Virus record (IMG/VR): IMGVR_UViG_2675903575_000014
Span: 1-28,377 of that record
Source of the DNA: a virus
Lineage: Duplodnaviria; Heunggongvirae; Uroviricota; Caudoviricetes
DNA length: 28,377 nt
Strand: one strand, 5' to 3'
Part shown: positions 1 through 28,377 of the stretch, one piece after another
Position numbering within the stretch: position 1 is the stretch's first letter
How the letters are laid out: each line of letters starts with the position of its first letter
The notes under the pieces: model-generated
What the model was told of the DNA's origin: nothing
Database searches by the model: none
The model's input: only the letters and a program-made list of their open reading frames with translations
Program-made: the position numbers and the translations under genes

Positions 1-1020
1 CTACTTACTGACCACAAGCGGCAAATCCAGTGTTGGTGTTATTTTGGTTTTACGATCGTAAATCAACACCTGATTTTCTGTTTTGTGTCCACTGAAAATT
101 TGTTTGTCGCGACTGCTGCCTTCGTAATCTGAAATCCCTTTGGCTTTTATGTCATGGAAGTTGCACCCAAACGGAACGCCGGCTTTTTGCTCGGCTGCAC
201 GTTTAGCCTGATTCCACCAGTTGTTCAGCGTCTTGGCTATTACCTTCCCGCCTTTGGTTGTGTTGATCACATACTCGCATGTGCCGGAAGATACATTTCG
301 GGCTAACTGGATCGCCGTACGTAATCGCGGAGACCATTCCTTGATTTGTTTAGTGCCGGTCTTGTTTTGCTCAATGTAAATCCCTTTCTCCATAATATCC
401 TGCCATTTCAGCTCGAGTACATCACCGAGCCTTGCCGCACAAAGATAGGATATCTCCATTGCAATACGTAACTGTGGAATTGCTTCCGCATATATTGCAG
501 CATACTGTTCATCGGTGATGTAAACAGTACGGGCTTTAAGTGTGAATTTTCTGACTCCTTTGCATGGATTATTTTTCACATACCCACGCTCATATCCCCA
601 TCCGTATACACGGCTCAGACTTGCCAGTTCATGGTTTGCTTGGGTCTTGCTCTCAAGTCCTCGCTTATCCATGAAAATTCTTACCTGTTCAATTTTTACA
701 TTATCAGCAAGCACTTTTCCGAATACTGCCAACAATGCCCTTTGATGTTGCCGATAATCTTTTTGGGTTCGGGGGGCCAGTTCTGTAAATGCAGGGGAGT
801 CCATAAACATGTGCCATAATTTAGCTACTGTCATTATGTTGTGGAGTTTTGCTTTTTCCAGCTCATAATTTTGCCAGACTTTAGCTACGCTGGTTTCCCG
901 CACTCTTCCGAGCCCTATAGTTCTTGTGCTTCCTTCGGGTTTCCATACGTAACTGTAACCATTCGATCTAACACGCGGTGGTAGTGCATTATCTTTTTTG
1001 TTTTTTCTTGGTCTTCCCAT
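1..1020 (-). CDS. int: Phage integrase, tyrosine recombinase family (339 aa, complete; stop at 1-3)
   Basis: Basic Arg/Lys-rich N-terminus MGRPRKNKKDN..., typical length and att-proximal position at the prophage end; 5' end overlaps the excisionase-like ORF as in lambda int/xis. Confidence 0.85.
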   Translation of the reverse strand: MGRPRKNKKDNALPPRVRSNGYSYVWKPEGSTRTIGLGRVRETSVAKVWQNYELEKAKLHNIMTVAKLWHMFMDSPAFTELAPRTQKDYRQHQRALLAVFGKVLADNVKIEQVRIFMDKRGLESKTQANHELASLSRVYGWGYERGYVKNNPCKGVRKFTLKARTVYITDEQYAAIYAEAIPQLRIAMEISYLCAARLGDVLELKWQDIMEKGIYIEQNKTGTKQIKEWSPRLRTAIQLARNVSSGTCEYVINTTKGGKVIAKTLNNWWNQAKRAAEQKAGVPFGCNFHDIKAKGISDYEGSSRDKQIFSGHKTENQVLIYDRKTKITPTLDLPLVVSK

Positions 1021-1240
1021 TGTTCAGCGCCTCAAAATCGGGTTCAGCGGAAACCAGTTCAGGTGCTTTTGGCATCGTAGTCAGTCCGTGTGGAATATCC
1101 CTGCGAAGAACTATTGGTTCGTTTTTAGGACCGATTACAAATGGGATACCGTGCAGCCTTAACTGGTGTTGCTGTTTTGTGTATCGCTCGTATTTCGTGA
1201 TCTCTTGAATCTCTGCTGGCGATAGAGTTAATTCGTACAT
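989..1240 (-). CDS. xis: Putative excisionase / small DNA-binding recombination directionality factor (83 aa)
   Basis: Small basic ORF directly upstream of int, overlapping it by 32 bp; lysine-rich C-terminus (GKTKKKQKR). Assignment is by position and size, not by recognised sequence. Confidence 0.5.
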   Translation of the reverse strand: MYELTLSPAEIQEITKYERYTKQQHQLRLHGIPFVIGPKNEPIVLRRDIPHGLTTMPKAPELVSAEPDFEALNNGKTKKKQKR

Positions 1241-1306
1241 GTGGTCACGTGCCTTACAGCATGACCGCCGCCAATATAATTCGGGGACGGCGATCAGGGT
1301 TGAACA

Positions 1307-3778
1307 TTAAAAATCAACCGGATTCGGGATCAGTTTTTGCCAGATTGCTGAAACGTATTTTGCCTGGTAACGGGCGTCATCAAGTGCATTATGGCGCTCA
1401 CCTTCGAATGGAATAGCCATTCTGGCATCGAAGTCTATGGCTTTCCCCAGCTCAACGATTGTGCGTACATCGCGATCGTTGTAGTAACGCCACGGGCAGG
1501 GGATCCCCTGCCGTTCGTATGAACGGCGCAAAATCGTGTTGTCGAAGTTGGCTCCATTTCCCCAGACCTGAACAAAAAATTCACCGGAGTTTTCGTCGAT
1601 AAATTCCCGCAATTGTAACAGTGCATCATCTAACGGGATTTCATCGGTCATAATGGCAGATTGCGCTTCGCGTGATTGCTTAAGCCACCATTTAATGGTG
1701 TCCCGATCAATGACTCCGCCAGCAGTTTCCAGATCGATAGTCTTACTAAATTCCGGTCCCATATCTCCGGTTTGCGGATCGAAAAATATTGCACCTATTG
1801 AGATAATCGGGGCATCAGGATTTTTTCCCATGGTTTCAAGGTCGATCATTAGATGGTCACACGTCCTGCTGGTGGATGTGATAACGTGATGACCGTTCAC
1901 CGTAATTAAGGGATCTGCCGTCTCGCCAGTTTCACTATCGCTGGCGTGATCCTGAGCGCTGCCAGCATTCTCTTTGTGTGGATGTTCAGCGCCTTCCATT
2001 TTCTCCGAATCGTCTTCCTGAACTTCAACCTGGTTCTTGTCATCGAATGTTTCCTGGTATGTTGCGTCGCCCATCACCGCACCACAATCAGGGCAGTTGC
2101 CGCCGCCGGTCTGACCGCAGGCGGTGCAGACTTTTTCCGCTTCCTGTTGCGCTACTGGCTCAGGTTGTTTCGTTTCTGGCTCGTTTTGTAACGCATTTGG
2201 GCTGTTTTGTTCCGCTTTCTGGTCGTTCTGTTCCGTTTCTTGCTGGTTCTGATTCACTGAATCGCGGGTTTCAATCCCCTTCACCCATTTCGGATCATTC
2301 GGGTCGCTAATCCCTGCAACAAATTCACCACGTGATACAGCAAGCAACTTATCGGCGTCAGGCTGGCTGATATTGGCTGCCTGCATAATTTTGTTTACTT
2401 CGTCAGCGGTAACTTTTACCGGCTCTGGTTGTGCGGTCGTGTCAGATGCACCAGTATTTTGTTGTGAACCTGAGTATGTACCGTTTTTACGGGCAAAATA
2501 TTCTTCTTTCGTGATTTCAGTAGCCCCTGCAGTCAGCGCCTTATTCAGACCAGAAAGTTTGTTTGCGCGACCATATTTTTCGCCATCCTTGTCGGTGAAG
2601 AGGAAGTAGAACGGCCCCTCACGCTCTACAGATGGTTCGACTTCCACTTTGCATTCGGTTTTTTCGTTGTCCGGAATTGCCGTTTCCACTGCATCAGTTT
2701 CTGGTACTGGCGACGAGAGAGTATCAGTTGCGCTCTGATTTCTTCCTTCATCTTCAAACACGCCCTTTGTAGTCAGGTATTCAGTAATGTATTTGTTCAG
2801 TGCCACAGGGTCTTTGTGAATGTCGATCGGACGTTCACGGACAAGGCCAAAAATAGTCTGGCGGTCGTAGCGAAGGGCATCAGGCTGTTTGCGCATTGAT
2901 GCCGAGATACGCTTCCAGTCTTCGCGGTCGTTGTCGATAACTTCATTTTTTGCCCAGCGATGGATGCTGCCGTCAATGTTTCCGGCATCCACATCACCAG
3001 GCCAGAGAGCGTAGGCCAGTTCGTCATCCAGTGTTTTCCATGTCTGCTTGTATTCGCGATGAGTGGCAGCAATGACCGGGCTGATTTTTCCTGTTGAATT
3101 GTCAGTGTACTGTTGATTGGCTCTGGCGCGGGCGAGATCAACAACAGACGTGTATTTTCCGGTTTCCTTGCGTTCACCTTCGCGACGTTTTTTCCAGATG
3201 CGCATCTCTGCCTGAATTTCGGGCCATTTAGCACCAGGAATACATTTATGCTTAACCCACCCAATGGCGTGCAACTTAAGCTCCGGATACATGGCGTTAA
3301 CTTCTGGCATTTTCATCAACGCTTCAACGATATGTCCGTCGAATGTTGCCATGTCTTCCTGCAACAATTCCTGTGCGCTAATAACCATATCAACGGTGAT
3401 GTTTTCACATGTGTCGAACTTAACCAGGACCGCGTTCTGTACTTCAGGGGACAGCTTGTCAAAATTGACGTTCATCGGATCGGATTCTGGTTCGACCGGA
3501 ATAAAGGAAGCGGATTCCTCATCCCAGCAGTTTTCCTGCATATATTCGGTATCCCAGGAGTCGATGGCAGGGCGGGGCATGCCGGGTTTATCCTCGCAAA
3601 CAAGAAATTTATAAGCGCAGTCCTGAGCAGCCGGATATTGCTCCAGGAATTGCCAGGTAAATTTGGCTCGGGCGCGGCGTTCGTCGCCGGCTTCAATGGC
3701 AGTGGCTACAGCGACTGCACCTTCTTCCTTTATTGCCTGTTCGTCCGGAATGGCGGCGCAAATAAAGACTTTACTCAT
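1307..3778 (-). CDS. Large exonuclease-family protein (823 aa) with a C-terminal DnaQ-like (DEDDh) 3'-5' exonuclease domain
   Basis: C-terminal ~180 aa carries DLETMG ... NGANFD ... HNALDDA motifs typical of DEDD exonucleases. The middle is acidic and low-complexity (Q/E/N-rich), with a CxxC-x8-CxxC zinc-ribbon-like motif (CTACGQTGGGNCPDCG). It occupies the lambda exo / Rac recE position. Confidence 0.7.
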   Translation of the reverse strand: MSKVFICAAIPDEQAIKEEGAVAVATAIEAGDERRARAKFTWQFLEQYPAAQDCAYKFLVCEDKPGMPRPAIDSWDTEYMQENCWDEESASFIPVEPESDPMNVNFDKLSPEVQNAVLVKFDTCENITVDMVISAQELLQEDMATFDGHIVEALMKMPEVNAMYPELKLHAIGWVKHKCIPGAKWPEIQAEMRIWKKRREGERKETGKYTSVVDLARARANQQYTDNSTGKISPVIAATHREYKQTWKTLDDELAYALWPGDVDAGNIDGSIHRWAKNEVIDNDREDWKRISASMRKQPDALRYDRQTIFGLVRERPIDIHKDPVALNKYITEYLTTKGVFEDEGRNQSATDTLSSPVPETDAVETAIPDNEKTECKVEVEPSVEREGPFYFLFTDKDGEKYGRANKLSGLNKALTAGATEITKEEYFARKNGTYSGSQQNTGASDTTAQPEPVKVTADEVNKIMQAANISQPDADKLLAVSRGEFVAGISDPNDPKWVKGIETRDSVNQNQQETEQNDQKAEQNSPNALQNEPETKQPEPVAQQEAEKVCTACGQTGGGNCPDCGAVMGDATYQETFDDKNQVEVQEDDSEKMEGAEHPHKENAGSAQDHASDSETGETADPLITVNGHHVITSTSRTCDHLMIDLETMGKNPDAPIISIGAIFFDPQTGDMGPEFSKTIDLETAGGVIDRDTIKWWLKQSREAQSAIMTDEIPLDDALLQLREFIDENSGEFFVQVWGNGANFDNTILRRSYERQGIPCPWRYYNDRDVRTIVELGKAIDFDARMAIPFEGERHNALDDARYQAKYVSAIWQKLIPNPVDF

Positions 3779-3858
3779 TTTGTTTTAACCTCATTACAGA
3801 TTTAAGGGTGAACAAATCCCTGCCATTGCTGGCATATAAAAATGAAACCGGATATTAA

Positions 3859-4068
3859 TTACGGTGCTGTTTTAAGTCCTGCCGGGATTTCGTTATTGTC
3901 CATGCGAATAACTTTATCAACCGGATAACAGTTGCCGGGAATTTTCTGTTCCGCTGCGGCAGCCATGCATTCTTTCATTGAGTCATGTATACCAATAACA
4001 AGATCGACTGGCTCGCCTGTATTAAGAAAAACCGTCAGAACGAGTGCAAATACTGTATTCATTGTCAT
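3859..4068 (-). CDS. Small hypothetical protein with hydrophobic N-terminus (69 aa, MTMNTVFALVLTVFLNTGE...)
   Basis: Its ATG overlaps the stop of the upstream gene in an ATGA arrangement (translational coupling); signal-peptide-like N-terminus. Confidence 0.45.
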   Translation of the reverse strand: MTMNTVFALVLTVFLNTGEPVDLVIGIHDSMKECMAAAAEQKIPGNCYPVDKVIRMDNNEIPAGLKTAP

Positions 4069-4247
4069 CGTCCTTTTTGCATCAGGCGTAAACGGGCCAG
4101 CATTGAAACAATGCATATTTGATTTAATAGCTCCCGTTCGTGTTTTCTCTTATTAATGGCATCTTCAGTAAATACAGGGTTACTGATTCTGACACCAATT
4201 TCAAAACAACCTTCAGACGTATTGACGTTTGGTAATAACGTTTCCAT
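4065..4247 (-). CDS. Small early-left protein (60 aa), possibly Kil-like host-division inhibitor
   Basis: GAGGA Shine-Dalgarno 7 nt upstream of the ATG at 4247. Size and position fit a kil-type gene; sequence similarity to lambda Kil is only a vague impression. Confidence 0.35.
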   Translation of the reverse strand: METLLPNVNTSEGCFEIGVRISNPVFTEDAINKRKHERELLNQICIVSMLARLRLMQKGR

Positions 4248-4430
4248 TATCGCATCCTCAACAATGAATTTTGTGATGCGGTGCCTGGTGCCTCCAGGTG
4301 ACGTTAACCAGTTAATAATTAACGCCGGATACAGAGAACCCACCCATAAGAACCAATACGGAAGTCAACTGGCCTTTTTAACTGTTCCGCGTGCGCTGAG
4401 CCGCATTCACCGCATCACAAAATTCACTTT

Positions 4431-4476
4431 AAAAAGGGCGGGTATCACAAGGGAAAACAAAAAACGGATACCCGCC
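4431..4476 (-). terminator. Putative intrinsic terminator / attenuator on the leftward transcript
   Basis: 10-bp perfect stem GGCGGGTATC / GATACCCGCC with a 20-nt loop, followed on the minus strand by a T-run (plus-strand AAAAAG at 4431-4436). Confidence 0.4.
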
Positions 4477-4719
4477 AAAAGGTAATCAACATGGGTTGTT
4501 GCAGCGGGGTTGTCACTTAAGCGTATGGTCAACCTGACAACCCGGTGCCACTAATGGGGTAAGGATAACCCCGCCATACTTACCGCCGCGCCATTTCGCG
4601 GATTGCCACAACCGGAAGTGCACGGTCGACGAAAATTTAACGACAGGCTATCTATGAACCAGCTACCTCGCCGTACGCTTTCGCGTTGTGTGCCTGCTTT
4701 TAACCACGTCAGGCGAGGT

Positions 4720-4758
4720 GGTTCCTGTTATTCCCCAACAACAAGAAATTTGTATAAT
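4720..4758 (+). promoter_or_regulatory. Putative promoter with extended -10 (TGTATAAT at 4751-4758)
   Basis: A TGnTATAAT element sits about 35 nt upstream of the GTG at 4793, with a purine-rich SD-like GAGAAGAG between them. Confidence 0.4.
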
Positions 4759-4792
4759 CCGGATATCCCCAACAACGAGAAGAGTACTCAAC

Positions 4793-5248
4793 GTGATAGC
4801 AGAACTGTCAGCGGCTATGGCTGCGATAAAGGAGACAGCTGGTCTCGCTAAGGTTATTAATGACGCAAAAACGGATGCAGAAGTTAAAGCCGCAACTATT
4901 GAACTTCAGAACAAACTAATCACGCTTCAGGCGGAATGCTTCTCTCTTTGCGATGCGATCCGCTTTCGTGATGAAGAGATAATGCATCTCAAAGCAAAAA
5001 TTGCAGAGACAGAAGATTTTCAGCGACAGGCGGAAGGTTACAAGCTTAACAAGCTTGATTCTGGAACCCTTGTATATTCCAAGAAGCAATTTATAGGCGA
5101 TACTGAGATAACTGTGTATCTTTGCCCACAATGTTTTGGAAAAAAGGTAATATCTGTACTTCAGCCAATGGAAATAATGCGCTTTGATGCTCATTTTCGT
5201 ACTTTTTGCCCCGCTTGCAATAATAAGTTCTGGATGAACTCAAGATAA
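4793..5248 (+). CDS. Hypothetical coiled-coil protein with C-terminal C4 zinc ribbon (about 151 aa from GTG 4793; alternative ATG at 4817)
   Basis: Plus-strand ORF inside the otherwise minus-strand early-left operon. N-terminal half is heptad-like and charged (AEVKAATIELQNKLITLQAE...); C-terminus has CPQC-x23-CPAC. The upstream 4688-4792 part of the track ORF is probably non-coding leader. Confidence 0.55.
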   Translation: MIAELSAAMAAIKETAGLAKVINDAKTDAEVKAATIELQNKLITLQAECFSLCDAIRFRDEEIMHLKAKIAETEDFQRQAEGYKLNKLDSGTLVYSKKQFIGDTEITVYLCPQCFGKKVISVLQPMEIMRFDAHFRTFCPACNNKFWMNSR

Positions 5249-5383
5249 TTAACCGTTTAAATAAGTTGGGACTATCCAGATTTTTAAAGAACGTACCGGA
5301 TGCTCACCCGTGTCCGGCGCACGCACTCCACCTGACCCGTGAAGAACTCCTTAATTACCAACCTTAGCTTCGTTGGTTAGCTA

Positions 5384-5602
5384 TTAACGCGGGTATGAAA
5401 TCATTCTGGCAATGCTTAATGCCGCTGCTTTTTCCAGCCTGGTGATATCCTGCTCCAGAGCGGACAGATTTTCAGCCTGCTTAGCCCTGGCTTCATTGGC
5501 CCATTTCAGATCCTGCGCTGCATTAATTTTCTGGCGCATCCACTCATAAAGTTCATCATCGGTATAGTCTGGCGCGATGATGACGGGTTCTCGTTTCTGC
5601 AT
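5384..5602 (-). CDS. Hypothetical small protein (72 aa)
   Basis: GAGGA SD 6 nt upstream of the ATG at 5602; charged helical composition; sits in the early-left operon. Confidence 0.5.
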   Translation of the reverse strand: MQKREPVIIAPDYTDDELYEWMRQKINAAQDLKWANEARAKQAENLSALEQDITRLEKAAALSIARMISYPR

Positions 5603-5631
5603 ACTGATTCCTCGCGGTGCTGCTTCGCTTA

Positions 5632-5760
5632 TCAGCCGTTAGATTTTGCCGAGCTGGAAAGCGCCTGTTTAAACTCACTGAAGCTGAGAGCTTCTTCGCC
5701 TTCGGCAAGGCCTTCGAAGTATTCTTCGTAAGCCTTTTCCATGATTGTGTCGAAATCCAT
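5632..5760 (-). CDS. Small acidic protein (42 aa; MDFDTIMEKAYEEYFEGLAEGEEALSFSEFKQ...)
   Basis: Found by manual translation (too short for the ORF track). Start is 2 nt after the stop of the upstream gene, with a GGTGAG SD-like sequence; 11 of 42 residues are acidic. Confidence 0.35.
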   Translation of the reverse strand: MDFDTIMEKAYEEYFEGLAEGEEALSFSEFKQALSSSAKSNG

Positions 5761-5761
5761 A

Positions 5762-5995
5762 TCACTCACCTGAGTTTCTTTCCAGCCAGCGACGCGCGCC
5801 AGATTCGGTTTTAAACGTTTTGCTTTTGGTATACGTCATCGCAGTGAACGTGCCGTCCTGGTTGGGGAACACGCCACATACCAGAGATTCGCTGTTGCCA
5901 AGATCGATAGTATCCATGCTGACCTCATTTCCCCTTAACGCCGGGGTGGCGGAACAAAAACCTGCTGCATAGTTAAAGTTGAACCCTGCCGTCAT
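5762..5995 (-). CDS. Hypothetical small protein (77 aa; alternative start at internal Met, plus coordinate 5917)
   Basis: First ORF downstream of the putative PL; GAGG SD before the ATG at 5995. Confidence 0.45.
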   Translation of the reverse strand: MTAGFNFNYAAGFCSATPALRGNEVSMDTIDLGNSESLVCGVFPNQDGTFTAMTYTKSKTFKTESGARRWLERNSGE

Positions 5996-6095
5996 GTTCT
6001 TACGCCTCGGGCTGGCTACTTAACCCCTGACCACTGCCTGGTAACTCGAAGTATTGCCCTGCGTTCTGTGGGGCGGGGTGAGGTGGTATACCATA

Positions 6096-6124
6096 AAACT
6101 AAATCTATTTAGTTTTATAGTCAA
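6096..6124 (-). promoter_or_regulatory. Putative PL promoter with overlapping operator (CTAAATCTATTTAG at 6099-6112)
   Basis: Minus-strand -35 TTGACT (plus 6119-6124), 17-bp spacer, -10 TAGTTT; the 14-bp palindrome CTAA-N6-TTAG overlaps the spacer and -10. Confidence 0.4.
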
Positions 6125-6142
6125 GTGTGATCTAGATATATT

Positions 6143-6167
6143 TAAAAAAGGTCGACAAAGCCGACCT
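6143..6167 (-). terminator. Putative intrinsic terminator downstream of the repressor gene
   Basis: Stem AGGTCG / CGACCT with a 7-nt loop, followed on the minus strand by a T6 run. Confidence 0.45.
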
Positions 6168-6190
6168 CTGATTGAAAAACAAAGTGGAAG

Positions 6191-6841
6191 CTATAGGCTG
6201 AACTGCACACCTTTTGCTACAGCAACAATTTTACATTCAGGTGTCAGTAAGGACGATTGATAGCGAGGATTGAGGGGGCTTAAATACACGAGTTTTCCGT
6301 CGATGACTAATTTTTTTATAGTCATAGATGGTTCGTTTGTAAGCGGATCTGGGACTATTACAGCGACGATACTACCATTTTTATATTTTTCTCTAGGCCT
6401 CATGATCACTGTGGCACCAACCGGAATGCTTGGCGACCCTGATGGGTTGTGCATAGTGTCATCAGGCATTGAAACGGCAAAATCCCCCTCCTTGACGTCA
6501 AAGAATGTGGTGATTCTGTCGGCATTTCCCATAGTTTTCTCTCCTTCTAAAATTAGGAAAGAAATTGCTTCCCCCCATGAAAGATAGGGGATTTGGGTGC
6601 CTGAATTGTTCTGCACAAGGGTAGGTTCAGTAGACGATACTCCATATAGGAGATAGGACTCAGTAGTTCCTAGTGCTTGGGCTAATTTACTAAGAGCTTT
6701 GCTACCGGGTTCGTTTAGGTCTTTCTCCCAGTACCCTATAGTTACCCCTGTTACGCCAGAAAGCTTGCCCAGTTCGACTTGGGTCAGTCCCTTGTCTTTT
6801 CTGAGTCTCTTAAGCCTAATGCCAAGGCTTTCCATCATCAT
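6191..6841 (-). CDS. cI: CI-type prophage repressor (HTH_XRE N-terminal domain plus LexA/S24-like autoprotease C-terminal domain)
   Basis: N-terminal LKRLRKDKGLTQVELGKLSGVTGVTIGYWE is a classic XRE helix-turn-helix. The C-terminal domain has a Ser in the AVSMPDDTM context and a Lys in TIKKLV, consistent with the S24 catalytic dyad. Three tandem ATGs; the third (6835) has the best SD spacing. Divergent from cro. Confidence 0.85.
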   Translation of the reverse strand: MMMESLGIRLKRLRKDKGLTQVELGKLSGVTGVTIGYWEKDLNEPGSKALSKLAQALGTTESYLLYGVSSTEPTLVQNNSGTQIPYLSWGEAISFLILEGEKTMGNADRITTFFDVKEGDFAVSMPDDTMHNPSGSPSIPVGATVIMRPREKYKNGSIVAVIVPDPLTNEPSMTIKKLVIDGKLVYLSPLNPRYQSSLLTPECKIVAVAKGVQFSL

Positions 6842-6865
6842 CTCCCGTGAATTGAATATAAATTA

Positions 6866-6918
6866 TTTTAGATTGCATTGACCTAAAAAAAATTATCCTT
6901 TAATCTAAAAATACTTAG
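6866..6918 (+). promoter_or_regulatory. PR promoter and OR operator region
   Basis: -35 TTGACC (6878-6883), 17-bp spacer, -10 TAATCT (6901-6906); a 14-bp palindrome CTAAAAATACTTAG (6905-6918) with the same CTAA-N6-TTAG architecture as the OL site; GGAGGG SD before the cro ATG. Confidence 0.5.
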
Positions 6919-6933
6919 TTTTAGGAGGGTGAA

Positions 6934-7161
6934 ATGCGAGTTGATGAACTTGTCCAGTTTTTTGGCTCTGTTCAGAGAGTTGCCGATTTTTATGGGATAA
7001 CCCGTGAAGCTATATACATGTGGCGCAAACGTCCTGGTGAAATAGTTCCCAAGGGGAGGGCCGCGGAAGCTGCCGCATACTCCAAGGGAAAATTATCTTT
7101 GAACCCAGAACTTTACAAAAAGAAGGATAACACCTTGAACGAAGGAAAGAATGATTCATGA
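6934..7161 (+). CDS. cro: Cro-like transcriptional regulator (YdaS/Cro family, 75 aa)
   Basis: Small HTH protein divergently transcribed from the repressor gene; motif FYGITREAIYMWRK; its stop overlaps the next gene start (ATGA). Confidence 0.75.
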   Translation: MRVDELVQFFGSVQRVADFYGITREAIYMWRKRPGEIVPKGRAAEAAAYSKGKLSLNPELYKKKDNTLNEGKNDS

Positions 7162-7583
7162 AAATCAAGCATGAACACATCCGCATGGCGATGAATGCCT
7201 GGGCGCGTCCTGATGGCGAAAAAGTTCCAGCAGCTGGAATAACCCAGGCTTATTTTGAGTTGGGTATGACGTTTCCTGAACTGTATGACGATAGCCATCC
7301 GGAAGCCCTGGCTCGCAATACCCAGAAAATTTTCCGCTGGGTAGAGAAAGACACCCCTGATGCAGTTGAAAAAATTCAGACGTTGTTACCAGCGATCGAA
7401 AAGGCAATGCCACCTTTGCTGGTGGCCAGAATGCGCAGCCACAGTTCAGCTTATTTTCGGGAGCTGGTGGAGACGCGGGAGCGACTGGTGAGAGACGCTG
7501 ATGATTTTGTCGCAGTGGCAATCGCCGGTTTCAATCAGATGAACCGTGGTGGCCCGGCAGGAAATGCTGTGGCAGTACATTGA
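7158..7583 (+). CDS. YdaT-family protein (Rac-type CII functional analogue, 141 aa)
   Basis: Position immediately after cro and size match Rac ydaS-ydaT. I recall the MKIKHEHIRMAMN... N-terminus as YdaT-like, but this is from memory and unverified. Confidence 0.6.
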   Translation: MKIKHEHIRMAMNAWARPDGEKVPAAGITQAYFELGMTFPELYDDSHPEALARNTQKIFRWVEKDTPDAVEKIQTLLPAIEKAMPPLLVARMRSHSSAYFRELVETRERLVRDADDFVAVAIAGFNQMNRGGPAGNAVAVH

Positions 7584-7654
7584 CTGACAATAGCCATATC
7601 GAATCACTTCCGGCAACTCGTGAGTAAAAAGATTCGGTATCAGAAGAGGTGAGT

Positions 7655-8674
7655 ATGGCTAACGCTTGGCTCAGATTATGGCATGACATGCCAAATGACC
7701 CTAAGTGGCGAACAATTGCCAGGGTGTCAGGGCAGCCAATTGCAACAGTGATGGCAGTGTATATCCACCTCCTGGTGAGCGCGTCACGAAATGTCACGCG
7801 AGGTCACATTGATGTCACGACAGAAGATTTGGCAAGTGCGCTCGACGTGACAGAAGAGGTAATTGATTCAATTTTGCAGACGATGCAGGGGCGGGTACTT
7901 GATGGTGATTTAATCACTGGATGGGAAAAACGCCAGGTACTGAAAGAGGACAATGGCAACGTTTCACAAACCGCGAAATCCCCGGCAGAGCGCAAGAGAG
8001 CGCAGCGCGAGAGGGAAAAATTACGAAAACAGAATGAGGGGTGTCACGACGAGTCACGCATATGTCACGACATGTCACGACGAGTCACGACAGATAAAGA
8101 TACAGATAAAGAATTAAACCCCACACATAACGCGCGCGTGCGCGAGAGAGCTACGACCAGTGAGTCGAACGGTACGCCATCGCAGACACCGGAGCCCGAA
8201 TATCTGGACGGCATGAGCGAACCCATCGGGAAATTTCCGATGACCGATGGCTGGCATCCGTCGCCGGATTTTCGACGACGGGCTGCTCTGTGGGGAGTGG
8301 CTCTGCCTGAGCCGGAATTTACACCAGCTGAATTTGCAGCCTTCCGGGACTACTGGGCAGCGGAGGGGAAAGTGTTCACGCAGATTCAGTGGGAGCAGAA
8401 ATTCGCCCGTCACGTAAATCACGTCAGGGCGCAGGTTAAACCAGTCAGCAAGGGGGTAAACCATGCAGCAGCACCAGGTGGCACCGCATCACGAGCAGTT
8501 CAGGAAATTCGGGCAGCACGTGAGCAGTGGGAACGTGAAAACGGATTTATCAGCGACGGAAACGGCCTGGAAGCTGTGGGAACTCATGGGGGAGGTTTAT
8601 TCGAACCGCTGGACCCAGAAGAACGGGGCCGCACCTTCGAAGCTCTGGATTGCACAGATTGGCGCGATGACTGA
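7655..8674 (+). CDS. Replication initiator (O-like replisome organiser with DnaT-like C-terminal domain)
   Basis: ATG at 7655 with GAGGTG SD. N-terminal MANAWLRLWHDMPNDPKWR... resembles phage replisome-organiser N-domains; C-terminal PEFTPAEFAAFRDYWAAEGKVFTQIQWEQKF resembles DnaT-like domains. Contains two iteron clusters. The last ~70 codons overlap the P-like gene in another frame. Confidence 0.75.
   Translation: MANAWLRLWHDMPNDPKWRTIARVSGQPIATVMAVYIHLLVSASRNVTRGHIDVTTEDLASALDVTEEVIDSILQTMQGRVLDGDLITGWEKRQVLKEDNGNVSQTAKSPAERKRAQREREKLRKQNEGCHDESRICHDMSRRVTTDKDTDKELNPTHNARVRERATTSESNGTPSQTPEPEYLDGMSEPIGKFPMTDGWHPSPDFRRRAALWGVALPEPEFTPAEFAAFRDYWAAEGKVFTQIQWEQKFARHVNHVRAQVKPVSKGVNHAAAPGGTASRAVQEIRAAREQWERENGFISDGNGLEAVGTHGGGLFEPLDPEERGRTFEALDCTDWRDD
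7783..7819 (+). repeat. Iteron-like direct repeats, cluster 1 (four GTCAC(G/A) copies at 10-bp spacing)
   Basis: GTCACG at 7783, 7793 and 7814 and GTCACA at 7803, one helical turn apart, inside the O-like gene. Confidence 0.45.
8043..8094 (+). repeat. Origin iterons, cluster 2 (five GTCACG(AC) copies at 10-11-bp spacing, followed by an AT-rich stretch)
   Basis: GTCACGAC at 8043, 8064, 8074 and 8084 and GTCACGCA at 8053, then AT-rich cagataaagatacagataaagaattaaa. This is the classic lambdoid ori-within-O arrangement. Confidence 0.6.
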
Positions 8675-9128
8675 GCAGCAAATCCGTCAGGTCTGCCGCC
8701 AGTGCATGGACCGCTGCCGGACGGGTGAAACATGGCCTCCGGACCTGGCTGAGTTTGTGGCGCTGATTTCGGAGAGTGGGGCAAATCCATTTGGTCTGAC
8801 GGTGGATGCTGTGATGGAGGAGTACCGCCGCTGGCGCAATGAGTCCTGGCGATACGACGGAAGTGATAAGTACCCGTGGTCTCAGCCTGTGCTGTATCAC
8901 ATTTGCCTCGAGATGCGTTCAAAGGGGATTGAGCGCCAGATGACCGAAGGGGAGTTAAAACGGCTTGCAGAATGGCAACTGACGAAATGGGCAAAGCATG
9001 TTGGTAATGGCCTGAGCATTCCGCCAGTCCGGCGACAACTGGCAGCACCAAAACGCCCGTCGGGACCAACGCCAATTGAGTTGCTGAAACAGGAGTATGA
9101 ACGCCGGAAAGCGGCTGGTTTTGTTTGA
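8463..9128 (+). CDS. Replication protein P-like (helicase loader family, 221 aa)
   Basis: AAGGGGG SD then ATG at 8463. Residues about 40-150 align by eye with lambda P (lambda ...EIRRQWVLAFRENGITTMEQVNAGMRVARRQ... vs here ...[31 protein letters not shown]...; lambda YPWKSNAHYWL vs here [11 protein letters not shown]). Confidence 0.7.
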
Positions 9129-9162
9129 GTTGAGAAGTAATTTTTACCGGGAGGAAATTTTA

Positions 9163-9933
9163 ATGGAAACCGTTTTTGATGCACTGAAAGCAATGGGAAA
9201 AGCCACGTCGGTAGAACTGGCTGCGCGACTTGATATCAGTCGTGAAGAGATACTGAACGAGCTGTGGGAACTGAAAAGAAATGGCGTCGTTGATAAAACT
9301 GGTCACACCTGGTTTCTGGCTGGCGAAGGTGAATCCGGGGTAACCGAAGAGCAGCCAGCACAATCTGAAGTACCGGATGTGCTAACCGGGGTGGTCGAAC
9401 AAAAAGTTACCGCTGACATGATGATTGAGTTTATCGGTCAGGAGGGGGCTAAAACGTGTGAGGAACTGGCGAGTAAGTTCGGTGTCAGCACTCGCAAGGT
9501 TGCTTCCACGCTGGCGGTAGTAACCGCAACGGGGCGGCTGGCACGCGTTAATCAGAACGGTAAATTTCGTTACTGCCTGCCGGACGGTAATTTACCAGCA
9601 GAGCCGAAAGTTGTATCGGTAGCGAAAACACCTGGTAAAGGCTTTCCTCAGCCAGCCGGTTTTGCGTTACCAGTACAGGACGCGGCAACACAGGAAGAAA
9701 TTAAAACAGAAACTGTGGCGGACCTTGTGCAGTCACTGCCATCGTTCACTGAAACGCGAGCGAATGGCCTGATTTTACCATCGCTGCATATGGCAAACCG
9801 TGAACTGCGTCGGGCGAAAAGTCATGTCCAGAAGTGGGAGCGAGTCTGCGCCGCGCTGCGGGAGCTGAACAAGCACCAGGATATTGTCCGACAGATTGTC
9901 GATTCCTCCAGTCGTATTGTGTCGGAAAAGTGA
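9163..9933 (+). CDS. Hypothetical protein with tandem winged-helix-like segments (256 aa)
   Basis: GGGAGGA SD before the ATG at 9163; two helix-turn-helix-like segments ([26 protein letters not shown] and [22 protein letters not shown]). Confidence 0.6.
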
Positions 9934-9949
9934 TTCCTGGGGAGGGCTT

Positions 9950-10372
9950 ATGGCAAAAGTATTTACACAGAAAGAGCGAGAAAAAATTAAAGGGCAGATT
10001 GTTGATCTCGTACGCCAGAGCGGGCGAGAGACGTTACGACAACTGGAAGCTAAAACGGGGGCGACAAGATATCTGATAAGCGTTCTTGCCAGAGAGTTGG
10101 TTGCGAGCGGTGATGTATACAACTCTGGCTGCGGGTTATTCCCGTCTGAACAGGCTCGTAAGGACTGGCAAAACGCCCGCAAAAAGCTCTCAAGGGCAAA
10201 GGTGAAGAAAACGGTTGTGGTTGATCCGGACCTTATCTGGTCATTACCTGACGGAGAAATACGTCGCTACGACAGTCGTCTAAACATAATCTGTCGCGAG
10301 TGCCGGAAGAGCGAAGTTATGCAGCGCATACTGGCATTTTATCAGGGAAATGTTTGGTATTTATTGAAATGA
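9950..10372 (+). CDS. Hypothetical protein (140 aa) with N-terminal winged-helix-like segment and C-terminal CxxC
   Basis: GGGGAGGG SD before the ATG at 9950; basic; conserved nin-region position. Confidence 0.55.
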   Translation: MAKVFTQKEREKIKGQIVDLVRQSGRETLRQLEAKTGATRYLISVLARELVASGDVYNSGCGLFPSEQARKDWQNARKKLSRAKVKKTVVVDPDLIWSLPDGEIRRYDSRLNIICRECRKSEVMQRILAFYQGNVWYLLK

Positions 10373-10564
10373 CGAGATTAAAGAGCATTAGTTCAGATAT
10401 TAATTGACACTTCGGTTGCATAAGACTAGAACTACTGTGATTGGCATCTTTGTGCCAAAAACGGACATTACAGTGTATGGTTAATTCTGCCTGTCAAATA
10501 ACTTACATTCATCAAATGTTCGAAATTATGACTTAGCTCAACAATTAGGTTTAGCATGGGTCAT

Positions 10565-10596
10565 ATGACTAGAGTGCAGCAACTTTCTGCTATAAT
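10565..10596 (+). promoter_or_regulatory. Putative promoter with extended -10 (TGcTATAAT) for the KTSC gene
   Basis: TATAAT at 10591-10596 preceded by TG; AAGGA SD and ATG at 10613 follow. Lies in an AT-rich intergenic region. Confidence 0.4.
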
Positions 10597-10612
10597 TTAA
10601 TAAGGATAAAAA

Positions 10613-10840
10613 ATGCCAGCTTATGCTAATAAAGGCGGTAATTCGGGTATAGTGTTTTATGAGGTTACTCCAGATGCTATCACAGTACAGTTTAAAGATG
10701 GATGGAAATACGTTTACGATTCTACAAAACCAGGGGCTTTAACGGTCTCTAGGATGAAAGAGTTAGCCCAGGCTGGGCATGGGCTAAATAGTTTTATTAG
10801 TAGTGTGGTTAAGAAAAATTTCTCACGTAAATACCTTTAA
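10613..10840 (+). CDS. KTSC-domain protein (75 aa)
   Basis: Size and motif pattern (GIVFYEVTPDAITVQFKDGWKYVYDS...) fit the small KTSC domain family found in phages; AT-rich codon usage. Family assignment is by eye. Confidence 0.6.
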   Translation: MPAYANKGGNSGIVFYEVTPDAITVQFKDGWKYVYDSTKPGALTVSRMKELAQAGHGLNSFISSVVKKNFSRKYL

Positions 10841-10847
10841 TTTTAAT

Positions 10848-10874
10848 TGAGGGTGGGAAGGACTATCACCCTCA
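10848..10874. terminator. Hairpin between convergent genes (possible bidirectional terminator)
   Basis: 8-bp stem TGAGGGTG / CACCCTCA with an 11-nt loop between the KTSC gene (+) and the OLD gene (-); weak T-tract. Confidence 0.3.
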
Positions 10875-10993
10875 TAATTCTTCACCATTCAATCAAGAGC
10901 AATTCAAGGTGATTTTTTCTGTACATAGTCGGTTAGTTAGCACTTCGTAATTTATTGAATAGAAGGCTTTTGGAACAGTATCTTCACTCGTGC

Positions 10994-12874
10994 TTATCGC
11001 CCAGCAGATTTAGCAAGAATAGTCTCGAGCATTTCTGGTACGTTGCCTTTAGCATTGATAGTTGCTGTTCGGTAAGCTAGTTGATTTTTTGAGAGATTGA
11101 TTCCTGTAAGTGCTTCAATTTCGTTGCAGGCCTTACCCCATTCTACCCAGTTTTCAGACAAAAAAGATTCAAGATGATCCGCAAATATAGCAATATCATT
11201 AGTAACTGTTGCAGCTGGAAAATCCTCTTCGGGCATACCAAAGTATCTAAGCAGACTTCGATTCTCCATTGCGTGATTATTCCGCTCGGCATCGATAGCT
11301 CCCTGCATTTTATTTTTCGCTTTGGCACGAGCTTCAAAACCCGCATCTGCATCGAAAAGCGCGAAAACAGGAACGCCAATTGTACTTAGAATCGCATGGG
11401 CAAGTGGGATTGATGTCTTTGAACCTACAGGAACAATAGAGATGCCAGCGGCTTCAAGCGAGCCGTGTGACTTCCTGTCGCCAATTCCATAAAACACCGA
11501 TAATTCTGTTGTCCCTTCTACCAGAAAAGCTCTTTGGGCAAAGAGAGCTATTGAAAGCTGATCAGCTACATTATGGCCAAGCCTTCTATCAACTACTTCG
11601 GCATTAACAATTCCTTTTAATTTATCTTTGACATCTTCGATGGTTGCAAAGTGAACAGAAACAACGGGGTTTGCATCAGATGTTCGTGTCAATCGTCTAA
11701 TCTGGTTGAAATGGCGAGCTTCAAGAAAGTATGGGCTGTGAGTCGCATATGTTATCTGTATGCGCTTATCCGCATCTTCGGCGAGTTCTCTGAGTACTTT
11801 TGCAAATGCTTGTGCTTGGATCGGATGCTGAAATAATTCTGGTTCTTCGATCGCAAGGCAAATAACACCTTCGGTAGAGGCTGCACCAGACTGAGCTAAT
11901 AATTGGAGAGCAGAGATCAGTATCGTGCGTTGAAAGCCGTGCCCTTGCCTTTCGACTGCTGTTTCGGTTGTGCCATCAAGCACAGAAACTTCGAATGTGG
12001 TCTTGGGGGCCTTCAGTTCGATATTTGCAGGGGTAACTGTAACAGCACGACCGGGGGAGTAAGTCGTAACTACGGCGTTCAACTGCGCCGTCATATCCGC
12101 AAGTTGGGTTTCGAATTTTTCTTTGTAGACTTTCTGCTGCTGGACTCGGGATTCTTCAACAATCTTTGCAATTTCCTCATCTGCGGCGGTGCGATCAATC
12201 GAACGTTCAAGAATTCGACCAATAATACTCGCCTTGCCATCGAGAGACTCTTCACTGGCACGAAGATCTGCTGTTACCAAAACGTAATCAAAGAGACCGC
12301 TCATCTTGCCGCCACTGTTGAAACCGAAAAAGTTGGTTTGTAGGGATTCAAGTGCCTCATGTAGTAATTCTGTATGTGATGCTTCCCATGCAGTCATTGC
12401 TTCTTCGACAGCAAGCCCGGTCTTGGCAACGGGAAGATTGAATTCAGGATGTGCTTCTCGAAGAGCGTTGTACAAATCCTTCTTCGCTGTTGCTCCATTA
12501 GCAGCTTTAATATCGTTAAAATAAGGGAAACTTTTTGCGTTGGCAGAAAGCCTTTCTGAACCGTCGGGCGCGCGTAGCCTCCAGGCAGTGAATGTTGCTG
12601 CTCCCTGCGGAGCGTATTTGCCAAGTGCTTCACGATCTCTCTCAGTGAGGTTTGAGAAGGTAACCTGTACCTCAATATCTTTATCAATAGTTCCAAATGA
12701 GCAATCTTTTTCATTTAACATCCCGACCTTACCGTTGAAGAACCAATCAAGTGCTCGGAGAACAGTAGATTTACCTGCCCCATTCGGGCCAATGAACGTT
12801 GTAACGGAATCGAAGGGAATATTTATATCTGTCAAAGTACGAAAGTTTTTTATCCTAACGGAATGAATTTTCAT
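10994..12874 (-). CDS. OLD-family ATP-dependent nuclease (N-terminal ABC-type ATPase plus C-terminal Toprim; 626 aa); class 1 OLD or fused PARIS AriA-AriB-like
   Basis: Walker A GPNGAGKST (residues 30-38); Walker B-like VICLAIEEPELFQHP; H-loop-like YATHSPYF; C-terminal Toprim-like FLVEGTTE, VPVGSKTS and FALFDADAG. No adjacent UvrD-like helicase gene. AT-rich relative to flanking phage genes. Confidence 0.8.
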   Translation of the reverse strand: MKIHSVRIKNFRTLTDINIPFDSVTTFIGPNGAGKSTVLRALDWFFNGKVGMLNEKDCSFGTIDKDIEVQVTFSNLTERDREALGKYAPQGAATFTAWRLRAPDGSERLSANAKSFPYFNDIKAANGATAKKDLYNALREAHPEFNLPVAKTGLAVEEAMTAWEASHTELLHEALESLQTNFFGFNSGGKMSGLFDYVLVTADLRASEESLDGKASIIGRILERSIDRTAADEEIAKIVEESRVQQQKVYKEKFETQLADMTAQLNAVVTTYSPGRAVTVTPANIELKAPKTTFEVSVLDGTTETAVERQGHGFQRTILISALQLLAQSGAASTEGVICLAIEEPELFQHPIQAQAFAKVLRELAEDADKRIQITYATHSPYFLEARHFNQIRRLTRTSDANPVVSVHFATIEDVKDKLKGIVNAEVVDRRLGHNVADQLSIALFAQRAFLVEGTTELSVFYGIGDRKSHGSLEAAGISIVPVGSKTSIPLAHAILSTIGVPVFALFDADAGFEARAKAKNKMQGAIDAERNNHAMENRSLLRYFGMPEEDFPAATVTNDIAIFADHLESFLSENWVEWGKACNEIEALTGINLSKNQLAYRTATINAKGNVPEMLETILAKSAGR

Positions 12875-13295
12875 TTTGCTTCCCTTCCCAATATTGTGCC
12901 TTTTGATCAGTTATCTGATTAGATGTCGGAAAAATCACCCATGGGTATAGACTATGCGAAAAGCCATTGGTTGACTACCTCAATGTATCCTGTATCAACA
13001 ATGAAAATGTCCGTTCTTCGCTCACAGAGTTAGTGCGACAGCTTCGCACCAAGAGCTGACATTGTAATATCCGACAGGCTATTGCCTGTCAGTTAAGGGA
13101 GCAGTTACGTGTTATAAAAGGTCAGGCGGGATCCTGACTAGGCGTGTTTAAAGAAGTGCTGGTGGTGAGCGGGTGTTGTGTCCAATTTCCACAGAAAAAA
13201 AATCTGAGAAACTATACCCAATAGTTGTATTGAATCACTGACGAGACAGCCTCATATTTATCAGGACTGGCGTACGTCCAATTCAGGAGGTTGTC

Positions 13296-13385
13296 GTGCT
13301 GGTTCTCAAATGTGCGCTAGCTATTGCGGCTGTAATGGCAATTTATTGTCTTGCTGTTGTTCTTACGGATCGCCTTTCTGATTGA
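13296..13385 (+). CDS. Candidate small hydrophobic peptide (29 aa; VLVLKCALAIAAVMAIYCLAVVLTDRLSD from a GTG start)
   Basis: Perfect AGGAGG SD 5 nt upstream of the GTG; single predicted transmembrane helix followed by a charged tail, like type I toxins or a truncated Hok N-terminus. Confidence 0.3.
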   Translation: MLVLKCALAIAAVMAIYCLAVVLTDRLSD

Positions 13386-13469
13386 TTTTATATTGGCGAG
13401 GTGACGTGAGTTAAGTAGAATTGCTGCGGGTGCTTGAGGCTATCTGTCTCAGGCATGAACACCAAAGGC

Positions 13470-13560
13470 AGATAGAGAAAAGCCCCAGTTAACATTACGC
13501 GTCCTGCAAGACGCTTAACATTAATCTGAGGCTCAATCTATGAACGGCAAATCTAGGTTA
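13470..13560 (-). ncRNA. Predicted Sok-like antisense RNA of the hok locus (position approximate)
   Basis: Inferred from hok/sok family architecture. The leader (gcttgaggctatctgtctcagg ... ggcagatagagaaaagcccc) resembles, from my memory of R1, the hok mRNA 5' region. No explicit promoter was mapped. Confidence 0.25.
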
Positions 13561-13596
13561 GCCTCTTACGTGCCGAAAGGCAAGGAGAAGCAGGCT

Positions 13597-13752
13597 ATGA
13601 AGCAGCAAAAGGCGATGTTAATCGCCCTGATCGTCATCTGTTTAACCGTCATTGTGACGGCACTGGTAACGAGGAAAGACCTCTGCGAGGTACGAATCCG
13701 AACCGGCCAGACGGAGGTCGCTGTCTTCACAGCTTACGAACCTGAGGAGTAA
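13597..13752 (+). CDS. hok: Hok/Gef-family type I toxin (51 aa; MKQQKAMLIALIVICLTVIVTALVTRKDLCEVRIRTGQTEVAVFTAYEPEE)
   Basis: Single transmembrane helix followed by the conserved Cys-containing periplasmic tail typical of Hok/Gef; I recall this as matching E. coli HokD/RelF, unverified. An in-frame upstream ATG at 13540 gives a 70-aa mok-like extension. Confidence 0.85.
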   Translation: MKQQKAMLIALIVICLTVIVTALVTRKDLCEVRIRTGQTEVAVFTAYEPEE

Positions 13753-13820
13753 GAGACCTGGCGGGGGAGAAATCCCTCGCCACCTCTGATGTGTCAGGCA
13801 TCCTCAACGCACCCGCACTT

Positions 13821-13842
13821 AACCCGCTTCGGCGGGTTTTTC
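13821..13842 (+). terminator. Rho-independent terminator after hok
   Basis: ACCCGC-TTCG-GCGGGT hairpin followed by TTTT. Confidence 0.6.
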
Positions 13843-13967
13843 GTCGCATTATGAGGTTGTAATTTTAGCTACCATTAGACTATCCTAAGGATCTCAAACA
13901 GATCTATTTTGCATCAAATTTGGTGCATGGCTTTGCCAATAATCGGAAAACAAAAGGACTCATTAGT

Positions 13968-14147
13968 ATGAGCTGCCCACTCAAAAAACACACGCGGTTG
14001 AGTATTCCGCCTCGCGATAAAAGCGTTGTGGCAGTCCCTCGCCCAGCGATTGATGAAAACTGCGCACATCGTGAACAAGTGAAAAATGCTTTTGATTTCG
14101 GTTTTTCTCGTTATGAGAAAGCCATGGAAGAACTTTCAAAAGTGTAA
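13968..14147 (+). CDS. Candidate antitoxin for the Doc-like toxin (59 aa)
   Basis: Small ORF 19 nt upstream of the Doc-like gene; AAAGGA SD. No clear similarity to Phd; assigned by position only. Confidence 0.4.
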   Translation: MSCPLKKHTRLSIPPRDKSVVAVPRPAIDENCAHREQVKNAFDFGFSRYEKAMEELSKV

Positions 14148-14165
14148 TGATGGGTATTGTGCTCT

Positions 14166-14651
14166 ATGGCTGAGATTGTTGAAGGAGTGCATTACCTTAC
14201 GGTTGATGATCTTGTTGAAATCAATCGTTCCCTAATTGAATTACAGACGCCAGATGAGCCCGTTGGTGTTCTGAGTCCAGATAACTTAAGTTCTTCTCAG
14301 GCCCGTCCCAGCATGGTTCGATGGTATGAACAGACTAATGACATGTTTGTACTGGCATCGGTATTGATTGAAAGTCTGATTCAGAATCATCCGTTTGCTA
14401 ATGCGAACAAACGAACAGCTATGATGGCTGGTTACGTCTTCTTGTTGTTGAATGGCTATGAGTTAACAGCACCAGGCGATGAAATCGTGGAAATGGCAGA
14501 GGGACTGGCCTGCAAAACCTATACTCGAGAAGATCTCGAGAACTGGTTGTGTTATTGGTCTCGCGCGTATGACAGCCGGGAATTATGTAAAACAGGCGCA
14601 ACTATTGTTTTGTATGAAACTATCAAGCTTAGAATAGAACAGCAAAACTAA
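14166..14651 (+). CDS. doc: Doc-family toxin (Fic/Doc fold, 161 aa)
   Basis: HPFANANKRTA matches the Doc signature H-x-F-x-(D/N)-(A/G)-N-K-R (P1 Doc has HIFNDANKRTA). Size is appropriate and it is followed by a terminator. Confidence 0.8.
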   Translation: MAEIVEGVHYLTVDDLVEINRSLIELQTPDEPVGVLSPDNLSSSQARPSMVRWYEQTNDMFVLASVLIESLIQNHPFANANKRTAMMAGYVFLLLNGYELTAPGDEIVEMAEGLACKTYTREDLENWLCYWSRAYDSRELCKTGATIVLYETIKLRIEQQN

Positions 14652-14666
14652 AGGCGCTTCCAATGA

Positions 14667-14696
14667 AAACCCGCTTCGGCGGGTTTTGTTTTTTCC
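14667..14696 (+). terminator. Rho-independent terminator after doc
   Basis: AAAACCCGC-TTCG-GCGGGTTTTGTTTTTT; same hairpin core as the hok terminator. Confidence 0.6.
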
Positions 14697-14766
14697 GGGC
14701 ATTCTGGTTTACAATCTGCACGCCAGCCTGAACAACTGGCACCTGCTGCGCCAGCAGAGAAAACAG

Positions 14767-15045
14767 ATGGCGCACAAGACCAAATTACACAATTCTGATA
14801 ATTCAGCCGCTTTTGCCAGCAGGCACGGGCGGCGTTCTCATGTATTCAAATCTGACTGGTACCAGCATCCCCCATGCACTGAAGAACAGGCCGAATGGCT
14901 GATTCAGTGTTACGGCAGGCGCGGATACGAGGTTAAGAAAGCCCTCAGCCTCGATTATCGTCACTGGATAATCTCTGTCAGGCTCCCTTATTCCGAACGT
15001 CCACCGCGTCCATCCCGCACATACCAGCAACGTATCTGGAGGTAA
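14767..15045 (+). CDS. Hypothetical basic protein (92 aa)
   Basis: ORF ending 1 nt before the GTG of the next gene, whose GGAGG SD lies within its 3' end; weak own SD. Confidence 0.35.
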   Translation: MAHKTKLHNSDNSAAFASRHGRRSHVFKSDWYQHPPCTEEQAEWLIQCYGRRGYEVKKALSLDYRHWIISVRLPYSERPPRPSRTYQQRIWR

Positions 15046-15046
15046 C

Positions 15047-16096
15047 GTGCGGGTATTACTTCGACCTGTTCTGGTACCGGAACTCGGGCTGGTGGTCCTT
15101 AATCCGGGCCGTGAATCCATGCCGGTATTTTACAATACCCGGGTGTTGGTGGAGCCGGAACCGAAAAACATGCGGGCGCTGCCATCAGGAGAGGTTCCCG
15201 CTGTTCGCCAGCCGCTGGCGCAAGACAAATCGTTACTGCCATTTTTCAGCGATGAGCGGGTGATCCGTGCTGTAGGTGGTGCAGGCGCACTGTCTGACTG
15301 GCTATTACGTCACGTGAAATCCTGCCAGTGGCCACACGGCGATTATCATCACAGCGAAACCGTCATACATCGTTACGGTACTGGCGCGATGGTGTTGTGC
15401 TGGCACTGCGACAACCAGCTGCGGGAGCAGACATCTGATTCACTGGAGCAACTTGCTCAGCAGAATCTGGCTGCCTGGATGATTGACGTCATACGTCACG
15501 CAATGAATGGCACACAAGAGCGGGAATTATCGCTGGCTGAATTATCCTGGTGGGCGGTCTGCAATCAGGTGGCGGACGCGCTACCGGAGGCAGTATTACG
15601 TCGCTCTCTGGGATTACGTGCGGAAAAAATCCACTCGGTGTATCGCGAAAGTGACATCGTACCGGGAGAGCAGAGCGCCACCAGCATACTGAAGCAGCGC
15701 ACAAAAAATCTTGCGCCGTTGCCTCATGTCCACCAGCAACAAATCCCGCCACAGGAAAAGACGGTGGTCAGCATTGCCGTTGATCCGGAGTCTCCTGAAT
15801 CTTTCATGAGGCGACCTAAACGTCGCCGTTGGGTAAATGAGAAATATACGCGCTGGGTGAAGACACAGCCGTGTGCGTGTTGTGGTCAACCAGCCGACGA
15901 CCCCCATCACCTGATTGGTCACGGTCAGGGTGGAATGGGAACAAAGGCCCACGATATTTTTACGTTACCGTTGTGTCGTAAACATCATAACGAGCTTCAT
16001 GCAGATCCGTTGGCGTTCGAAGAAAAGCATGGTTCTCAGGTTGATTTAATTTTTCGTTTTCTTGATCACGCCTTTGCAACCGGCGTGCTTGGATAA
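15047..16096 (+). CDS. DUF968/YdfU-like protein with C-terminal HNH-like zinc-finger motif (349 aa)
   Basis: C-terminal CACCG-x-PADDPHHLIGHG...CRKHHNELH resembles an HNH-type motif. Length and position (upstream of rusA and Q) match Qin YdfU, recalled from memory. Confidence 0.65.
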   Translation: MRVLLRPVLVPELGLVVLNPGRESMPVFYNTRVLVEPEPKNMRALPSGEVPAVRQPLAQDKSLLPFFSDERVIRAVGGAGALSDWLLRHVKSCQWPHGDYHHSETVIHRYGTGAMVLCWHCDNQLREQTSDSLEQLAQQNLAAWMIDVIRHAMNGTQERELSLAELSWWAVCNQVADALPEAVLRRSLGLRAEKIHSVYRESDIVPGEQSATSILKQRTKNLAPLPHVHQQQIPPQEKTVVSIAVDPESPESFMRRPKRRRWVNEKYTRWVKTQPCACCGQPADDPHHLIGHGQGGMGTKAHDIFTLPLCRKHHNELHADPLAFEEKHGSQVDLIFRFLDHAFATGVLG

Positions 16097-16108
16097 AAGA
16101 GGTTACTG

Positions 16109-16468
16109 ATGGGGATAGAATTTGTTTTGCCTTACCCGCCGACGGTGAATACCTACTGGCGTCGTCGTGGCAGCACATATTTTGTATCAAAAGCAGGGGA
16201 GCGTTATCGCCGGGATGTGGCGCTTATTGTTCGCCAGCAGCGACTGAAATTAAATCTGTCCGGAAGGCTGGCAATAAAAATTATTGCAGAGCCGCCGGAT
16301 AAGCGCCGTCGTGACCTGGACAATATTCTGAAAGCACCACTGGATGCACTGACACATGCGGGACTGATTATCGACGATGAGCAGTTTGATGAAGTTAATA
16401 TTATGCGCGGTCAGGTTATTCCCGGTGGTCGGCTGGGGATAAAAATCACAGAACTGGAGTGCGCATGA
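16109..16468 (+). CDS. rusA: Holliday junction resolvase RusA (119 aa)
   Basis: Motifs PPTVNTYWRRRG and PDKRRRDLDNILKAPLDALTHAGLIIDD align with E. coli RusA ([23 protein letters not shown]). Confidence 0.85.
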   Translation: MGIEFVLPYPPTVNTYWRRRGSTYFVSKAGERYRRDVALIVRQQRLKLNLSGRLAIKIIAEPPDKRRRDLDNILKAPLDALTHAGLIIDDEQFDEVNIMRGQVIPGGRLGIKITELECA

Positions 16469-17130
16469 ATAACCAGTATTTACAGTTTGTGCGTGAGCAG
16501 CTCACGATCGCCACCGCTGATTTGAGTGGAGCAACAAAAGGTCAGCTTGAAGCCTGGCAGGAGAATGCCATGTTCAATACAGGGCGTTACAGACGTAAAA
16601 AAATCCGGTGCCGCGATAAGGTCACTGGAAAAATAGTAACGCTGGATAATCCACCGATCCCGGGAAAGCAATCGCTGGTGAAAGGTTCATCAATTGCCCT
16701 GGTCAGTCCGGTTGAGTTTTCGACATCATCATGGCGACGCGCCGTTCTGTCTCTTGAAGAACATCATAAAGCCTGGCTGCTGTGGTGTTACAGCGGTAGC
16801 ATTTGCTGGGAGCATCAGATCGCGATAACGCAGTGGGCGTGGACTGAATTTAATGCTCAATCCGGTACCAGAAAAATTGCAGGAAAAACTCTGGTGCGCC
16901 TGAAGACGTTGATCTGGTTGGCGGCGCAGGCGGTAAAAGCTGAGCTTTTTGGTGGGGAAGGTTACGAATACCAGGAACTGGCGTTACTGGTGGGAGTAAC
17001 AACCAAAAACTGGTCCAAGACATTTACTGGTCACTGGGTTGCAATGAAACACATTTTTCATCGGCTGGATGGTGAAGCTTTATTGTTGGTGGAGGGAACA
17101 CGTTCAAAACAAAAGGCGGCATTTTCATAG
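16465..17130 (+). CDS. Putative late-gene antiterminator (Q-like, 221 aa)
   Basis: Position immediately after rusA and before the pR'-like promoter and terminator; Cys/His/Trp-rich central region; ATGA overlap with the rusA stop. Assigned mainly by synteny. Confidence 0.55.
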   Translation: MNNQYLQFVREQLTIATADLSGATKGQLEAWQENAMFNTGRYRRKKIRCRDKVTGKIVTLDNPPIPGKQSLVKGSSIALVSPVEFSTSSWRRAVLSLEEHHKAWLLWCYSGSICWEHQIAITQWAWTEFNAQSGTRKIAGKTLVRLKTLIWLAAQAVKAELFGGEGYEYQELALLVGVTTKNWSKTFTGHWVAMKHIFHRLDGEALLLVEGTRSKQKAAFS

Positions 17131-17137
17131 CAAAGTA

Positions 17138-17166
17138 TTGCAAAAGTAGATAAAAAGGCATATATT
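17138..17166 (+). promoter_or_regulatory. Putative late promoter pR' (-35 TTGCAA, 17-bp spacer, -10 TATATT)
   Basis: Good sigma-70 hexamers directly downstream of the Q-like gene. Confidence 0.45.
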
Positions 17167-17214
17167 TCGTGTGAGTCTGATATTTTGCCGTTTTTATACG
17201 TGATGGCAAAGCTA

Positions 17215-17244
17215 GTAAAACCCGTGACCGAGCGGGTTTTTTTA
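17215..17244 (+). terminator. Putative tR' terminator
   Basis: AAAACCCG-TGACCGAG-CGGGTTTTTTTA hairpin with a T7 run, about 50 nt downstream of the putative pR'. Confidence 0.55.
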
Positions 17245-17383
17245 TCCCTAAAAAATGGCATAGACATTAAACGTGATGATGATTGTGCCAATACTTTCTC
17301 CATCAATGACGCCCCTTGACTGCATGGAATCCAATTTGTTATGTAATATGTGTTGATATTTTTGAGTTGTTAATGGTGTTACT

Positions 17384-18097
17384 ATGGATGACAGTGCTCT
17401 GCTCAGAAACTCTTCACTTTTTGTTGCTTATATGGGCTGTCTAGGATGGGGAAGCGCTTATTTCTATGGATGGGGTACTTCATTTTACTATGGCTTTCCA
17501 TGGTGGGTTGTCGGGGCTGGTGTCGATGATGTAGCACGAAGTTTGTTTTATGCTGTGACAGTTATCGTTATATTCCTTATTGGATGGGGAGTTGGTATTG
17601 TTTTCTTTTTGGGCATAAAACAAAAGCGCAATATACAAAATTTGAGTTTTATCCGGCTTTTTCTCGCGATATTGCTGCTTTTTATTCCACCTGTTCTGGA
17701 GTTTTCGGTAATTCATCAGCATGTTGAGCCAGATGTACTGATTTTCTGCATTCTTGCTGCCTTTACAATCACGCTTTTTGTCAGGTTTGGAAGAAGACTT
17801 GTTTCAGTCAAATGTTTTTCGGAAATGTCTTTTATTCGTCATCACCGAATTGAGTTCATGATGGCTGGGTTTATGATTTATTTCTGGGCATTCTCTCTTA
17901 TTGCCGGTTGGTACAAACCACAGTTTAAGAGGGAATATCAGGCGATCCACTATGAGAATGTATGGTATTACATTATTGCGCGTTATGATGATCGTCTGGT
18001 GTTATCGAAATCATACAGGAGTGGGGGTAAGAAATTCGTTATATTTAATAGCGGAAATATTAATGATTTTGAAATTAATACAGTCAGAGTGCGTTAA
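17384..18097 (+). CDS. Hypothetical polytopic membrane protein (237 aa), AT-rich late-region moron
   Basis: Five or six predicted hydrophobic helices, rich in Trp/Tyr/Phe; AT-rich codon usage unlike flanking genes; sits where lambdoid phages carry cargo such as stx. Confidence 0.6.
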   Translation: MDDSALLRNSSLFVAYMGCLGWGSAYFYGWGTSFYYGFPWWVVGAGVDDVARSLFYAVTVIVIFLIGWGVGIVFFLGIKQKRNIQNLSFIRLFLAILLLFIPPVLEFSVIHQHVEPDVLIFCILAAFTITLFVRFGRRLVSVKCFSEMSFIRHHRIEFMMAGFMIYFWAFSLIAGWYKPQFKREYQAIHYENVWYYIIARYDDRLVLSKSYRSGGKKFVIFNSGNINDFEINTVRVR

Positions 18098-18270
18098 AAT
18101 TTCTTGAGTAACAAAGATTTTTACCGCCCGCCATTGAGAGGTTTTTTATGCCAGAAAAATGGTTCGGTACATAAAATGTGCAGGTGGTTATTAATACCGG
18201 TCTTTCAGCTTGCTGGCTTTTTCGACAAGAGTTATTGGTATGTCACGTTAACCAATAAAGAGAAAAAGAC

Positions 18271-18468
18271 ATGCTAAAACAGCAGGATATGACCGAAACA
18301 GCCAGAGTGGTGTTTAATGAATTAAGCGTCACTGAACCGGCAACAGTTGGGGAAATTGCGCAGAATACTTACCTTTCACGCGAACGCTGTCAGTTAATAC
18401 TGACCCAGCTTGTTATGGCGGGTCTGGCAGATTATCAGTTCGGTTGTTACAGACGCCTTCCGCAGTGA
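18271..18468 (+). CDS. Hypothetical small protein (65 aa), possible winged-helix regulator
   Basis: AAGAGAAAAAGAC then ATG; the TVGEIAQNTYLSRERCQLILTQL segment resembles an HTH recognition helix. Confidence 0.4.
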   Translation: MLKQQDMTETARVVFNELSVTEPATVGEIAQNTYLSRERCQLILTQLVMAGLADYQFGCYRRLPQ

Positions 18469-18618
18469 AGGTTTTTTCATTTGTGGTAATGGGCGGCTGG
18501 TGGGTGTTAGCGGCACCTGCCAGCCATCTGCTCATGCGTTAGGGTCACAAGCAAACCTCAGGCCCATCTGCTTTGCGCAAAAGCGGTATGAGCCTATCAG
18601 AGAAGTGCTTATTGATCT

Positions 18619-19704
18619 ATGGTTGATACTGTAAAAATATCCAGTTGTGAGTTAATCAACGCTGATTGCCTGGAATTTATCCAGACCTTACCGGAAAACT
18701 CTGTCGATCTGATAGTCACAGACCCGCCATACTTTAAAGTGAAGCCCGAGGGCTGGGATAACCAGTGGAAGGGCGACGATGATTACCTGAAATGGCTGGA
18801 TCAGTGTCTGGCTCAGTTCTGGCGGGTACTGAAACCTGCCGGAAGTCTCTACCTGTTCTGTGGTCATCGCCTGGCATCTGACACCGAAATCATGATGCGT
18901 GAGCGCTTTAATGTGCTGAACCACATTATCTGGGCGAAGCCATCCGGACGCTGGAACGGGTGCAACAAAGAAAGCCTGCGGGCGTATTTCCCGGCAACAG
19001 AGCGCATTCTGTTTGCCGAACATTATCAGGGGCCATACCAGCCAAAAAATGATGGCTATGCGGCAAAGGAGCGCGAGCTTAAACAACACGTCATGGCCCC
19101 GCTGATTTCTTACTTCCGTGATGCGCGTGAATCACTGGGGATAACGTCCAAACAGATAGCGGAAGCCACCGGAAAGAAAAACATGGTGTCGCACTGGTTT
19201 GGTACCTGTCAGTGGCAGTTACCGAACGAAGCTGATTACAGAAAACTGCAGGCGCTGTTCGCGTGTGTTGCAGAAGAAAAGCACCAGCGTGGGGAGCTGG
19301 CAACGCCACACCAGCAACTGGTCAGCACATACAGTGAACTGAACCGGCAATATGCCAGTCTGCTTGAGGAATACAAATCTCTGCGGCGTTATTTTTCTGT
19401 ATCGGCCGCCGTTCCTTATACGGACGTCTGGACGCATAAGCCCGTGCAGTATTATCCGGGTAAGCATCCCTGCGAAAAACCGGCGGATATGTTGCGTCAG
19501 ATAATTTCTGCCAGCAGTCGTCCGGGGGATGTGGTTGCGGATTTTTTTATGGGATCGGGGGCAACAATAAAAGCAGCAATGGGATTGGGGCGTCGCACGA
19601 TTGGGGTTGAACTTGAGTCCGGGCGTTTTGAACAAACAGTTGGTGAAATATTGGTGCTGAACGATAAATTGCGAAATGCACAATTAGATAAGAACAGGAG
19701 CTAA
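18619..19704 (+). CDS. Orphan DNA methyltransferase (N6-adenine/N4-cytosine, beta class; 361 aa)
   Basis: DPPY catalytic motif near the N-terminus (TDPPYF) and an AdoMet-binding FxGxG motif near the C-terminus (DFFMGSGAT); no adjacent restriction endonuclease candidate. Confidence 0.85.
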   Translation: MVDTVKISSCELINADCLEFIQTLPENSVDLIVTDPPYFKVKPEGWDNQWKGDDDYLKWLDQCLAQFWRVLKPAGSLYLFCGHRLASDTEIMMRERFNVLNHIIWAKPSGRWNGCNKESLRAYFPATERILFAEHYQGPYQPKNDGYAAKERELKQHVMAPLISYFRDARESLGITSKQIAEATGKKNMVSHWFGTCQWQLPNEADYRKLQALFACVAEEKHQRGELATPHQQLVSTYSELNRQYASLLEEYKSLRRYFSVSAAVPYTDVWTHKPVQYYPGKHPCEKPADMLRQIISASSRPGDVVADFFMGSGATIKAAMGLGRRTIGVELESGRFEQTVGEILVLNDKLRNAQLDKNRS

Positions 19705-20222
19705 TCCTCGATTAATATCTAAGCCAAGCAGGATGCTAGGAAGTTCTGATATATTCTGATCGTTTTTCGATGCTTTAAAATGATTTGTGCTGGTTGCGAA
19801 AGCACGTGGTCGGGCACTGCGTTCACGCATCTGGAGGGTGTGAAGCCAGCTTTTTTGTGTGTATTCAGATGGCGTTCTGATTCTATAACGAGTTACGTGG
19901 ACATCAGGGATGGAGAGAATAGGAACGCCATCTTAATACATTTTCCCCGTTTATTTGATATATCTTCCGGATAAGGGATTAGGTCTGGTTTTTTATGTCA
20001 TTCAATAACGCTCTTCTATACTGTATACAATACTTTATCCTGGCAGTGTGTTTAAAACCTGAACTTATCCTTTGTTTCGTTTATAGACAGAAGGGCTAAT
20101 GTCGACTTATCATCAGCAGGATGGCAATAGATGTGTAAGTAGCTGGTCACCAGCTATACTTCAGTGGTACTTCTGAGTGCTTCTCTCCGTGAAATGATTA
20201 TCATCCAGATGGCAGGAGTAGA

Positions 20223-20501
20223 GTGAATATTGATGATATTTCCAGGTGCTCCAGCTTGTTGCAGCGTATTGAGGATGTTAATGCTGAACGAGCCAGGGCC
20301 TTTAGTCGTTTGACAGTTATATTTTCTACCCCTGATCGCCTTTCAGGAAAGAACATTGTTTTATTAAACAGTGATGCCATCCATAAGGTTTTTGAAGAGT
20401 TCATGGCTGCTAATTCAGAATTGCTGGCTCTTGTTGAGGAATACAACGAGATAGCCAGCCGTGTCGGTATGGATGAATTCAACGTCATACTTCGTGGATA
20501 A
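20223..20501 (+). CDS. Hypothetical protein (92 aa)
   Basis: ORF (probably GTG start) followed at 20525-20548 by a strong intrinsic terminator. Confidence 0.4.
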   Translation: MNIDDISRCSSLLQRIEDVNAERARAFSRLTVIFSTPDRLSGKNIVLLNSDAIHKVFEEFMAANSELLALVEEYNEIASRVGMDEFNVILRG

Positions 20502-20524
20502 AAACATGCTTCATATTTTCTGTT

Positions 20525-20548
20525 AGCTCGCTACTGCGAGCTTTTTTG
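20525..20548 (+). terminator. Rho-independent terminator
   Basis: AGCTCGC-TACT-GCGAGCT followed by TTTTTT. Confidence 0.55.
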
Positions 20549-20859
20549 TATCTGAGCCACATCAGGCGCACATCAAAAACACAGAGCCTTTCAGGGCGGG
20601 GAGGGGGCTCTTGCCGTTACACCGTAATGCAAAATAACAGCATACAAAAGGTATCGGTGATGGTTGTTATTGGTGTGGTTTATTAAAAAAGTGTAAGAAA
20701 ATTATGAGCGTTGTAGTTGAACAAAATGGTGAAATTGTATGAGCTCGGCATAATGAAAGTTCTGAAGGTATTGCCTGCACACGCTGTGTAAAGGACGGCA
20801 CGCAACTGCGACTCGTTGCCGTCCTTGAGGACGCATTTACTCAGGCTAAAGGCGAGTTG

Positions 20860-21195
20860 CTATGCTGGGATGACGGAAATGGAGTGCCGAATAGCTGCAC
20901 TTCCGCCTCCTAAATCAATTGTAATATTCCAGTAACCTGAATGCGGTACATGAAGGTGGGCCGGTAATCTCTGAAAAAAACCGCCACCACCGTGATGATG
21001 AAAGCTTCTTGCGTTGCGGTAGTTATTAAAGTTTGTATCTGTCATCAGCAAAATATTGCACTGATGAGAGCAGTCAACCACTACCGTATCTCCTGCATTT
21101 AAATGCATTCTTTTATGTAAAAACTGCATGTGATTTCCCTGATCAGAGGTAATCAGCCATCCCTCTTTCTCTATGATGAGCCAGCGTCCCACCAC
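20860..21195 (-). CDS. Hypothetical protein (111 aa) with His/Gly-rich tract
   Basis: Minus-strand ORF just upstream of the lysis cassette; contains HHHGGGG; a stem-loop (20791-20828) lies downstream. Confidence 0.45.
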   Translation of the reverse strand: MVGRWLIIEKEGWLITSDQGNHMQFLHKRMHLNAGDTVVVDCSHQCNILLMTDTNFNNYRNARSFHHHGGGGFFQRLPAHLHVPHSGYWNITIDLGGGSAAIRHSISVIPA

Positions 21196-21328
21196 TGGCG
21201 GGCTGAATGCTTAACATATCCAGGGTTCAGAAAACGGTAAACCCTGATAAATATCCATATCTTCAAACGTTAATAAAATGTCAGTTACGGGGCCGCTGAT
21301 GGTCCTTTTTATTTACAGGAGAATAAAT

Positions 21329-21718
21329 ATGTCTGAACCCTTATCCGGTTCCAGCACTGCTGTGGCGCTCGGCGGGGCGACGGTATTCGGGCTGTTTACC
21401 GGGACGGATTTCGGGATTGTGTTTGGCGCGTTTGCCGGGGCGTTGTTTGTGGCCACGATGCCACAGGTGATTTCTGTCTGGCGTGTGGCGGCGCATTTTC
21501 TGGTGTCGTTCATTGTTGGCGTGCTGGGGGCGGATGTCCTTGCGTCCTGGCTGGTCGAAAAATTGAATCTCCACAGCACATCTCTCGACGCGCTTTGTGC
21601 GGTACTGGTATCGGTGGTGTCGGTGAAGATTCTCTCATTCATCCACCAGCAGGATATCGCATCGCTGGTATCCGGGCTGTTCTCCCGTCTGCGGGGTGGA
21701 GGCGGTAATGTTAAGTAA
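21329..21718 (+). CDS. Putative holin (129 aa, three predicted transmembrane segments)
   Basis: AGGAG SD; Gly/Ala-rich hydrophobic helices; located immediately upstream of the endolysin. Confidence 0.6.
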   Translation: MSEPLSGSSTAVALGGATVFGLFTGTDFGIVFGAFAGALFVATMPQVISVWRVAAHFLVSFIVGVLGADVLASWLVEKLNLHSTSLDALCAVLVSVVSVKILSFIHQQDIASLVSGLFSRLRGGGGNVK

Positions 21719-21986
21719 CCTTCCCGGATTACTGAATGTGGTGTTAAGCACGGTTATCGTGCTGACGCTCTTTTTTTATCGTCGTGGTGAGTCGAGACAT
21801 AAACCGCTGATGTCGTGGCTGGCCTGGCTGCTGATGCTGCTTTATGCCTTTGCGCCGCTTTGTTATCTGTGTGGTCGCTTTCCACCCGGTAACTGGCTGG
21901 TCGTCCTGATTAACCTGGTGTTCTGCGTGCTGGTGATACGAGCACGCGGGAACGTATCAAAAATCCTTGTATTACGAAGGCGCTGA
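21708..21986 (+). CDS. Second small membrane protein of the lysis cassette (92 aa; holin or antiholin-like)
   Basis: GGAGG SD; its ATG overlaps the holin stop; two or three hydrophobic segments; its stop abuts the endolysin start. Confidence 0.5.
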   Translation: MLSNLPGLLNVVLSTVIVLTLFFYRRGESRHKPLMSWLAWLLMLLYAFAPLCYLCGRFPPGNWLVVLINLVFCVLVIRARGNVSKILVLRRR

Positions 21987-21987
21987 T

Positions 21988-22533
21988 ATGAAGTCGAAAG
22001 ATGAAATTTTTGACGAAATTCTGGGAAAAGAGGGCGGTTACGTCAATCACCCGGATGATAAAGGTGGTCCGACTAAATGGGGCATCACTGAAAAAGTTGC
22101 CCGTGCACACGGTTATCAGGGCGATATGCGTGACCTGACGCGTGGGCAGGCGCTGGAAATACTCGAGGCGGACTACTGGTACGGACCACGATTCGACCAG
22201 GTTGAGGACCTGTCTCCGGATATTGCCGCAGAGTTGTGCGATACGGGCGTGAACATGGGGCCAACTGTGGCGTCCAGAATGCTTCAGCGCTGGCTGAACG
22301 TTTTCAACCTGCGCGGGAAACTCTATCCGGATATGGATGCTGATGGACGCATCGGGCCGCGTACTCTTAATGCATTACGGGCATATCTGAAAAATCGCAG
22401 CAGGGATGGTGAACTGGTACTGGTGAAAGCCCTGAACTGTACGCAGGGCGAGCGTTATCTGGAGCTGGCAGAGAAACGCGAGGCCAATGAGTCGTTTGTC
22501 TATGGCTGGATGAAAGAGCGCGTGGTGGTTTAA
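21988..22533 (+). CDS. Endolysin, glycoside hydrolase family 108-like with C-terminal peptidoglycan-binding domain (181 aa)
   Basis: N-terminal EGGYVNHPDDKGGPTKWGIT is the GH108 signature; C-terminal region resembles a PG-binding domain (GRIGPRTLNALRAY). Confidence 0.85.
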   Translation: MKSKDEIFDEILGKEGGYVNHPDDKGGPTKWGITEKVARAHGYQGDMRDLTRGQALEILEADYWYGPRFDQVEDLSPDIAAELCDTGVNMGPTVASRMLQRWLNVFNLRGKLYPDMDADGRIGPRTLNALRAYLKNRSRDGELVLVKALNCTQGERYLELAEKREANESFVYGWMKERVVV

Positions 22534-22626
22534 AAACTGACACTGAAGTGCTGAACACCCTCAACTCATGCAGGCTCTTTTCTGGGGCTACGATGAGCGA
22601 AAGTAAGGGGCATAGCATCAGATAGC

Positions 22627-22665
22627 AAAAACCCCGGCTGCGGTAACAGTCCGGGGTTTTCTGTT
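22627..22665 (+). terminator. Rho-independent terminator after the endolysin
   Basis: AAAAACCCCGG-13-nt loop-CCGGGGTTTTCTGTTT. Confidence 0.55.
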
Positions 22666-22693
22666 TCTGGCCTTGGGTAAGGCAAAGGAGAAC

Positions 22694-22876
22694 ATGAGGA
22701 AGTATAAACTAATTCTGTTGAGGTTGACTATGAAAAACGGCCTTGAATTGAAAGCGCCTGTAACTGATGACATCAGCAGAGCGGTGGCTTTTGCCATTAA
22801 GTGGGTGGCGGTCGGTATCGCTGTGTCTCCGATGCTGTATGGGATGGCAAAATTGCTCATTGCTGTGAAATCGTAA
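22694..22876 (+). CDS. Small hypothetical membrane protein (60 aa)
   Basis: AAAGGAGA SD; C-terminal hydrophobic segment WVAVGIAVSPMLYGMAKLLIAV. Confidence 0.35.
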   Translation: MRKYKLILLRLTMKNGLELKAPVTDDISRAVAFAIKWVAVGIAVSPMLYGMAKLLIAVKS

Positions 22877-22893
22877 GTGGGGCAGGGGTAAAT

Positions 22894-23028
22894 ATGTCAG
22901 ATAGCATTATAAAACTGGCGCGAATTCTCTGTGTGGTTGTTGGCCTTTCATTTTCAGCAATGTTGGTTGCCATTTTCATTTCCACCGCCTGGCGAGTATT
23001 GAGCTTATCCGGATTGATTGGTGGATAG
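22894..23028 (+). CDS. Small hypothetical membrane protein (44 aa)
   Basis: GGGGCAGGGG upstream; hydrophobic core LCVVVGLSFSAMLVAIFI. Confidence 0.3.
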   Translation: MSDSIIKLARILCVVVGLSFSAMLVAIFISTAWRVLSLSGLIGG

Positions 23029-23032
23029 TGAG

Positions 23033-23215
23033 ATGAAGCGAAAACACTGGACACACAGAATGCCGCGAACGGCGGCGAAATGGGCACTGGTAGCGATACT
23101 GGTGCCTTTTTTCCTGGTGGGATGCGTCAGCCTGGATAAGGCGCGCCAGCTTTTCGATACAGCTTCTCAGGTCTGTGAAATTGTCGACGGTGTTCGGCAG
23201 TGTATGCAGAACTGA
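23033..23215 (+). CDS. Small putative lipoprotein (60 aa)
   Basis: Signal peptide with lipobox-like LVGC (ILVPFFLVGCVS); mature part has two further Cys. Confidence 0.45.
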   Translation: MKRKHWTHRMPRTAAKWALVAILVPFFLVGCVSLDKARQLFDTASQVCEIVDGVRQCMQN

Positions 23216-23302
23216 TCGCCTGTAAGAGCAGAATATTGTTGAATCTAAATTTACTTTGAACAGTGGCCCGGATGGAAAGGGCATCTAAATAGGAGCAGAA
23301 AA

Positions 23303-23512
23303 ATGTTAACTGTAAAAGTCATGTCTCAAAATGGTGGGGAAGAGATCCATTGCGGGCGTAGCATTGGCTATCATCCTGAGCAGCGGAGTATTGCCGTATC
23401 GGGAAAGGATGGGAAAGTCATTCTGAAAGATGGAGATATTGCTTATGTAATGAACCAAAACGCTCAAATAATATCTGTTTATCGGCCCAATAATAGTCAG
23501 AAAAACATTTGA
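23303..23512 (+). CDS. Hypothetical small protein (69 aa)
   Basis: AGGAGCAG SD then ATG; beta-rich composition. Confidence 0.4.
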   Translation: MLTVKVMSQNGGEEIHCGRSIGYHPEQRSIAVSGKDGKVILKDGDIAYVMNQNAQIISVYRPNNSQKNI

Positions 23513-23635
23513 ATTTCGCAAGGCCAAAGTTCAGTGGTGATCGTTATCAACTAATTGAAATAACAAGCTTATGTTTGTGTAATTGGTGATATAGCATGTT
23601 AATGCTGAATATCAGCGTCAACATGGAGTTATACA

Positions 23636-23851
23636 ATGGTTTTTAAACACTATTACGTGAACAAAAATGCTCAGAGCAATGGCGATCATGAGGTGCATGC
23701 TGAGGAATGTTCATATCTTCCTGCTGTAGCTAACCGCGATTACCTTGGTTACTATAGTGATTGTTCTTCGGCGGTAACAGAGGCAAAGGCCAAAGGATAT
23801 TCCCGGGTGAATGGTTGCTATTGGTGTGCCAATAAGTGCCACACGTCTTAA
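23636..23851 (+). CDS. Hypothetical small Cys/His-rich protein (71 aa)
   Basis: ORF with a CxxC...C...H C-terminus (NGCYWCANKCH), followed by the terminator at 23871-23892. Confidence 0.5.
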   Translation: MVFKHYYVNKNAQSNGDHEVHAEECSYLPAVANRDYLGYYSDCSSAVTEAKAKGYSRVNGCYWCANKCHTS

Positions 23852-23870
23852 TCAATTGTCAATAAACCAT

Positions 23871-23892
23871 AAAGGCCGCTCTGCGGCCTTTT
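23871..23892 (+). terminator. Rho-independent terminator
   Basis: GGCCGC-TCT-GCGGCC followed by TTTTT; further hairpins follow at about 23920-23950 and 23962-23995. Confidence 0.55.
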
Positions 23893-24297
23893 TCATGTTA
23901 AAAAAGATTGCGGCATTACAGCAGCCCTTCACTCTAAGGGGCTGCTGTAATGTGAGAAATAAAAAACCGGTCCAGCTACACAGAACCGGCCGGCGAAGAC
24001 CGCCAATACCACCCATGCATTGATGCAACATACTAATGACAATAGCCGCTATTGATGTAAATGCAATGTTATGCATCGACGAAAATAAAAAACCGGCAGG
24101 GGAAATCCATTGAAGATTTGCCGGTGGCAAAAGAGGGCCATGCTTTTAACCTTAGTCGCAGAGTTACGGAGTGCAACAACGACCGTCGCCGTTATCTTGC
24201 TGAAAGGCGTTTCAATGATTTTCATCAATTTATTCATCAGCAATGGTGATAATCACTCTCATTTGTGCGGGTCCTTCCGGTGGGGTGGCCTGCCACG

Positions 24298-24309
24298 GGG
24301 CGGCGACCT
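24298..24309 (+). other. cosN cohesive-end sequence (lambda-type GGGCGGCGACCT) within the cos region (about 24250-24510)
   Basis: The 12-nt GGGCGGCGACCT followed by CGCGGGTTTTCGCTATTTA matches, from memory, the phage lambda left end; Nu1 starts about 200 bp downstream as in lambda. Confidence 0.75.
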
Positions 24310-24514
24310 CGCGGGTTTTCGCTATTTACGAGTTTTTTTGAGGTGATGGTTGTTGTTTTATCGTTTGATATATCTACTTGATAAGTAATAAGAAAGAAAA
24401 ATAAACACAACAACCTGATGATCTTTCTTATACGAAAAAGCATGTAAAATCAGAGGGTTTTACAAAAAACGTGGTTGTTGTATTGCTTTTTTGCCGGTGG
24501 TTTATGGAGGGGCT

Positions 24515-24992
24515 GTGGCCTTTTTATTGAATAAAAGCGACATGGCCTCCTCCATCGGTATCTCTGTACAGGCATTTGATAAATGGGGTGTTCCTCCTGT
24601 TGAGCGCCGGGGGAGAGAGGTTTTCTATGACGTTAAAACTGTACTGGAGATAGATCGCGAGCGACGTCAACAAAACCAGAAATCTTCAGGTGGTGAAAAT
24701 GATCTTGAGGAAAGGCTACTTCAGGCCAGGGTTAACCTGACGGAAGAACAGGCTATTGCTCAGCGGTTAAAAAACCAGGTTGCAGAGCATAAGGTGATTG
24801 ATACAGCTTTCTCTATTTTTGCCCTGTCCCGGTTATCCGGAGAACTGGCATCTGTTTTGGACAGTATTCCGCTTTCGATGCAAAGAAAATTCCCTGAATT
24901 GACAGGCAGACAATTGGCTTATCTAAAAGAGCTGGTTGCGAAGGGGGCTAATAAATGCGTTGAGTCTGCTGAAAAAATGAAGGAATTTGCGG

Positions 24993-25021
<29 letters not shown>
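24515..25021 (+). CDS. nu1: Terminase small subunit (Nu1-like)
   Basis: Aligns with lambda Nu1 (SIGISVQAFDKWGVPPVERRGREVFYDVKTV vs lambda FGASIRTIQNWQEQGMPVLRGGGKGNEVLYDSAAV; LSMQRKFPEL vs LSVQRRFPEL). GTG at 24515 has a GGAGGGG SD; TTG 24527 and ATG 24542 are alternatives. Confidence 0.85.

Positions 25022-28377
<3,356 letters not shown>

Follow-up and report, generated by a model that had tools for sequence, protein, structure and literature searches.

The window analysed here is a stretch of 28,377 nucleotides from an IMG/VR virus record (IMGVR_UViG_2675903575_000014); its features are collected in Table 1. The sequence-only reading that preceded this work had singled out an open reading frame of 823 residues, and the open-reading-frame list of the window reproduces it at exactly the same coordinates, with an ATG start. 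The gene is the final cargo gene of a leftward early operon of the order cI–ydfA/B/C–dicB–ydfD–exonuclease gene–xis–int, which is presumably controlled by the CI-like repressor. The same layout is found in phages mEp460 and Tritos, and region 3859–5995 is syntenic with dicA–ydfABC–dicF–dicB–ydfD–ydfE of K-12 Qin, with 90–96% DNA identity. In a crude consensus scan of the minus strand between cI and the gene no σ70-like promoter was seen. Rfam returned sok as its sole match in the window, and relaxing the threshold did not bring up DicF; no tRNAs were found either. We note that the operon encodes a DicF-like sRNA region.

Table 1. Features of the window discussed in the text, with the evidence for each assignment.
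Feature	Positions	Strand	Evidence
Integrase	1-1020	-	Adjoins excisionase downstream of exonuclease gene
Excisionase, DUF4224 type	989-1240	-	PHROG 1266, Pfam DUF4224, RefSeq annotation
Whole gene, intact ydfE type	1307-3778	-	PHROG 2082, full-length match 1-823/823
DEDDh 3'-5' exonuclease domain, T4 DexA subfamily, residues 642-813 (predicted)	1340-1855	-	Pfam PF16473
Acidic low-complexity linker, residues 571-640	1859-2068	-	Composition
RecE-type linker region, residues 471-626, matching RecE 454-592	1901-2368	-	BLASTP, NF007259, segment BLAST
CxxC-x7-CxxC zinc-ribbon motif, residues 551-565	2084-2128	-	Cys positions
Small beta-beta-alpha-beta-alpha domain, residues 388-432	2483-2617	-	AF2, 34-sequence alignment
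Helical domain, YdfE_C type, residues 245-340, common to RecE residues ~278-340	2759-3046	-	AF2, BLASTP
First folded N-terminal domain (alpha/beta), YdfE_N type, residues 1-205	3164-3778	-	
YdfD/DUF1482	3859-4116	-	PHROG and Pfam scans
DicB	4065-4343	-	PHROG and Pfam scans
YdfC-like	5384-5602	-	PHROG and Pfam scans
YdfB-like	5632-5769	-	PHROG and Pfam scans
YdfA/DUF1391	5762-5995	-	PHROG and Pfam scans
CI-like LexA-family repressor	6191-6841	-	Pfam HTH_3 and Peptidase_S24
Chi octamer GCTGGTGG, one of 9	1868-1875	+	
Chi, top strand	1868, 7418, 7463, 13158, 15088, 18496	+	
Chi, bottom strand	15678, 15730, 21643	-	

Judged from its sequence, the gene is an intact ydfE, which K-12 carries as a pseudogene in Qin, and as such it is an entity that is already known. 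Among RefSeq E. coli genomes there are annotated copies with 100% identity, and genes of this type are labelled 'exonuclease' or '3'-5' exoribonuclease domain-containing protein'. It is not an oddity of a single prophage: some 65% of the complete E. coli genomes have it, it is covered by PHROG 2082, and it belongs to a nuclease-only class set out in a published study (PMC12315714). The gene is also present in the isolated, plaque-forming phages mEp460, Tritos, Evi and HannyBb. Literature searches on YdfE, and on Rv2179c together with phage, returned no functional study.

The protein has a modular architecture comprising a YdfE-type part (residues 1–345), a small domain (388–432), a RecE-type linker (471–640) and a DexA-type DEDDh domain (641–823). 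The N-terminal ~600 residues had been left unassigned, but residues 1–345 correspond to the Pfam families YdfE_N (PF27430) and YdfE_C (PF27432), as assigned through the precomputed Pfam column of homologues, and residues 262–626 align with Rac RecE 278–592 (BLASTP, E = 3e-60) in a match that stops before the RecE nuclease domain. Most of the listed homologues of 74–96% identity carry both YdfE families, and N-terminally truncated fragments carry PF27432 alone. Residues 1–256 are 93% identical to the Qin pseudogene. Segment BLAST finds the helical domain (AF2 pLDDT ~90; dN/dS 0.14) again in fusions of the DEDDh, RecE-nuclease and Rad52-like kinds. The small domain at 388–432 (GPFYF...GRANKL...EI..EEY; AF2 pLDDT ~85; dN/dS 0.08) is the most conserved N-terminal element, with many invariant columns in an alignment of 34 sequences; K-12 RecE lacks it, the alignment having a gap there. 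From residue 474 onwards, zinc ribbon included, the sequence is close to that of RecE by BLASTP. NCBIfam model NF007259 matches residues 238–626 over model positions 261–603 of 877, with a RecE equivalog score of 279.8 bits that lies below the cut-off of 1269, and no similarity to the RecE nuclease (593–866) was found in the protein or anywhere in the window. A natural chimera (P0123) joins RecE residues 1–453 (92–99.6% identical) to the linker and to this DEDDh domain (96% identical). No informative fold match was obtained for the N-terminal domains, and no annealase-like fold was seen there. We are highly confident of the identity and evolutionary origin of the protein as an intact YdfE on a RecE scaffold.

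The acidic low-complexity linker and the zinc ribbon proposed from the sequence are both borne out, the latter at motif level. Residues 561–600 contain 30% Asp and Glu, and blocks within 521–640 contain 33–53% Gln, Asn, Ser, Thr, Pro and Gly; the acidic stretch (571–640) evolves almost neutrally, with a dN/dS of 0.78. The ribbon cysteines (C551-x2-C554-x7-C562-x2-C565) are conserved in Rac RecE and the motif has a dN/dS of 0.20, but we describe it as a motif because its sole Pfam support is a weak DZR match (E = 0.12). The ribbon was not found in 64 distant DEDDh fusions or in 120 Rad52-like fusions and is therefore optional; as a defining feature of the family it was rejected, since distant members lack it.

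The C-terminal domain had been read as a DnaQ-like 3'–5' exonuclease of the DEDDh type rather than of the λ Exo or RecE type, with an HMM search suggested as a check. This search confirms a DEDDh domain: PF16473 ('Rv2179c-like') matches residues 642–813 over model positions 2–177 of 177 (E = 2.3e-67; 226.6 bits, with the cut-off at 27), RNase_T (PF00929) also matches (E = 3.6e-4), and the quoted motifs are in place (DLET at residue 646 and HNALDDA at 796, with NGANFD at 741). Alignment with T4 DexA indicates that all five catalytic residues are kept, namely D646 and E648 of the Exo I D-x-E (IDLET), D746 of Exo II (NFD), and H796 and D801 of the Exo III H-x4-D (HNALDD); their DexA counterparts are D7, D119, H186 and D191 together with the Glu that is conserved in the DFET motif. 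With DexA left out of its construction, a profile of the family still finds T4 DexA (8kel) over residues 2–196 with E = 1.3e-20, the runner-up being a DnaQ at 9e-5; oligoribonucleases score ~0.02 and no Rv2179c chain appears at E ≤ 1. The dN/dS of the domain is 0.19 (74 alleles). By homology the domain would be a metal-dependent 3'→5' exonuclease working on DNA 3' ends, and we consider 3'–5' DNA exonuclease activity probable.

The absence of a Bet, RecT or Erf partner, also noted in the sequence-only reading, was upheld by each search, and a small annealase frame that might have been missed in the window was sought and not found. The upstream operon genes (3859–5995) include no annealase, SSB or Gam, and PHROG and Pfam scans identified no annealase among the frames between the gene and cI or the ten larger frames to the right; the Sak4 and gp2.5 types were covered by the PHROG scans only. 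A tblastn search (E ≤ 1e-3) of the window and 83 related loci (0.9 Mb in 80 of them) found no RecT, λ Bet, P22 Erf or Rad52-like domain, and no λ Exo, λ Gam or RecE nuclease; the positive controls worked. The 80 IMG/VR loci end 1.3–2.0 kb past the gene. RefSeq annotations of near-identical prophages list no annealase. Two-component recombinases of the Red and RecET kinds have an adjacent annealase and a 5'–3' nuclease; the present locus has no adjacent annealase and a nuclease that is 3'–5' by homology. Comparison shows the 823-residue protein to be a member of the RecE family in which a DEDDh domain stands in place of the PD-(D/E)XK 5'–3' nuclease, with no recT after it.

The same pattern extends to 113 more distant loci, at which 49 proteins end in a RecE nuclease and 64 in a DEDDh domain. 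A RecT-family gene lies directly downstream in 47 of the 49 RecE-nuclease cases (in 45 of them as a frame of ~370 residues; PF03837, E = 2e-31), whereas no annealase was found at any of the 64 DEDDh loci, where any frame that follows is an excisionase and then an integrase (58 loci). The nuclease type therefore predicts the presence of recT almost perfectly (47/49 versus 0/64). The DEDDh fusions at these 64 loci recur on divergent N-terminal types, and in other relatives the same N-terminus carries a Rad52-fold annealase.

Chi sites are abundant in the window, which is part of a prophage: nine occur in 28.4 kb against 1.02 ± 1.0 expected, a number reached in 0 of 100 shuffles, and among 168 permuted octamers Chi comes first by top-strand count. 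Six of the nine are on the rightward-reading strand of the λ-type map, opposite to the exonuclease gene. The active orientation of Chi is the top strand of that map according to Zheng et al. (Genome Res. 2025; PMC12315714), where Tritos is the prototype of a nuclease-positive, annealase-negative, anti-RecBCD-negative, Chi-rich class that also lacks SSB. As outlined there, the features of this class are present in the window, which has the nuclease and many Chi sites and no annealase, SSB or anti-RecBCD gene. Members of the class also show a clustering of Chi at the right end. The same study states that DnaQ-like exonucleases usually inhibit recombination, which counts against the role proposed below.

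In our view, the best explanation as a whole, to which we would assign a probability of about one half, is that the gene encodes an intact YdfE, consisting of a RecE scaffold with a DexA-type exonuclease, and forms the nuclease of a Tritos-type nuclease-only module. Its function is most likely that of a repressor-controlled 3'–5' DNA end-trimmer working with host RecBCD and RecA, and not that of a one-protein recombinase. The protein would be made on induction or infection and not in the lysogen, and its N-terminal scaffold presumably directs the DEDDh domain to whatever partner or substrate it serves in RecE. The nuclease could then shorten the single-stranded 3' tails of linear phage DNA and leave ends that can be loaded by host RecBCD, the loading of RecBCD on DNA ends being the general knowledge behind this blunting step. 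The phage would rely on host RecBCD–Chi–RecA recombination, since it lacks both an annealase and a RecBCD inhibitor and is enriched in Chi. This end-trimming role within a RecBCD/Chi-dependent lifestyle is put forward tentatively. A broader and rather more speculative suggestion is that the YdfE/RecE N-terminus is a general adaptor to which lambdoid prophages attach interchangeable DNA-end enzymes, each being delivered to a single shared partner, of the host or of the phage, at DNA ends; its cargoes would be a PD-(D/E)XK 5'–3' exonuclease with RecT, a DEDDh 3'–5' exonuclease alone, or a Rad52-fold annealase.

A role in anti-phage defence or exclusion, in which the nuclease degrades the modified-cytosine DNA of superinfecting phages ('HREX') or the nucleic acid ends of competitors and is kept by the prophage for its benefit to the host, is unlikely. 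EcD, an E. coli DexA homologue of the same DexA-like family, is reported to degrade T4 DNA in vitro and to protect cells even at leaky expression (Kang et al., NAR 2025; PMC12153337), and Table S3 of that study lists among phage DexA homologues an orthologue of the present protein, Evi VUF53858.1, annotated as an exodeoxyribonuclease, which lies where Evi matches our gene over its full length with 91% DNA identity. The reported protection by EcD against T4 points to a role other than DNA end-trimming. DexA D169, proposed for 5hmC recognition, aligns with D782, and most E. coli genomes carry the gene intact. In a P2-like phage, a homologue that stands alone (45% identical) follows the replication gene, adjoining a slot that often holds defence cargo. 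Against this reading, the gene should be silent in the lysogen, because it ends a phage operon under repressor control and has no promoter-like site of its own. EcD is a different protein with other termini: its primers give a cloned start at MIDTET..., the point at which the DEDDh domain begins in the present protein, and an end at ...TIPETYD, which is unlike the present C-terminus. The residues proposed for selectivity are matched in part. The proposed Trp of DexA (W152) is replaced by an aromatic Tyr766 in an alignment at 25–28% identity, and D90, the tetramer-forming Asp whose loss is said to make EcD selective and dimer-only, aligns with a retained D718 in both HMMER and MAFFT, where a one-residue shift would give A719. 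The N-terminal modules are, moreover, those of recombination proteins (RecE and the Rad52-like fusions) and not of known defence proteins. PADLOC gives a weak generic DEDDh match (E = 1e-5), and the gene was not filed as a known defence system. An exact search of IMG/VR for the EcD reverse-primer 23-mer found no match, and three standalone homologues from E. coli phages, once translated, were each rejected as EcD.

That the protein is instead an RNA exonuclease, resembling Rv2179c or the ISG20-type prophage 'TONDO' and trimming operon transcripts, sRNAs or RNA-phage genomes, is improbable. Pfam calls the family '3'-5' exoribonuclease Rv2179c-like' and PGAP sometimes names copies accordingly, which also speaks against DNA end-trimming; the operon has its DicF-like region, and a 2026 preprint shows that DEDDh exonucleases encoded by prophages and equipped with auxiliary domains protect against MS2 and Qβ. 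The profile result points the other way, with DexA at E = 1e-20 and the oligoribonucleases and Rv2179c far behind or missing; the TONDO set belongs to a different DEDDh clade (cd06127) and comprises only proteins under 500 residues, and the DEDDh domain here takes the place of a DNA exonuclease in a DNA-recombination slot.

Less probable still is the model implicit in the sequence-only reading, in which one protein forms a RecA-independent recombination module and its N-terminal ~600 residues supply the annealing. The gene does fill the slot of recET in Rac and of exo–bet–gam in λ, its N-terminal modules are under purifying selection, and the scaffold is linked to recombination because relatives fuse the same N-terminus to a Rad52-fold annealase. 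In those relatives, however, the annealase replaces the nuclease at the C-terminus, so the shared N-terminus is itself not the annealase. The annealases of Red and RecET use 3' tails, which 3'–5' digestion destroys. The one-protein module was an assumption and is unsupported: the mechanism that couples an exonuclease to an annealase is closed to a 3'–5' exonuclease with no annealase beside it, and no annealase-like fold was found in the N-terminus. The homologous N-terminal region of RecE is also dispensable for RecET recombination (review, PMC11611040).

A decaying remnant, that is, a RecE gene that an illegitimate fusion has disrupted and that defective prophages carry as a passenger, might be suspected from the K-12 pseudogene copies (ydfE being cut by IS2), the many truncated fragments in databases and the short natural variants without the linker (P0010, 527 residues; P0101, 392 residues), but it was rejected with near certainty on the intact catalytic residues and on the dN/dS values, which are 0.22 overall (74 distinct full-length 823-codon alleles) and 0.08–0.20 in every folded module, and it is further opposed by carriage in plaque-forming phages and by the recurrence of DEDDh fusions on divergent N-termini at 64 distant loci.

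The gene itself is not new: it is annotated in thousands of genomes, PHROG and Pfam each have families for it, and the phage class to which it belongs was described in 2025. The comparison contributes a natural experiment in which one N-terminal scaffold has three cargoes: a 5'–3' nuclease with recT, a 3'–5' nuclease alone and a Rad52-fold annealase. It offers a concrete route to two questions, the role of the RecE N-terminus and the use of host recombination by Chi-rich lambdoid phages that have no recombinase. As an annotation, 'exodeoxyribonuclease VIII' misleads for two large groups, the DEDDh and the Rad52-like types. If the adaptor reading were true, the DEDDh version would be the core of a previously unrecognised, annealase-free steering of host RecBCD/Chi recombination, and the ~600 N-terminal residues of RecE would gain a function that can be approached experimentally through the three cargo variants.

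Among known systems, the closest solved relative of the nuclease domain is T4 DexA (exonuclease A; PDB entries 8KEL and 8KEN), with E = 1e-20 and 28% identity by tblastn. DexA and the standalone homologues are single-domain proteins of 184–227 residues, whereas here the domain is the C-terminus of 823 residues and is without the DexA-specific loops. Phage T4 is lytic and breaks down host DNA; the present protein belongs to a temperate lambdoid prophage. Standalone DexA homologues also occur in the temperate phages LLS (gp34), PhiR46_1 and 899, and LLS gp34 is 56–58% identical (tblastn and MAFFT) and occupies the same place, directly upstream of xis–int. Phage Tritos has a full-length copy of the gene with 92% DNA identity; the RecE-scaffold/DexA mosaic, the coupled loss of recT and the role of the nuclease are not mentioned in the main text of Zheng et al. 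(PMC12315714). K-12 ydfE (b1577) of the cryptic prophage Qin is the same gene in the same neighbourhood (dicB–ydfD–ydfE–int), but it is cut by IS2 after residue 256 and has neither linker nor exonuclease, whereas the window copy is intact. Rac RecE (exodeoxyribonuclease VIII), the N-terminal region of which is likewise of unknown function (review, PMC11611040), occupies the same operon slot and has the middle region, zinc ribbon and acidic linker in common with the present protein. The two differ in the first 260 residues, which are of the YdfE_N type here and Exonuc_VIII (PF06630) in RecE, and at the other end, where RecE terminates in a PD-(D/E)XK 5'–3' dsDNA exonuclease followed by recT and the window gene has neither.

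The window comprises the left part of a lambdoid prophage. Leftward from the cI-like repressor gene, PHROG and Pfam assign DUF1391/YdfA, YdfB-like, YdfC-like, DicB and DUF1482/YdfD genes, followed by the gene under study, the excisionase and the integrase; RefSeq prophages with 99–100% identity show an identical order beside yccA. The same order is found in the K-12 cryptic prophage Qin (dicA-ydfA-ydfB-ydfC-dicF-dicB-ydfD-ydfE-intQ), the DNA of which is 90–96% identical to the window over 3012–4701 and 5293–5955. The K-12 ydfE remnant is 93% identical to residues 1–256 of our protein and is cut at that point by an IS2 insertion. Given this gene order and identity, the exonuclease gene is very probably the intact form of ydfE. 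A crude scan of the minus strand from cI to this gene found no sigma-70-like promoter, and the simplest reading makes it the final cargo gene in a repressor-controlled leftward operon.

Coordinates of features in the window (nt) and in the 823-aa protein (aa). Values of dN/dS were obtained by the Nei–Gojobori method from 74 distinct full-length alleles, and recombination among alleles may distort their absolute values.
Feature	Position	Strand	Observation	Basis	dN/dS
Integrase	nt 1–1020		leftmost, after excisionase	PHROG/Pfam	
Excisionase	nt 989–1240		next after exonuclease gene	PHROG/Pfam	
Exonuclease gene	nt 1307–3778	-	ATG start, 823 aa		
cI-like repressor	nt 6191–6841		first in leftward order	PHROG/Pfam	
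DicF site	nt ~4430–4490	-	diverged		
186-aa ORF	nt 4688–5248	+	unknown function; paired CxxC motifs at C-terminus	PHROG 1244	
626-aa ORF	nt 10994–12874	-	unknown function	PHROG 4747	
sok antitoxin RNA	nt 13428–13602	+	110 bits	Rfam RF01794	
Doc-like toxin ORF	nt 14157–14651	+		PHROG 577	
Chi	nt 1868, 7418, 7463, 13158, 15088, 18496	+			
Chi	nt 15678, 15730, 21643	-			
Folded unit	aa 1–205		alpha/beta; pLDDT ~90	AlphaFold2	0.12
Folded unit	aa 245–340		helical; pLDDT ~90	AlphaFold2	0.14
Folded unit	aa 388–432		small beta-beta-alpha-beta-alpha; pLDDT ~85	AlphaFold2	0.08
Disordered loops	aa 223–237, 345–384, 438–470		between folded units	AlphaFold2	0.56–1.4 (with acidic linker)
Segment	aa 433–545				0.18
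Zinc ribbon	aa C551, C554, C562, C565		CxxC-x7-CxxC		0.20
Acidic linker	aa 561–600		D/E 30%		as for loops
DEDDh domain	aa 642–813		'3'-5' exoribonuclease Rv2179c-like'; E=2.3e-67, 226.6 bits (cut-off 27)	Pfam	0.19

Several other features of the window were noted. Within the leftward early operon, the 186-aa ORF is antisense and flanked by DicB and the YdfC-like gene; it lies in a stretch of ~590 bp (about 4701–5293) without counterpart in K-12 Qin. At the site occupied by the DicF sRNA in Qin and phage Tritos, the window retains the flanks, terminator stem and T-run with a different central part, and Rfam gives no match there even with the threshold relaxed to E<=1. The site holds either a degraded DicF or a variant of it with other targets. 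The 626-aa ORF runs on the opposite strand and separates the replication genes from the nin-like region; its first ~50 aa are similar to the SbcC/ABC-type ATPase P-loop. It has the look of inserted cargo and is possibly a defence gene. The sok RNA implies a hok/sok module, and the Doc-like toxin ORF lies nearby.

Megablast detects the exonuclease gene in 4788 of the 5426 complete E. coli genomes searched (at 80% coverage or more in 3532), the median genome having it in two places; its PGAP annotation is either 'exonuclease' or '3'-5' exoribonuclease domain-containing protein'. Seventeen phage records carry it at full length, including mEp460, Evi, Tritos, HannyBb and several Stx2a-phage-associated prophages, and PHROG 2082 matches the entire protein. 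Of the top 80 IMG/VR loci (identity 93% or more), most end 1.3–2.0 kb downstream of the gene, leaving room for scarcely more than xis and int.

The sequence-only reading had described a single 823-aa protein with a C-terminal DEDDh exonuclease, an acidic low-complexity linker and a zinc ribbon, and each of these elements was confirmed, the nuclease by HMM domain annotation. The motifs which that reading quoted lie at residues 646, 741 and 796, and when the protein is aligned with DexA of phage T4 and with three phage homologues that stand alone, all five catalytic residues (D646, E648, D746, H796 and D801) prove to be kept. The nearest solved structure by sequence is that of DexA (8KEL/8KEN). 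Judged by homology, the domain is probably a metal-dependent 3'-5' exonuclease acting on DNA. Standalone DEDDh homologues of 184–200 aa occur in temperate phages of E. coli. One, gp34 of phage LLS (locus L007, 5007–5579), is 56% identical to the DEDDh domain and has xis-int immediately downstream, as in the window; LLS is itself Chi-rich, has no Rec module and is aided in its growth by RecBCD. Another follows replication gene A in the P2-like phage 899 (locus L005, 3498–4049), near the portal gene, a region commonly occupied by accessory cargo. These two are 184–191 aa long.

Ahead of the nuclease, the protein is related to RecE. The NCBIfam RecE equivalog model (877 positions) matches residues 238–626 over model positions 261–603, with 280 bits against a cut-off of 1269, and BLASTP aligns K-12 RecE 278–592 with residues 262–626 (E=3e-60). 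The likeness is close from residue 474 on, through the zinc ribbon and acidic tail, and stops thereafter. A review (PMC11611040) gives residues 564–866 as the nuclease domain of RecE and ascribes no known function to its N-terminal domain. The non-nuclease region of RecE is thus common to our protein, and what follows differs.

A full-length search of 1.84 billion representative proteins, followed by segment BLAST, placed this protein in a mosaic family. Homologue P0123 (805 aa) joins RecE residues 1–453 (92–99.6% identity) through a linker to the DEDDh domain (96% identity); P0161 and P0140 join YdfE-type N-terminal parts to the RecE-type PD-(D/E)XK nuclease (PF12684); P0133, P0134, P0135, P0143, P0146 and P0160 combine a RecE-type first domain with DEDDh. 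This RecE-type domain corresponds to residues 1–260 of K-12 RecE, a region assigned to PF06630 in the related P0152 and P0196. A large group from Klebsiella, Salmonella, Enterobacter and Citrobacter (730–800 aa), annotated 'exodeoxyribonuclease VIII', has a YdfE-type N-terminus and a 270-aa C-terminus without Pfam match. This C-terminus has the Rad52 annealase fold, its structural matches being human RAD52 (8tkq, 10.2 over 143 aligned residues; 5jrb, 9.9), yeast Mgm101 (9yi6, 9.7) and phage 80alpha Sak (8qe9, 8.2). In a Klebsiella prophage the Rad52-like fusion gene lies between Gam-like and Sipho_Gp157 genes, upstream of xis and int. One scaffold therefore bears either a nuclease, of 5'-3' or 3'-5' type, or an annealase. 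The zinc ribbon, absent from all 64 distant DEDDh fusions and all 120 Rad52-like fusions, is outside the conserved core. Two E. coli homologues, P0010 (527 aa) and P0101 (392 aa), carry a YdfE-type N-terminus and DEDDh and are too short for the whole RecE-like linker region, so that linker and ribbon would be dispensable in at least some carriers.

The type of nuclease is coupled to recT. ORFs were called in 115 more distant IMG/VR loci and sorted by phmmer. A RecE-nuclease C-terminus was present in 49 large proteins, followed directly in 45 by an ORF of ~370 aa belonging to the RecT family (PF03837, E=2.4e-31; 6 bp past the stop in a representative locus); two further loci of this type have a K-12-like RecT. 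Where the C-terminus is DEDDh (64 loci), the next ORF is an excisionase (PF07825 or DUF4224) in 58, followed in most by an integrase, and no annealase was found among the ORFs of any of the 64. RecE nuclease domain and recT are thus present or absent together in these loci, and the absence of a partner annealase, claimed for the window from sequence alone, holds for the whole DEDDh branch. In the window itself PHROG and Pfam found no annealase among all plausible ORFs from the gene to cI and ten larger ORFs rightward. Likewise, tblastn with K-12 RecT, lambda Bet, P22 Erf, a Rad52-like domain, lambda Exo, lambda Gam and the RecE nuclease gave no match at E<=1e-3 in the window and 83 related loci, the positive controls being detected.

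The window contains nine Chi octamers (GCTGGTGG) against 1.02 ± 1.0 expected, a number reached in none of 100 shuffles. Six lie on the top strand, which is the rightward-reading strand when the window is laid out as the lambda map, and this count ranks first among all 168 permutations of the octamer. The exonuclease gene contains one of the nine and the cII-like gene two. Our preferred, tentative reading (probability about 0.3) is that the protein would be produced upon induction or infection and would trim 3' single-stranded ends of linear phage DNA, as its context suggests. Trimming would feed or tune host RecBCD–Chi–RecA recombination in a phage that would neither inhibit RecBCD nor encode an annealase.

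The main rival, somewhat less probable than end trimming, is a role in defence or exclusion. Kang et al. (NAR 2025, PMC12153337) report T4 DNA degradation and protection of cells by EcD, a DexA homologue from E. coli, and their homologue table includes phage Evi VUF53858.1, the gene at the position of our nucleotide match H17 (91% DNA identity to the exonuclease gene, full length). However, the termini of EcD are unlike those of the 823-aa protein, the proposed 5hmC-recognition residues appear only partly conserved (W152 aligns with Y766; D90 is retained as D718), the gene is presumably under repressor control and the scaffold is of recombination type. An RNA-directed role, as the Pfam family name would suggest, is unlikely. 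A profile of 16 family members, with DexA left out, matches DexA at E=1.3e-20, then a DnaQ at 9e-5 and oligoribonucleases at ~0.02, and beyond these no further exoribonuclease at E<=1; this ranking would favour DNA as the substrate. A one-protein recombinase is more doubtful still: the Rad52 fold occurs on this scaffold in relatives that lack the nuclease, and here the C-terminus is DEDDh.

That the gene is a decaying remnant is very improbable, every folded module being kept under purifying selection. Those within residues 1–470 were delimited with an AlphaFold2 model built from 34 sequences. Homologues have precomputed Pfam assignments PF27430 (YdfE_N) and PF27432 (YdfE_C), which our scan did not list because these models postdate the Pfam copy used.

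The gene is known and very common, and earlier publications already cover both the lack of an annealase and the occurrence of DnaQ-like nucleases at this position. Added here are an explicit domain map, the observation that RecE nuclease and recT are replaced, as a unit, by the DEDDh domain, and the finding that nuclease-less 'exonuclease VIII' relatives bear a Rad52-fold annealase. The survey of 314 lambdoid phages by Zheng et al. (Genome Res 2025, PMC12315714) describes 'RecE-2' proteins without a nuclease domain and of unknown roles, and a 'Tritos' functional type of four phages which have a nuclease and no annealase, SSB or anti-RecBCD gene and carry 7–21 top-strand Chi sites. The authors also state that phages lacking a recombination system of their own form concatemers by way of Chi and host RecBCD. 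The Chi density of the window, one per 3.2 kb, is above the one per 4.6 kb that they quote for E. coli K-12. Phage Tritos itself carries a full-length copy of the gene with 92% DNA identity, in the same dicB-ydfD-gene-xis-int layout.

Follow-up and report, generated by a model that had tools for sequence, protein, structure and literature searches.

DicF is among the oldest known bacterial sRNAs and is a textbook example of a prophage RNA controlling host division, metabolism, and EHEC virulence. The 5′ end of DicF is generated by RNase E, and the 3′ end derives either from termination (giving a 53-nt form) or from RNase III cleavage (giving a 72-nt form); the DicF hairpin terminates transcription in vivo, and DicF has validated targets (PMC5069750). 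KilS, encoded in the Rac prophage, is Hfq associated as determined by RIL-seq, has been verified by northern analysis, has a RIL-seq partner, and reportedly has a transcription start of its own (Bar et al. 2021; PMC8175672). The paper describing KilS does not mention DicF (PMC8175672); both RNAs occupy the same slot of homologous operons. STnc100 RNAs are encoded mainly in the late region of prophages (PMC12370729; bioRxiv 10.64898/2026.05.13.724894).

The dicBF locus and its genomic setting

The stretch of viral DNA analyzed here, referred to as the window, is 28,377 nucleotides long (IMGVR_UViG_2675903575_000014:1-28377), and a first-pass annotation of it had drawn attention to a structured noncoding region at 4350-4690. 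Judged from sequence comparison, this region is the intergenic segment between ydfC and dicB in a Qin/Rac-type dicBF operon (early-left and pL-like) in an E. coli lambdoid prophage, and it is transcribed right to left. The locus can be identified as dicBF because its flanks align with those of Qin and of phage Tritos, because Pfam confirms dicB, and because ydfA, ydfB, ydfC, and a repressor gene are located upstream on the same strand. Positions 4240-4690 (minus strand) align nearly base for base with the ydfC-dicF-dicB spacer of K-12 Qin and with Tritos, in which dicF is annotated, and a megablast search with positions 4200-4800 of the window matches 4,711 of 5,426 complete E. coli genomes, in which the left-hand gene is annotated as dicB. 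Upstream of dicB, and also on the minus strand, are ydfC, ydfB, a DUF1391 ydfA-like gene, and a gene coding for a CI-type repressor, all assigned from open reading frames and annotation; dicB, ydfA, ydfB, ydfC, and the repressor gene are all open here, so the surrounding operon is intact. The first-pass placement in an early-left operon beside a cell division inhibitor gene is thus right, but the gene taken there to be Kil-like is dicB and not kil (Pfam PF05358). The locus is an already known one, the dicBF operon with its DicF/KilS slot, and the predicted sRNA allele that it carries, designated type B, is an uncharacterized variant that is missed by the Rfam DicF model. We think it likely that this dicBF locus contains three RNA modules that would be processed in the manner of DicF and would deliver a type B sRNA probably aimed away from the ftsZ site used by DicF. 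The features of the locus are listed in Table 1.

Table 1. Coordinates of the dicBF locus features in the window and of the two reference sRNAs in E. coli K-12
Feature	Position	Strand	Remarks
dicB (cell division inhibitor, 60 aa)	4065-4247	-	Pfam PF05358, 127.4 bits; RefSeq annotation at 99.8%-identical loci
dicB Shine-Dalgarno sequence GAGGA	4255-4259	-	5 nt past the end of the long helix
Long multibranched hairpin, ~160 nt	4265-4426	-	Between sRNA and dicB; variable apical module at ~4335-4375
Closing helix of long hairpin, perfect 19-bp inverted repeat	4265-4283/4408-4426	-	124 nt between arms; 21 bp in MFE fold
Predicted mature type B sRNA, ~55 nt	4431-4485	-	UUACCUUUU-GGCGGGUAUC-CGUUUUUUGUUUUCCCUUGU-GAUACCCGCC-CUUUUU; in the slot of DicF/KilS between conserved flanks
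C + UUUUU tract	4431-4436	-	Intrinsic-terminator tail; identical to DicF and KilS tails
Terminator-type hairpin	4437-4476	-	10-bp perfect stem, arms GGCGGGUAUC/GAUACCCGCC; 20-nt U-rich loop at 4447-4466
Structured leader, ~200 nt	4486-4688	-	Upstream of sRNA slot; includes 9-bp stem 4507-4515/4535-4543
Leader closing helix	~4688-4684 with 4490-4486	-	Ends just before predicted sRNA 5′ end
Right-hand boundary of homology with K-12 ydfC-dicF spacer	~4690		From alignment; beyond it the inserted plus-strand gene, then ydfC
Inserted gene, 151 aa	4793-5248	+	Between ydfC and dicF leader; position held by sieB in Rac
ydfC	5384-5602	-	ORFs and annotation
DicF	K-12 1649382-1649434		Slot position; 53 nt; L001 2383-2435
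KilS (b4833)	K-12 1418405-1418502		Rac slot; L244 2906-3003

The product of the inserted gene appears to have a coiled coil and then two CxxC pairs, which give it a zinc-ribbon-like C terminus; it is annotated as hypothetical in RefSeq, and it has no Pfam match above threshold and no PADLOC match. Type B loci of other genomes have different opposite-strand genes at the same spot. Just upstream of the inserted gene is a TATAAT hexamer (4753-4758) flanked by two 16-nt direct repeats, TCCCCAACAAC(A/G)AGAA, at 4732-4747 and 4766-4781 (plus strand, 34 nt apart), and the repeats and hexamer could be operators or a promoter for this gene. Downstream of dicB are a DUF1482 gene (3859-4065, minus strand; Pfam, 80.8 bits) and a gene coding for an 823-aa RecE-like exonuclease (1307-3778, minus strand). 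Positions 1-12000 of the window are covered at more than 75% in no complete E. coli genome, and the closest genomes have RacR (477 nt) annotated at the repressor position, compared with a 216-aa CI-like ORF in the window, a difference that points to a mosaic immunity region. The segment containing dicB and the long hairpin has ~87% identity to sequences in records named Actinobacillus phage vB_Apl-pPE4 and Aeromonas phage AP1, which are unexpected hosts, and these matches may reflect horizontal transfer or record contamination. A full-length sok antitoxin RNA is present at 13428-13602 (plus strand; Rfam RF01794, 110 bits, with a gathering score of 59), implying that there is a hok/sok-type toxin-antitoxin module in the prophage.

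Three RNA modules in the ydfC-dicB segment

Homology and comparative structure show that the ydfC-dicB segment contains three RNA modules: a leader, a slot hairpin with its U-tract, and a long hairpin. The inverted repeats on which the first-pass annotation was based are largely as it described them. The 10-bp perfect stem GGCGGGTATC/GATACCCGCC is present at 4437-4446 and 4467-4476 and is followed on the minus strand by a T-tract (C + TTTTT, 4436-4431), and further GC-rich pairs are found, including 4504-4514/4564-4574 and a CCGCG...CGCGG hairpin; the 9-bp perfect stem GGGTTGTCA/TGACAACCC is also present, but the outer limit given for it (4555) is slightly off. There are three perfect inverted repeats of at least 9 bp with loops of no more than 60 nt in 4350-4690, compared with 0.04 expected, and none of 200 dinucleotide shuffles reaches three. 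As had also been noted, there is no convincing ORF in the interval, the candidates being only 36- to 41-aa minus-strand frames, antisense to dicB, or crossing the homology boundary, and close relatives have 1-nt and 14-nt indels inside these candidate ORFs. What had been missed is the homology to dicF, that the 9-bp stem is part of a separate conserved leader, and that there is a larger RNase III-type hairpin at the left edge of the interval.

The leader and the ydfC-dicF spacer of K-12 Qin are nearly identical in alignment, and the leader and hairpin together fold on the minus strand at -89.9 kcal/mol (z = -2.0). Structural conservation in related prophages, on which the first-pass interpretation had been made to depend, is present in the consensus folds of both the leader, for which RNAalifold predicts 51 pairs from 28 nonredundant relatives, and the long hairpin. 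The leader closing pair covaries (UA in 14, CG in 6, and UG in 5), most other changes convert G-C or A-U to G-U, and column identity is 0.92 to 0.97 in the helical cores compared with 0.62 and 0.82 in the apical loops. The leader is noncoding, because there are 1-nt indels among its relatives, and it matches no family in an Rfam search. A motif, GTTAAATTT (4640-4632, minus strand), is present in most leaders and absent from two leader variants, and it is homologous to a sequence just 5′ of the annotated KilS in Rac (L244 3011-3016, minus strand). A consensus promoter scan identifies no minus-strand promoter in 3700-5400 and does not flag this motif; if the motif were a -10 element, a primary transcript of ~196 nt could conceivably start near 4626.

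The perfect 19-bp repeat that closes the long hairpin is the strongest feature of the region and straddles the left edge of 4350-4690; the longest repeat in shuffled sequences is 12 bp, and none reaches 19. The segment from 4255 to 4436 folds at -73.5 kcal/mol on the minus strand (z = -5.9), compared with -56.9 kcal/mol on the plus strand, and the consensus has 34 pairs, six of which have compensatory changes; swaps from G-C to G-U are also numerous. In the closing helix, C-G/U-G and G-C/G-U are found in all four combinations, and because G-U pairs correspond to A-C mismatches on the plus strand, these changes indicate selection on the minus-strand RNA. By analogy with DicF, RNase III probably processes the transcript at the long hairpin; the 72-nt form of DicF made by RNase III is 53 nt plus 19 nt, so that its end falls inside the closing helix. 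The STnc100 model (Rfam RF02076) matches the long hairpin at 4270-4424 (minus strand) over model positions 21-154 of 206 with 33.5 bits (E = 2.3e-5), which is below the gathering score of 47, and the K-12 counterparts are likewise sub-threshold (34.4 bits for Qin and 28 bits for Rac). Pas sRNAs were considered by way of this match and rejected, as Pas/STnc100 genes are in the Q/late region and not in a position such as this one.

The type B hairpin is in the location of DicF, between ydfC and dicB in the dicBF operon and on the coding strand, and in alignment with K-12 its body replaces the 53-nt DicF body between conserved flanks. The layout is also that of KilS, with a terminator-ended slot ~175 nt upstream of a cell division inhibitor gene, followed by the conserved long hairpin; the distance from the sRNA end (4431) to the dicB ATG (4247) is 184 nt and exceeds that in Rac (176 nt) and Qin (175 nt) on account of a 14-nt apical insert. 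A terminator and a small RNA were among the first-pass suggestions, and these were right in kind, with the 10-bp stem and T-tract exactly at the position of DicF in Qin and of KilS in Rac. The slot hairpin has the form of a rho-independent terminator, with a G+C-rich stem of 10 to 12 bp and then CUUUUU on the minus strand; the U-tract is present on the minus strand only, and the C + UUUUU tract is likely the Hfq 3′ binding site. The consensus terminator scan does not flag the 10-bp stem, as the loop is above the 8-nt limit of the tool, and a smaller alternative hairpin is flagged instead. The predicted sRNA folds at an MFE of -18.5 kcal/mol into a stem of 12 bp capped by an open loop of 15 nt. 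RNase E prefers to cleave at RN|WUU, which the sequence GA|UUA fits. We infer that the type B 5′ end is at this GA|UUA site, by analogy with the RNase E-generated 5′ end of DicF (PMC5069750).

The Rfam DicF model (RF00039, gathering threshold of 48 bits) does not match type B at E ≤ 10 in either a 1-kb or a 101-nt search, whereas the same model scores K-12 DicF at 76.7 bits, Tritos at 72.5 bits, and KilS at a sub-threshold 39.1 bits; the covariance search proposed at first pass thus returns nothing for DicF and only the weak STnc100 match for the neighboring hairpin. The annotation of noncoding RNAs in RefSeq is uninformative, as canonical DicF is also unannotated among the matches listed. No description of the type B sequence, under dicF-like or other terms, was found in the literature searched; a prior description is possible, as a 1994 paper on dicF-like prophage sequences is outside that search (Faubladier and Bouche reportedly may describe dicF-like sequences in it). 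A further feature is that the terminator tail CCUUUUUAA (4429-4437) is a perfect 9-bp complement, in the minus-strand RNA, to UUAAAAAGG (4373-4381) in the long hairpin; only ~6 of the 9 pairs are present in K-12. This pairing could sequester the U-tract in read-through transcripts or compete with the hairpin fold.

Alleles of the sRNA slot and their possible roles

The slot is quite diverse. There are at least 10 hairpin types among loci gathered through the conserved flanks from viral contigs and species-representative genomes, a sample biased by the search patterns, such that counts in it are not frequencies: DicF, KilS, type B, C, D, D2, E, G, a hybrid with a DicF stem and a type B loop, and singletons. 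The stem base GGCGG/CCGCC and the U-tract are present in every slot allele, as GGCGG...CCGCC(C)UUUUU, and the hairpin type, the 5′-tail type, the leader type (K-12-like or Rac-like), and the downstream gene (dicB, kilR, or others) occur in many combinations, assorting independently. The canonical DicF cassette is present in 3,953 of the 5,426 complete E. coli genomes (73%), the KilS-type cassette in 1,342 (25%), and the type B cassette in 158 (2.9%). Carriers of type B belong to unrelated pathotypes and include O55:H7 CB9615, O121:H19 STEC, porcine ETEC, and environmental isolates, and the cassette occurs in several prophage contexts with different downstream genes. Type B sub-variants have an invariant stem and keep the loop core CGUUUUG(U/C)UUUYCCC, with changes in the length of the T-run; one sub-variant has only four U's in its tail, and strain A19 has the type B stem with a different loop. 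An IMG/VR contig (L153 4665-4770, minus strand) has a DicF-type stem, GGCGGTATCAG...CTGCTCTACCGCC, carrying the type B loop ATTTTTGTTTTCCCTT, and this hybrid points to recombination within the hairpin itself. That type B is maintained as an allele is indicated by its presence in 158 genomes and several prophage contexts, its invariant stem and conserved loop core, and the occurrence of its loop in the L153 stem.

The way in which DicF is made suggests a path from transcript to sRNA here. Once repression is relieved, transcription of the operon would either stop at the hairpin and U-tract or read through, RNase E would cut the single-stranded A/U-rich linker just past the leader closing helix, and RNase III would cut the long helix. 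The Hfq-type sRNA released would be ~55 nt long, or ~19 nt longer, and the dicB mRNA would be left with a short 5′ UTR. The structural prerequisites for this processing are visible in the fold: the leader helix is followed by a single-stranded A/U linker, and a 19- to 21-bp helix comes right after the U-tract. The type B 5′ tail is too short for a 5′ seed like that of DicF, and so the U-rich loop GUUUUUUGUUUUCCC is the only accessible segment; the loop would probably pair with purine-rich, Shine-Dalgarno-like sequences, at targets other than the ftsZ site of DicF. The transcript, its ends, Hfq binding, and action in trans are predicted for type B from its homology to DicF and KilS, and on these analogies type B is most likely an Hfq-type sRNA that derives from a terminator by processing and has targets different from those of DicF.

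Pairing of type B with the ftsZ ribosome-binding site is not above chance (-11.0 kcal/mol, with large interior loops, and with 0.25 of shuffled loops doing as well), in a weak test that gives only 0.055 for DicF itself; for comparison, DicF pairs at -12.9 kcal/mol in the published register, and the KilS loop pairs at -11.9 kcal/mol in a near-continuous duplex over the Shine-Dalgarno sequence. No type B target can be named from the window and 50 kb of K-12. A target search with RNAduplex, using a 180-nt ftsZ region and all 36-nt windows of the 50 kb of K-12, places the validated DicF-ftsZ pairing only in the top 2% and was set aside as too unspecific, and when the window and K-12 80-130 kb were scanned for contiguous complements of the type B loop, there were only G-U-rich matches and two 13- to 14-nt matches away from start codons, none of which was accepted as a target.

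A broader proposal, which we put forward tentatively, is that the dicF position is a modular payload slot in which sRNA hairpins can be swapped, recombining independently of the flanks, and are delivered by a conserved processing scaffold. DicF, KilS, and type B would then be alleles, with the type B loop redirecting regulation from ftsZ to other host or phage mRNAs. The scaffold would consist of the leader helix and an RNase E-accessible linker upstream and the RNase III helix downstream, placed before cell division inhibitor genes (dicB, kilR, and others).

Two other accounts of the hairpin can be set against delivery of a type B sRNA. The hairpin may do no more than act in cis, as an intrinsic terminator or attenuator restricting read-through from the early-left promoter into dicB, giving rise to an RNA that has no function in trans and a loop that drifts; the parts that are invariant among alleles, the GGCGG/CCGCC base and the U-tract, are exactly those that a terminator needs, the loops and 5′ tails differ widely, the T-run of the type B loop varies in length, and no target stands out. 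Slippage of the T-run and the four-U tail would also fit relaxed constraint. However, both of the studied alleles are stable Hfq-associated sRNAs, DicF with validated targets and KilS with a RIL-seq partner (PMC5069750, PMC8175672), and type B sub-variants retain the loop core, which has also been carried into another stem (L153), where pure drift predicts otherwise, and we regard a role solely in termination as somewhat unlikely. It is improbable that type B is a decayed DicF allele, an sRNA pseudogene without ftsZ pairing that is on its way out, as all type B sequences seen have a perfectly paired 10-bp stem, the 158 genomes carrying it are of unrelated pathotypes with several downstream genes, and the operon is intact here. 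Such decay would be in keeping with the chance-level ftsZ pairing energy, with the sub-variant having a shortened U-tract, and with part of the loop being alignable with the ftsZ-pairing segment of DicF, for example GUUUUCCCCGUGA in sub-variants with GUUUUACUCCGUGA in DicF.

The remaining accounts concern the leader and the repeats as such. The lambdoid nut site consists of a boxA (CGCTCTTTA-like) and then a boxB hairpin, and a nut-like antitermination site had been among the first-pass suggestions. A leader (4486-4688) acting in cis as an antitermination RNA (nut-, put-, or EAR-like) for read-through into dicB would account for the siting of a conserved, structured RNA immediately before a terminator that must be passed for dicB to be expressed, and no N-like gene is evident between the repressor gene and ydfA. 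Yet there is no boxA-like match in 4350-4690 on either strand, and the 19 matches in the window are at chance level (21.9 expected); no Rfam family is matched, and Rac-type loci are without ~125 nt of the leader and nonetheless have the same terminator and downstream layout. The region also has no similarity to HK022 21,000-37,500, where putL and putR presumably lie from gene order, with nothing below E = 3 by blastn (word size 7) or nhmmer, although put, PL, nun, and cI are unannotated in that record and the presence of put sites is assumed. Antitermination by the leader is very unlikely on this evidence. That the inverted repeats are protein-binding sites at the DNA level (operators or recombination sites), as had also been suggested, is extremely unlikely. 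The perfect palindromic arms of 9 to 19 bp would suit such sites, but the arm spacings of 19 to 124 bp are not operator-like, the helix variation is of the G-C to G-U type, with arm substitutions that keep G-U pairs and would be A-C mismatches on the other strand, which makes sense only with selection on the minus-strand RNA, and the homologous regions are experimentally processed RNAs (PMC5069750). We favor a dicBF locus delivering a type B sRNA.

The main value of this locus is as a pointer to allelic diversity at the DicF slot. If the slot carries alternative functional sRNAs, then strains that are dicF negative or dicF positive under current models may hold unrecognized regulators, with type B alone present in ~3% of complete E. 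coli genomes, including those of O55:H7, O121:H19 STEC, and porcine ETEC strains. KilS and DicF would then be alleles of one locus, and the conserved leader and RNase III hairpin would constitute a natural scaffold for making defined short RNAs. Should type B be a terminator and nothing more, this is routine annotation of a known operon.

Comparison with described prophage RNAs

Like the lambda-type nutL/tL and HK022 put RNAs, the RNAs described here are in an early-left operon with a terminator to be read through, but neither a boxA nor an N-like gene is seen here. The resemblance to STnc100 is in the long hairpin, which aligns with the family including the closing helix and the CACCNGGAGGCACCNGGCACC hairpin, with one compensatory change; however, the scores are sub-threshold, and STnc100 is in a late operon (downstream of stx2 and near Q), in contrast to the early-left operon here.

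KilS and Rac are organized more similarly. The Rac slot is ~176 nt upstream of kilR and has the same terminator base, U-tract, and downstream long hairpin, and an opposite-strand gene is located upstream in both (sieB in Rac and the inserted gene here). The hairpin interior of KilS (CAUCAGUUUUUUUCUUGAAGUUCGGCUGAUG) is different, the Rac leader is shorter and of another type, and KilS has a score on the DicF model, compared with none for type B; when the KilS body is compared with type B, only the stem base, U-tract, and downstream flank align, and the interior and 5′ part differ.

Relative to DicF and Qin (RF00039), the differences are that the DicF 5′ tail (UUUCUGGUGACGUUU) and the whole of the hairpin interior are replaced in type B and that ydfC and the leader are separated by an inserted plus-strand gene. 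The two loci nonetheless share the gene order of repressor, ydfA, ydfB, ydfC, sRNA slot, and dicB, as well as a near-identical upstream leader and downstream long hairpin, the GGCGG/CCGCC stem base, and the CUUUUU tail.

Follow-up and report, generated by a model that had tools for sequence, protein, structure and literature searches.

The window analysed here, a stretch of 28,377 nucleotides from a virus of the class Caudoviricetes, carries an opposite-strand gene within its leftward early operon. By homology, its product is a divergent, full-length member of the Rip1 (ring interacting pore 1) family, and we put the probability that it is a Rip1-type, prophage-encoded, small single-gene abortive-infection protein at about 0.7. 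This rip1-like gene stands behind a leader of the type found at the sieB locus of phage P22, which includes a promoter and a predicted cis-antisense RNA. The family itself is known and has been described very recently, and the slot and the control module have been known since 1993.

Opposite-strand gene and its prophage setting

The window comprises the left arm and the centre of a lambdoid, Qin-like prophage. The minus strand encodes the integrase (1-1020), an 823-aa YdfE/RecE-like exonuclease (1307-3778), a DUF1482 protein, DicB, YdfC (5384-5602) and a cI-type repressor (6191-6841). Genes of the cro and cII type follow beyond cI on the plus strand, and replication genes, lysis genes and a Nu1/gpA-type terminase, its Nu1-type TerS at 24491-25021, are located further right. 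The rip1-like CDS (4793-5248, plus strand, 151 aa) is situated antisense within the leftward early operon, between dicB and ydfC. An earlier note on this DNA had described a plus-strand ORF of about 151 aa among neighbours encoded entirely on the minus strand. Both parts of this description hold: NCBI PGAP calls the same CDS in identical prophages of E. coli, as WP_046788612.1, “hypothetical protein”, and the RecE-like gene, the DUF1482 gene, dicB, ydfC and cI are all in the opposite orientation.

Translation is assigned to a GTG codon at 4793 and ends with TAA at 5246-5248. A longer, 186-aa reading from the GTG at 4688 was ruled out because homologues from many genera all begin with MIAELSAAM in the homologue alignment, and because the in-frame extension from 4688 is not conserved, being broken by a 1-nt indel in homologous leaders.

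The description of the gene as a moron of the early-left operon was likewise appropriate. Alignment with the Qin prophage of E. coli K-12 shows flanks of 87-97% identity, between which 32 unrelated bases in K-12 replace 594 bp of the window, thus delimiting a clean moron cassette at 4702-5295 (plus strand). A consensus promoter/terminator scan disclosed no convincing intrinsic terminator 3' of the stop codon. Prophage context was observed at every locus examined, and in prophages of Kluyvera, Edwardsiella and E. coli the genes of the closer homologues invariably run opposite to the early-left genes, beside the repressor.

Conservation in related prophages was one of the points on which the earlier note had made the ORF depend, another being that homology searches might expose it as a frame artefact. 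A word-indexed search found 149 homologous protein clusters, in Enterobacterales, Plesiomonas and Shewanella, and an exhaustive profile search extended this to 2638 cluster representatives at E ≤ 1e-3. Codon positions 1 and 2 are kept (0.77 identity) while third positions vary (0.49 identity), as expected of a real gene and not of an artefact. Judged from these data, the opposite-strand gene is real beyond chance. In the best 150 of the 2638 representatives the match covers nearly the whole protein, roughly 140-180 aa long, in almost every case; the family is a large, single-domain one. Among complete E. coli genomes, 59 of 5426 carry the gene, those listed being mostly pig ETEC and O139:H1 strains; it is also present across Enterobacterales prophages.

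Family assignment of the encoded protein

The family of the protein was not recognised in the earlier note, which advised a remote homology search and structure prediction with a structural search. These now give it a name, Rip1, and a solved structure, PDB 9OOX, which is the cryo-EM structure of Rip1 of phage HK446 bound to the small terminase of T6. When a profile built from 30 homologues was run with hmmsearch against PDB sequences, 9oox_L, “ring interacting pore 1 (Rip1)”, was retrieved with E = 2.5e-20 over residues 6-151, and a single-sequence phmmer search against the PDB also led to Rip1 of 9OOX (E = 1.4e-12). Identity in BLASTP alignments is 28% over 142 residues to HK446 gp37 (YP_007111990; E = 9e-18) and 28% to DMS3 gp25 (E = 3e-18), and residues 7-148 share 28.7% identity with HK620 HkaP.

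An AlphaFold2 model computed on the homologue alignment (pLDDT 90.7) predicts helices at residues 2-24 and 28-80, followed by a beta-rich domain at 84-150. In a Foldseek search of the PDB with this model, chains L and M of 9OOX were matched with a probability of 1.00, a TM score of 0.66 (query) and 0.77 (target) and an rmsd of 3.2 Å; these two chains are the only PDB matches at E ≤ 1e-3. The first predicted helix is rich in small residues, Ala/Gly-rich and mildly amphipathic, similar to that of HK446 Rip1. Residues 1-24 have a mean hydrophobicity of 0.24-0.40 and a hydrophobic moment of up to 0.34, the corresponding value for HK446 residues 7-30 being 0.42.

The C-terminal part, about 65 residues long and beta-rich, is a predicted C4 zinc-ribbon domain with C111, C114, C139 and C142. 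These four cysteines are invariant in 30 close homologues, and together with V94, Y95, L123 and Q124 they are also invariant across the window, HK446, HK620 and DMS3 proteins. The proposed architecture of a heptad-like charged N-terminal region with a C-terminal C4 motif is thus retained as a helical N-terminal half, represented by the modelled helices, and as the cysteine motif, the spacing of which has to be corrected from CPQC-x23-CPAC to CPQC-x24-CPAC.

Nothing meaningful was matched by the protein in Pfam, NCBIfam or PADLOC; PADLOC (2023) contains no model for the Rip1 family, so no defence-database call could result. The sole match in PHROGs is phrog_1244, “unknown function”.

A resemblance to DksA/TraR-like zinc-finger regulators, which bind RNA polymerase, had been suggested, along with a role as a transcription modulator. 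The C4 zinc finger of DksA/TraR (PF01258) has the spacing CxxC-x17-CxxC and belongs to a coiled-coil hairpin fold. With a C4 motif behind a coiled-coil-like helix, the window protein does bear a superficial likeness to DksA, but PF01258 (zf-dskA_traR) is absent even at E ≤ 1, the spacing is CxxC-x24-CxxC and the C-terminal domain has a different, beta-rich fold. Furthermore, the significant Foldseek matches are to Rip1 only, and no DksA or TraR structure occurs among the 50 matches listed. We regard this reading as extremely improbable.

The most informative relative is HK446 Rip1 (gp37). It is collinear with the window protein over the full length, with the four invariant cysteines and the same predicted fold, and is of similar size (164 aa compared to 151 aa). 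About 10 N-terminal residues of HK446 Rip1 are missing from the window protein. Both genes run against the pL operon of the lambdoid phage that carries them; the window gene is located between ydfC and the DicF-like RNA/dicB, in the Qin-type arrangement, and the HK446 gene between N and ral/cIII. The same opposite-strand slot of the pL operon, from N to cIII/ral, is occupied by the HK620 homologue HkaP, and the position shared with these two genes supports assignment to Rip1. HkaP was reportedly named a “putative superinfection exclusion protein” by Clark et al. in 2001, on position only.

The Rip1 of P. aeruginosa Mu-like prophages (DMS3 gp25 / MP38 ORF25 / JBD-type) is an opposite-strand moron as well, and DMS3 gp25 shares the cysteines (CxxC ... 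C-H-x-C) and the VY/LQ motifs with the window protein. Flanked by DMS3-24 and DMS3-26 and immediately upstream of the portal gene, it belongs to the packaging region and not, as the window gene does, to the early-left operon, and it has no leader of the sieB/sas type. Homology, fold, cysteines and the moron character of the gene, that is, everything by which Rip1 membership can be computed, agree with the assignment.

Leader with a sieB-type promoter and a predicted antisense RNA

The leader of about 110 nt upstream of the rip1-like gene is more conserved than the third codon positions (identity 0.81 compared to 0.49), and its conservation holds across genera. It begins with a conserved 30-nt element at 4692-4721, GCCTGCTTTTAACCACGTCAGGCGAGGTGG, following the pattern GCCTG(T)CTTTTAACCACNTCAGGCNNGGTGG, which recurs unchanged or almost unchanged in P22, lambda, HK446 and HK620 and in over 100 viral contigs. 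Two direct repeats of the form TCCCCAACAAC(A/G)AG follow on the plus strand, repeat 1 at 4732-4745 (TCCCCAACAACAAG) and repeat 2 at 4766-4779 (TCCCCAACAACGAG), and flank the -10 box. The upstream element (GCCTG...GGTGG) and the two-repeat architecture recur in the leaders of HK446 and HK620, with both repeats altered together, so that the repeat class is TCCCCAACAAC in the window and ACCCCTACAG in these phages.

Comparison of the HK446 leader with annotated phages by blastn led to the features “sieB: promoter” and “sieB RNA start site” in P22, and to the sequence just upstream of sieB in lambda. The P22 sieB promoter is annotated at NC_002371 29690-29720 and the RNA start site at 29727, immediately before the homologous CCCC. 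Aligned to it, the window has a P_sieB-type promoter at 4727-4758 (plus strand), with a -10 TATAAT at 4753-4758, corresponding to TAAACT in P22, and a weak -35 region that overlaps repeat 1. Because the mapped P22 start directly precedes the CCCC of repeat 2, the rip1 mRNA is predicted to begin at about 4765 on the plus strand, 7 nt past the -10, with repeat 2 forming its 5' end. The Shine-Dalgarno-like sequence GAGAAGAG is located at 4777-4784 (plus strand), 8 nt before GTG, in a position that is conserved in leader alignments. Among the aligned leaders, a perfect TATAAT is limited to E. coli loci, and most other genera have GGTTAATCT.

These results bear out an own promoter and an SD-like element, both of which had been noticed from the sequence. 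The promoter had been described as an extended -10 at 4751-4758. The sequence TGTATAAT is indeed there and the hexamer is a perfect TATAAT, but TG abuts the hexamer and does not have the TGnTATAAT spacing. A consensus promoter scan called no promoter at 4751-4758, since the -35 is too weak for the rule of the scanner. The promoter as first described is nonetheless supported by homology to a P22 promoter with an annotated mapped RNA start.

Read on the minus strand, the same leader corresponds to P22 sas. The sequence of this antisense RNA has been published from RNA-seq (PMC13397905) and is an exact reverse complement of the homologous P22 leader. It includes 5 nt of the ORF at one end, then both repeats, and at the other end a GCCUG...CAGGC stem-loop, and the minus strand of the window aligns with it throughout. 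We thus predict a sas-like cis-antisense RNA at 4690-4797 (minus strand), with ends taken from P22 sas, which spans the start codon, the Shine-Dalgarno sequence, the 5' UTR and the promoter region of rip1. The conserved 30-nt element would form its 3'-terminal stem-loop (GCCUG/CAGGC), and repeat 1 a hairpin with a GGGG loop.

Structure prediction with RNAalifold on 26 diverse loci gave an invariant 3' stem GCCUG/CAGGC and, beside it, a second hairpin of 8 bp that is closed by a G-rich loop; 6 of its 8 pairs show double-sided changes. In this structure 92.9% of cells are paired, compared to 28-43% in slid controls, and the covariation score was reached by none of 500 shuffles. No Rfam match was found at the leader, and none to DicF (Rfam 15; gathering threshold for the whole window, E ≤ 10 for 4200-5500). 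Control of rip1 by DicF was considered and dropped; the sieB/sas-type module is also present in prophages without dicF. Other explanations of the leader, namely a riboswitch-like 5'-UTR element, an Hfq/CsrA-binding element or a pseudoknot, were dropped, as it represents the P22 sas/P_sieB module and the mRNA starts only at repeat 2.

The leader could also be seen as a recombination “linker” at a module boundary, combined with a promoter and having no functional antisense RNA on rip1. Its first element coincides with the boundary of the cassette, and the leader is common to many unrelated cargo genes, as boundary sequences promoting module exchange would be. However, the same sequence in P22 encodes the demonstrated antisense RNA sas, seen by RNA-seq too (PMC13397905), and the hairpin adjoining the 3' stem-loop maintains its pairing by compensatory changes. 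In addition, the two repeats, 10-14 nt long, shift in concert across at least five classes, which a mere linker would not need. We therefore consider the linker explanation unlikely and retain that of a sas-like RNA.

The accounts of P22 in PMC12197685 and PMC7067206, referring to Ranade & Poteete 1993, describe how sas made by a superinfecting phage shifts translation of sieB from SieB to the truncated inhibitor Esc, with the outcome that P22 escapes its own SieB. The P22/lambda SieB/Esc/sas locus has the same slot and orientation as the window gene, with a homologous promoter, RNA start region and sas. SieB is an abortive-type exclusion function expressed from the prophage, and by homology the window protein would be another. 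The proteins themselves are unrelated: SieB is a PF14163 membrane protein with transmembrane segments, whereas the window protein has none, all its uncharged stretches being shorter than 12 residues. Identity with SieB was ruled out on these grounds, as PF14163 does not match the window protein, while it does match true SieB cargo behind the same module. P22 SieB also has the in-frame Esc product. An Esc-like internal start, at M9 or M64, was ruled out for the window gene, since no such start is conserved across rip1 homologues.

Given that the leader is the reverse complement of P22 sas, the sas-like RNA from pL probably turns rip1 translation off during the lytic growth of the prophage itself. 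Firing of pL, whether it follows induction or the entry of a phage with the same module, would yield a leftward transcript containing the sas-like RNA, from about 4797 to 4690. This RNA would pair with the 5' UTR, the Shine-Dalgarno sequence and the start codon of rip1 mRNA, and block further synthesis of Rip1. We infer that control of this type stops new synthesis only and does not act on Rip1 made beforehand.

Predicted defence and a possible portable control module

PMC13434031, PMC12908700 and PMC13601566, which cite Patel et al. (Nature 651:1060, 2026), describe Rip1 as a prophage-encoded anti-phage protein that is harmless alone, with homologues widespread in Proteobacteria, mainly in prophages. 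According to them, Rip1 consists of an N-terminal amphipathic helix and a C-terminal half that touches the ring, and pores are triggered by oligomeric rings of portal or small terminase. Phage escapers map to the portal in Pseudomonas phages and to the small terminase in E. coli phages. Twelve Rip1 monomers encircle an 11-mer of the small terminase, and the complex acts as a pore, as evidenced by dye release from liposomes, holes in cells and premature lysis. P. aeruginosa Rip1 is placed between terminase genes in PMC13434031 (section 5), and DMS3 gp25 has this position. An N-terminal helix and a C-terminal domain make up the window protein in the same way, and the published function of the family agrees with the proposal, made from the sequence, of a factor for abortive infection or superinfection exclusion.

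Applied to the window, this suggests the following course of events. In the lysogen, cI would silence pL, and the gene's own promoter, of the sieB type (-10 at 4753-4758), would drive rightward transcription of rip1, with Rip1 idling as a harmless sentinel. A superinfecting phage that reaches late gene expression would build a ring oligomer, of portal or small terminase, around which the C-terminal C4 zinc-ribbon/beta domain would dock, as in the 9OOX structure of 12 Rip1 about an 11-mer of T6 TerS. Docking would gather the helices of the N-terminal part into a bundle that forms a membrane pore, and permeabilisation of the cell would precede the maturation of progeny. The identity of the trigger, pore formation, the defence phenotype and expression in the lysogen are all what we infer here, and with only about 28% identity to the studied Rip1 proteins the clade of the window protein may differ from them in trigger specificity and even in activity.

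A structural homologue of Rip1 might instead have been re-purposed, for example as a factor for superinfection exclusion or lysis timing whose target is the membrane or the packaging machinery of its own phage, and not as an abortive-infection sensor of foreign phages. Identity to characterised Rip1 is 28% only, the gene occupies the sieB slot with sieB-type regulation, and in the homologue alignment variation within the clade is greatest in the C-terminal, ring-contacting half, the N-terminal 80 residues being nearly invariant. On the other hand, homology is collinear over the whole length, with invariant cysteines and VY/LQ motifs, the fold is that of Rip1, and the gene has the position of that for HK446 Rip1, the protein used in the defence and structural work. 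A variable sensor domain is also the expected product of an arms race with phage ring proteins. We consider re-purposing quite improbable and favour a Rip1-type defence protein.

The leader is not confined to rip1. In at least 120 viral contigs carrying the 30-nt element, the gene behind it belongs to at least 31 unrelated clusters. Among this cargo are Rip1, true SieB, which matches PF14163, zinc-ribbon proteins, small membrane proteins and numerous proteins of unknown kind; besides Rip1 and SieB, at least 29 other small-protein families were found behind the element. The two-repeat version exists in at least five repeat classes, in which both repeats change in concert, and Rip1 is found behind two of them. 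We tentatively propose, at slightly less than even odds, that the unit of sieB promoter and sas is a portable, cargo-independent switch of the type “express in lysogen, silence when pL fires” for exclusion and defence genes. The repeat classes could then be specificity determinants, defining which superinfecting phages switch off which resident defence gene. A full-text literature search by leader sequence found no mention of cargo-independence of the sieB/sas module in the texts that it reached, and the idea may or may not be published.

The presence of a lambdoid rip1 in the sieB slot, under control of the kind described in 1993, suggests how a prophage avoids killing itself by a pore that senses assembly. 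It also flags a widespread structured antisense RNA, one to which no Rfam 15 family was matched in the window. If the proposed control is true, the rip1 of the window would be the first member of the Rip1 clade predicted under antisense self-immunity control. The sieB slot is a place to mine for further small defence genes. A “hypothetical protein” thereby becomes a testable Rip1-type anti-phage gene, which bears on phage therapy and phage typing of the strains that carry it.

The DicF position and the dicB leader

Comparison with the Qin prophage of K-12 showed flanks that are ~95% identical around positions 4433-4490, while the sequence occupying the DicF position itself is different. In place of the K-12 Qin DicF sRNA, the minus strand of the window carries the variant UUUUGGCGGGUAUCCGUUUUUUGUUUUCCCUUGUGAUACCCGCCCUUUUU, characterized by a 10-bp terminator-like stem and a U-rich loop. 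The Rfam DicF model gave no match to this variant at 4433-4490. The same variant recurs, unannotated, among complete E. coli genomes (158 of 5426), and may represent an sRNA allele whose seed differs. A sub-threshold Rfam match to the STnc100 sRNA family (33.5 bits against a gathering score of 47, E = 3e-5) was also observed on the minus strand at 4270-4424, within the leader, with the DicF-like element on one side and dicB on the other.

Other accessory genes and the resident terminase

A second opposite-strand accessory gene of the prophage (10994-12874, minus strand) encodes a 626-aa OLD-family ATPase with a TOPRIM nuclease, matched by the Pfam domains AAA_15 and OLD-like_TOPRIM. PADLOC matched this protein to 'Old' (3.9e-55) and AriA (1.6e-43), and it is likely to be a second anti-phage gene of the prophage. 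A hok/sok type I toxin-antitoxin module is also located within the prophage, composed of a sok antitoxin RNA (13428-13602, plus strand; Rfam RF01794, 110 bits) and an adjoining hok-like ORF (13540-13752).

The terminase genes (24491-25021 and 24987-26918, plus strand) are of the lambda Nu1/gpA type, as indicated by PF07471 in the former and PF05876 with PF20454 in the latter. In contrast, the ring bound by Rip1 in the 9OOX structure is a T4-like small terminase, which belongs to an unrelated family. Speculatively, this difference may bear on the question of why the resident Rip1 spares its own prophage.

The rip1 cassette in pig strains

An identical rip1 cassette was found in pig O139:H1/ETEC strains, in which the immunity region beside ydfC is deleted or rearranged, as disclosed by comparing the locus of E. 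coli O139:H1 W13-16 with window positions 5600-9000. Neither cI nor cro is annotated at that locus, the DnaT-like gene is truncated, and the RecE-like gene is frameshifted. The cassette in these strains resides in a defective prophage, in which pL control may have been lost.

Cargo behind the sas 3' element

At least 120 viral contigs carry the 30-nt sas 3' element (GCCTG..ACCACNTCAGGCNNGGTGG), and the small cargo genes downstream of it (examples in L139, L204, L122, and L219) fall into no fewer than 31 unrelated clusters. A one-hairpin variant of the module was also seen, with TATNCT and an SD-sequestering hairpin immediately after GGTGG. In the 136-aa product of one cargo gene (L164:4033-4600), a helix lies at the N-terminus and a CxxC...CxxC motif at the C-terminus, and a coiled coil is also present. 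The Rip1 profile did not detect this product; it may be a highly diverged Rip1-like protein, or its design may be convergent. The slot behind the sas 3' element looks like a general hotspot of exclusion or defence genes expressed in the lysogen.

Follow-up and report, generated by a model that had tools for sequence, protein, structure and literature searches.

Which genes does this tailed virus (class Caudoviricetes) place first behind its immunity repressor, and what could the smallest and most acidic of their products do for it? The question is raised by three small open reading frames (ORFs) lying in series on the minus strand of the window, by which we mean the whole stretch of DNA analyzed here, i.e., the 28,377 nt of IMG/VR record IMGVR_UViG_2675903575_000014. 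An initial annotation had described these ORFs as a near-contiguous cluster of early-left genes and had proposed that the 42-aa acidic protein encoded by one of them is an anti-restriction DNA mimic or a host-takeover factor, of a kind that an adjacent OLD/PARIS-type nuclease might sense.

That the region comprises the orthologues of ydfA, ydfB, and ydfC, i.e., the promoter-proximal cistrons of a dicBF-type early-left operon in a Qin/Rac-like lambdoid prophage, is near certain. All three genes are on the minus strand: ydfA (positions 5762-5917; 51 aa; DUF1391/YdaF family) is the first cistron past a putative PL-type promoter, ydfB (5632-5760; 42 aa) encodes an acidic mini-protein of phrog_2061 with two predicted helices and begins 1 nt after the ydfA stop, and ydfC (5384-5602; 72 aa) is the third of the small cistrons. 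In tblastn comparisons with the K-12 locus, the products are 94% (YdfA), 100% (YdfB), and 97% (YdfC) identical to the proteins of the Qin prophage, and profile searches matched the three genes to phrog_751 (2.9e-36), phrog_2061 (1.3e-27), and phrog_1744 (1.9e-39), respectively. Homologues of all three proteins are contained in deposited phage genomes. A megablast search with positions 5300-6200 matched 4396 of 5426 complete E. coli genomes, in which the corresponding features are annotated as ydfC, ydfB, and ydfA/DUF1391; at least 80% of the query is covered in 1394 of the matching genomes, and this number is used here as the lower bound on the frequency of the block (at least 1394/5426). K-12 Qin and strain 190693 have the same gene order, with the 1-nt gap between ydfA and ydfB and with dicB downstream. 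The ORFs are indeed in series and almost contiguous, just downstream of the repressor gene (6191-6841): the ydfA stop (5762-5764) and the ydfB ATG (5760) are 1 nt apart, 29 nt separate the ydfB stop (5632) from the ydfC ATG (5602), and a Shine-Dalgarno-like GAGG or GGTGAG lies 5-8 nt upstream of each start. The cluster is an ordinary, previously annotated gene set, and the identity of its genes was already known. The initial annotation had not recognized them as ydfA, ydfB, and ydfC, names that are carried in most E. coli genomes.

The start of the first gene had to be revised from position 5995, where the initial annotation had wrongly placed it, to 5917. The Pfam family DUF1391 (PF07151) matches only residues 28-75 of the 77-aa ORF (1.7e-27), with 95.3 bits against a gathering cut-off of 27.3 and with model positions 1-48 of 48 covered, which makes YdfA a member of the DUF1391/YdaF family. 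RefSeq annotates a 156-nt ydfA coding sequence, i.e., 51 aa, in identical or near-identical loci, and the similarity to K-12 upstream of ydfA ends at position 5955; from these three observations, we assign ydfA to 5762-5917. The AlphaFold2 (AF2) model of YdfA (pLDDT 78) contains three beta strands followed by a C-terminal helix, a predicted beta3-alpha layout that we compared with the AP2/ERF and integrase arm-binding DNA-binding fold. A role of YdfA as a head-decoration protein was considered and rejected, since the match to PDB sequences spans only 19 residues (E 0.017-0.2) and is too short. In several phage records (e.g., ON470580.1 and PV340562.1), "head-DNA stabilization protein D" is the label given to the YdfA/DUF1391 gene; it probably stems from the 19-residue chance match (E 0.017) and looks like a propagated misannotation.

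The third gene product, YdfC, starts with 22 near-invariant residues, MQKREPVIIAPDYTDDELYEWM, which carry a conserved acidic-aromatic motif and are followed in the alignment by a variable long helix. Its homologues are confined to Escherichia and lambdoid phages, and a search of PDB sequences yielded no match. Neither YdfB nor YdfC has a match in Pfam, NCBIfam, or PADLOC, even at E<=10.

Read from its ATG at 5760, the ORF of ydfB encodes 42 aa (45 aa with a GTG farther upstream as the start); it is real, conserved, and strongly acidic, as proposed initially, with the correction that Asp and Glu account for 10 of its 42 residues (23.8%) and not for 26%. Among the other M-initiated ORFs of the window that are 40 aa or longer, none attains 26% acidic residues. 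The calculated net charges are -1 for YdfA, -7 for YdfB, which has a pI of 4.05, and -1 for YdfC. Comparison of codons gave dN/dS values of 0.15-0.54 in the frame of ydfB and of 0.5-3.6 in the other two frames, showing that ydfB is under purifying selection. Homologues down to about 70% identity are present in Salmonella, Citrobacter, and Cronobacter, and the alignments show that the family keeps a pattern of hydrophobic and acidic residues. Interruption of the ORF in close relatives, which had been named as evidence against the initial proposal, is not what is seen, the gene being intact and identical at the protein level to that of K-12. Given the PHROG family matches, the in-frame selection on ydfB, and the homologues in phage genomes, all three small ORFs are genuine genes. 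The AF2 model of YdfB is a helical hairpin (helices 3-16 and 27-40; pLDDT 84) for which no specific structural neighbor was found, and a literature search returned no report of a function of YdfB or of evidence on its translation.

Directly upstream of the small ORFs lies the gene for a cI-like immunity repressor (6191-6841, minus strand; 216 aa), with HTH_3 and Peptidase_S24 domains recognized by Pfam. A putative PL-type promoter with operator-like palindromes (6096-6145, minus strand) can be read from the sequence: TTGACT (6124-6119) and TAGTTT (6101-6096) are separated by a 17-nt spacer, and the palindrome CTAAATAGATTTAG at 6099-6112 overlaps this candidate promoter. Related copies of the palindrome are found at 6132-6145 and, within the cI-cro interval, at 6905-6918; the palindrome search returned 9 matches, where 2.05 were expected. 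In the interval that runs from the repressor stop to the first small ORF, we also noted by eye a short hairpin that has a T-run. The PL-type promoter was not among the calls of a consensus promoter scanner, its -10 element fitting the consensus at only 3 of 6 positions. The designation of 6124-6096 as PL is plausible, and the repressor encoded at 6191-6841 is expected to control it. Beyond the divergent control region, Pfam identifies a P22-Cro-like gene and a gene of the YdaT family (7158-7583). All lambdoid loci with a YdfB homologue that we examined have a YdaT-family gene beyond the immunity region; this co-presence may reflect only shared phage lineage.

The initial assignment of the small genes to the early-left (PL) operon was right. 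DicA, the K-12 counterpart of the present repressor, represses dicBp 22-fold, and the K-12 operon yields a terminated ydfABC-dicF transcript of 1146 nt and a read-through transcript of 1608 nt (PMC10448788). An orthologue of the cell division inhibitor gene dicB (4065-4247, minus strand) is a downstream cistron of the ydfABC operon in the window; it matches NCBIfam NF049927 (1.3e-36, 124 bits against a cut-off of 100), and RefSeq annotates dicB in the identical block. By analogy with K-12, release of the PL-type promoter by the cI-like repressor would produce a single transcript through ydfA, ydfB, and ydfC, which would continue through the hairpin in the slot of DicF, dicB, a DUF1482 gene, and the gene for a RecE-like exonuclease.

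The slot occupied in K-12 by the small RNA DicF contains a different sequence here. No DicF (Rfam RF00039) was detected in the window, either at the gathering threshold or at E<=1, whereas the K-12 control scored 76.7 bits. Instead, between conserved flanks (block 4330-4700), a sequence of about 50 nt ends in a hairpin, GGCGGGTATC...GATACCCGCC, followed by a U-run (4431-4476, minus strand; placed by alignment), with a fold energy of -18.5 kcal/mol (z -4.6). Possibly, the element is an alternative sRNA cassette whose seed is different. The sole Rfam match in the window is sok, the antisense RNA of the hok/sok type I toxin-antitoxin system (13428-13602, plus strand; 110 bits), which shares positions with the ORF at 13540-13752; the corresponding spot in a related prophage is annotated as hokD.

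Comparison by blastn with K-12 and strain 190693 delimited a 591-bp insertion relative to K-12 (4702-5292, plus strand) that separates ydfC from the DicF slot, an arrangement found in 67 of the 5426 E. coli genomes. The insertion carries a convergent ORF (4793-5248, plus strand, called by PGAP), annotated as a hypothetical protein, which matches phrog_1244 (2.4e-51), is coiled-coil-like in its N-terminal part, and contains two CxxC pairs. It takes the place that in Rac-like prophages is held by the opposite-strand exclusion gene sieB. The present locus resembles the K-12 Qin dicBF operon in the order of ydfABC, in the 1-nt and 29-nt spacers, and in the position of the genes between the repressor and dicB, but differs from it in the repressor (cI-like HTH+S24 here, DicA in Qin), in the hairpin that stands in for DicF, and in the insertion with its convergent ORF. 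Qin is cryptic, whereas the present prophage has the look of a complete one, the window containing genes for an integrase, a RecE-like exonuclease, and a terminase as well as replication genes. The relationship to Rac is seen in YdaF, which belongs to the DUF1391 family together with YdfA; the early-left region of Rac (ydaF/ydaG-sieB-kilR) differs in having SieB and KilR downstream, where YdfC and DicB are encoded here.

Comparison across prophages shows that the three genes do not travel as a fixed unit. In Salmonella, the 1-nt junction between the YdfA and YdfB genes is kept and a gene for a 212-aa protein takes the place of ydfC, whereas in prophages of Citrobacter and Cronobacter, YdfB is encoded by the ORF that comes first behind the repressor, YdfA is missing, and SieB, KilR, Gam, and RecE genes follow; in Rac-like prophages of Citrobacter, the gene for the YdfB homologue adjoins the repressor and precedes sieB, kilR, ydaE, and recE. 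YdfC is absent beside YdfB in all non-Escherichia loci examined, and in some E. coli strains a gene for a zinc-binding protein replaces both ydfA and ydfB. Within E. coli, the ydfABC cassette is found behind at least four repressors (DicA, RacR, cI-S24, and another HTH repressor). Throughout the examined lambdoid loci, at most one ORF lies between the repressor gene and that of YdfB. Tracing phrog_35040, a 205-position profile with a YdfB-like N-terminal part, as a candidate fusion partner downstream of ydfB in Salmonella and Cronobacter led only to uncharacterized families. The variety of neighbors and repressors indicates that ydfA, ydfB, and ydfC are independent accessory modules rather than partners of one immunity system. 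They are interchangeable, stand outside the immunity switch, and are not toxic to the host.

The reach of the YdfB family extends beyond temperate phages. Against 1.84e9 representative proteins, the profile of lambdoid YdfB returned only 75 matches, among them proteins of 29-59 aa with the family core YExYFxSLxEGEEALSFxEFxxAL, and this profile, although built from lambdoid members only, finds the lytic-phage type at E 5e-4 to 9e-4. A tblastn search of phage genomes with the YdfB core gave 64 records, including those of lytic Molineuxvirinae. The homologues in the latter phages are SP6 gp2 (positions 998-1099 of SP6; phrog_2061 profile 8.3e-15), ACG-C91 gp54 (860-997 of ACG-C91), and an unannotated ORF of K1E (923-1060 of NC_007637.1, plus strand; phrog_2061 profile 1.5e-19). 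The K1E ORF, of 45 aa (31 aa from an internal Met), lies upstream of gene 1 and was missed by the reference annotation. In all three phages, the early region has this homologue as its first or second ORF, at a distance of 0.9-1.1 kb from the genome end, and an ocr-like gene and the gene for the phage RNA polymerase follow downstream. YdfB itself matches the phrog_2061 profile and the core motif Y..YF..L.EGEE.LSF.EF, and the link between the lambdoid and lytic groups is already implicit in PHROGs, where both belong to phrog_2061. The SP6-type proteins share with YdfB the core YExYFxSLxEGEExLSFxEFxxAL, the first-expressed position, and strong acidity, the net charge across the family being kept at -7 to -10 (-9 and -10 in the lytic-phage versions). 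They differ from it in size (31-45 aa) and in lacking the N-terminal MDFDT and C-terminal SSSAKSNG tails, and their phages differ in being lytic and first transcribed by the host RNA polymerase.

In K-12, ydfABC have been described as "small proteins of unknown function" in the promoter-proximal part of the dicBF operon (PMC5069750), and a 2024 preprint still states their functions as not known. A Plac-driven operon lacking dicF and dicB but retaining ydfABC was nontoxic, and the cells grew and looked like the wild type (PMC5069750). Expression of ydfABC without dicB conferred no resistance to lambda-vir (PMC6832061), which excludes one exclusion phenotype only. The sole phenotypes on record are weak effects of ASKA overexpression on H2O2 and HOCl tolerance (PMC8228696). 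Wild-type growth and the lack of lambda-vir resistance show that YdfA, YdfB, and YdfC are not toxic takeover or exclusion factors under those conditions. The host-takeover role proposed at the outset is therefore contradicted in its toxic sense by the K-12 work (PMC5069750), whereas an early role directed at the host or against its defenses has the support of gene position.

We favor a reading in which the ydfABC operon delivers such host-directed accessory proteins, and we put the probability of this explanation as a whole, the mechanism of YdfB included, at roughly 0.42. With respect to YdfB, we tentatively suggest, at somewhat less than even odds, that it neutralizes a nonessential host factor early in infection; this proposal builds on the retention of YdfB by strictly lytic phages, its first-expressed position, its conserved acidity, and its lack of toxicity. 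The acidic helical hairpin, probably as a dimer, would bind a host factor whose surface is basic or binds nucleic acid, a defense or DNA-handling protein being the most plausible candidate, and would act in the first minutes of phage expression, with the family members of SP6/K1E-like lytic phages serving those phages in the same way. YdfA and YdfC would probably be adaptor-type binders of targets other than that of YdfB. The argument drawn from early position is one of guilt by association.

Among the other explanations, the one that survives best, while still improbable, holds that at least one of the three proteins works for the phage itself, either by N-like read-through of the terminator in the DicF slot or by tuning the decision between lysis and lysogeny. 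In lambda, the position corresponding to ydfABC is that of N, and the present phage has no N gene; lambda cIII tunes the lysis-lysogeny decision via cII, for which the YdaT-type protein would be the counterpart here, and, as noted above, all of the lambdoid loci examined have a YdaT-family gene opposite the small genes, with the immunity region in between. The pair of K-12 transcripts, 1146 nt terminated and 1608 nt read-through (PMC10448788), would also suit a read-through function. However, strictly lytic SP6-like phages, which make no lysogeny decision, keep YdfB, so a role of this protein in lysogeny control is unlikely, and the cassette is freely combined with unrelated repressors. Moreover, RNA-binding antiterminators are basic, whereas the net charges of YdfA, YdfB, and YdfC (-1, -7, and -1) leave none of the three basic.

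Markedly less probable is the initial proposal that YdfB is an Ocr- or ArdA-like DNA mimic directed against type I restriction-modification or BREX systems and sensed by the OLD-family nuclease. Its appeal is understandable: the negative charge of YdfB is high and conserved, its acidic residues at 4, 8, 12, and 16 line up along the same side of helix 1 in our reading of the sequence and the model, and its gene is among the earliest in two phage lifestyles, much as T7 Ocr (gp0.3) and ArdA are acidic and encoded among the earliest phage genes. However, YdfB resembles neither Ocr nor ArdA, ArdB, or KlcA in sequence or fold, searches of PADLOC and Pfam gave no family for it even at E<=10, and, with 42 residues, it is far below the size of known DNA mimics, about a third of that of Ocr or ArdA; Ocr has 116 aa and ArdA about 166 aa, and both are dimers. 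Furthermore, SP6, K1E, and ACG-C91 possess an ocr-like gene besides the YdfB homologue, so that YdfB is not simply the Ocr of these phages. Anti-restriction genes gather in the leading regions of conjugative plasmids, and the plasmid matches to YdfB amount to five prophage-like segments, none of them in such a region. In general terms, the functional idea of the initial annotation is a reasonable hypothesis for YdfB; the specific DNA-mimic version of it is unsupported.

The partner envisaged for the acidic protein did not hold up either. The OLD-family gene (10994-12874, minus strand; PADLOC) encodes a stand-alone ATP-dependent nuclease of 626 aa with an ATPase-Toprim layout, the best PADLOC model for which is the P2-type Old (1.3e-55); similarity to AriA is restricted to the N-terminal ATPase part. 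Neither AriB nor any adjacent partner ORF on the same strand was found at this gene, which therefore encodes one P2-Old-like polypeptide and not a PARIS pair. Instead of being adjacent to the small ORFs, it lies 5 kb from them, with the immunity and replication modules in between. As cargo, the gene is rare, being present at full length in 5 of the 5426 complete E. coli genomes as against at least 1394 for the ydfABC block, and this lack of co-occurrence, together with the distance and the absence of AriB, leaves the link to the acidic protein unsupported.

Still less probable, by a little, is a degenerate single EF-hand-like helix-loop-helix with a divalent-metal-dependent function. When the YdfB profile was compared with PDB sequences, the top of the list consisted almost only of EF-hand proteins (calcineurin B, CHP1/p22, MICU2, and an Entamoeba calmodulin-like domain), EGEEALSFxEF aligning to DGDGKLSFEEF; a 350-aa EF-hand repeat protein was matched in the protein library at 8.4e-4, and the helix/10-residue loop/helix layout of the YdfB model is compatible with such a unit. 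Yet every PDB match lies above E 0.04, and there is no Pfam EF-hand match at E<=10. YdfB also departs from the 12-residue EF-hand loop: position 12 (Glu) and positions 3, 4, 5, 8, 9, and 10 fit, but position 1 is an invariant Leu instead of Asp and position 6 an invariant Glu instead of Gly.

Finally, the idea that the small ORFs, and the 42-aa one above all, arose by chance or are what is left of a decaying cryptic prophage, to which the location of the K-12 copies in a defective prophage, the frameshifted or partial state of some database members of the YdfB family, and the absence of ydfB from ATCC 8739 (PMC5069750) might lend themselves, is refuted by the conservation data and has a probability close to nil, considering the purifying selection on ydfB in its own frame only, the homologues in plaque-forming temperate and lytic phages, the strong PHROG matches, and the conserved Shine-Dalgarno motifs and 1-nt coupling.

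Returning to the host-directed reading of YdfB, a broader version of it would make phrog_2061 an unrecognized class of tiny acidic proteins that lambdoid and SP6/K1E-like phages produce first, against a host defense or DNA-handling factor other than that of Ocr. We consider this generalization rather unlikely, although ahead of the phage-internal role discussed above. The ydfABC genes are annotated in thousands of genomes, that of the best-studied bacterium included, and their recognition here adds little by itself. What the comparison does is to narrow the question about YdfB to that of a protein which is under selection, nontoxic, and common to the first-expressed genes of SP6-like phages that already have Ocr. 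If phrog_2061 did prove to be an anti-host class, most E. coli genomes would carry silent prophage copies of it.

Follow-up and report, generated by a model that had tools for sequence, protein, structure and literature searches.

Comparative analysis of the 28,377-nucleotide stretch of viral DNA studied here (the window), which is a Rac-like prophage, indicates that two consecutive replication genes very probably share a genuine, evolutionarily maintained dual-coding overlap: translation of the loader gene (P) most likely begins at ATG 8463, inside the initiator gene (called O by its position), and the initiator is read on to the TGA at 8672. We infer from the sequence comparisons set out below that both frames are translated. 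The original prediction had placed a 212-bp out-of-frame overlap at 8463 to 8674, with the O-like frame open to its end and P beginning at its first base, and these coordinates were confirmed. Relative to O, P is shifted into the +1 frame [(8463 - 7649) mod 3 = 1], and the O stop ends on the second base of P codon 71. Two stops named in the prediction, at 8415 and 8437, are present as TAA in the P frame and in the third frame, respectively, and a further P-frame TAA at 8457 to 8459 is closer still; therefore, ATG 8463 is the earliest start available to the P ORF. Our literature searches returned no description of an initiator-loader overlap of this kind. The coordinates of the features discussed are collected in Table 1.

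Table 1. Positions in the window of the two genes, their overlap, and the translation signals discussed in the text
Feature	Position	Strand	Content or basis
Replication initiator, 341 aa from GTG 7649	7649..8674	+	ORF; Pfam and PHROG matches
Predicted helicase loader of the lambda P family, 221 aa	8463..9128	+	Pfam, PHROG, PDB profile, orthologues
Putative dual-coding overlap	8463..8674	+	O codons 272-341 and P codons 1-70
Overlap part 1, O constraint dominant	8463..8551	+	O tail segment and variable, predicted-disordered P aa 1-29
Overlap part 2, P constraint dominant	8552..8666	+	Predicted P helices aa 29-54 and 60-67, and O tail '...LDCTDWRDD'
Predicted Shine-Dalgarno sequence AAGGGGG for P	8450..8456	+	Inside initiator ORF, 6 nt before ATG 8463
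P-frame TAA bounding the P ORF	8457..8459	+	Sequence
In-frame ATG (M42)	8586..8588	+	ATG in 28/28 loci; Shine-Dalgarno energy -5.4, weak
In-frame ATG (M69)	8667..8669	+	RefSeq/PGAP and GenBank start in E. coli relatives, 153 aa
Initiator stop TGA	8672..8674	+	ORF call

The initiator is composed of an N-terminal replisome-organiser-like part, a DnaT domain, and a 70-aa C-terminal tail (aa 272 to 341). Its true start is probably ATG 7655 rather than GTG 7649; the initiator start 'MAN(A/S)WLRLW' is conserved and is present in a relative with a truncated tail (L029). The DnaT DNA-binding domain (PF17948) was matched at 62.9 bits (cutoff, 25) over aa 196 to 262 (nucleotides 8234 to 8434), and the protein matched phrog_1408 and phrog_3992 (replication initiation/primosomal protein; E = 1e-109 and 2e-56). 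The NCBIfam DnaT equivalog gave a partial match of 95 bits, under its cutoff of 201, and therefore the initiator is not DnaT itself. The original prediction had called the gene O-like; however, the Pfam search gave no match to PF04492 (Phage_rep_O) in the initiator, and BLASTP against lambda O returned nothing below E = 2. Judged by these matches, the initiator belongs to a DnaT-domain family and is O-like by position only.

The loader, by contrast with the initiator, does match a lambda family: PF06992 was found at 59.1 bits (cutoff, 26) over aa 57 to 188, phrog_109 ('P-like helicase loader') aligned over aa 18 to 220 (E = 1.7e-62), and a PDB profile search with P identified lambda P (E = 9e-6). 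Orthologues of 215 to 223 aa showed 100% query coverage down to 49% identity. P is thus a member of the lambda P-type family at the profile level, and DnaB loading is its predicted activity. It had been claimed that the overlapped stretch already aligns with lambda P. This did not hold for pairwise BLASTP, in which the alignment with lambda P begins only at residue 86, but it did hold at the profile and fold level, with Pfam aligning from residue 57, PHROG from residue 18, and Foldseek over 222 columns. In lambda P itself the PF06992 domain begins at aa 38; domain I of that protein comprises residues 1 to 29, and domain II comprises approximately residues 30 to 119 (PMC12661323). In an AF2 model of P, which is of modest confidence (mean pLDDT, 66.8), aa 1 to 29 are disordered (pLDDT of <50) and are followed by eight helices, among them those at aa 29 to 54 and 60 to 67; the best Foldseek match of the model was full-length lambda P (chain 9oa1_Z; E = 1e-4), with a TM-score of only 0.37.

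The initiator-loader module is widespread: it was found in 1,301 of 5,426 complete E. coli genomes and in 557 IMG/VR stretches. For the comparisons we used 69 distinct E. coli-clade sequences together with 28 diverged loci, all from Enterobacterales (Escherichia, Salmonella, Citrobacter, Enterobacter, Klebsiella, Pluralibacter, Phytobacter, Kluyvera, Scandinavium, Pectobacterium, Erwinia, Serratia, and Limnobaculum). The prediction had proposed aligning homologues in order to see where the initiator normally ends. In the 28 loci, the first P-frame ATG lies 149 to 221 nt 5' of the initiator stop, and the frame relation is always +1. The position of the stop is the same in 69/69 E. coli-clade sequences and in 20 of the 28 diverged loci; two of the E. 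coli-clade sequences show it at 8669, solely through a 3-nt in-frame deletion upstream. The neighborhood runs in the order repressor, Cro-like gene, YdaT, initiator, loader, and DUF1627 YdaW, and close relatives are annotated as Rac-type phage.

Several observations indicate that the downstream gene has a conserved translation start of its own. The first P ATG is present in 28/28 loci, and the O residue that contains it is H, N, or Y; it is therefore the ATG, and not the O residue, that has been conserved. A GGAGG-like sequence precedes it in nearly all of these loci. The Shine-Dalgarno sequence that had been described as strong proved to be so, with a predicted pairing to the 16S 3' end of -11.8 kcal/mol against a background mean of -2.9 kcal/mol; over the 28 loci the mean energies were -9.5 kcal/mol for the first ATG, -5.4 kcal/mol for M42, and -3.8 kcal/mol for M69. 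Residues 1 to 35 of P are poorly conserved, and support for their translation therefore comes from the conserved ATG, the Shine-Dalgarno sequence, and the open frame. Further into the overlap, residues W39, W50, K53, N54, G55, P58, and W62 are invariant down to 49% identity, and the TGG codons of P are fixed while the base preceding them varies. As judged from this pattern, ATG 8463 is the most likely start of P.

Two later starts have to be weighed against ATG 8463. It is distinctly unlikely that P starts only at ATG 8586, which would reduce the overlap to 89 nt and leave the first 123 nt of the P frame untranslated. M42 is invariant in the 28 loci, it is the PGAP start of the orthologues from Salmonella, Klebsiella, Citrobacter, and other genera (180 to 181 aa), its Shine-Dalgarno-like energy is somewhat above background strength, and the poorly conserved P residues all lie upstream of it; however, so do W36, L38, and W39, which are conserved with the P-frame pattern just described. 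Moreover, an ATG with a far stronger Shine-Dalgarno sequence is conserved upstream of M42 in all loci, with the P frame open from there in every lineage, the alignment of the PHROG loader profile begins at aa 18, and the first helix of the AF2 model begins at aa 29. Because M42 lies within a conserved motif, its invariance is explained without a start function. ATG 8586 could still serve as a second, internal start of P. The other candidate, ATG 8667, was raised in the original prediction as one of three readings and would yield a 153-aa protein, with the long P-frame ORF a product of chance and the overlap a trivial one of 8 nt (ATGACTGA), rather than the ATGA overlap that had been described. 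This start is the one annotated by PGAP and in GenBank for all close relatives, and in pairwise BLASTP the alignment with lambda P is confined to the sequence downstream of it, but we regard it as very improbable as the main start. The codon is CTG, TTG, TTC, or CTC in 5 of the 28 loci, its Shine-Dalgarno energy is near background, and the start calls of orthologues are inconsistent (140, 153, 180, and 221 aa). Upstream of it lie the seven invariant and 30-plus conserved P residues, with substitutions dominated by P codon position 3, and the 153-aa product would lack what corresponds to domain I of lambda P and to the first helices of domain II (PMC12661323).

The two frames are also open beyond what chance would provide. 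Synonymous recodings that hold one protein fixed were generated for this window and for 15 diverged (thinned) lineages; these lineages are not fully independent, and combined probabilities are consequently overstated. With the P protein held, the O frame remained open in 3.9% of recodings of the window and in 0.6 to 12% of recodings of the 15 lineages, but it is actually open in 15/15. With the O protein held, the P frame remained open in 36% of recodings of the window and in 16 to 61% of those of the lineages, so that P-frame openness at a single locus is not improbable; again, all are actually open, and both frames are open in 28/28 loci. In nonoverlapping P, the same relative frame contains 1.1 to 2.8 stops per 35 codons, compared with 0 to 0.07 in the overlap.

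The silent sites of P carry a similar signal. At aa 36 to 69, they are skewed toward G (AAG, 0.81 versus 0.39; TCG, 0.84 versus 0.35; GGG, 0.57 versus 0.30), and the skew was evident in a set thinned below 80% identity (GGG, p = 5e-6; TCG, p = 5e-4). This G-ending bias yields Glu and Gly codons in O and is the opposite of the usual A/T-rich composition of gene starts. Silent-site conservation had been put forward as a check on the overlap, and P silent sites were indeed less variable in the overlap than elsewhere (0.48 versus 0.58, p = 0.03; 45% versus 67% of sites, p = 0.015).

Column variability was 24% in the overlap and 36% in the flanking single-coding DNA (p = 0.0014), and the frame that dominates changes at about 8552 (Fisher p = 0.0016). 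In the first part of the overlap, variable columns fall mainly at O codon position 3 (10/12, p = 5e-4; 15/23 in a further count), identity is 0.47 in the O frame versus 0.37 in the P frame, and O position-3 variability is 0.43 versus 0.57 (p = 0.007). In the second part, they fall mainly at P position 3 (13/16, p = 1e-4; 17/26 among the 69 sequences), the 4-fold sites of the O frame are nearly frozen there (0.12 versus 0.57), and changes are mostly nonsynonymous in O. Over the last ~40 O codons constraint on the O frame is weak, with O-frame identity only modestly above that of the control frame (column test, p = 0.056). Based on these patterns, the first part evolves as O coding sequence and the second as P coding sequence, with a weaker but detectable O constraint in the latter. 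Purifying selection is thus detectable in both frames of the overlap, although the secondary-frame signals are modest, and amino acid selection on the last ~40 O codons is the weakest part of the dual-coding case.

It is this weakest part that gives some room to another reading, namely, that the distal initiator tail is tolerated read-through without function, only P being selected in 8552 to 8666 and the openness of O being incidental. In accord with it are the predominance of nonsynonymous changes in O and the modest O-frame identity over this part, the shortened tails of L029 and L036, which end 10 to 20 codons earlier, and the results of comparing the tail alignment with Pfam and PDB, which gave no credible relative (one PDB match, E = 0.4). 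A database search with the 80-aa tail alone returned nine partial E. coli fragments only and was uninformative. However, an O frame that is open in all of the thinned lineages against some 4% of synonymous P recodings, the stop density of the control frame, and the strong G-ending bias and lowered variability of P silent sites argue against incidental openness, and the motif 'DG.NLFEPLD.EER' persists even in the truncated tails. The tail alone also matches the phage initiator PHROGs 3992 and 1408. We consider functionless read-through unlikely. The prediction had likewise allowed that the O tail might be a dispensable extension; the tail is kept open against expectation, evolves as O over its first half, and shares motifs with tails on unrelated initiators, and thus the dual-coding reading is favored over both a dispensable extension and a start at 8667. 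An apparent likeness between the tail end 'LDCTDWRDD' and the lambda O C terminus ('LDLTNTDWIYGVDL') was set aside, since it is not kept in diverged members.

Prophage genes often decay, and the overlap could in principle reflect a frame error introduced by sequencing or assembly, a pseudogene in decay, or programmed frameshifting that fuses the initiator to P; one database protein (P0091) does join a DUF1376/DnaT body to P, and phrog_15931 spans both proteins. Such an origin is extremely improbable. The original prediction had argued against a local frameshift artifact, and the arrangement is indeed found in 1,301 complete E. coli genomes as well as the 28 diverged loci, with an identical frame relation in the 69 distinct E. 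coli-clade sequences and in the diverged set. P0091 is a simple internal deletion remnant. As for programmed frameshifting, P has its own conserved Shine-Dalgarno sequence and ATG, no X_XXY_YYZ slippery heptamer was found in either frame, and a -1 slip from O would enter the third frame, where translation would meet stops at 8521, 8536, and 8668.

Returning to the dual-coding reading, the overlapped segment appears to behave as a module. The same tail motifs are found on initiator bodies that carry a DnaT domain, Phage_rep_O, HTH_36/DnaD_N, or no Pfam match; for example, one relative (L027) has the same tail and carries PF04492. Furthermore, homology to a locus that pairs a DnaT-type initiator with a lambda-type P (L010) ends at O residue 268, just 5' of the Shine-Dalgarno sequence of P. 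The presence of one tail on unrelated initiator bodies means that the tail travels with the P gene, and since the tail lies physically within the loader gene, tail and loader are inherited as one recombination module. At the level of sequence comparison, these loci show both that the tail is transferred together with P and that it occurs on initiator bodies of unrelated kinds.

It can be proposed that P initiates from its own strong Shine-Dalgarno sequence inside the initiator ORF, giving a 221-aa loader with the layout of lambda P, in which helical domains follow a disordered N-terminal segment, and that the initiator continues to TGA 8672, so that the last 70 initiator codons and the first 70 loader codons would share ~210 nt. 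Selection on this segment would be divided, the first ~90 nt being held chiefly as initiator tail and the next ~115 nt chiefly as loader, and any initiator body placed upstream would acquire the tail that belongs to this loader. By analogy with the lambda O C-terminal domain and lambda P, the tail may be the initiator segment responsible for recruiting the loader-DnaB complex. In addition, the P ribosome-binding site would be buried in a translated ORF, which may limit P expression. One tentative explanation, which we think possible but less than even in its chances, is that the overlap is a portable interface cassette: a loader-recruiting tail, encoded by the alternative frame of the region for the loader N terminus, that arose by overprinting of an ancestral lambda P-type gene and whose two contact sides cannot be separated by recombination. 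Within this explanation, the physical contact between the tail and P (or DnaB) and the overprinting origin are both inferred. If it is correct, a body of the DnaT, lambda O, or DnaD/HTH type that gains the loader would automatically receive the cognate tail. Mosaic phages must keep initiator and loader compatible while these genes are shuffled, and a tail located inside the loader gene would achieve that.

The organization is reminiscent of the lambda O-P module, in which an initiator is likewise followed directly by a PF06992 loader; the loaders are similar in length (221 aa here and 233 aa for lambda P) and may be similar in layout, probable iterons lie inside the initiator gene in both cases, and in lambda the C-terminal part of the initiator and the loader are known interacting partners. 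Compared with the 212 nt described here, the overlap of lambda O with lambda P is just 4 nt long (ATGA), and lambda-type relatives have overlaps of 4 to 29 nt and end in '..NTDWI.GV..'. Lambda O has no counterpart of the 70-aa tail, and the initiator of the window is not its homologue. The initiator-loader pair also shares its neighborhood with the ydaS-ydaT-ydaU-ydaV-ydaW region of the Rac prophage of E. coli K-12; however, the loader there, YdaV, is an ATP-binding, DnaC-like protein whose gene is separated from ydaU by a 6-nt gap without overlap, and YdaU is barely similar to the initiator of the window. YdaU was considered as a reference for the usual end of the initiator and rejected, since its divergence prevents alignment and its partner is a loader of another type.

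The classical long same-strand overlaps of phage genes are phiX174 A/B/K and D/E and lambda Rz/Rz1. As in those cases, two proteins would here be encoded on one strand in different frames under asymmetric constraint, and in 8552 to 8666 the O tail is probably the younger reading, laid over an ancestral P domain. Those cases, however, are embedded genes or pairs not known as binding partners. The present overlap joins two neighboring genes tail to head; the corresponding lambda proteins bind each other, and the shared segment passes as a unit among different initiator genes. Overlapping genes more generally are treated, at least in part, in two reviews (PMC8227390, PMC2268670).

When bacterial or phage annotation contains a long same-strand overlap, it is commonly written off as a start codon error. 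The present case is one of the few with good support: the comparative evidence favors the long overlap and indicates that it is the reference annotation that is in error. Because some single-base changes are silent in one frame but would be null in the other, the initiator tail and the loader N terminus are separately testable. RefSeq appears to shorten the loader in E. coli relatives by 68 residues (in five of the five RefSeq E. coli loci inspected) and in genera other than Escherichia by some 41 residues, and the residues lost in this truncation correspond to domain I and part of domain II of lambda P.

The 212-bp out-of-frame overlap originally noted (8463 to 8674) was confirmed in the window, where the P ORF is read in +1 register relative to the initiator ORF, and the stops noted at 8415 and 8437 are both present. 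The P-frame TAA makes ATG 8463 (M1) the first possible P start. The later ATG at 8667 (M69), described as forming an ATGA with the initiator stop, in fact overlaps it by 8 nt, as ATGACTGA.

Features of the initiator-loader overlap in the window
Feature	Position	Strand	Remark
Initiator ORF	7649..8674	+	341 aa
P ORF	8463..9128	+	221 aa
AAGGGGG (SD)	8450-8456	+	6 nt upstream of ATG 8463
P-frame TAA	8457-8459	+	5' bound of P ORF

The name "O-like" did not survive sequence comparison, in which the upstream protein had no similarity to lambda O; it carries instead a DnaT DNA-binding domain (PF17948, aa 196 to 262) and belongs to the PHROGs class of replication initiation and primosomal proteins. The downstream protein, P, is a lambda-P-family helicase loader (PF06992; phrog_109). 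The neighbors, a CI-like repressor, a Cro-like gene, YdaT and the DUF1627 protein YdaW, indicate a Rac-type prophage early region, and the module is present in 1301 of 5426 complete E. coli genomes and in at least 557 IMG/VR stretches. The initiator ORF was listed from GTG 7649; the conserved N terminus of its relatives, MAN(A/S)WLRLW, makes ATG 7655 the more likely start. The DUF1627 (YdaW-like) ORF (9097 to 9933) is listed from ATG 9097, a start that implies a 32-nt overlap with the P gene; in RefSeq relatives it begins at the equivalent of 9163 (METVFDAL...), which leaves a 34-nt gap 3' of P. A record deposited with Actinobacillus pleuropneumoniae as host (PP818812.1, "Actinobacillus phage vB_Apl-pPE4") is 94% identical in DNA to the window's E. 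coli Rac-type replication module, and this host assignment looks doubtful.

Comparison among relatives shows that two reading frames are maintained across the overlap. When the P protein was kept and its codons were redrawn, the O (initiator) frame remained open through the overlap in only 3.9% of trials for the window and in 0.6 to 12% per lineage; all 15 actual lineages, a set thinned to below 80% identity, keep it open. As a control, the part of P outside the overlap was read in the same relative frame and held 1.1 to 2.8 stops per 35 codons. Silent positions in P aa 36 to 69 were G-skewed (0.52 versus 0.34), with strong over-use of AAG, TCG and GGG, which give rise to O-frame codons for Glu and Gly. 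Silent sites in this segment were also less variable than elsewhere in P (0.48 versus 0.58; p = 0.03), and fewer of them varied among 69 E. coli-clade sequences (45% versus 67%; p = 0.015). The last 70 initiator codons (the O tail) by themselves match phage initiator PHROGs. Stop avoidance and codon bias contradict the view that the tail is functionless read-through, or the dispensable extension first suggested, a view that keeps partial support from weak amino acid constraint and from two lineages with shorter tails.

Start calls for P are inconsistent among orthologues: RefSeq/PGAP and two phage records use the equivalent of 8667 (153 aa, 8-nt overlap), PGAP in other genera uses the equivalent of M42 (ATG 8586; 180 to 181 aa), other pipelines give 215 to 223 aa, and some records give 140 aa. 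Scanning a single genome for each species yielded 34 loci. Of these, 22 were combined with the window and with five closely related E. coli and phage loci into a 28-locus set from about a dozen Enterobacterales genera. Throughout this set the initiator stop lay 149 to 221 nt past the first P-frame ATG, which was preceded by a GGAGG-like SD, and the frame offset was identical, which bears out the earlier view that this is not a frameshift artefact; the proposals that the overlap is an artefact or an initiator-P frameshift fusion are both contradicted. Comparison shows the internal start to be conserved. The O-frame codon holding it encodes H, N or Y depending on the locus; it is therefore the ATG and not the O residue that is conserved, and on this sequence evidence the ATG is itself under selection.

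Initiation at 8667, one of the original options and the RefSeq start, is contradicted. In an alignment of long-form orthologues down to 49% identity, M1 was conserved and M69 was not; residues 36 to 68 (AWxLWExMGEIYSNRWTxKNGAxPSxLWIAQIG) were among the best conserved of the protein, with W39, W50, K53, N54, G55, P58 and W62 invariant, all within the overlap and upstream of M69. Mean predicted SD pairing was -9.5 kcal/mol for M1, -5.4 for M42 and -3.8 for M69, the last near the background of -2.9. A start only at M42 is likewise contradicted, since W36, L38 and W39 upstream are conserved and a stronger conserved start lies upstream; M42 may be an additional second start. The Pfam domain in lambda P begins at aa 38, and the PHROG loader profile aligns to the window's P from aa 18. 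AlphaFold2 predicted disorder at aa 1 to 29 and helices at 29 to 54 and 60 to 67, and the best PDB match of the model was full-length lambda P in its DnaB complex. The predicted layout fits that published for lambda P, in which domain I (1 to 29) is a disordered N-terminal lasso and domain II spans about 30 to 119 (PMC12661323); in a 153-aa P, domain I and the opening helices of domain II would be missing. Support for the long form corrects the existing P annotation.

Constraint is, by comparison, partitioned between the frames. Among close relatives, substitutions in 8463 to 8551 fell at O position 3 in 10 of 12 and 15 of 23 cases, and those in 8552 to 8666 at P position 3 in 13 of 16 and 17 of 26 (Fisher p = 0.0016 for the switch). 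Across genera, the O-tail segment in the first part is conserved where the P N terminus is variable, and P is conserved where the tail retains only the motif G.DG.NLFEPLD.EER...D..D. O-frame 4-fold sites in the second part are nearly frozen (0.12 versus 0.57), and variable columns make up 24% of the overlap versus 36% outside (p = 0.0014).

The same tail occurs on initiators with DnaT, Phage_rep_O (locus L027) or HTH_36/DnaD_N (L028) domains and on others with no Pfam match (L029, L032), always, among the loci compared, with the window's P subfamily. Locus L010, which pairs a DnaT-type initiator with a lambda-type P, is homologous to the window initiator up to residue 268, diverges just 5' of P's SD and has an overlap of 29 nt. 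Lambda and lambda-type pairs overlap by 4 to 29 nt, in contrast to the window's 212 nt, and K-12 Rac ydaU/ydaV, unlike the window pair, do not overlap. These sequence comparisons show that the tail is co-inherited and travels with the loader gene.

Lambda-type initiators with various bodies (lambda, 1560-1586; L010, L037-L045) share the end (I/V/L)D(F/W/L)(N/T)NTDWI.GV, whose codons (..ACGGGGTG..) double as the SD of P, so that sequence is put to the same dual use there on a small scale. The PHROGs v4 family phrog_15931 (482 positions, "unknown function") matches both the initiator (1-347) and P (259-482) and seems to merge the two genes, probably via fused or frameshifted members. In a 333-aa database protein, P0091, a DUF1376/DnaT initiator body runs straight into P, with the junction ALPE|SGANPFGL; the entire overlap has been lost through an internal deletion, probably in a decayed prophage copy.

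Gene overlaps in phages are familiar, as are O/P-type modules, and the lambda O C-terminal domain recruits P-DnaB. Our literature search did not find the overlap of this initiator-loader pair described, and a conserved tail-to-head dual-coding segment of about 210 nt, linking an initiator tail to its loader and moving as a single cassette, appears to be a new form of such overlaps. The overlap is well supported and mechanistically suggestive, on a purely comparative basis. By analogy with lambda, the tail could be a loader-recruiting element, and the overlap may keep the two putatively interacting parts genetically linked; the lambda P lassoes have been proposed to contact O (PMC12661323). A P ribosome-binding site within a translated ORF may, again from lambda biology, limit synthesis of P, a type of protein reported to be potentially toxic and DnaB-sequestering (PMC3640518).

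GTCACG-containing direct repeats (TGTCACGnnnnGTCACG) form two clusters within the initiator gene (7783-7822 and 8042-8098), followed by a tandem ACAGATAAAGA x2 at 8090-8112. They look like origin iterons beside an A/T-rich element, and these putative iterons would lie within the initiator gene, as the lambda ori lies within O. The gene also holds a mosaic junction at ~8092-8112: Evi, Tritos, vB_EcoS-640R1 and others match the window at 7600-8112 only, and in Rac-SA53, PPompW and Stx2a phages the match begins only at about 8092 or 8204. This break falls at the repeats and the A/T-rich element.

Follow-up and report, generated by a model that had tools for sequence, protein, structure and literature searches.

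In phage lambda the replication origin lies inside the initiator gene O, between the sequences coding for the N-terminal DNA-binding domain and the loader-recruiting C-terminal domain, and consists of iterons followed by an AT-rich tract. The lambda iterons are four, roughly 19-bp inverted repeats bound by O dimers, and this phage is not known to have a second, upstream array inside its N-domain coding sequence. Iteron systems with two clusters are represented by the satellite phage P4, with ori and crr, and by plasmid P1, in which incC (the origin) and incA (a control element) flank repA. The role of crr in P4 is positive and involves looping, and that of incA in P1 is negative and involves handcuffing.

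An origin within a replisome-organizer gene has been described for phage SPP1: oriL is located inside gene 38, where the repeats bound by G38P (AB boxes) adjoin an unwinding element that is AT-rich, and in vitro a fragment of 356 bp is enough. The second binding region of G38P, oriR, occupies a separate and discrete region of the genome (PMC5737612). An active origin, oriJ, has been reported in the Rac prophage (PMC3945230). For the initiator family described here, a literature search for its origin or its motif returned nothing relevant, only general papers on lambda, SPP1 and Rac.

The window analysed here is the whole stretch of 28,377 nucleotides of the virus record IMGVR_UViG_2675903575_000014. 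It contains an initiator gene with two arrays of GTCACG repeats (Table 1), and comparison with related genes shows these arrays to be the halves of one DNA-level site set, a replication origin being likely situated inside this prophage initiator gene.

The resemblance to the lambda ori-in-O arrangement, proposed in the first-pass annotation of this DNA, is borne out by the order of iterons, AT-rich tract and C-terminal domain coding in a lambdoid prophage initiator gene: array 2 lies between the sequences coding for the N-domain and the DnaT-like domain, the tract follows, and the PF06992 gene for a P-like loader comes next downstream. As in lambda, there are two exchangeable modules, one comprising the N-domain with the iterons and the other the C-domain with the loader. 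The locus differs from lambda in that the initiator has no sequence relationship to lambda O, in that its repeats are direct, with a core of 6-9 nt and a period of 10-11 nt, and lack the ~19-bp inverted symmetry, and in that a second array is found ~230 nt upstream, inside the N-domain coding sequence. With SPP1 it shares the embedding of the putative origin in the initiator gene and the placing of the repeats beside an AT-rich tract. The N-domain aligns over the full length of PF09681, the Pfam N-terminal family of G38P, but scores below threshold (15.7 bits vs a cut-off of 23.3) and would be a putative member at most. The second binding region of SPP1 is separate in the genome, whereas the second array here is within the same gene, and the C-terminal domain and the loader differ as well. 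The likeness to P4 and P1 lies in two separate clusters of one candidate initiator-binding repeat, one at the unwinding site and one distant. In those systems the clusters are intergenic or gene-flanking and hundreds to thousands of bases apart, whereas here the second cluster overprints the coding sequence of the initiator's DNA-binding domain, 230 nt away, and the proteins are unrelated.

Results

Two arrays of GTCACG within one open reading frame

Array 1 consists of four GTCAC units, with GTCACG at 7783, 7793 and 7814 and the one-mismatch GTCACA at 7803 (sequence reading and pattern search), and the GTCACG units of array 2 start at 8043, 8053, 8064, 8074 and 8084 (pattern search). The first-pass annotation had given four copies at 10-bp spacing (7783-7819), which is nearly exact apart from the third unit and the last interval, and five copies at 10-11-bp spacing (8043-8094), of which the number and the spacing stand while the end of the array has to be placed at 8089. 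Both arrays are within a single ORF. GTCACG occurs 18 times in the window, and nine of these copies fall inside 307 nt (7783-8089), the other nine being scattered singles. In the whole window, GTCAC/TCACG is alone among 5-mers in forming chains of at least four copies at 10/11-nt spacing, and it does so in exactly the two arrays; when the window was simulated 300 times with a first-order Markov model, no 5-mer formed a chain of more than three. Both arrays are far beyond chance.

Array 1 overprints codons 45-57 (ASRNVTRGHIDVT), which encode the end of helix 3 of the N-domain and the loop after it, as positioned in the AlphaFold model. The hexamers of array 2 make use of all three reading frames (C-H / S-R / V-T).

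Table 1. Features of the initiator locus, in positions of the window
Feature	Position	Strand	Description
Initiator ('O-like') gene, 341 aa	7649..8674	+	ORF; DnaT Pfam match; PHROG replication-initiation families
Array 1	7783..7819	+	GTCACG, GTCACG, GTCACA, GTCACG; spacing 10/10/11 nt
Single inverted GTCACG	7846..7851	-	27 nt downstream of array 1; D-V-T codons; pattern search
Array 2	8043..8089	+	Five exact GTCACG; spacing 10/11/10/10 nt; linker coding region
AT-rich, purine-rich hexanucleotide tract	8090..8118	.	GATAAA/GATACA units; candidate DNA unwinding element
Conserved junction sequence and alternating-CG block	8119..8150	.	AACCCCACACATAACGCGCGCGTGCGCGAGAG; part of DnaT-type C-module
Lambda-P-like helicase-loader gene	8667..9128 as called by RefSeq	+	Pfam PF06992 E=5.9e-16, phrog_109

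The initiator and its domains

The initiator comprises an N-domain (~aa 1-100), a basic linker and a DnaT-like C-domain (aa 196-262). The C-domain belongs to the Pfam DnaT family PF17948 (E=2.3e-17, 62.9 bits vs a cut-off of 25), and with 95 bits vs 201 the protein is below the NCBIfam cut-off and is not a DnaT equivalog; its RefSeq name is 'DnaT-like ssDNA-binding domain-containing protein'. The N-domain is weakly replisome-organizer-like, as suggested by the sub-threshold alignment (E=0.016) of residues 7-122 to positions 1-116 of 121 in PF09681 (replisome organizer N-terminal) and by PHROG 'replisome organizer' matches of the initiator that are likewise weak. Relatives of the N-domain carry the NCBI name 'phage replisome organizer'. 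In the AlphaFold model of the initiator (pLDDT 80) the N-domain is predicted to be winged-helix-like, and a Foldseek comparison of this domain with the PDB gave no significant match, the best having E=0.3 and winged-helix regulators being among the top matches.

The lambda O family PF04492 (Phage_rep_O) was unmatched by the whole protein at E<=0.01 and by the N-domain at E<=10, and the initiator is not a lambda O homologue. The earlier designation 'O-like' is justified by the position of the gene and by analogy only. The P-like gene probably starts upstream of the RefSeq call, at GTG 8535 or ATG 8586, both of which lie in the 3′-terminal part of the initiator ORF; the variable sites, which bear on this start, switch codon position near 8550.

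The AT-rich tract, the GC block and the module boundary

The tract at 8090-8118 reads ACAGATAAAGATACAGATAAAGAATTAAA and has ~21% G+C. The 30-mer at 8089-8118 is the least stable of the gene, with a nearest-neighbour dG of -31.2 vs a gene mean of -42.6, and it ranks in the top 0.33% of the window for low stability. Array 2 nearly always runs directly into a tract of the (GATAAA)n type: the gap between the last iteron of array 2 and the (AGATAA)n-type tract is exactly 2 nt in 25 loci and 0-4 nt in most. The locus in this way displays sequence features of an iteron-type origin, i.e. at least three direct repeats of one motif in helical phase and an adjoining AT-rich tract of low stability.

The AT-rich tract and the subsequent GC-rich block (8131-8150, CGCGCGCGTGCGCGAGAGAG) that had been noticed after array 2 are both real, but the latter does not go with the arrays. 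The segment 8119-8150 is common to Rac-SA53 and PPompW, whose N-domains and repeats differ, and is missing in phage Tritos, where the N-module is the same and both arrays are present; on this comparison the GC block is part of the exchangeable C-terminal module and not of the N-domain/array cassette. Scanning of 7500-8800 revealed a weak stem in the GC block and no promoter-like site, and no Rfam match was found in the region.

From 8092 onward the 3′ half of the gene is 93% identical to ydaU of phage Rac-SA53, the shared part comprising the AT-rich tract, the AACCCCACACATA/GC block and the DnaT-like domain. The Rac-SA53 ydaU product differs in having another N-terminal sequence, and the gene lacks GTCACG arrays and has a GTTCAAACA / TGTTTGAAC inverted repeat in its linker. 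An E. coli gene matching the tract region only is annotated as DUF1376. The mosaic crossover zone is located in the tract, at 8092-8112, where matches to the N-module end (8112) and matches to the C-module begin (8092-8098).

The N-domain is the only part of the gene that always accompanies the arrays. Among 67 loci the YdaT-like gene was a partner in 5, the P-like gene in 8 and the DnaT-like C-domain in 4, and the downstream partner varies between a P-like loader, DnaB and a primase-helicase. Comparison of these loci shows the arrays to be inherited with the N-domain alone. The module is present in 2227 of 5426 complete E. coli genomes, in up to five copies per genome, and was found in prophages of O157:H7 and in isolated phages of Pseudomonas, Aeromonas and Ralstonia.

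Concerted change of motif across the family

The comparison set consisted of about 70 related genes and yielded 61 scorable loci from Gamma-, Beta- and Alphaproteobacteria with N-domain identities of 40-95%; four isolated-phage loci (Tritos, Pseudomonas, Aeromonas and Ralstonia) were inspected in detail. The motif of each locus was chosen with regard to periodicity, a procedure that replaced the choice of the commonest linker hexamer, which often gave unrelated words. Among the 61 scorable loci the commonest periodic motif usually forms two arrays at the same two positions of the gene, and array 2 is present in nearly all family members. The isolated phages Tritos, P7869, pAEv1818 and Firinga have both arrays. 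The layout of two separated arrays reported in the first-pass annotation is not an accident of this window; it is conserved across the protein family, with motifs that change together.

The motif differs by lineage and falls into the classes GTCACG, GTAACG, GAACGC, GTGACG and GCAACG. In all 43 two-array loci scored for class, array 1 and array 2 had the same class and none was mismatched (GTCACG 23/23, GTAACG 6/6, GAACGC 13/13, GTGACG 1/1). The fifth class, GCAACG, was found in Ralstonia phage Firinga (38% identity) with 5+4 copies. On a tree built with the loop masked, switches between GTCAC and GTAAC are located at no fewer than four places and involve both arrays each time. Composite forms are also mirrored between the arrays, namely GTAACGTTAC palindromes and GTCACGTCACGTCAC. 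In each of these two-array loci one and the same motif class, presumed to be that of binding, occurs in two separated clusters on one replicon. A search of the N-domain for residues that follow the motif class turned up none outside the loop, and only the loop positions encoded by array 1 differ. GAACGC loci with array 2 only have unrelated loops, which argues against the loop peptide as a determinant of specificity.

With the four motifs tested, five loci showed a GAACGC array 2 but no array 1, and 11 loci showed neither array. Array 1 is therefore not universal, and at least some family members must be able to do without it. Measured from first copy to first copy, the arrays are 222 to ~280 nt apart in most loci; for locus L015 the value is 350 nt. 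A rigid loop model might predict helical phasing between the arrays, and no regularity was evident by eye in the measured distances.

Selection on DNA

In 21 diverged loci of the GTCACG class, the array 1 codons GTC, ACG and GGT are fixed (100%) and TCA and GCG are nearly so (90%), compared with modal fractions of 0.3-0.55 for other conserved codons of 4-6-fold degeneracy; the Arg codon in the spacer is free. Synonymous constraint on array 1 was supported in the GTCACG class (Mann-Whitney p=0.001) and in the AACGC class (p=0.01). The Val codon within the inverted copy is GTG in 100% of those GTCACG-class loci that have Val there, and inverted copies occur in other loci too. In array 2 of Tritos the hexamers are kept and the spacers differ.

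Purifying selection on the synonymous sites of array 1 is shown by this codon usage, and the aligned loci indicate that selection at the arrays acts on DNA and not on protein. A repeat at the protein level is rejected because the synonymous sites are frozen and all three frames are used. The 10-11-nt period of the repeats and the conservation of inverted copies point to double-stranded DNA as the target, not to RNA. The loop whose codons carry array 1 lies at the protein surface and is tolerant, and its amino acid sequence would therefore be dictated by the DNA motif.

Discussion

These observations are best read as an iteron origin in two parts that lies within the initiator gene, and we estimate at about 0.6 the probability that both arrays are functional initiator sites and that array 2 together with the tract is the origin core. 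The arrays would constitute one set of double-stranded-DNA sites (iterons) for the N-domain encoded by the gene that contains them and, with the adjacent (GATAAA)n-type tract, would form the origin of a lambdoid prophage module. N-domains may occupy the direct repeats at one per turn of the helix, all on the same face of the DNA, covering the five sites of array 2 and the four sites of array 1 ~230 nt upstream, plus the inverted one. Association of the protein-covered arrays, with the intervening DNA looped or wrapped, would then yield an O-some-like complex which, together with supercoiling, would open the low-stability tract at 8090-8118, and the DnaT-like C-domain would bring in the P-like loader and, from the host, the DnaB helicase. 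What we infer here is that the N-domain binds the arrays, that these cooperate by looping, that the tract unwinds, that the loader is recruited and that the locus works as an origin. A positive, looping role of array 1, taken alone, is put forward tentatively and as somewhat less probable than not.

The first-pass annotation had also considered a possibly duplicated origin. This is rejected, since a tract of low stability follows array 2 only and is lacking at array 1, which is situated in the sequence coding for the N-domain loop.

The alternative that fares best, and which we nevertheless consider unlikely, is that array 2 and the tract are the whole origin, with array 1 as an element of negative control to which the same protein binds. 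Such an element could act by titration of the initiator, by pairing with array 2 or a sister copy ('handcuffing', cf. P1 incA), or by a block of transcription of the initiator's own gene. All the evidence that array 1 is under selection as a site, with a specificity shared with array 2, fits such a role just as well, and array 1 is without an unwinding tract, is variable in copy number (4 to 6 or more) and is missing in some family members as expected for an accessory control element. The loci with array 2 only also tend to have more array 2 copies (GAACG in 5, 2, 8, 5 and 7 copies, compared with mostly 2-5 in two-array loci), in a sample that is small and phylogenetically non-independent. On the other hand, lytic phage growth calls for runaway replication and not for copy control, and phages obtained as virions have the module too. 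The sequence does not distinguish between a positive (looping) and a negative (copy control) role of array 1.

That the repeats are bound by some other factor of host or phage, or serve packaging, recombination or a signal at the RNA level, appears very improbable. Binding by the N-domain is deduced from sequence, none of its residues outside the loop follows the motif class, and the (GATAAA)n tract is a joint for module recombination too; but the N-domain never fails to accompany the arrays, the genes around it being freely exchanged, and a host factor would explain neither five motif classes in related hosts nor the switches between sister loci. Double-stranded DNA is favoured by the helical period and by the inverted copies, and the missing Rfam match likewise speaks against an RNA-level signal, while the position in an initiator gene by an AT-rich tract matches the origins of lambda and SPP1.

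An explanation of about the same low probability is that array 1 is a functionless by-product kept like array 2 by gene conversion or slippage in a tolerant loop. The loop does accommodate 7 additional aa in E. coli O157:H7 and E. albertii and ~20 in locus L032, its sequence can otherwise vary from one motif class to another, and array 1 is missing in some lineages. Against this, identity between the arrays is limited to a core of 5-7 nt, and the spacers of array 1 are themselves conserved and distinct from the array 2 spacers, which therefore leaves no long homology tract for gene conversion. The cores are fixed at synonymous sites across lineages of 55-75% protein identity, the position and orientation of the arrays and their 10-11-nt phasing still hold where identity has fallen to 38%, and the isolated inverted copy is frozen as well.

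Extended from this locus to its relatives, the bipartite origin would define a widespread family of initiators in proteobacterial phages, in which array 1 is overprinted on, and bound by, the DNA-binding domain and acts in cis on initiation; here we see an even balance of probabilities. The same extended reading, at the same even odds, includes that array 1 is the second anchor of a looped complex or a built-in copy-control site, and that array 1 must co-evolve with array 2 and with the specificity of the protein.

The module is very common, yet its origin appears to be undescribed so far and the annotation of the gene is generic only. The comparison predicts a binding motif for each lineage, in five natural specificity classes that are one to three bases apart, and it predicts the unwinding tract too. 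Array 1 could be erased by synonymous recoding with the protein untouched, and such clean tests of a distant iteron cluster are possible in few systems. The arrays may also serve as a practical marker for annotating origins and the specificity of replication modules in prophages. If the proposed reading is true, the origin and its recognition domain would travel between phages as one self-contained cassette, and a DNA site, not protein function, would dictate the amino acid sequence of a surface loop. The locus would then be a clear natural case of a code for DNA-binding sites and a code for protein written on the same bases, with the site code winning.

Results

The repeats belong to a lambdoid prophage and lie in its immunity and replication region, whose features are collected below.

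Features of the immunity and replication region
Feature	Position	Strand	Remarks
cI-like repressor	6191-6841	minus	
Cro-like gene	6934-7161		
YdaT-like gene	7158-7583		
Repeat-bearing gene	7649-8674		
Lambda-P-like loader gene (PF06992) and DUF1627 gene			3' of the repeat-bearing gene
Array 1	7783-7819		GTCACGaaatGTCACGcgagGTCACAttgatGTCACG; 3 exact hexamers and 1 with a single mismatch; spacing 10, 10, 11 nt
Inverted GTCACG	7846-7851		single copy
Array 2	8043-8089		five exact GTCACG, at 8043, 8053, 8064, 8074 and 8084

The first-pass annotation had described repeats at 7783-8094, followed by an AT-rich tract and then a GC block, and all of these were borne out by sequence reading and pattern search. 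Half of the GTCACG hexamers of the whole window (9/18) sit within the 307 nt spanned by the arrays. When all 5-mers of the window were considered, chains at 10/11-nt spacing were formed by GTCAC and TCACG only, and only at the two arrays (5 and 4 copies), while the longest 5-mer chain in 300 first-order Markov simulations was at most 3. GTCACG is translated in all three frames, as V-T, C/G-H and S-R, in keeping with a 10-nt period. Array 1 overlies codons 45-57, which in the AlphaFold model correspond to the last part of helix 3 plus the loop that follows, and array 2 lies in the region coding for a basic linker.

Array 2 is directly continuous with ACAGATAAAGATACAGATAAAGAATTAAA. The 30-mer at 8089-8118 has the lowest stability in the gene (nearest-neighbour dG -31.2 vs a mean of -42.6) and belongs to the top 0.33% of the window for low duplex stability; an alternating-CG block follows 3' of the tract at 8131-8150. 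No low-stability tract adjoining array 1 was found in the duplex-stability scan. In the family loci the tract 3' of the last array-2 iteron is (AGATAA)n, (AGATAC)n or (AGAGAC)n, of 18-42 nt, and most loci have 0-4 nt between the two, 25 of them exactly 2 nt. An insertion in one locus (L015) shifts array 2, which stays beside the tract and not at a constant distance from array 1.

The gene had been called O-like, a label that fits it by position and analogy only: its product is not a lambda O homologue. The C-terminal half contains a DnaT DNA-binding domain (PF17948, E=2.3e-17, aa 196-262), and the sole match of the N-terminal 130 residues is a sub-threshold one to PF09681 (replisome organizer N-terminal, E=0.016), over its full length. 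The model of this N-terminal domain (AlphaFold, pLDDT 80) has helices at 3-16, 18-27, 31-47, 58-65 and 69-79 and then a beta-hairpin, a predicted layout that is winged-helix-like; a PDB structure search with the model returned no significant neighbour.

The initiator and P-like ORFs share 212 nt in different frames (8463-8674). Among six near-identical homologues the variable sites fall at initiator-frame third positions up to ~8545 and at P-frame third positions from 8552 on, and P-family homology (Pfam, phrog_109) reaches further 5' than the RefSeq start (8667); the true P-like start is therefore probably earlier, at GTG 8535 or ATG 8586, and the final ~40 codons of the initiator ORF seem free of constraint. 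PHROG 15931 resembles a fused O-P profile. Elsewhere in the prophage, a 626-aa protein encoded at 10994-12874 (minus strand) matches OLD-family/AriA/GajA ATPase-nuclease defence models (PADLOC Old, E=1.3e-55) and is likely an anti-phage defence protein, and a match to the Rfam sok antitoxin RNA at 13428-13602 (plus strand; RF01794, 110 bits) implies a putative hok/sok-type toxin-antitoxin locus.

By Megablast against phage genomes the gene divides at 8092-8112, within the AT-rich tract. Evi, Tritos and several vB_Eco phages carry the 5' part with both arrays at ~94-95% identity, and the 3' part has matches in the Rac-SA53 and PPompW phages. Tritos has an identical array 1, five GTCACG with different spacers in array 2 and an unrelated C-terminal half; PPompW and Rac-SA53 have in common with the window gene the tract, the AACCCCACACATA/GC block and the DnaT-like half, but differ in N-terminal domains and repeats (CCCAAAAAC direct repeats; GTTCAAACA inverted repeat). 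The arrays therefore move with the N-terminal domain and the GC block with the C-terminal module, and the tract is the joint.

Directly 3' of the tract lies AAACCCCACACATAACGCGCG(C)GTGCGCGAGAG (8119-8150), coding for NPTHNARVRE. The sequence stands after the tract also in genes with unrelated N-terminal domains, in Rac-SA53 (L002 2528-2560) and PPompW (L003 2418-2445), and it recurs in the linker regions of one Sphingomonas and one Serratia locus (L050, L006); this sequence is a start marker of the DnaT-type module. Over ~200 nt of its linker PPompW carries some six (A)CCCAAA(AAC) direct repeats (L003 2222-2420) and the equivalent Rac-SA53 linker a GTTCAAACA/TGTTTGAAC inverted repeat (L002 2437-2480), and these look like alternative origin-specificity cassettes.

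A search with the N-terminal domain found many relatives, and 67 genomic loci from Gamma-, Beta- and Alphaproteobacteria (34-95% identity) were compared, anchored at the MP[NT]DPKW codons. Most of them have two arrays of their commonest periodic short motif, placed alike in the gene and with 10-11-nt spacing. The motif varies between lineages, yet array 1 and array 2 are always of the same class (GTCACG 23, GTAACG 6, GAACGC 13, GTGACG 1; no cross-class locus). With the four motifs tested, array 2 occurs alone in 5 loci, array 1 alone in 2 and neither in 11. In the protein alignment the loop SRNVTRGH pairs with the linker CHxESRNVT, and SNATERGRTQ with NATERNRT. On a rough, loop-masked neighbour-joining tree of ~80 residues, at least 4 GTCAC/GTAAC switches can be placed, each of them in both arrays (L028 among L026/L029, L035 inside a GTCAC clade, L032 beside L037). 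Unusual forms are likewise found in both arrays, as GTAACGTTAC palindromes (L026/L029) and GTCACGTCACGTCAC (L028). At the level of sequence, isolated phages confirm the two-array pattern: Pseudomonas phage P7869 has 4+4 GTCACG, Aeromonas phage pAEv1818 4+3 copies, and Ralstonia phage Firinga (38% identity) 5+4 copies of a fifth class, GCAACG. No arrays were found in a Microcystis phage (35% identity).

Array evolution resembles that of small tandem repeats. A three-iteron block is tandemly duplicated in array 2 of L062, units stand at 5-nt spacing in mixed orientations in both arrays of L028, and a ~20-aa loop insertion in array 1 of L032 is built of extra units; the linker of L047 has eight AGATAA in tandem (nine copies in total) and no iterons by the motifs tested. 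In some Pseudomonas phage/prophage records the gene is split into two short ORFs just past the iteron and tract region (phage P7869, L074 2501-3400), and truncated or frameshifted versions, many labelled 'partial', are common among database proteins (P0030, P0034, P0096). The repeats may promote real frameshifts, or errors in sequencing, assembly or gene calling.

Across 21 GTCACG-class loci of many genera the array-1 hexamer codons are fixed (Val GTC, Thr ACG and Gly GGT all 100%; Ser TCA and Ala GCG each 90%). Modal fractions are 0.3-0.55 at the domain's other conserved codons of 4-6-fold degeneracy, and the spacer Arg codon is free (0.38). A Mann-Whitney test gave p=0.001 in the GTCACG class and p=0.01 in the AACGC class. 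The lone inverted copy is frozen too, its Val being always GTG in loci having Val. In E. albertii, and in E. coli strains that include O157:H7, the loop accepts a unit-adding insertion of 21 nt (two units, TCHGVSL). Judged by its codons, selection at array 1 is directed at the DNA, and the helical period, like the conserved inverted copies, speaks for double-stranded DNA, not RNA, as the target.

Discussion

The reading best supported by these sequences is that of a bipartite iteron origin within the initiator gene. The first-pass annotation had left open a duplicated or a bipartite origin; a duplication is disfavoured by array 1 being without its own tract. Array 2 and the tract would be the putative origin core and array 1 a second cluster of selected sites, bound by the same protein. 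Few of the 67 loci have a YdaT-like gene (5), a P-like gene (8), a DnaT-like C-domain (4) or a Cro-like gene (6), and the downstream partner varies between a P-like loader, DnaB and a primase-helicase. The N-terminal domain is the best candidate binder of both arrays, because it is their sole constant companion; in its alignment no residues tracking motif class were found outside the array-encoded loop. From this arrangement we infer that the arrays are bound and looped, that the tract unwinds and that the loader is recruited.

Array 1 may help initiation by looping or wrapping, or may restrain it by titration, handcuffing or as a roadblock; its absence from some members, and the weak tendency of these to a longer array 2, fit an auxiliary or a control role alike. 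That array 1 is a non-functional by-product is unlikely, since its identity to array 2 is confined to the core, its synonymous sites are frozen and the phasing is conserved.

An origin within the initiator gene, iterons beside an AT-rich tract and modular N/C specificity are classical in lambda and SPP1, and array 2 with its tract is analogous to lambda ori and SPP1 oriL. In SPP1 oriL, organizer-bound repeats adjoin an AT-rich unwinding element within gene 38 (PMC5737612). Our literature search found no description of an origin for this initiator family, of its one-site-per-helical-turn direct repeats, or of an array overprinted on the codons of its own DNA-binding domain and evolving in concert with a first array. 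Two-cluster iteron systems are known in P4 (ori/crr) and P1 (incC/incA). Their clusters are intergenic, whereas here the second array overprints the coding sequence of the DNA-binding domain, in a module carried by 2227 of 5426 complete E. coli genomes.

Follow-up and report, generated by a model that had tools for sequence, protein, structure and literature searches.

The window analysed here is a 28,377-nucleotide stretch of viral DNA (IMG/VR record IMGVR_UViG_2675903575_000014). It carries an accessory zone in which replication genes are followed by cargo and then by ydfU-rusA-Q. The replication region ends with a DUF977 gene that stops at 10372; YdfU (DUF968, 15047-16096), RusA, and Q lie downstream.

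Genes and RNA elements of the accessory zone

The left part of the zone contains the following features.

10373..13407, no strand: variable slot A, from the DUF977 stop to the conserved hok core; GC 42.9%
10449..13024, no strand: block of the 75-aa gene and OLD, common to a Yersinia enterocolitica genomic island
10451..10469, + strand: 19-nt inverted-repeat motif, left copy, at the block edge, 144 nt upstream of the 75-aa gene start
10613..10840, + strand: 75-aa gene; beta-beta-beta-alpha-alpha-beta small protein, distantly KTSC-like
10994..12874, - strand: stand-alone Class 1 OLD-family ATPase-Toprim nuclease, 626 aa (AAA_15 and OLD-like TOPRIM)
11221..12945, no strand: segment lost by precise deletion in the OLD-remnant allele, seen in related locus L003
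13006..13024, - strand: 19-nt inverted-repeat motif, right copy, 132 nt upstream of the OLD start codon
13296..13385, + strand: small hydrophobic ORF, 29 aa, with an AGGAGG Shine-Dalgarno sequence and GTG start

The first of these genes had been described as encoding a KTSC-domain protein. An intact 75-aa gene does exist, and its family keeps a length of 75 aa throughout the Enterobacterales, but the domain label has no Pfam support: searches returned zero Pfam or NCBIfam matches even at E<=10, and the likeness of the predicted fold (pLDDT 89) to KTSC proteins is weak (TM 0.57-0.61, Foldseek E-values 0.02-0.5). The same model superimposes on a domain of phiKZ-like phage virion proteins with TM 0.91-0.94. 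The 29-aa ORF is homologous to a 34-aa protein that is annotated 5' of hokD in prophages of O157 and O104.

The OLD protein matches the AAA_15 (7e-43), OLD-like TOPRIM (2.6e-15), and PADLOC 'Old' (1.3e-55) profiles, and its best match among solved structures is Class 1 Ts OLD (6p74, 7e-25). Residues K35, E343/E344, H350, H379, E453, E457, D508, and D510 align to the P2 catalytic set (PMC7049728); of these, K35, E453, E457, D508, and D510 correspond to P2 Old K37, E398, E402, D453, and D455, which are essential in vivo. Metal-B site residues were not mappable by sequence.

The centre of the zone is a complete hok/mok/sok locus.

13393..13421, + strand: hok mRNA promoter from the promoter scan (TTGGCG, 17-nt spacer, TAGAAT)
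13428..13846, + strand: full-length hok mRNA, with leader, mok, hok, fbi element, and terminator
13478..13548, - strand: predicted Sok antisense RNA, read from sequence
13540..13752, + strand: mok-like extended ORF, 70 aa, in frame with hok
13597-13752, + strand: hok, 51 aa (HOK_GEF 3e-23)
13822..13840, + strand: hok terminator hairpin ACCCGCTTCGGCGGGTTTT, copy 1; left joint of slot B

The Rfam sok family RF01794 scores 110 bits at 13428-13602 (gathering score 59), and in the minimum-free-energy fold of the mRNA the 3' CCUCAACGCACCC pairs with the 5' GGGUGCUUGAGG (tac/fbi pairing; z = -8.2). Seven aligned loci show no variation in the promoter -10 element or in the sequence that follows it. 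PGAP names the product HokD (WP_000813254.1), and the RefSeq accession is identical in strain N61 and most related prophages inspected. A candidate Sok promoter (TTGCCT at 13583-13578, 17-nt spacer, TAACCT at 13560-13555) would give a transcript antisense to the mok start, with a hairpin and U-run.

The right part holds a toxin cassette and the conserved flank.

13847..14668, + strand: Doc cassette in variable slot B; missing from related locus L002; GC 42.5%
13968..14147, + strand: 59-aa candidate antitoxin of an unannotated family, 18 nt upstream of Doc
14166..14651, + strand: Doc-family (Fic-fold) toxin, 161 aa (TIGR01550 1.5e-37)
14669..14687, + strand: terminator hairpin, copy 2; right joint of slot B (hairpin 14666-14687 in the signal scan)
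14767..15045, + strand: 92-aa conserved right-flank ORF, directly 5' of ydfU; annotated in related loci

Doc scores 128.5 bits against TIGR01550 (cut-off 38.65) and 6.9e-12 against Fic, carries the motif HPFANANKR at residues 75-83, and matches PDB Doc chains 9vzc and 3k33. The 59-aa ORF accompanies doc in 125 of 125 genomes, the matches starting at its ATG or upstream, and has a dN/dS of 0.07; its family, grouped in 38 clusters of 47-62 aa, shares the invariant C-terminal ...RYEKAxExLSKV. The modelled protein has a disordered N-terminus and one helix at residues 34-57. Comparisons with Pfam, NCBIfam, and the PDB gave no match. Since it neither shows a recognisable DNA-binding domain nor resembles Phd, its putative antitoxin role is assigned by position only. 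The 92-aa ORF had no family match in Pfam/NCBIfam-type profile searches.

Every gene that had been listed for the region is present and intact (the 75-aa gene, the 626-aa OLD, hok/mok/sok, and the 59-aa ORF followed by Doc), and defence-annotation and HMM searches returned PADLOC 'Old', HOK_GEF, and TIGR01550 for OLD, Hok, and Doc, respectively. Besides these identities and the intactness of the genes, purifying selection was observed directly, with dN/dS of 0.06-0.15 across all four cargo genes (0.12-0.15 for the 75-aa gene).

Two features of the original prediction fared less well. The zone was called an AT-rich island; its cargo is AT-rich (43.9% GC for the region, 52.6% and 51.4% for the flanks), with GC3 below that of the flanks, but the hok locus is not (52.2% GC, GC3 0.67), and three further patches of the window are equally AT-rich. 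Each module was also said to have its own promoter-like and terminator signals, but overall the counts do not exceed chance: five promoter-like signals were found against 6.9+/-2.3 in shuffled sequence, and seven terminator-like signals against 5.4+/-2.4. Only two signals are supported by the scan, the promoter of hok (13393-13421) and, after doc, the hairpin at 14666-14687; it gave no convincing sigma-70 promoter for OLD, the 75-aa gene, or the 59aa-doc operon.

Two variable slots on either side of hok

Two swappable cargo slots, A and B, flank the conserved hok gene. As had been anticipated, cargo varies at conserved flanks among related prophages: the 15 loci inspected have at least nine distinct contents in slot A and at least five in slot B. 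Those of slot A are the 75-aa gene with OLD, the 75-aa gene with deleted OLD, relBE, DUF551 with the 34-aa gene, a DUF4014/IS110/DUF551 set, DUF4406 with a hypothetical gene, QueH, a 332- and 500-aa pair, and an empty site; those of slot B are Doc, Doc with RelE/HTH, Rosmer RmrT/RmrA, rem, and an empty site. Slot A is exchanged for other cargo in locus L004, where homology resumes at 13408, and in EC42405, where window positions 10408-13197 are replaced. At slot B, homology to the Doc-less allele L002 stops at hairpin copy 1. The hairpin has two exact copies in the window against 0.00 expected (pattern search and inspection by eye), and a second copy bounds the Doc cassette and likewise the Rosmer cassette, the Rosmer copy in L003 having one mismatch.

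In a sample of 5,426 complete E. coli genomes, the hok/sok core (13408-13846) is present in 4,019. Slot B holds rem in 2,790 genomes, an empty junction in 2,145, Doc in 125, and Rosmer in 41. The intact OLD segment (>=99%) occurs in three genomes and the deletion junction in 25; given this rarity and the predominance of the deletion remnant at the site, OLD may be costly or non-functional here.

The window itself is mosaic. Positions 8087-16437 are 99.6% identical to strain N61, and the remainder is 99.6-99.7% identical to the EC42405 prophage. The 2.6-kb block of the 75-aa gene and OLD shares 93.7% identity over 2,584 columns with a Yersinia enterocolitica island (L013-L016), which keeps the convergent layout of the two genes. 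The contexts of close OLD homologues are quite different: besides the one in this island, one is part of a restriction-modification operon in E. coli and another belongs to a P2-like phage of Burkholderia. At the corresponding site, a Salmonella prophage carries a stack of hok, 59aa-Doc, ParDE, and VapBC. Both the mosaic boundaries and the independent assortment of the modules are direct observations.

Origin and possible roles of the cargo

The region is a real but fairly ordinary accessory hotspot in an E. coli lambda-like prophage, and the OLD nuclease, the hok/sok toxin locus, and the Doc toxin pair are three separate, already-familiar modules. The best explanation, to which we assign a probability of about 0.8, is a moron zone of a Qin/Rac-type lambdoid prophage in which hok/mok/sok is fixed and the slots hold independent, self-contained modules that arrived separately. 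[quoted passage not shown]

The original prediction favoured a functionally linked or incompletely described system. The 75-aa gene, OLD, hok, and 59aa/Doc do adjoin within 4.3 kb, and the window and N61 share the identical full combination on prophage backbones that otherwise differ; a single recombination event explains that shared 8.35-kb segment. OLD is found without Doc in MB06231 and SCU-113, Doc without OLD (125 genomes for Doc, three for OLD), hok with neither in thousands of genomes, and OLD homologues with none of the other modules in E. coli H6 and phage KS5. Such independent assortment upholds the reading as a variable-cargo hotspot and largely refutes one linked multi-component defence system, to which we give almost no credence. 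The label 'defence hotspot' is itself overstated: the site is variable and several of its alleles are known defence or toxin-antitoxin modules, but slot B is mostly rem or empty, and the majority of the alleles that the slots hold across the population (rem, empty, DUF551, QueH) fall outside the known defence genes.

A narrower association, between the 75-aa gene and OLD alone, is unlikely but less so. The two could form a co-regulated unit, or a mobile cassette that is bounded by inverted repeats and lacks a transposase; the 19-nt motif at either end would then serve as a shared operator/promoter element or as a terminal inverted repeat. The block travels as a unit between Yersinia and E. coli and ends within 2-4 nt of a 23-nt inverted repeat, whose 19-nt core is found at exactly two places in the window (0.01 expected by chance); both copies are 130-145 nt 5' of an inward-reading gene, and in the Yersinia island two neighbouring genes are preceded by related copies. 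Yet the 75-aa gene has no OLD partner in Pectobacterium and Buttiauxella and is retained in the 25 OLD-deleted genomes, OLD occurs without it in E. coli H6 and phage KS5, and neither a target-site duplication nor, among the 5,426 genomes, an empty site was found. That the cargo is decaying in a defective prophage and no longer functional is very improbable. The closest complete relative of the region, N61, has an IS3 element and an ORF6N pseudogene in the same prophage, and the deletion remnants of OLD point the same way, but all four ORFs in the window are full length, the catalytic motifs are intact, the genes are under purifying selection, and the hok RNA elements are invariant across loci.

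It is possible, though we lean against it, that hok/sok and Doc are addiction modules acting by post-segregational killing with no role in phage defence, OLD alone being defensive. Both families were first defined through plasmid or prophage maintenance, hok/sok on plasmid R1 and phd/doc on phage P1, and the Salmonella relative stacks four toxin-antitoxin modules with no recognised defence gene. In a published genome-wide survey, hok shows enrichment in prophages and none near known defence systems (12% observed, 9.4% expected; bioRxiv 10.1101/2025.08.07.668861). Against this, R1 hok/sok reportedly excludes T4 (cited as reference 15 in bioRxiv 10.1101/2025.08.07.668861), 41 genomes have the recognised defence system Rosmer in slot B, and maintenance and defence roles can coexist.

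For all modules of the moron zone we infer the activities, the expression, and any defence phenotype. The modules would have entered separately by recombination at short conserved joints, one of them the hok terminator hairpin doubled around the Doc cassette, and would work in parallel, in prophage stabilisation and/or exclusion of other phages, not as one machine. OLD is most likely a single-gene anti-phage or abortive-infection effector whose ABC-ATPase domain would control the Toprim nuclease; it could act on tRNA, as P2 Old does, or nick DNA in the manner of Vc OLD and Ts OLD. Since the gene stands alone and runs counter to the early-right operon, it presumably relies on a promoter of its own, with expression in the lysogen. 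The stable hok mRNA would stay silent through 5'-3' fold-back pairing and the short-lived Sok RNA, and loss of transcription, by prophage loss or host shut-off, would free the membrane-depolarising Hok peptide. By family membership, Doc would be a kinase that phosphorylates EF-Tu and halts translation, with the 59-aa protein as its probable labile antitoxin, working through the invariant C-terminal helix.

Comparison with known systems

P2 Old, associated with P2-lambda interference, is triggered by RecBCD inhibition. Like the OLD described here, it is a one-gene ABC-ATPase and Toprim nuclease and a lysogenic-conversion gene of a temperate phage, with conserved Walker A, Walker B, D-loop, H-loop, and metal-A residues. 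The two differ in that identity is only 23% over 527 residues, lengths are 586 aa (P2) and 626 aa, the C-terminal ~115 residues of OLD fail to align, and the carrier is a lambdoid rather than a P2-like phage. The substrate of P2 Old is the tRNA-Thr anticodon stem (PMC12445682), whereas Vc OLD, also of Class 1, is a RecBCD-independent DNA nickase (PMC12392090). Members of the same lineage, both 626 aa, are gp28 of the P2-like Burkholderia phage KS5 (69% amino-acid identity over the full length) and the E. coli H5/H6 homologue (77%); unlike OLD here, the former gene sits between tail genes S and V and the latter, in H6, forms part of a helicase-DUF4391-OLD-DUF2130-methyltransferase-type III restriction operon. 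The literature searches turned up no experimental study of either protein.

The Doc cassette shares with prophage-borne P1 phd/doc a Fic-fold Doc with the HxFx(D/N)(A/G)NKR motif and a small upstream ORF within the doc operon. Unlike P1 Phd, the upstream protein here is 59 aa with a predicted disordered N-terminus and single helix, and it is not a Phd/YefM homologue (hhalign probability 0.2%); Doc has 161 aa, with a C-terminal extension, against 126 aa in P1.

The relBE-hokD-rem-ydfU segment of K-12 Qin, a cryptic prophage, occupies the same position between the same flanks, running from immunity/replication genes through cargo, hokD, and further cargo to ydfU and Q, and there too a type II toxin-antitoxin pair adjoins hok. 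In Qin, relBE takes the place of the hok leader, and homology begins just before the hok ATG (59%-coverage hits), whereas the promoter, mok, sok target, and fbi element are each intact here. Where the present prophage has OLD in slot A and 59aa/Doc in slot B, Qin has relBE and rem, respectively.

The P2/P4 defence hotspots (Rousset et al. 2022, PMC9122126) likewise place highly variable cargo, including known defence systems, between conserved phage flanks, and P2's own hotspot carries old and tin. Unlike them, the present site has a lambdoid backbone and two slots anchored on hok/sok, its majority alleles (rem, empty) are non-defence, and its joints lie at a duplicated terminator hairpin.

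Gene content and composition of the accessory region

The stretch between the replication genes and the YdfU/RusA/Q block was examined by open reading frame (ORF) listing and by profile searches against Pfam, NCBIfam, and PADLOC. These agree with the gene list of the original prediction, which had described an AT-rich island stacking toxin and defence modules (positions 10380-14700), and that description proved largely right.

Gene content of the region and its flanks
Ends at 10372: DUF977, the last gene of the replication region
10613-10840, plus strand: gene for a 75-amino-acid (75-aa) protein, from the ORF listing
12874..10994, minus strand: OLD, 626 aa (AAA_15, 7e-43; OLD-like TOPRIM, 2.6e-15; PADLOC "Old", 1.3e-55)
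13597-13752: hok, with a mok-like extension from 13540
13968-14147: 59-aa ORF
14166-14651: Doc (TIGR01550, 128.5 bits; cut-off 38.65)
Right flank after Doc: a 92-aa ORF, then YdfU (DUF968), RusA, and Q

Defence annotation and hidden Markov model searches matched OLD, Hok, and Doc each to family profiles. Pairwise dN/dS against relatives lies between 0.06 and 0.15 for OLD, doc, and the 75-aa and 59-aa ORFs, which marks each of the four as a real gene under purifying selection.

The region has a GC content of 43.9%, compared with 52.6% and 51.4% in its flanks. The proposed AT-richness holds for the cargo genes (GC3 0.32-0.41) but not for the hok locus (52.2% GC, GC3 0.67), and three stretches elsewhere in the window equal the cargo region in AT-richness. 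With a GC content of about 40-43%, these patches (17000-18500, 19500-20500, and 23250-24500) are located downstream of Q and around the lysis genes and are likely to be further moron sites. The segment downstream of Q in a related prophage, that of bovine E. coli EC42405, includes a DNA methyltransferase.

The claim that each module carries its own promoter and terminator signals did not survive comparison with shuffled controls, above which the consensus counts did not rise. The signals that the consensus scan does support are the hok promoter (13393-13421) and a hairpin after doc (14666-14687); a pattern search and reading of the sequence revealed an identical hairpin after hok (13822-13840). 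Rfam matches to rsmX, RydC, the Leu leader, and isrK (26-28 bits) fall on the hok 3' UTR, the hok terminator hairpin, and the doc-terminator region, and are taken as chance because each falls far short of the gathering score of its family.

A hok core between two variable slots

Alignment of seven loci delimits a core that hardly varies; it begins at the hok -10 element and runs as far as the terminator T-run (13408-13846), and beyond it the sequence diverges abruptly on both sides. In its features the core corresponds to a complete hok/sok locus, with the promoter, a Hok/Gef membrane peptide (PF01848, 3e-23; annotated HokD, WP_000813254.1), a sok-family leader (RF01794, 110 bits; gathering score 59), and an overlapping mok-like frame beginning at 13540. 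In the minimum-free-energy structure (z = -8.2), 5' GGGUGCUUGAGG (13428-13439) folds back onto 3' CCUCAACGCACCC (13803-13815), the predicted equivalent of the tac/fbi 5'-3' pairing of full-length hok mRNA. A candidate promoter on the minus strand (TTGCCT-17-TAACCT), recognized by eye and unflagged by the consensus scan, is accompanied by a hairpin with a U-run, from which we infer an antisense Sok promoter and terminator.

Of 5,426 complete E. coli genomes, 4,019 contain the core at 80% coverage or more, and the median copy number is two. K-12 Qin lacks the leader of hok, and its genes run relB-relE-hokD-rem-ydfU-ydfT; this identifies the site as the long-known relBEF/hokD neighbourhood. Immediately upstream of the hok promoter lies an ORF for a hydrophobic 29-aa peptide, MLVLKCALAIAAVMAIYCLAVVLTDRLSD (13296-13385, plus strand). 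The ORF has a strong ribosome-binding site (AGGAGG), and its product has a homologue in an annotated 34-aa protein that occupies the equivalent position in O157 and O104 prophages.

On either side of the core, between conserved flanks, the cargo varies. Comparison across 15 loci of related prophages gives at least nine contents for slot A (10373-13407) and at least five for slot B (13847-14668), which bears out the proposal of a variable accessory hotspot, prophage defence hotspots being understood in the sense of PMC9122126. Besides the 75-aa/OLD block, slot A may hold relBE; DUF551 and a 34-aa peptide; DUF4014/IS110/DUF551; DUF4406 and a hypothetical gene; QueH; a 332-aa and 500-aa pair; or nothing. 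Some of these variants end in a different small membrane peptide (MNWPEAF.../MTWPEAF...). The 332+500-aa pair occurs in EC42405 (comparison locus L026, 11187-13692), replacing window positions 10408-13197 on the window's own backbone; its sole matches are sub-threshold and restriction-nuclease-like (HSDR_N and REase models), making it a candidate uncharacterised defence pair. In slot B, allele-specific searches of the 5,426 genomes found rem (2,790), an empty junction (2,145), Doc (125), and Rosmer (41). Defence and toxin cargo includes OLD, Rosmer, and several toxin-antitoxin pairs, with rem or an empty site as the dominant slot B alleles. The reported enrichment of hok in prophages, with none in the vicinity of defence systems (bioRxiv 10.1101/2025.08.07.668861), fits this dominance of non-defence alleles.

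The window is itself a mosaic. A prophage of bovine E. coli N61 shows 100% identity at positions 10000-15200 and matches no more of the window than 8087-16437 (99.6%), whereas the EC42405 prophage, located next to yccA, matches at 1-4623 and 13198-26000 (99.6-99.7%). The whole window was found in no single complete E. coli genome, the best coverage being 76%. These split matches place the OLD-hok-Doc segment on two prophage backbones.

The original prediction had further suggested that the modules might form a functionally linked or incompletely described system. Their proximity in the window notwithstanding, OLD and Doc each occur where the other is absent, and hok occurs where both are; the modules assort independently, and each belongs to a known kind. 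Together with OLD homologues in two unrelated settings and a 75-aa gene that can stand alone, this excludes one linked system. No paper on this particular hotspot came up in literature searches.

Cassettes, their boundaries, and a possible role of hok

Doc, which exceeds the curated cut-off of PF02661 (46.5 against 24 bits) as well as that of TIGR01550, carries the motif HPFANANKR (residues 75-83), which fits the kinase-type consensus HxFx(D/N)(A/G)NKR and was aligned with 9vzc and 3k33. The 59-aa ORF lies 18 nt upstream of doc, accompanies it in 125 of 125 genomes and also in Salmonella, and has a dN/dS of 0.07, an arrangement that fits a generic type II toxin-antitoxin operon as predicted from sequence. 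Its family comprises 38 clusters at 50% identity, nearly all of 47-62 aa, with an invariant C-terminus (...RYEKAxExLSKV); the model has a disordered N-terminus and a single confident helix at residues 34-57, for which a fold search is meaningless.

The 59-aa ORF stands before doc, where a Phd/YefM antitoxin would be expected; hhalign against the verified P1 Phd sequence gave a probability of 0.2%; ribbon-helix-helix and AbrB proteins are likewise rejected, since the ORF matched nothing in Pfam or NCBIfam at E ≤ 10 or in the PDB. Position and conservation make it the probable antitoxin of Doc, and it would represent an unannotated family of roughly 55 aa, whose members would neutralise Doc, probably without any DNA-binding domain.

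The Doc cassette is bracketed by two copies of a 19-nt hairpin, ACCCGCTTCGGCGGGTTTT, at 13822 and 14669 (0.00 expected by chance). The Rosmer cassette (PADLOC RmrA, 5.5e-102; RmrT, 7.5e-10) is likewise hairpin-bracketed, its second copy having one mismatch, and in strain MB06231, which lacks the Doc cassette, the hok hairpin is joined directly to the right flank. Within the cassette (window 13968-14651 against comparison loci L005, L006, and L008), dS between the N61-type and O157-type forms is 0.61 for the antitoxin gene and 0.01 for doc, a discordance indicating recombination between the two genes. Slot B of O104:H4 contains Doc plus a RelE/HTH pair. At the equivalent position of a Salmonella enterica prophage (L023, 3496-6009), four toxin modules stand in a row: hok, 59aa-Doc, ParDE, and VapBC.

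In slot A, window positions 10449-13024 are 93.7% identical to a segment of a Yersinia enterocolitica island that has the identical convergent gene pair. The ends of the shared block coincide, within 2-4 nt, with the arms of a 23-nt inverted repeat, whose 19-nt core, TGAGCGAAGAACGGACATT, has two copies in the window, at 10451-10469 (plus strand) and 13006-13024 (minus strand), where 0.01 is expected by chance. Each arm lies 130-145 nt upstream of an inward-reading gene, and related copies precede two neighbouring genes of the Yersinia island (L013, at 5064 and 5786). The repeat may be either a shared promoter/operator element or a cassette boundary. The inverted repeat would suit a transposon-like cassette, but no flanking direct repeat or target-site duplication was found at its ends and no empty site for the block was found in E. 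coli genomes; we retain such a cassette as a rival of low probability.

The original prediction had labelled the 75-aa gene of this block a KTSC-domain gene. The label found no backing in Pfam or NCBIfam, even at E ≤ 10 and with PF13619 included. The AlphaFold model (pLDDT 89) resembles KTSC proteins only loosely: TM scores are 0.57/0.61 against 7x8c_B (E = 0.46) and 0.57-0.61 against viral KTSC proteins (E = 0.02-0.08). A far better match is to a domain in large virion proteins of the phiKZ-like Pseudomonas jumbo phages 201phi2-1, PA7, Phabio, and PhiPA3 (TM 0.91-0.94, 32-38% identity). The 75-aa gene occurs without OLD in Pectobacterium and Buttiauxella.

One joint reading of these observations, to which we give a probability of only about 0.3, is that the hok/sok locus of Qin/Rac-type prophages serves as a conserved "landing pad" for cassettes. 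The hok hairpin would act as the recombination joint by which the 59aa/Doc and Rosmer cassettes are swapped between prophages, and every such cassette would terminate in its own copy of that hairpin. The slot across hok would take cargo bounded by short repeats, such as the 75-aa/OLD block from a Yersinia island, and the 59-aa protein would stand for a new minimal family of Doc antitoxins lacking a DNA-binding domain.

What is new here is the OLD lineage, the unannotated family of Doc partners, and a map that makes the two slots explicit, with hok as their anchor and hairpins bounding the cassettes. For annotation, a prophage locus that is very common in E. coli is thereby cleanly mapped, with its hok core in about three-quarters of complete genomes and two exchangeable slots; for phage evolution, the duplicated terminator joints illustrate cassette shuffling between prophages. 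Current understanding is not overturned by these findings.

OLD and its relation to known OLD systems

The ATPase domain of OLD (AAA_15, residues 1-383) has the Walker A, Walker B, D-loop, and H-loop motifs. With the catalytic residue set of P2 Old taken from PMC7049728, GPNGAGKS with K35, IEEPE (342-346), H350, and H379 align to P2 K37, D299, H306, and H332, with E replacing D in Walker B, as in Thermus scotoductus (Ts) OLD. In the Toprim domain (PF20469, residues 444-510), E453, D508, and D510 align to P2 E398, D453, and D455, and E457 to P2 E402. The matching residues are thus K35, E343/E344, H350, H379, E453, E457, D508, and D510. The C-terminal region does not align to P2 Old or Ts OLD, and the metal-B residues (P2 D541/E543, Ts S478/E480) cannot be mapped. 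Over 527 residues, the protein is 23% identical to P2 Old.

Among solved structures, the best match is to the Class 1 Ts OLD (6p74, 7e-25) and involves both the ATPase and Toprim parts. Other proteins match in part: GajA and PtuA match the N-terminal 67-74 residues only, Eco8 only residues 340-465, and AriA the ATPase part only. Assignment to Gabija (Class 2), retron-associated (Class 3), or PARIS (Class 4) systems was rejected, there being no helicase, reverse-transcriptase, or AriB neighbour, and PADLOC scoring "Old" at 187 bits against 93 for the best GajA model. With the 75-aa gene and hok as its neighbours, OLD is classed by sequence as a stand-alone Class 1 protein. Its orientation against the early-right operon would fit expression in the lysogen.

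Intact, the OLD segment was found in only three complete genomes, plus two distant copies; 25 genomes have a precise 1,725-bp deletion (11221-12945). In unrelated settings, a homologue in E. coli H6 with 77% amino acid identity lies within an operon ending in type III restriction, and gp28 of the P2-like Burkholderia phage KS5, placed between tail genes S and V, shares 69% amino acid identity. The H6 operon (L007, 1-12509) encodes an HTH regulator, a 1,092-aa helicase-related protein, DUF4391, OLD, DUF2130, a methyltransferase, and a type III restriction endonuclease. This uncharacterised Class 1 lineage is spread across lambdoid phages, P2-like phages, and chromosomal islands.

The Class 1 enzymes already studied differ in mechanism: P2 Old, once activated, cuts the anticodon stem of tRNA-Thr (PMC12445682), whereas Vc OLD nicks DNA independently of RecBCD (PMC12392090). 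For this reason only a general nuclease role is assigned to the protein of the window, and we commit only to a putative Toprim nuclease under ATP control that would work as a single-gene effector, either anti-phage or abortive, with the odds roughly even between tRNA, as for P2 Old, and DNA, as for Vc OLD, as its substrate.

Follow-up and report, generated by a model that had tools for sequence, protein, structure and literature searches.

A gene for a 75-residue protein of KTSC fold and a gene for a class-1 OLD nuclease lie side by side in the window, by which the whole stretch of 28,377 nucleotides analysed here is meant, and judged by sequence comparison the two make up a mobile, low-GC cassette of 2.58 kb that is also present in genomic islands of Yersinia. 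Across genomes, the association of the small gene and its relatives with OLD and with other ATPase-based defence genes is non-random and recurrent, facultative and asymmetric. The reading preferred here, held tentatively and with somewhat less than even confidence, is that the small protein would bind nucleic acid and serve ATPase-nuclease defence modules as an accessory or regulator that they can do without.

The cassette and its prophage setting

The segment from 10449 to 13027 (2,579 bp) was recovered by blastn as one continuous stretch, 93.6% identical to loci of Yersinia enterocolitica, and comprises a conserved upstream block, the small gene, a hairpin, the OLD gene and the OLD upstream region, with 165 bp 5' of the small gene and 153 bp 5' of OLD. 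The flanks of the Yersinia loci differ and belong to CbtA/CbeA-type islands, with various helicases or RelB/ParE and HsdR beyond OLD. GC content amounts to 37-39% around the small gene, 43-48% over OLD and 50-57% in the neighbouring replication genes. Divergence of the two encoded proteins runs in parallel: in Yersinia the small protein is 93% and OLD about 96% identical to that of the window, and in Citrobacter, where a DUF2130 gene is located between the two, the values are 78% and 80%, respectively.

The counterpart of the window is a Rac/Qin-like lambdoid prophage of E. coli, with the cassette situated between its replication genes and hokD. Both the region 10373-10993 and the OLD gene are 100% identical to E. 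coli N61, in which the locus lies between DUF1627/DUF977 genes and hokD, the small gene being annotated as ‘hypothetical protein’ and OLD as ‘ATP-dependent nuclease’ (WP_044866928). Directly beyond the cassette, a HokD-type type I toxin gene (13540-13752) and a gene for a toxin of the Doc (death-on-curing) family (14157-14651) were named by analogy with N61, and the DNA from the replication genes to Q is packed with toxin and defence cargo.

The OLD gene (10994-12874, minus strand) codes for 626 amino acids and is convergent with the small gene, as had been claimed from the sequence alone and was confirmed here by its domains: AAA_15 at residues 1-383 (7e-43), OLD-like_TOPRIM at residues 444-510 (2.6e-15), and Old as the best PADLOC match of the protein (1.3e-55). 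Apart from the 75-aa gene, no ORF of at least 100 aa, hence no helicase gene, was detected in the intervals that separate OLD from the DUF977 gene on one side and from hokD on the other. With ATPase and TOPRIM in one polypeptide and no adjacent helicase or GajB gene, 10994-12874 is assigned by its predicted domains to class-1 OLD, and to neither PARIS nor Gabija. PARIS (AriA/AriB) was rejected, as ATPase and TOPRIM are fused here and the AriA model covers the ATPase part only (residues 1-384), and Gabija was rejected for want of an adjacent GajB or helicase gene. The one-polypeptide combination of ABC ATPase and TOPRIM, carriage by a temperate phage and the missing helicase partner are shared with the Old type of phage P2, and a 69%-identical copy in the P2-like Burkholderia phage KS5 is annotated as Old. 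Class-1 OLD is regarded as a single-gene system; by contrast, OLD of the window travels with a KTSC-fold gene, and related loci with DUF2130.

The small gene (10613-10840, plus strand) is an ATG-initiated ORF of 75 codons with the Shine-Dalgarno sequence AAGGA (10602-10606, plus strand) 6 nt 5' of the start codon; the exact limits proposed by the sequence-only reading were upheld. That reading had further given the gene its own extended -10 promoter, of which only the motif stood: TGCTATAAT is present at 10588-10596 on the plus strand and is the sole TGNTATAAT in the 28-kb window, but it lacks a recognisable -35, is poorly conserved and lies very close to the Shine-Dalgarno sequence. A sigma-70 scan of the plus strand returned no complete promoter, and a transcription start predicted from TGCTATAAT would fall on the Shine-Dalgarno sequence itself. 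In orthologues the motif is only partly conserved, as T(G/A)TAAT, and in a pseudogene copy it is mutated; as a promoter it is an unverified candidate, put forward by its motif only.

Further upstream, a conserved non-coding block (TCGAAATTATGACTTAGCTCAACA ... TCATATGAC) occupies positions 10520-10569 of the plus strand, 5' of the small gene; it is a candidate operator or promoter element and may be the real one. Its columns are near-invariant at 10520-10543 and 10561-10569 across 13 Enterobacterales loci, whether OLD is present or not, with coding regions of the same loci only 70-80% identical. Across genera of the Enterobacterales, the block is conserved to the same degree as the coding sequence, and no promoter consensus accounts for it. 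Since it showed no conserved RNA structure, a riboswitch or leader was dropped as an explanation, and Rfam gave no match for 10300-11100. Neither direct nor inverted repeats of significance were detected upstream of the small gene by a repeat finder. The block occurs only once in the window and has no counterpart in the OLD promoter region, and therefore nothing points to an operator shared by the two genes.

Downstream, a terminator-like hairpin (10848-10874, plus strand; stem of 8-9 bp, MFE -13.9 kcal/mol, z -1.75) starts 8 nt past the stop codon of the small gene and lies 120 nt from that of OLD. It had been described as shared between both genes; its presence was borne out but its sharing was not, as the covarying stem persists in loci without OLD, the consensus of 12 orthologous loci with or without OLD consisting of seven pairs, four of them with compensatory changes. 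The hairpin has no U-tract and was not called by a terminator scan, which found no canonical terminator. On the strength of this covariation it is attributed to the small gene and not to a shared bidirectional terminator. Block, Shine-Dalgarno sequence and hairpin accompany the small gene in OLD-less loci too, and we read the gene as a putative self-contained transcription unit. In the window, the small gene and OLD would not be co-transcribed, given their convergent orientation and the separate hairpin of the small gene.

The small protein and the KTSC fold

The small protein (8.3 kDa, pI 9.6) is basic, with ten lysine and arginine residues against five aspartate and glutamate residues and a basic C-terminal tail, and its family is marked by the Gly/Ser-rich motifs GG(D/N)SGV and AG.GLNS(Y/F)I. 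A search of 5.8 billion proteins yielded 29 homologues of 64-93% identity, nearly all of exactly 75 aa, in Yersinia, Pectobacterium, Citrobacter, Kosakonia, Buttiauxella, Erwinia and Ewingella. When species-representative genomes were scanned, 67 family loci with 39-81% identity were obtained from Proteobacteria, Bacteroidota, Chloroflexota, Latescibacterota, Planctomycetota, Elusimicrobiota and CPR bacteria, and an exhaustive profile search produced 1,698 cluster representatives at E<=1e-3 (746 at 1e-10), mostly stand-alone proteins of about 75 aa. Pairwise dN/dS against eleven Enterobacterales orthologues, OLD-less lineages included, ranged from 0.07 to 0.2. Conservation and dN/dS together ruled out a chance reading frame, and by this comparative evidence the small ORF is a genuine gene under purifying selection. 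Conservation of the ORF, on which the sequence-only reading had been made to depend, thus proved to be strong and to reach across phyla.

The protein had been called KTSC-type, a name which holds by predicted structure but not by sequence models. No match was found in Pfam, NCBIfam or PADLOC scans, no PADLOC-DB 2.0 family was hit at E<=1, and the Pfam model of KTSC (PF13619) gave no match even at E<=10, its gathering threshold of 25 bits not being reached. Weak matches to PF13619 were seen in nine of 65 family members (best E 0.014), whereas true KTSC proteins encoded by neighbouring genes score 79-94 bits against the same model. In hhalign, the 65-sequence family aligned with three true KTSC proteins with a probability of 55% (E 1.2e-4), and only over the 30-residue beta-sheet core. 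The AF2 model of the small protein (pLDDT 90.4) is of beta-beta-beta-alpha-alpha-beta topology, and annotated KTSC phage proteins were retrieved with it from a viral structure library by Foldseek (TM about 0.57, probability 0.97-0.99), ranked just after the jumbo-phage homologues described below. The predicted model has the fold of the solved KTSC protein (PF13619; crystal structure 7X8C, Methanolobus vulcani), but the family stays below the Pfam threshold and possesses motifs of its own. On the basis of this model it is best described as an unnamed sister family inside the KTSC fold and not as a member of PF13619. Run against the sequences of PDB chains, the family profile met with chance matches only, and Foldseek against the PDB gave nothing significant; the best match there, 8wiv_M, a chain of a SIR2-HerA complex, was set aside as too weak (E 0.18).

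The closest matches in the viral structure library were internal domains of phiKZ-like virion proteins, with TM values of 0.91-0.94, and these homologues, 33-42% identical to the small protein, were also found by tblastn (E 1e-4 to 3e-9). The small protein matches PHROG 17428 with 1.9e-19, and PHROG 24656 is another related head or virion group. Carriers of the domain are phiKZ gp303 (L173, 1637-3577), annotated as ‘structural head protein’, 201phi2-1 B3FJW3, PA7 I7CN88 and PhiPA3 gp375. In these phages the homologous domain is internal to structural proteins of 233-768 aa, whereas the small protein consists of the domain alone. Jumbo phages apart, the family is nearly absent from the phage collection, and a single narrow peptide pattern gave three matches in 2.9 million IMG/VR contigs.

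That KTSC proteins are largely uncharacterised, as the earlier reading had it, agrees with the searched literature, which holds no functional study of them and no paper linking KTSC to OLD; what is said there on their function consists of predictions of RNA or DNA binding only.

Neighbours of the small gene and of OLD

Neighbouring genes were called by a simple ORF procedure, and OLD was detected with an OLD profile on all fetched loci. OLD was found beside a family gene in five of 66 species genomes (Desulfacinum, Anaerolineaceae, Phycisphaerales and two Dojkabacteria) and in seven of 80 metagenome contigs, a good part of the latter being of insufficient length for a judgement, as well as in loci of Yersinia, Citrobacter and E. 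coli. All strong OLD matches lie within 2.1 kb of the family gene and none in the outer flanks, which reach 6-8 kb; roughly 90% of the family lack a nearby OLD. When the two nearest genes on each side were clustered over roughly 150 non-redundant loci, those from related genomes being not fully independent, OLD formed the largest cluster (15 loci), followed by an 815-aa LmuB-like ABC ATPase (8), DUF2130 (7, in two clusters, three of the loci with OLD too), an integrase (5), a McrB-like AAA_5 protein (5) and patatin (4). OLD-family genes occur at less than one per genome, so that the chance expectation within 2 kb would be far below 1 in 66 loci. Measured against this general rate and not against a matched control set, the co-occurrence of the family with OLD appears to be well above chance in several lineages and phyla, and the co-occurrence proposed as a check on the sequence-only reading thereby came out in its favour, with 15 non-redundant loci.

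The members linked to OLD come from dispersed parts of the family tree, their groups being 36-60% identical to one another. The commonest layout is co-directional, the family gene preceding OLD by gaps of 81-91 nt (L025, L035, L116, L160, L122), and OLD followed by the family gene as well as convergent layouts occur too. The gaps of the co-directional loci hold no consistent terminator, which is compatible with co-transcription and no proof of it. Canonical KTSC genes (79-94 bits) likewise overlap or abut OLD genes in two Dojkabacteria genomes, with a 4-nt overlap in L059 (4959-6943) and a 1-nt gap in L050 (4105-6196), and in one viral contig (L186, about 5833-6108); in L059 and L050 a conserved 345-aa gene and a family member follow the KTSC/OLD pair.

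Further defence genes were met among the neighbours as single cases. PDC-S06 (8e-281) lies downstream of the family gene in Kosakonia cowanii (L081, 6560-8695), and PDC-S60 (NACHT and phosphoesterase, 7.7e-81) upstream of it in Pseudomonas sp. Leaf48 (L037, 4522-7665), both being candidate single-gene defence systems. On a contig of a Bacteroidales MAG (L048, 2-3958), HTH (72 aa), family (73 aa), SIR2 (491 aa), HerA (597 aa) and canonical KTSC (73 aa) genes constitute an apparent operon in which successive genes overlap or are 1 to 31 nt apart. Coupling of SIR2-HerA and HerA-nuclease systems to a KTSC protein was remarked on by the Aravind laboratory as an unpublished observation (PMC9503650), of which the KTSC/OLD pairs are reminiscent, and the Bacteroidales operon fits a picture in which KTSC-type proteins accompany ATPase-effector modules; the remark, however, concerns canonical KTSC, and the window has neither HerA nor SIR2. 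Other members adjoin housekeeping genes (AlaRS, aconitase, pepT) or reside in mobile contexts such as a P4-like satellite, prophages and genomic islands.

Seen from OLD, the association is much sparser. A family gene was present at two of 80 OLD-family loci from IMG/VR, both representing the same element as the window, and a true KTSC gene at one of the 80. The 69%-identical OLD of phage KS5 stands alone, inserted between tail genes, and E. coli H6 has OLD with DUF2130 and without the small gene; OLD relatives without the small gene imply that OLD has no need of the small protein in cis.

Among 5,426 complete E. coli genomes the small gene was found in 34, three of which carry the full cassette. 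Twenty-five of the 28 intact small genes adjoin a deleted OLD, in which a 1.7-kb deletion (11223-12946; e.g., L070, NZ_CP031215) takes the promoter-proximal region and about 550 codons and a remnant of 82 aa, annotated as ‘hypothetical protein’, is left beside hokD. The deletion may be recent, since the 25 copies are nearly identical. In six E. coli genomes OLD has been replaced by a dCTP deaminase, and there the small gene is disrupted by a stop codon and a frameshift, its -10 and Shine-Dalgarno sequences being mutated as well; this decayed gene represents a single lineage, in which the replacement dates back long enough for 7% divergence. The locus is a swap site for defence genes, with OLD, deleted OLD and dCTP deaminase as its occupants.

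Possible roles of the small protein

According to the preferred reading, the small protein would bind nucleic acid, as predicted for KTSC domains and hinted at by its pI of 9.6 and basic tail, and would act as a dispensable accessory or regulator of ATPase-nuclease modules, chiefly of OLD. Its task might be to tune expression or to license or target the nuclease, and it would be neither an obligatory subunit nor an antitoxin. This reading is favoured because of the cassette, the parallel divergence, the enrichment of OLD, the other ATPase neighbours and the decay of the small gene after replacement of OLD, and because true KTSC genes overlap or abut OLD genes. It is weakened by the roughly 90% of the family without OLD and the 78 of 80 viral OLD loci without a family gene, by the 25 of 28 intact E. 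coli copies beside an OLD remnant, by family members beside housekeeping genes, by close OLD relatives that are paired with DUF2130 or solitary, by the convergent arrangement in the window, in which the two genes would not share a transcript, by the missing copy of the upstream block near the OLD promoter, and by the fact that nucleic-acid binding of KTSC domains is a prediction of the literature. From its position, the small gene had earlier been proposed as a modulator, an immunity factor or an anti-defence protein; of such a functional link to OLD the recurrent co-occurrence and the conserved ORF speak in favour, but the link would be facultative and asymmetric.

A comparison may be drawn with BrxR/CapW, WYL-domain regulators that stand in defence islands beside many unrelated systems. 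By analogy, the small gene likewise has a conserved upstream DNA block and many unrelated defence neighbours, and the family is often located just upstream of a defence gene on the same strand. In contrast to BrxR/CapW, the small protein differs in fold and lacks a WYL or HTH domain, its DNA binding is only predicted, and its gene is convergent with OLD in the window.

Next in probability, though somewhat unlikely in our judgement, is the explanation that the small protein serves a function of its own (e.g., general nucleic-acid binding or stress) and stands beside OLD only as fellow cargo of mobile elements and defence hotspots, the cassette being a historical accident of co-transfer. Most family members live without OLD, purifying selection is equally strong in OLD-less lineages, and upstream block and hairpin are conserved whatever the neighbour, all of which would be expected of such an independent gene, as would its intact state beside a deleted OLD in 25 genomes, the very diverse neighbours with integrases and housekeeping genes among them, and the behaviour of the locus as a swap site with dCTP deaminase in place of OLD. 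Mere co-transfer accounts poorly, however, for OLD as the most frequent neighbour, always adjacent or within one or two genes, for the recurrence of the association in distant lineages and in different gene orders, for the coupling of true KTSC genes to OLD and HerA genes, and for the decay of the small gene where OLD was replaced. Far less probable is an immunity factor or antitoxin which binds and restrains OLD and so protects the host or the replication of an induced prophage. The small gene does adjoin a potentially toxic nuclease, the succession of family gene and nuclease, 81-91 nt apart in L025, L035, L116, L160 and L122, is reminiscent of type II toxin-antitoxin operons, and true KTSC genes overlap OLD start codons in L059 and L050; moreover, the small gene is oriented like the replication genes, on the early-right lytic strand, so that read-through would raise its expression on induction. 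Against this, OLD relatives of 69-80% identity occur without the small gene, as do nearly all the viral OLD loci, most family members have no nuclease partner, and the genes of the window are convergent and separately terminated. Old of P2 is not known to need an antidote. A type II toxin-antitoxin pair was rejected, the genes being convergent, the small gene having its own hairpin and each gene occurring without the other, and a strict, antitoxin-like dependence on the small protein is unlikely.

Slightly lower still do we place an anti-defence role, in which the small protein would be a decoy or inhibitor used by mobile elements against ATPase-nuclease systems of the host (OLD, Lamassu-like, SIR2-HerA) and jumbo phages would deliver the domain from the capsid. 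The embedding of the domain in phiKZ-like head and virion proteins is its main support, together with the frequency of the family in mobile contexts; it is opposed by the three IMG/VR matches to the single peptide pattern and the near absence from phages other than jumbo phages, by the wide distribution in chromosomes of free-living bacteria, non-mobile contexts included, and by the frequent co-directional arrangement with the very defence gene that would be inhibited.

The accessory role preferred here can be extended to a broader proposal, which we consider doubtful as a whole: the KTSC-fold mini-proteins, that is the unnamed family and canonical KTSC, would form a widespread class, not recognised until now, of add-on subunits that sense nucleic acids or exert regulation and plug into various anti-phage systems based on ATPases (OLD, OLD-DUF2130, Lamassu-like ABC ATPases, PDC-S06 and SIR2-HerA). 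On entry, phiKZ-like jumbo phages would interfere with these systems by means of a copy of the domain carried in their capsids. OLD nucleases and the KTSC fold are already known; neither the unnamed family nor its association with class-1 OLD, DUF2130 and other ATPases appears to have been described in the searched literature. Class-1 OLD has been treated as a single-gene defence, of which triggers and control are poorly understood, and the cassette of KTSC-fold gene and OLD is a concrete two-gene construct that could reveal how the nuclease is controlled or targeted. Both the family, with its about 1,700 protein clusters, and the domain of phiKZ-type phage heads would thereby gain a first function, and should mere co-transfer lie behind the pairing, the locus would still be a clear example of a swap site for defence genes.

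A separate observation concerns DUF2130. Proteins of this family (400-540 aa), for which PADLOC has no model, are encoded directly after OLD genes of the window's subfamily, in six of the 11 close OLD relatives (69-100% identity) on viral contigs as well as in Citrobacter and E. coli H6, and OLD-DUF2130 loci comprise L079 (6621-10120), L116 (1725-4909) and L071 (3366-6658) as well as L177-L179, L182, L183 and L185; OLD-DUF2130 may represent an undescribed two- or three-gene system. At four other loci DUF2130 stands directly beside a KTSC-like gene without OLD.

Follow-up and report, generated by a model that had tools for sequence, protein, structure and literature searches.

A class 1-like OLD nuclease gene carried as cargo by a lambdoid prophage in E. 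coli N61, with a probable role in defence against other phages

The window analysed here, a stretch of 28,377 nucleotides, is a lambdoid prophage of E. coli N61 that carries a gene for an OLD-family nuclease between its replication genes and hokD/doc, oriented against the early-right operon (RefSeq). With a probability of about 0.75, this gene encodes a single-polypeptide, class-1-like OLD enzyme of the Ts OLD/P2 Old type, carried as prophage cargo and most likely protecting the lysogen against other phages. In the identical E. coli N61 region the product is entered in RefSeq as 'ATP-dependent nuclease' (WP_044866928.1), and the literature searched mentions the accession numbers of the protein nowhere. 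Within a widespread anti-phage family, the single-gene OLDs of class 1 form the branch that is least understood. The gene is a compact candidate native to E. coli, easily cloned with its own cassette and coming from an unusually conserved mobile clade. The features concerned are the following:

10994..12874, minus strand: OLD-family nuclease gene, 626 aa (open reading frame with ATG start; Pfam AAA_15 and OLD-like_TOPRIM; PADLOC Old; RefSeq)
11726..12874, minus strand: N-terminal ABC ATPase region, aa 1-383 (Pfam AAA_15; invariant residues; Ts OLD architecture, PMC7049728)
12764..12790, minus strand: Walker A motif or P-loop, GPNGAGKST, aa 29-37 (read from the sequence; G29, G34, K35 and S36 invariant)
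10997..11545, minus strand: C-terminal Toprim nuclease region, aa 444-626 (PF20469 at aa 444-510; alignment to 6P74; pLDDT about 90 or above)
12879..12889, minus strand: purine-rich ribosome-binding site, GGGAAGGGAAG, ending 5 nt before the OLD ATG (direct reading)
10613..10840, plus strand: p75, a 75-aa open reading frame (WP_044866927.1) convergent with the OLD gene (homologs beside the OLD module)
10849..10873, no strand: inverted repeat GAGGGTG...CACCCTC in the gap separating p75 from OLD (sequence and RNAfold)
10470..13135, no strand: AT-rich cargo cassette with p75, OLD and the OLD upstream region, approximate, roughly 2.7 kb (flanked by the prophage DUF977 gene and the hok/sok locus)
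11221..12945, no strand: segment missing from 25 other E. coli genomes (BLAST breakpoints; sequence across the junction)

The earlier note had read an OLD-family protein, with an ABC ATPase and a Toprim domain, out of six motifs. All six are located as claimed in the 626-aa translation: the Walker A motif, ICLAIEEPELFQHP (aa 338-351), YATHSPYF (aa 376-383), FLVEGTTE (aa 450-457), VPVGSKTS (aa 481-488) and FALFDADAG (aa 504-512). The family assignment was borne out by profile searches, in which the protein matched Pfam AAA_15 (E=7.1e-43, aa 1-383), AAA_21 (1.4e-16) and OLD-like_TOPRIM (PF20469, 2.6e-15, aa 444-510) as well as the PADLOC 'Old' model (1.3e-55); these matches are far above chance level. 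The key residues of the ATPase are the Walker A lysine K35, the signature-like stretch G311-R316, the Walker B/catalytic pair E343-E344, Q349 and the H-loop H379. The catalytic residues are conserved in an alignment of 59 homologs (27-89% identity), where G29, G34, K35, S36, G311, G313, R316, E343, E344, P345, E346, Q349 and H379 of the ATPase and E453 and D510 of the Toprim region are invariant, and D508, E569 and the basic residues K486 and K596 are kept in at least 90%. One chain carries an ABC-type ATPase with its Walker A lysine, Walker B/catalytic glutamate, signature-like motif and H-loop, followed by a C-terminal Toprim with the glutamate and DxD of a two-metal site. Judged by the alignment, the set for ATP binding and hydrolysis (K35, E343/E344, H379, G311-R316) and the Toprim acidic ligands (E453, E457, D508, D510 and E569) are intact.

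The predicted structure agrees with this picture. The final AF2 model, whose input alignment contained homologs at about 45-50% identity, reached a pLDDT of 81.4 and a pTM of 0.76, whereas an earlier AlphaFold model made with close homologs only (76-94% identity) stayed at 67.8 and 0.43, and its TM-scores were uninformative. The best Foldseek match of the final model is 6p74 (E 6e-20, TM 0.60), and the heads of SMC, Rad50 and RecF are structural neighbours of the ATPase. A helical insert interrupts the ATPase at about aa 190-300, with a long helix at 229-272; the pLDDT there is 50-75, and the insert is a candidate dimerisation domain.

The surroundings of the gene are most probably explained by independently transcribed cargo lying in a variable prophage hotspot. 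Homology with other E. coli prophages stops on the left at ~10355-10469 and resumes on the right at ~13136, and with a GC content of 0.43 the cassette is poorer in G+C than its flanks (0.52 and 0.49). The same insertion site holds TetR, adenosine deaminase, NTP pyrophosphatase and SIR2 genes in another strain. Consensus scans for promoters and terminators over 10400-13700 yielded nothing above chance; the inverted repeat between the two convergent genes, possibly a bidirectional terminator, is only a candidate because the terminator scan missed it.

Intact copies of the OLD gene occur in 3 of 5426 complete E. coli genomes, and 25 genomes of the same count share an identical deletion of 1725 bp, which removes the promoter region together with the first 551 codons, start codon included. 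The 82-aa 'hypothetical protein' of these 25 genomes is thus the remnant of an OLD nuclease gene. The cassette is present in 28 of the ~4070 E. coli genomes that have the neighbouring DUF977 backbone gene, the OLD gene being deleted in 25 of the 28. This rarity and decay may indicate that the gene is costly or of little use in E. coli.

The clade to which the protein belongs is highly conserved, mostly with a length of exactly 626 aa and with 70-80% identity across proteobacterial classes. Of 80 species-level loci, about 37 contain a DUF2130 gene, mostly with only a few bases between the OLD stop and the DUF2130 start. In such pairs (for instance in E. coli H6 and ET245, Klebsiella and Citrobacter) the OLD protein has exactly 626 aa and is 77-80% identical to the window protein, and the DUF2130 protein, of roughly 470 aa with an N-terminal CxxC, a coiled coil and PF09903, begins 3-9 nt after the OLD stop. 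The DUF2130 protein had no match in PADLOC, PHROG or solved structures and only a sub-threshold one in NCBIfam, and no paper tying DUF2130 to OLD was found in the literature searched. A search downstream of the window OLD gene found no DUF2130 gene or remnant. In the tree, the window lineage is nested among DUF2130-linked relatives; it descends from a two-gene OLD-DUF2130 module and has lost DUF2130. Forms lacking it have several independent origins and persist, including one in the sequenced phage KS5. At one locus (L020) DUF2130 is reduced to a 43-aa stub, which shows that deletion was the route of loss. The DUF2130-less window lineage is under strong purifying selection, with a dN/dS of 0.08-0.11 among three DUF2130-less relatives at a dS of 0.5-0.8. 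The DUF2130-less form is not specific to phages, given that 6 of 11 IMG/VR loci have DUF2130 and 4 of 11 lack it. Since the window lineage dropped its partner, OLD may be a self-sufficient effector and DUF2130 an accessory; a clade that occurs naturally with and without DUF2130 offers a ready-made comparison of what the accessory adds to the OLD effector.

Members of the family also differ in their genomic setting. One homolog lies between tail genes S and V of the Burkholderia P2-like phage KS5; others lie in or beside type I and type III-like restriction-modification operons, or in non-phage islands. Some OLD-DUF2130 pairs are inside BrxR-SNF2-DUF4391-[..]-Mod-Res operons or downstream of hsdMSR operons, and genes embedded in restriction-modification operons are often defence genes (preprint 10.1101/2024.01.29.577857). 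Embedding of this kind was rejected as a rule for the clade: a BLAST count with type I and type III-like proteins from two loci recognised homologs at only about 17 of the 80 loci, so it is one context among several. It can be put forward tentatively, as an idea rather more doubtful than probable, that these proteins form a distinct OLD subtype and a fifth genomic-context class, typically a two-gene OLD-DUF2130 operon that has spread horizontally across bacterial phyla, is repeatedly found in or attached to restriction-modification operons and possibly serves as a back-up triggered by the inhibition of restriction. On this view the N61 copy would be a natural minimal variant in which OLD works alone, and DUF2130, perhaps together with the 75-aa protein, would tune sensing or regulation.

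With regard to p75, a homolog adjoins the OLD module at 13 of the 80 species-level loci and also in Yersinia; other homologs are found in island, P2-like and P4-like hotspots, next to cargo of unrelated kinds. Of four homologs looked up in reverse, one adjoined OLD-DUF2130. The remaining three occupied P4-like or P2-like hotspots, with pentapeptide-repeat genes, an AAA_13 ATPase and an EcoRII restriction-modification system as their neighbours. Pfam and PADLOC searches with p75 gave no match. A dedicated partnership with OLD was rejected on account of these two counts (13/80 loci, 1/4 look-ups) and of the other cargo, and p75 is a small conserved gene that accompanies mobile defence cargo.

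Several other explanations of the gene have to be weighed. Because the nearest relatives usually have a DUF2130 partner, the lone window gene could be impaired, as the orphaned half of an OLD-DUF2130 module that is inactive or unregulated without DUF2130 and is being lost in E. coli. The nesting of the window lineage, the tight spacing of the two genes in the paired loci, the 43-aa stub and the 25 deletions among 28 cassettes all speak for such an orphan. Nevertheless, it is unlikely, given that the DUF2130-less copies retain the reading frame over all 626 aa and every catalytic residue, that they show the low dN/dS given above, that such forms have arisen repeatedly and persist, and that the single-gene OLDs P2, Vc and YbjD function alone. 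It is improbable that the nuclease serves the life cycle of the prophage itself (replication, recombination or degradation of host DNA) and not defence. The gene does adjoin the prophage replication module, and many replication and repair proteins contain Toprim and ABC ATPase domains; however, it opposes the early-right operon within an AT-rich cassette of restricted occurrence, the same protein family is found in non-phage islands and restriction-modification operons, and prophages with OLD deleted are common.

The earlier note had left the choice between a class 1 OLD and a fused PARIS-like AriAB; the class 1-like part stood, with Ts OLD as the closest relative, and the fused PARIS part was disfavoured. 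In a fused AriA-AriB, the ATPase would sense anti-restriction proteins and release or activate a fused AriB-type Toprim tRNase. The PADLOC AriA model does match aa 1-384 (5e-45), fused AriAB forms have been reported (PMC12392090), and the restriction-modification neighbours of homologs could suit an anti-restriction trigger. PARIS (class 4) shares with the window protein the combination of ABC ATPase and Toprim, the frequent location on prophages and satellites and a possible connection with restriction-modification, but it normally consists of two proteins with a Toprim of the DUF4435 type. The Pfam search found no DUF4435 in the window protein, AriA is a weaker structural match to it than generic SMC heads, and an AriB-type DUF4435 Toprim with an AriA ATPase, separate or fused, is absent from the window locus; fused PARIS is thus disfavoured as very improbable. 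The least probable reading is an effector of Gabija (class 2) or of a retron (class 3) with its partner elsewhere. The PADLOC GajA models match at 1e-27 to 1e-18, GajA is structurally close, and the NCBIfam retron Eco8 effector model gives 61 bits against a cut-off of 250. Nevertheless, the family profile scores 1.9e-57 with Ts OLD against 7e-27 with GajA and 1e-8 with Eco8 OLD, that is, about 30 orders of magnitude in favour of Ts OLD over GajA. The earlier note was right that no UvrD-like helicase is a neighbour: in the RefSeq annotation of the identical region none is present in the window, and a 153-bp spacer and the convergent 75-aa gene lie downstream of OLD where a GajB helicase would be expected in Gabija. 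That annotation contains no reverse transcriptase, and Rfam found sok only, with no retron RNA, in the window. None of these partners recurs near the 80 related loci; UvrD domains were found in 2 of 107 neighbour proteins scanned at DUF2130-bearing loci. Lacking a helicase, a reverse transcriptase, AriB and DUF2130 (RefSeq annotation and searches), the window locus itself qualifies as class 1, although about 37 of the 80 loci of its clade have a DUF2130 gene and 13 of 80 the 75-aa gene.

For a class-1-like enzyme that protects the lysogen, the reading preferred here, we infer defence function, substrate and trigger. As in characterised relatives, the protein would dimerise through its helical insert, and binding or hydrolysis of ATP would gate the Toprim site. 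The target of this site would be double-stranded nucleic acid: DNA, which it would nick or degrade in the manner of Ts OLD and Vc OLD, or tRNA, which it would cut in the anticodon stem like P2 OLD. The replication of the invading phage would then be blocked or the infection aborted.

By sequence and structure the window protein stands nearer to Ts OLD and P2 Old, as archetypes of class 1, than to the other classes. Ts OLD (Thermus scotoductus, PDB 6P74) serves as the structural archetype; it has an ABC ATPase head, a helical insert and a Toprim at the C-terminus in the same order as the window protein, and is the best match among solved structures both by phmmer (7e-25) and by the family profile. 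Its metal-A ligands E377, D431 and D433 (roles in PMC7049728) align with E453, D508 and D510 of the window protein and its metal-B ligand D381 with E457; E569 is a candidate for the second metal-B ligand. The Ts OLD residues that match this catalytic set are required for cleavage according to mutagenesis (PMC7049728). P2 Old, responsible for P2-lambda interference, is likewise a single, prophage-borne gene of lysogenic conversion, but it is a distant relative, in a P2 genome and another kind of locus, whereas the genome here is lambdoid. The two proteins are homologous through the ATPase and into the Toprim as far as DxD (23% identity over 527 aa, E 4e-22), and hhalign gave a probability of 99.9%.

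To our knowledge, phenotypes within class 1 are known for P2 Old, Vc OLD and YbjD only, with differing substrates and triggers. [quoted passage not shown] Vc OLD of Vibrio cholerae and YbjD/OldB of E. coli are single-gene class 1 proteins with reported anti-phage phenotypes, comparable with the window gene in their single-gene organisation. Vc OLD is a DNA nickase that is independent of RecBCD, and its defence depends on residues of its Walker A and B motifs and of its Toprim domain (PMC12392090), whereas the phenotypes of YbjD arise without the need of its Toprim domain (PMC13261556). Because these class 1 OLDs differ in substrate and trigger, no mechanism can be transferred with confidence from any of them to the window gene, which resembles P2 Old in its prophage carriage and Ts OLD in its domain order and metal ligands.

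The OLD gene is read from the minus strand of the window as follows:

10994-12874, minus strand: OLD gene, ATG start, 626-aa ORF

The ATG is preceded, at a distance of 5 nt, by a purine-rich ribosome-binding site. The six peptide motifs (Walker A, Walker B-like, H-loop-like and Toprim) on which the earlier note had based its reading of a stand-alone OLD-family nuclease are all found in the translation, at aa 29-37, 338-351, 376-383, 450-457, 481-488 and 504-512, and that reading proved right. Pfam profiles recognise both domains, the ATPase through AAA_15 (E 7.1e-43, aa 1-383) and AAA_21 (1.4e-16), and the Toprim through OLD-like_TOPRIM PF20469 (2.6e-15, aa 444-510). The top PADLOC model is 'Old' (1.3e-55), many GajA models matching more weakly, and none of the NCBIfam models reaches its own cut-off. 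The observation is confirmed, far beyond chance.

The catalytic sets of ATPase and Toprim are intact. In Thermus scotoductus OLD (Ts OLD), the class 1 archetype, metal A is held by E377, D431 and D433, and metal B by D381, S478 and E480, plus R487 (Schiltz et al., PMC7049728). HMMER alignments place E453, E457, D508 and D510 of the window protein at E377, D381, D431 and D433, respectively. Across diverse homologs, K35, G311, G313, R316, E343, E344, Q349, H379, E453 and D510 are invariant, and D508, K486, E569 and K596 are at least 90% conserved; judging from their positions, E569 is likely the second metal-B ligand and K596 a candidate for the role of R487 in Ts OLD.

By eye, class 1 OLD and a fused PARIS-like AriAB could not be told apart, and profiles and structure favour the former. 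The closest solved structure by sequence is Ts OLD (PDB 6P74, 7.2e-25), whereas GajA (Gabija, class 2), PtuA and the OLD protein of retron Eco8 reach merely 1e-5 to 1e-7, via the P-loop region. A family profile built from 59 members (27-89% identity) sharpens the contrast between solved chains (Ts OLD 1.9e-57, GajA 7e-27, Eco8 OLD 1e-8), with no PARIS chain among the best 60 of the 194 chains matching at E<=1. Close homologs alone gave a poor AlphaFold model; with a more diverse alignment pLDDT rose to 81.4 (above 90 in the Toprim region) and pTM to 0.76, and for this model Foldseek ranks 6p74 first (E 6e-20, TM 0.60), followed by GajA (1.6e-17) and Eco8 OLD (2.8e-12). A fused PARIS would explain the match to the PADLOC AriA model, which is confined to the ATPase (aa 1-384); DUF4435, the AriB domain, is absent from the protein even at E<=1, and the fusion is therefore unsupported. 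The earlier note had seen no UvrD-like helicase next to the gene, and the window as a whole contains no helicase, reverse transcriptase or retron RNA. Homology to P2 Old is clear, though distant (23% identity over 527 aa, E 4e-22, hhalign probability 99.9%). Taken together, the ranking of Ts OLD, the lack of DUF4435, the homology with P2 Old and the absence of partner genes in the window identify the protein as a class-1-like OLD; the family is known, this member of it new and uncharacterised.

Most homologs are exactly 626 aa long and 76-81% identical, and they occur in Enterobacterales, Aeromonas, Halomonas, Herbaspirillum, Nitrosomonas, Gluconobacter and Acetobacter; the wider family comprises 602 clusters (50% identity) at E<=1e-30. 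Burkholderia P2-like phage KS5 (NC_015265.1) has, between its tail genes S and V, a copy with 69% identity, and over 650 nt (window 11700-12349, KS5 23912-24561) the two genes agree in 76% of their nucleotides. This fixed length across proteobacterial classes and the KS5 nucleotide match represent a conservation that is unusually tight for mobile defence cargo.

Of most interest is a feature beyond the window: the undescribed pairing of this OLD clade with a DUF2130 (PF09903) gene of about 470 aa, whose product combines a coiled coil with a CxxC motif at the N-terminus. Examples, in the coordinates of the related loci themselves, are:

L016, 7552-8964, minus strand: DUF2130 gene
L017, 7559-8968, minus strand: DUF2130 gene
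L007, 7884-9296, plus strand: DUF2130 gene

About 37 of the 80 species-level loci have the gene (reduced to a 43-aa stub in L020), and in most of them it starts a few bases past the OLD stop (3 nt in Enterobacteriaceae); deep branches with 40-50% identity are without it. Some pairs sit within an operon BrxR-SNF2-DUF4391-[OLD-DUF2130]-Mod-Res, a context (SNF2/DUF4391/Mod/Res) seen in 6 loci, while others come after hsdM-hsdS-hsdR; the remaining neighbours are diverse, including integrases, Fic proteins and further defence-like genes. Here a defence module sits within a restriction-modification-like system, and a 'guilt-by-embedding' preprint (10.1101/2024.01.29.577857) supports the view that genes lying inside operons of this kind serve in defence. 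The order BrxR, SNF2 helicase, DUF4391, pair, N6_N4 methylase and type III Res was noted in loci L003, L017, L018, L021, L025, L069, L071 and L087. DUF2130 has no match in PADLOC, PHROG or solved structures, and none of the papers searched ties it to OLD.

Neither a DUF2130 gene nor a remnant was found in the window, whose lineage (E. coli, Yersinia and one metagenome contig) is entirely without it; both forms are found on viral contigs. A rough neighbour-joining tree, without branch support values, places this lineage inside a set of DUF2130-linked sequences and gives DUF2130-less forms several separate origins. The DUF2130-less lineage of the window has a dN/dS of 0.08-0.11 (dS 0.5-0.8), so the lone OLD gene is maintained by purifying selection.

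The window matches E. coli N61 (NZ_AP028880.1), a bovine mastitis isolate, at 100% identity, and it covers a lambdoid prophage integrated beside potC. The OLD gene is oriented against the early-right operon, between the replication module (DUF1376/P, DUF1627, DUF977) and hokD/sok, a doc-family toxin, DUF968, rusA and Q:

13428-13752, plus strand: hok/sok type I toxin-antitoxin locus (sok RNA, Rfam RF01794, 110 bits; hokD), directly right of the cassette
13920-14147, plus strand: 75-aa ORF before the doc-family toxin (phrog_2208)
14157-14651, plus strand: Fic/Doc-family 'death-on-curing' toxin gene, within 13920-14651

No Phd-type antitoxin is annotated at the doc-family locus, and the 75-aa ORF there could be the antitoxin. 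Other E. coli prophages are homologous up to ~10355-10469 on the left and again from ~13136 on the right, which delimits a cassette of about 2.7 kb (GC 0.43 versus 0.52 and 0.49 in the flanks). Of 5426 complete E. coli genomes, 4070 have the backbone gene DUF977 and just 28 the OLD cassette. The OLD gene is intact in three of these 28 (99.9-100% identity); the other 25 share one 1725-bp deletion (window 11221-12945), which takes the first 551 OLD codons together with the region upstream of the gene and leaves an 82-aa ORF, annotated 'hypothetical protein' (in the related locus L002, 4595-4843, minus strand), made of 7 new residues and the last 75 aa of OLD. In E. coli 98202 (L104, 5717-8790), the place of the OLD cassette just after DUF977 is taken by genes for TetR, adenosine deaminase, a non-canonical purine NTP pyrophosphatase and SIR2, which look like another defence-type cargo, so the site is a hotspot for cargo. 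The late region of the N61 prophage contains an inserted IS3-family element (window 21381-22543, plus strand), with an ORF6N-domain pseudogene nearby, and for this reason the prophage may be defective.

Convergent with the OLD gene lies p75, a 75-aa ORF (10613-10840, plus strand), 85-87% identical in Yersinia, where it adjoins an 89%-identical OLD. Of the 80 loci, 13 have a homolog, which lies either immediately upstream of OLD or, in convergent orientation, past DUF2130. Reverse look-ups place homologs beside OLD-DUF2130 in Citrobacter, pentapeptide-repeat genes in a P4-like element, an AAA_13 ATPase that adjoins an Ogr/Delta gene, and, between the P2-like genes V and S, an EcoRII restriction-modification system. 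Because unrelated cargo is found beside it as well, an OLD-specific subunit is rejected; p75 repeatedly accompanies defence cargo in the hotspots of mobile elements. It has no Pfam match; a homolog is 'KTSC domain-containing' in one source, and the domain also forms part of virion proteins in phiKZ-like jumbo phages.

With regard to mechanism, the protein would dimerise via its helical insert, as Ts OLD does (PMC7049728), and, by comparison with its relatives, ATP would control a two-metal nuclease acting on double-stranded nucleic acid, and superinfecting phage would be blocked. A trigger tied to anti-restriction or RecBCD inhibition is plausible, since sister loci are linked to restriction-modification systems, but it is speculation. 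The substrate might be DNA, nicked or degraded as by Ts OLD (PMC7049728) and Vc OLD (PMC12392090), or tRNA, whose anticodon stems would be cut as by P2 OLD (PMC12445682).
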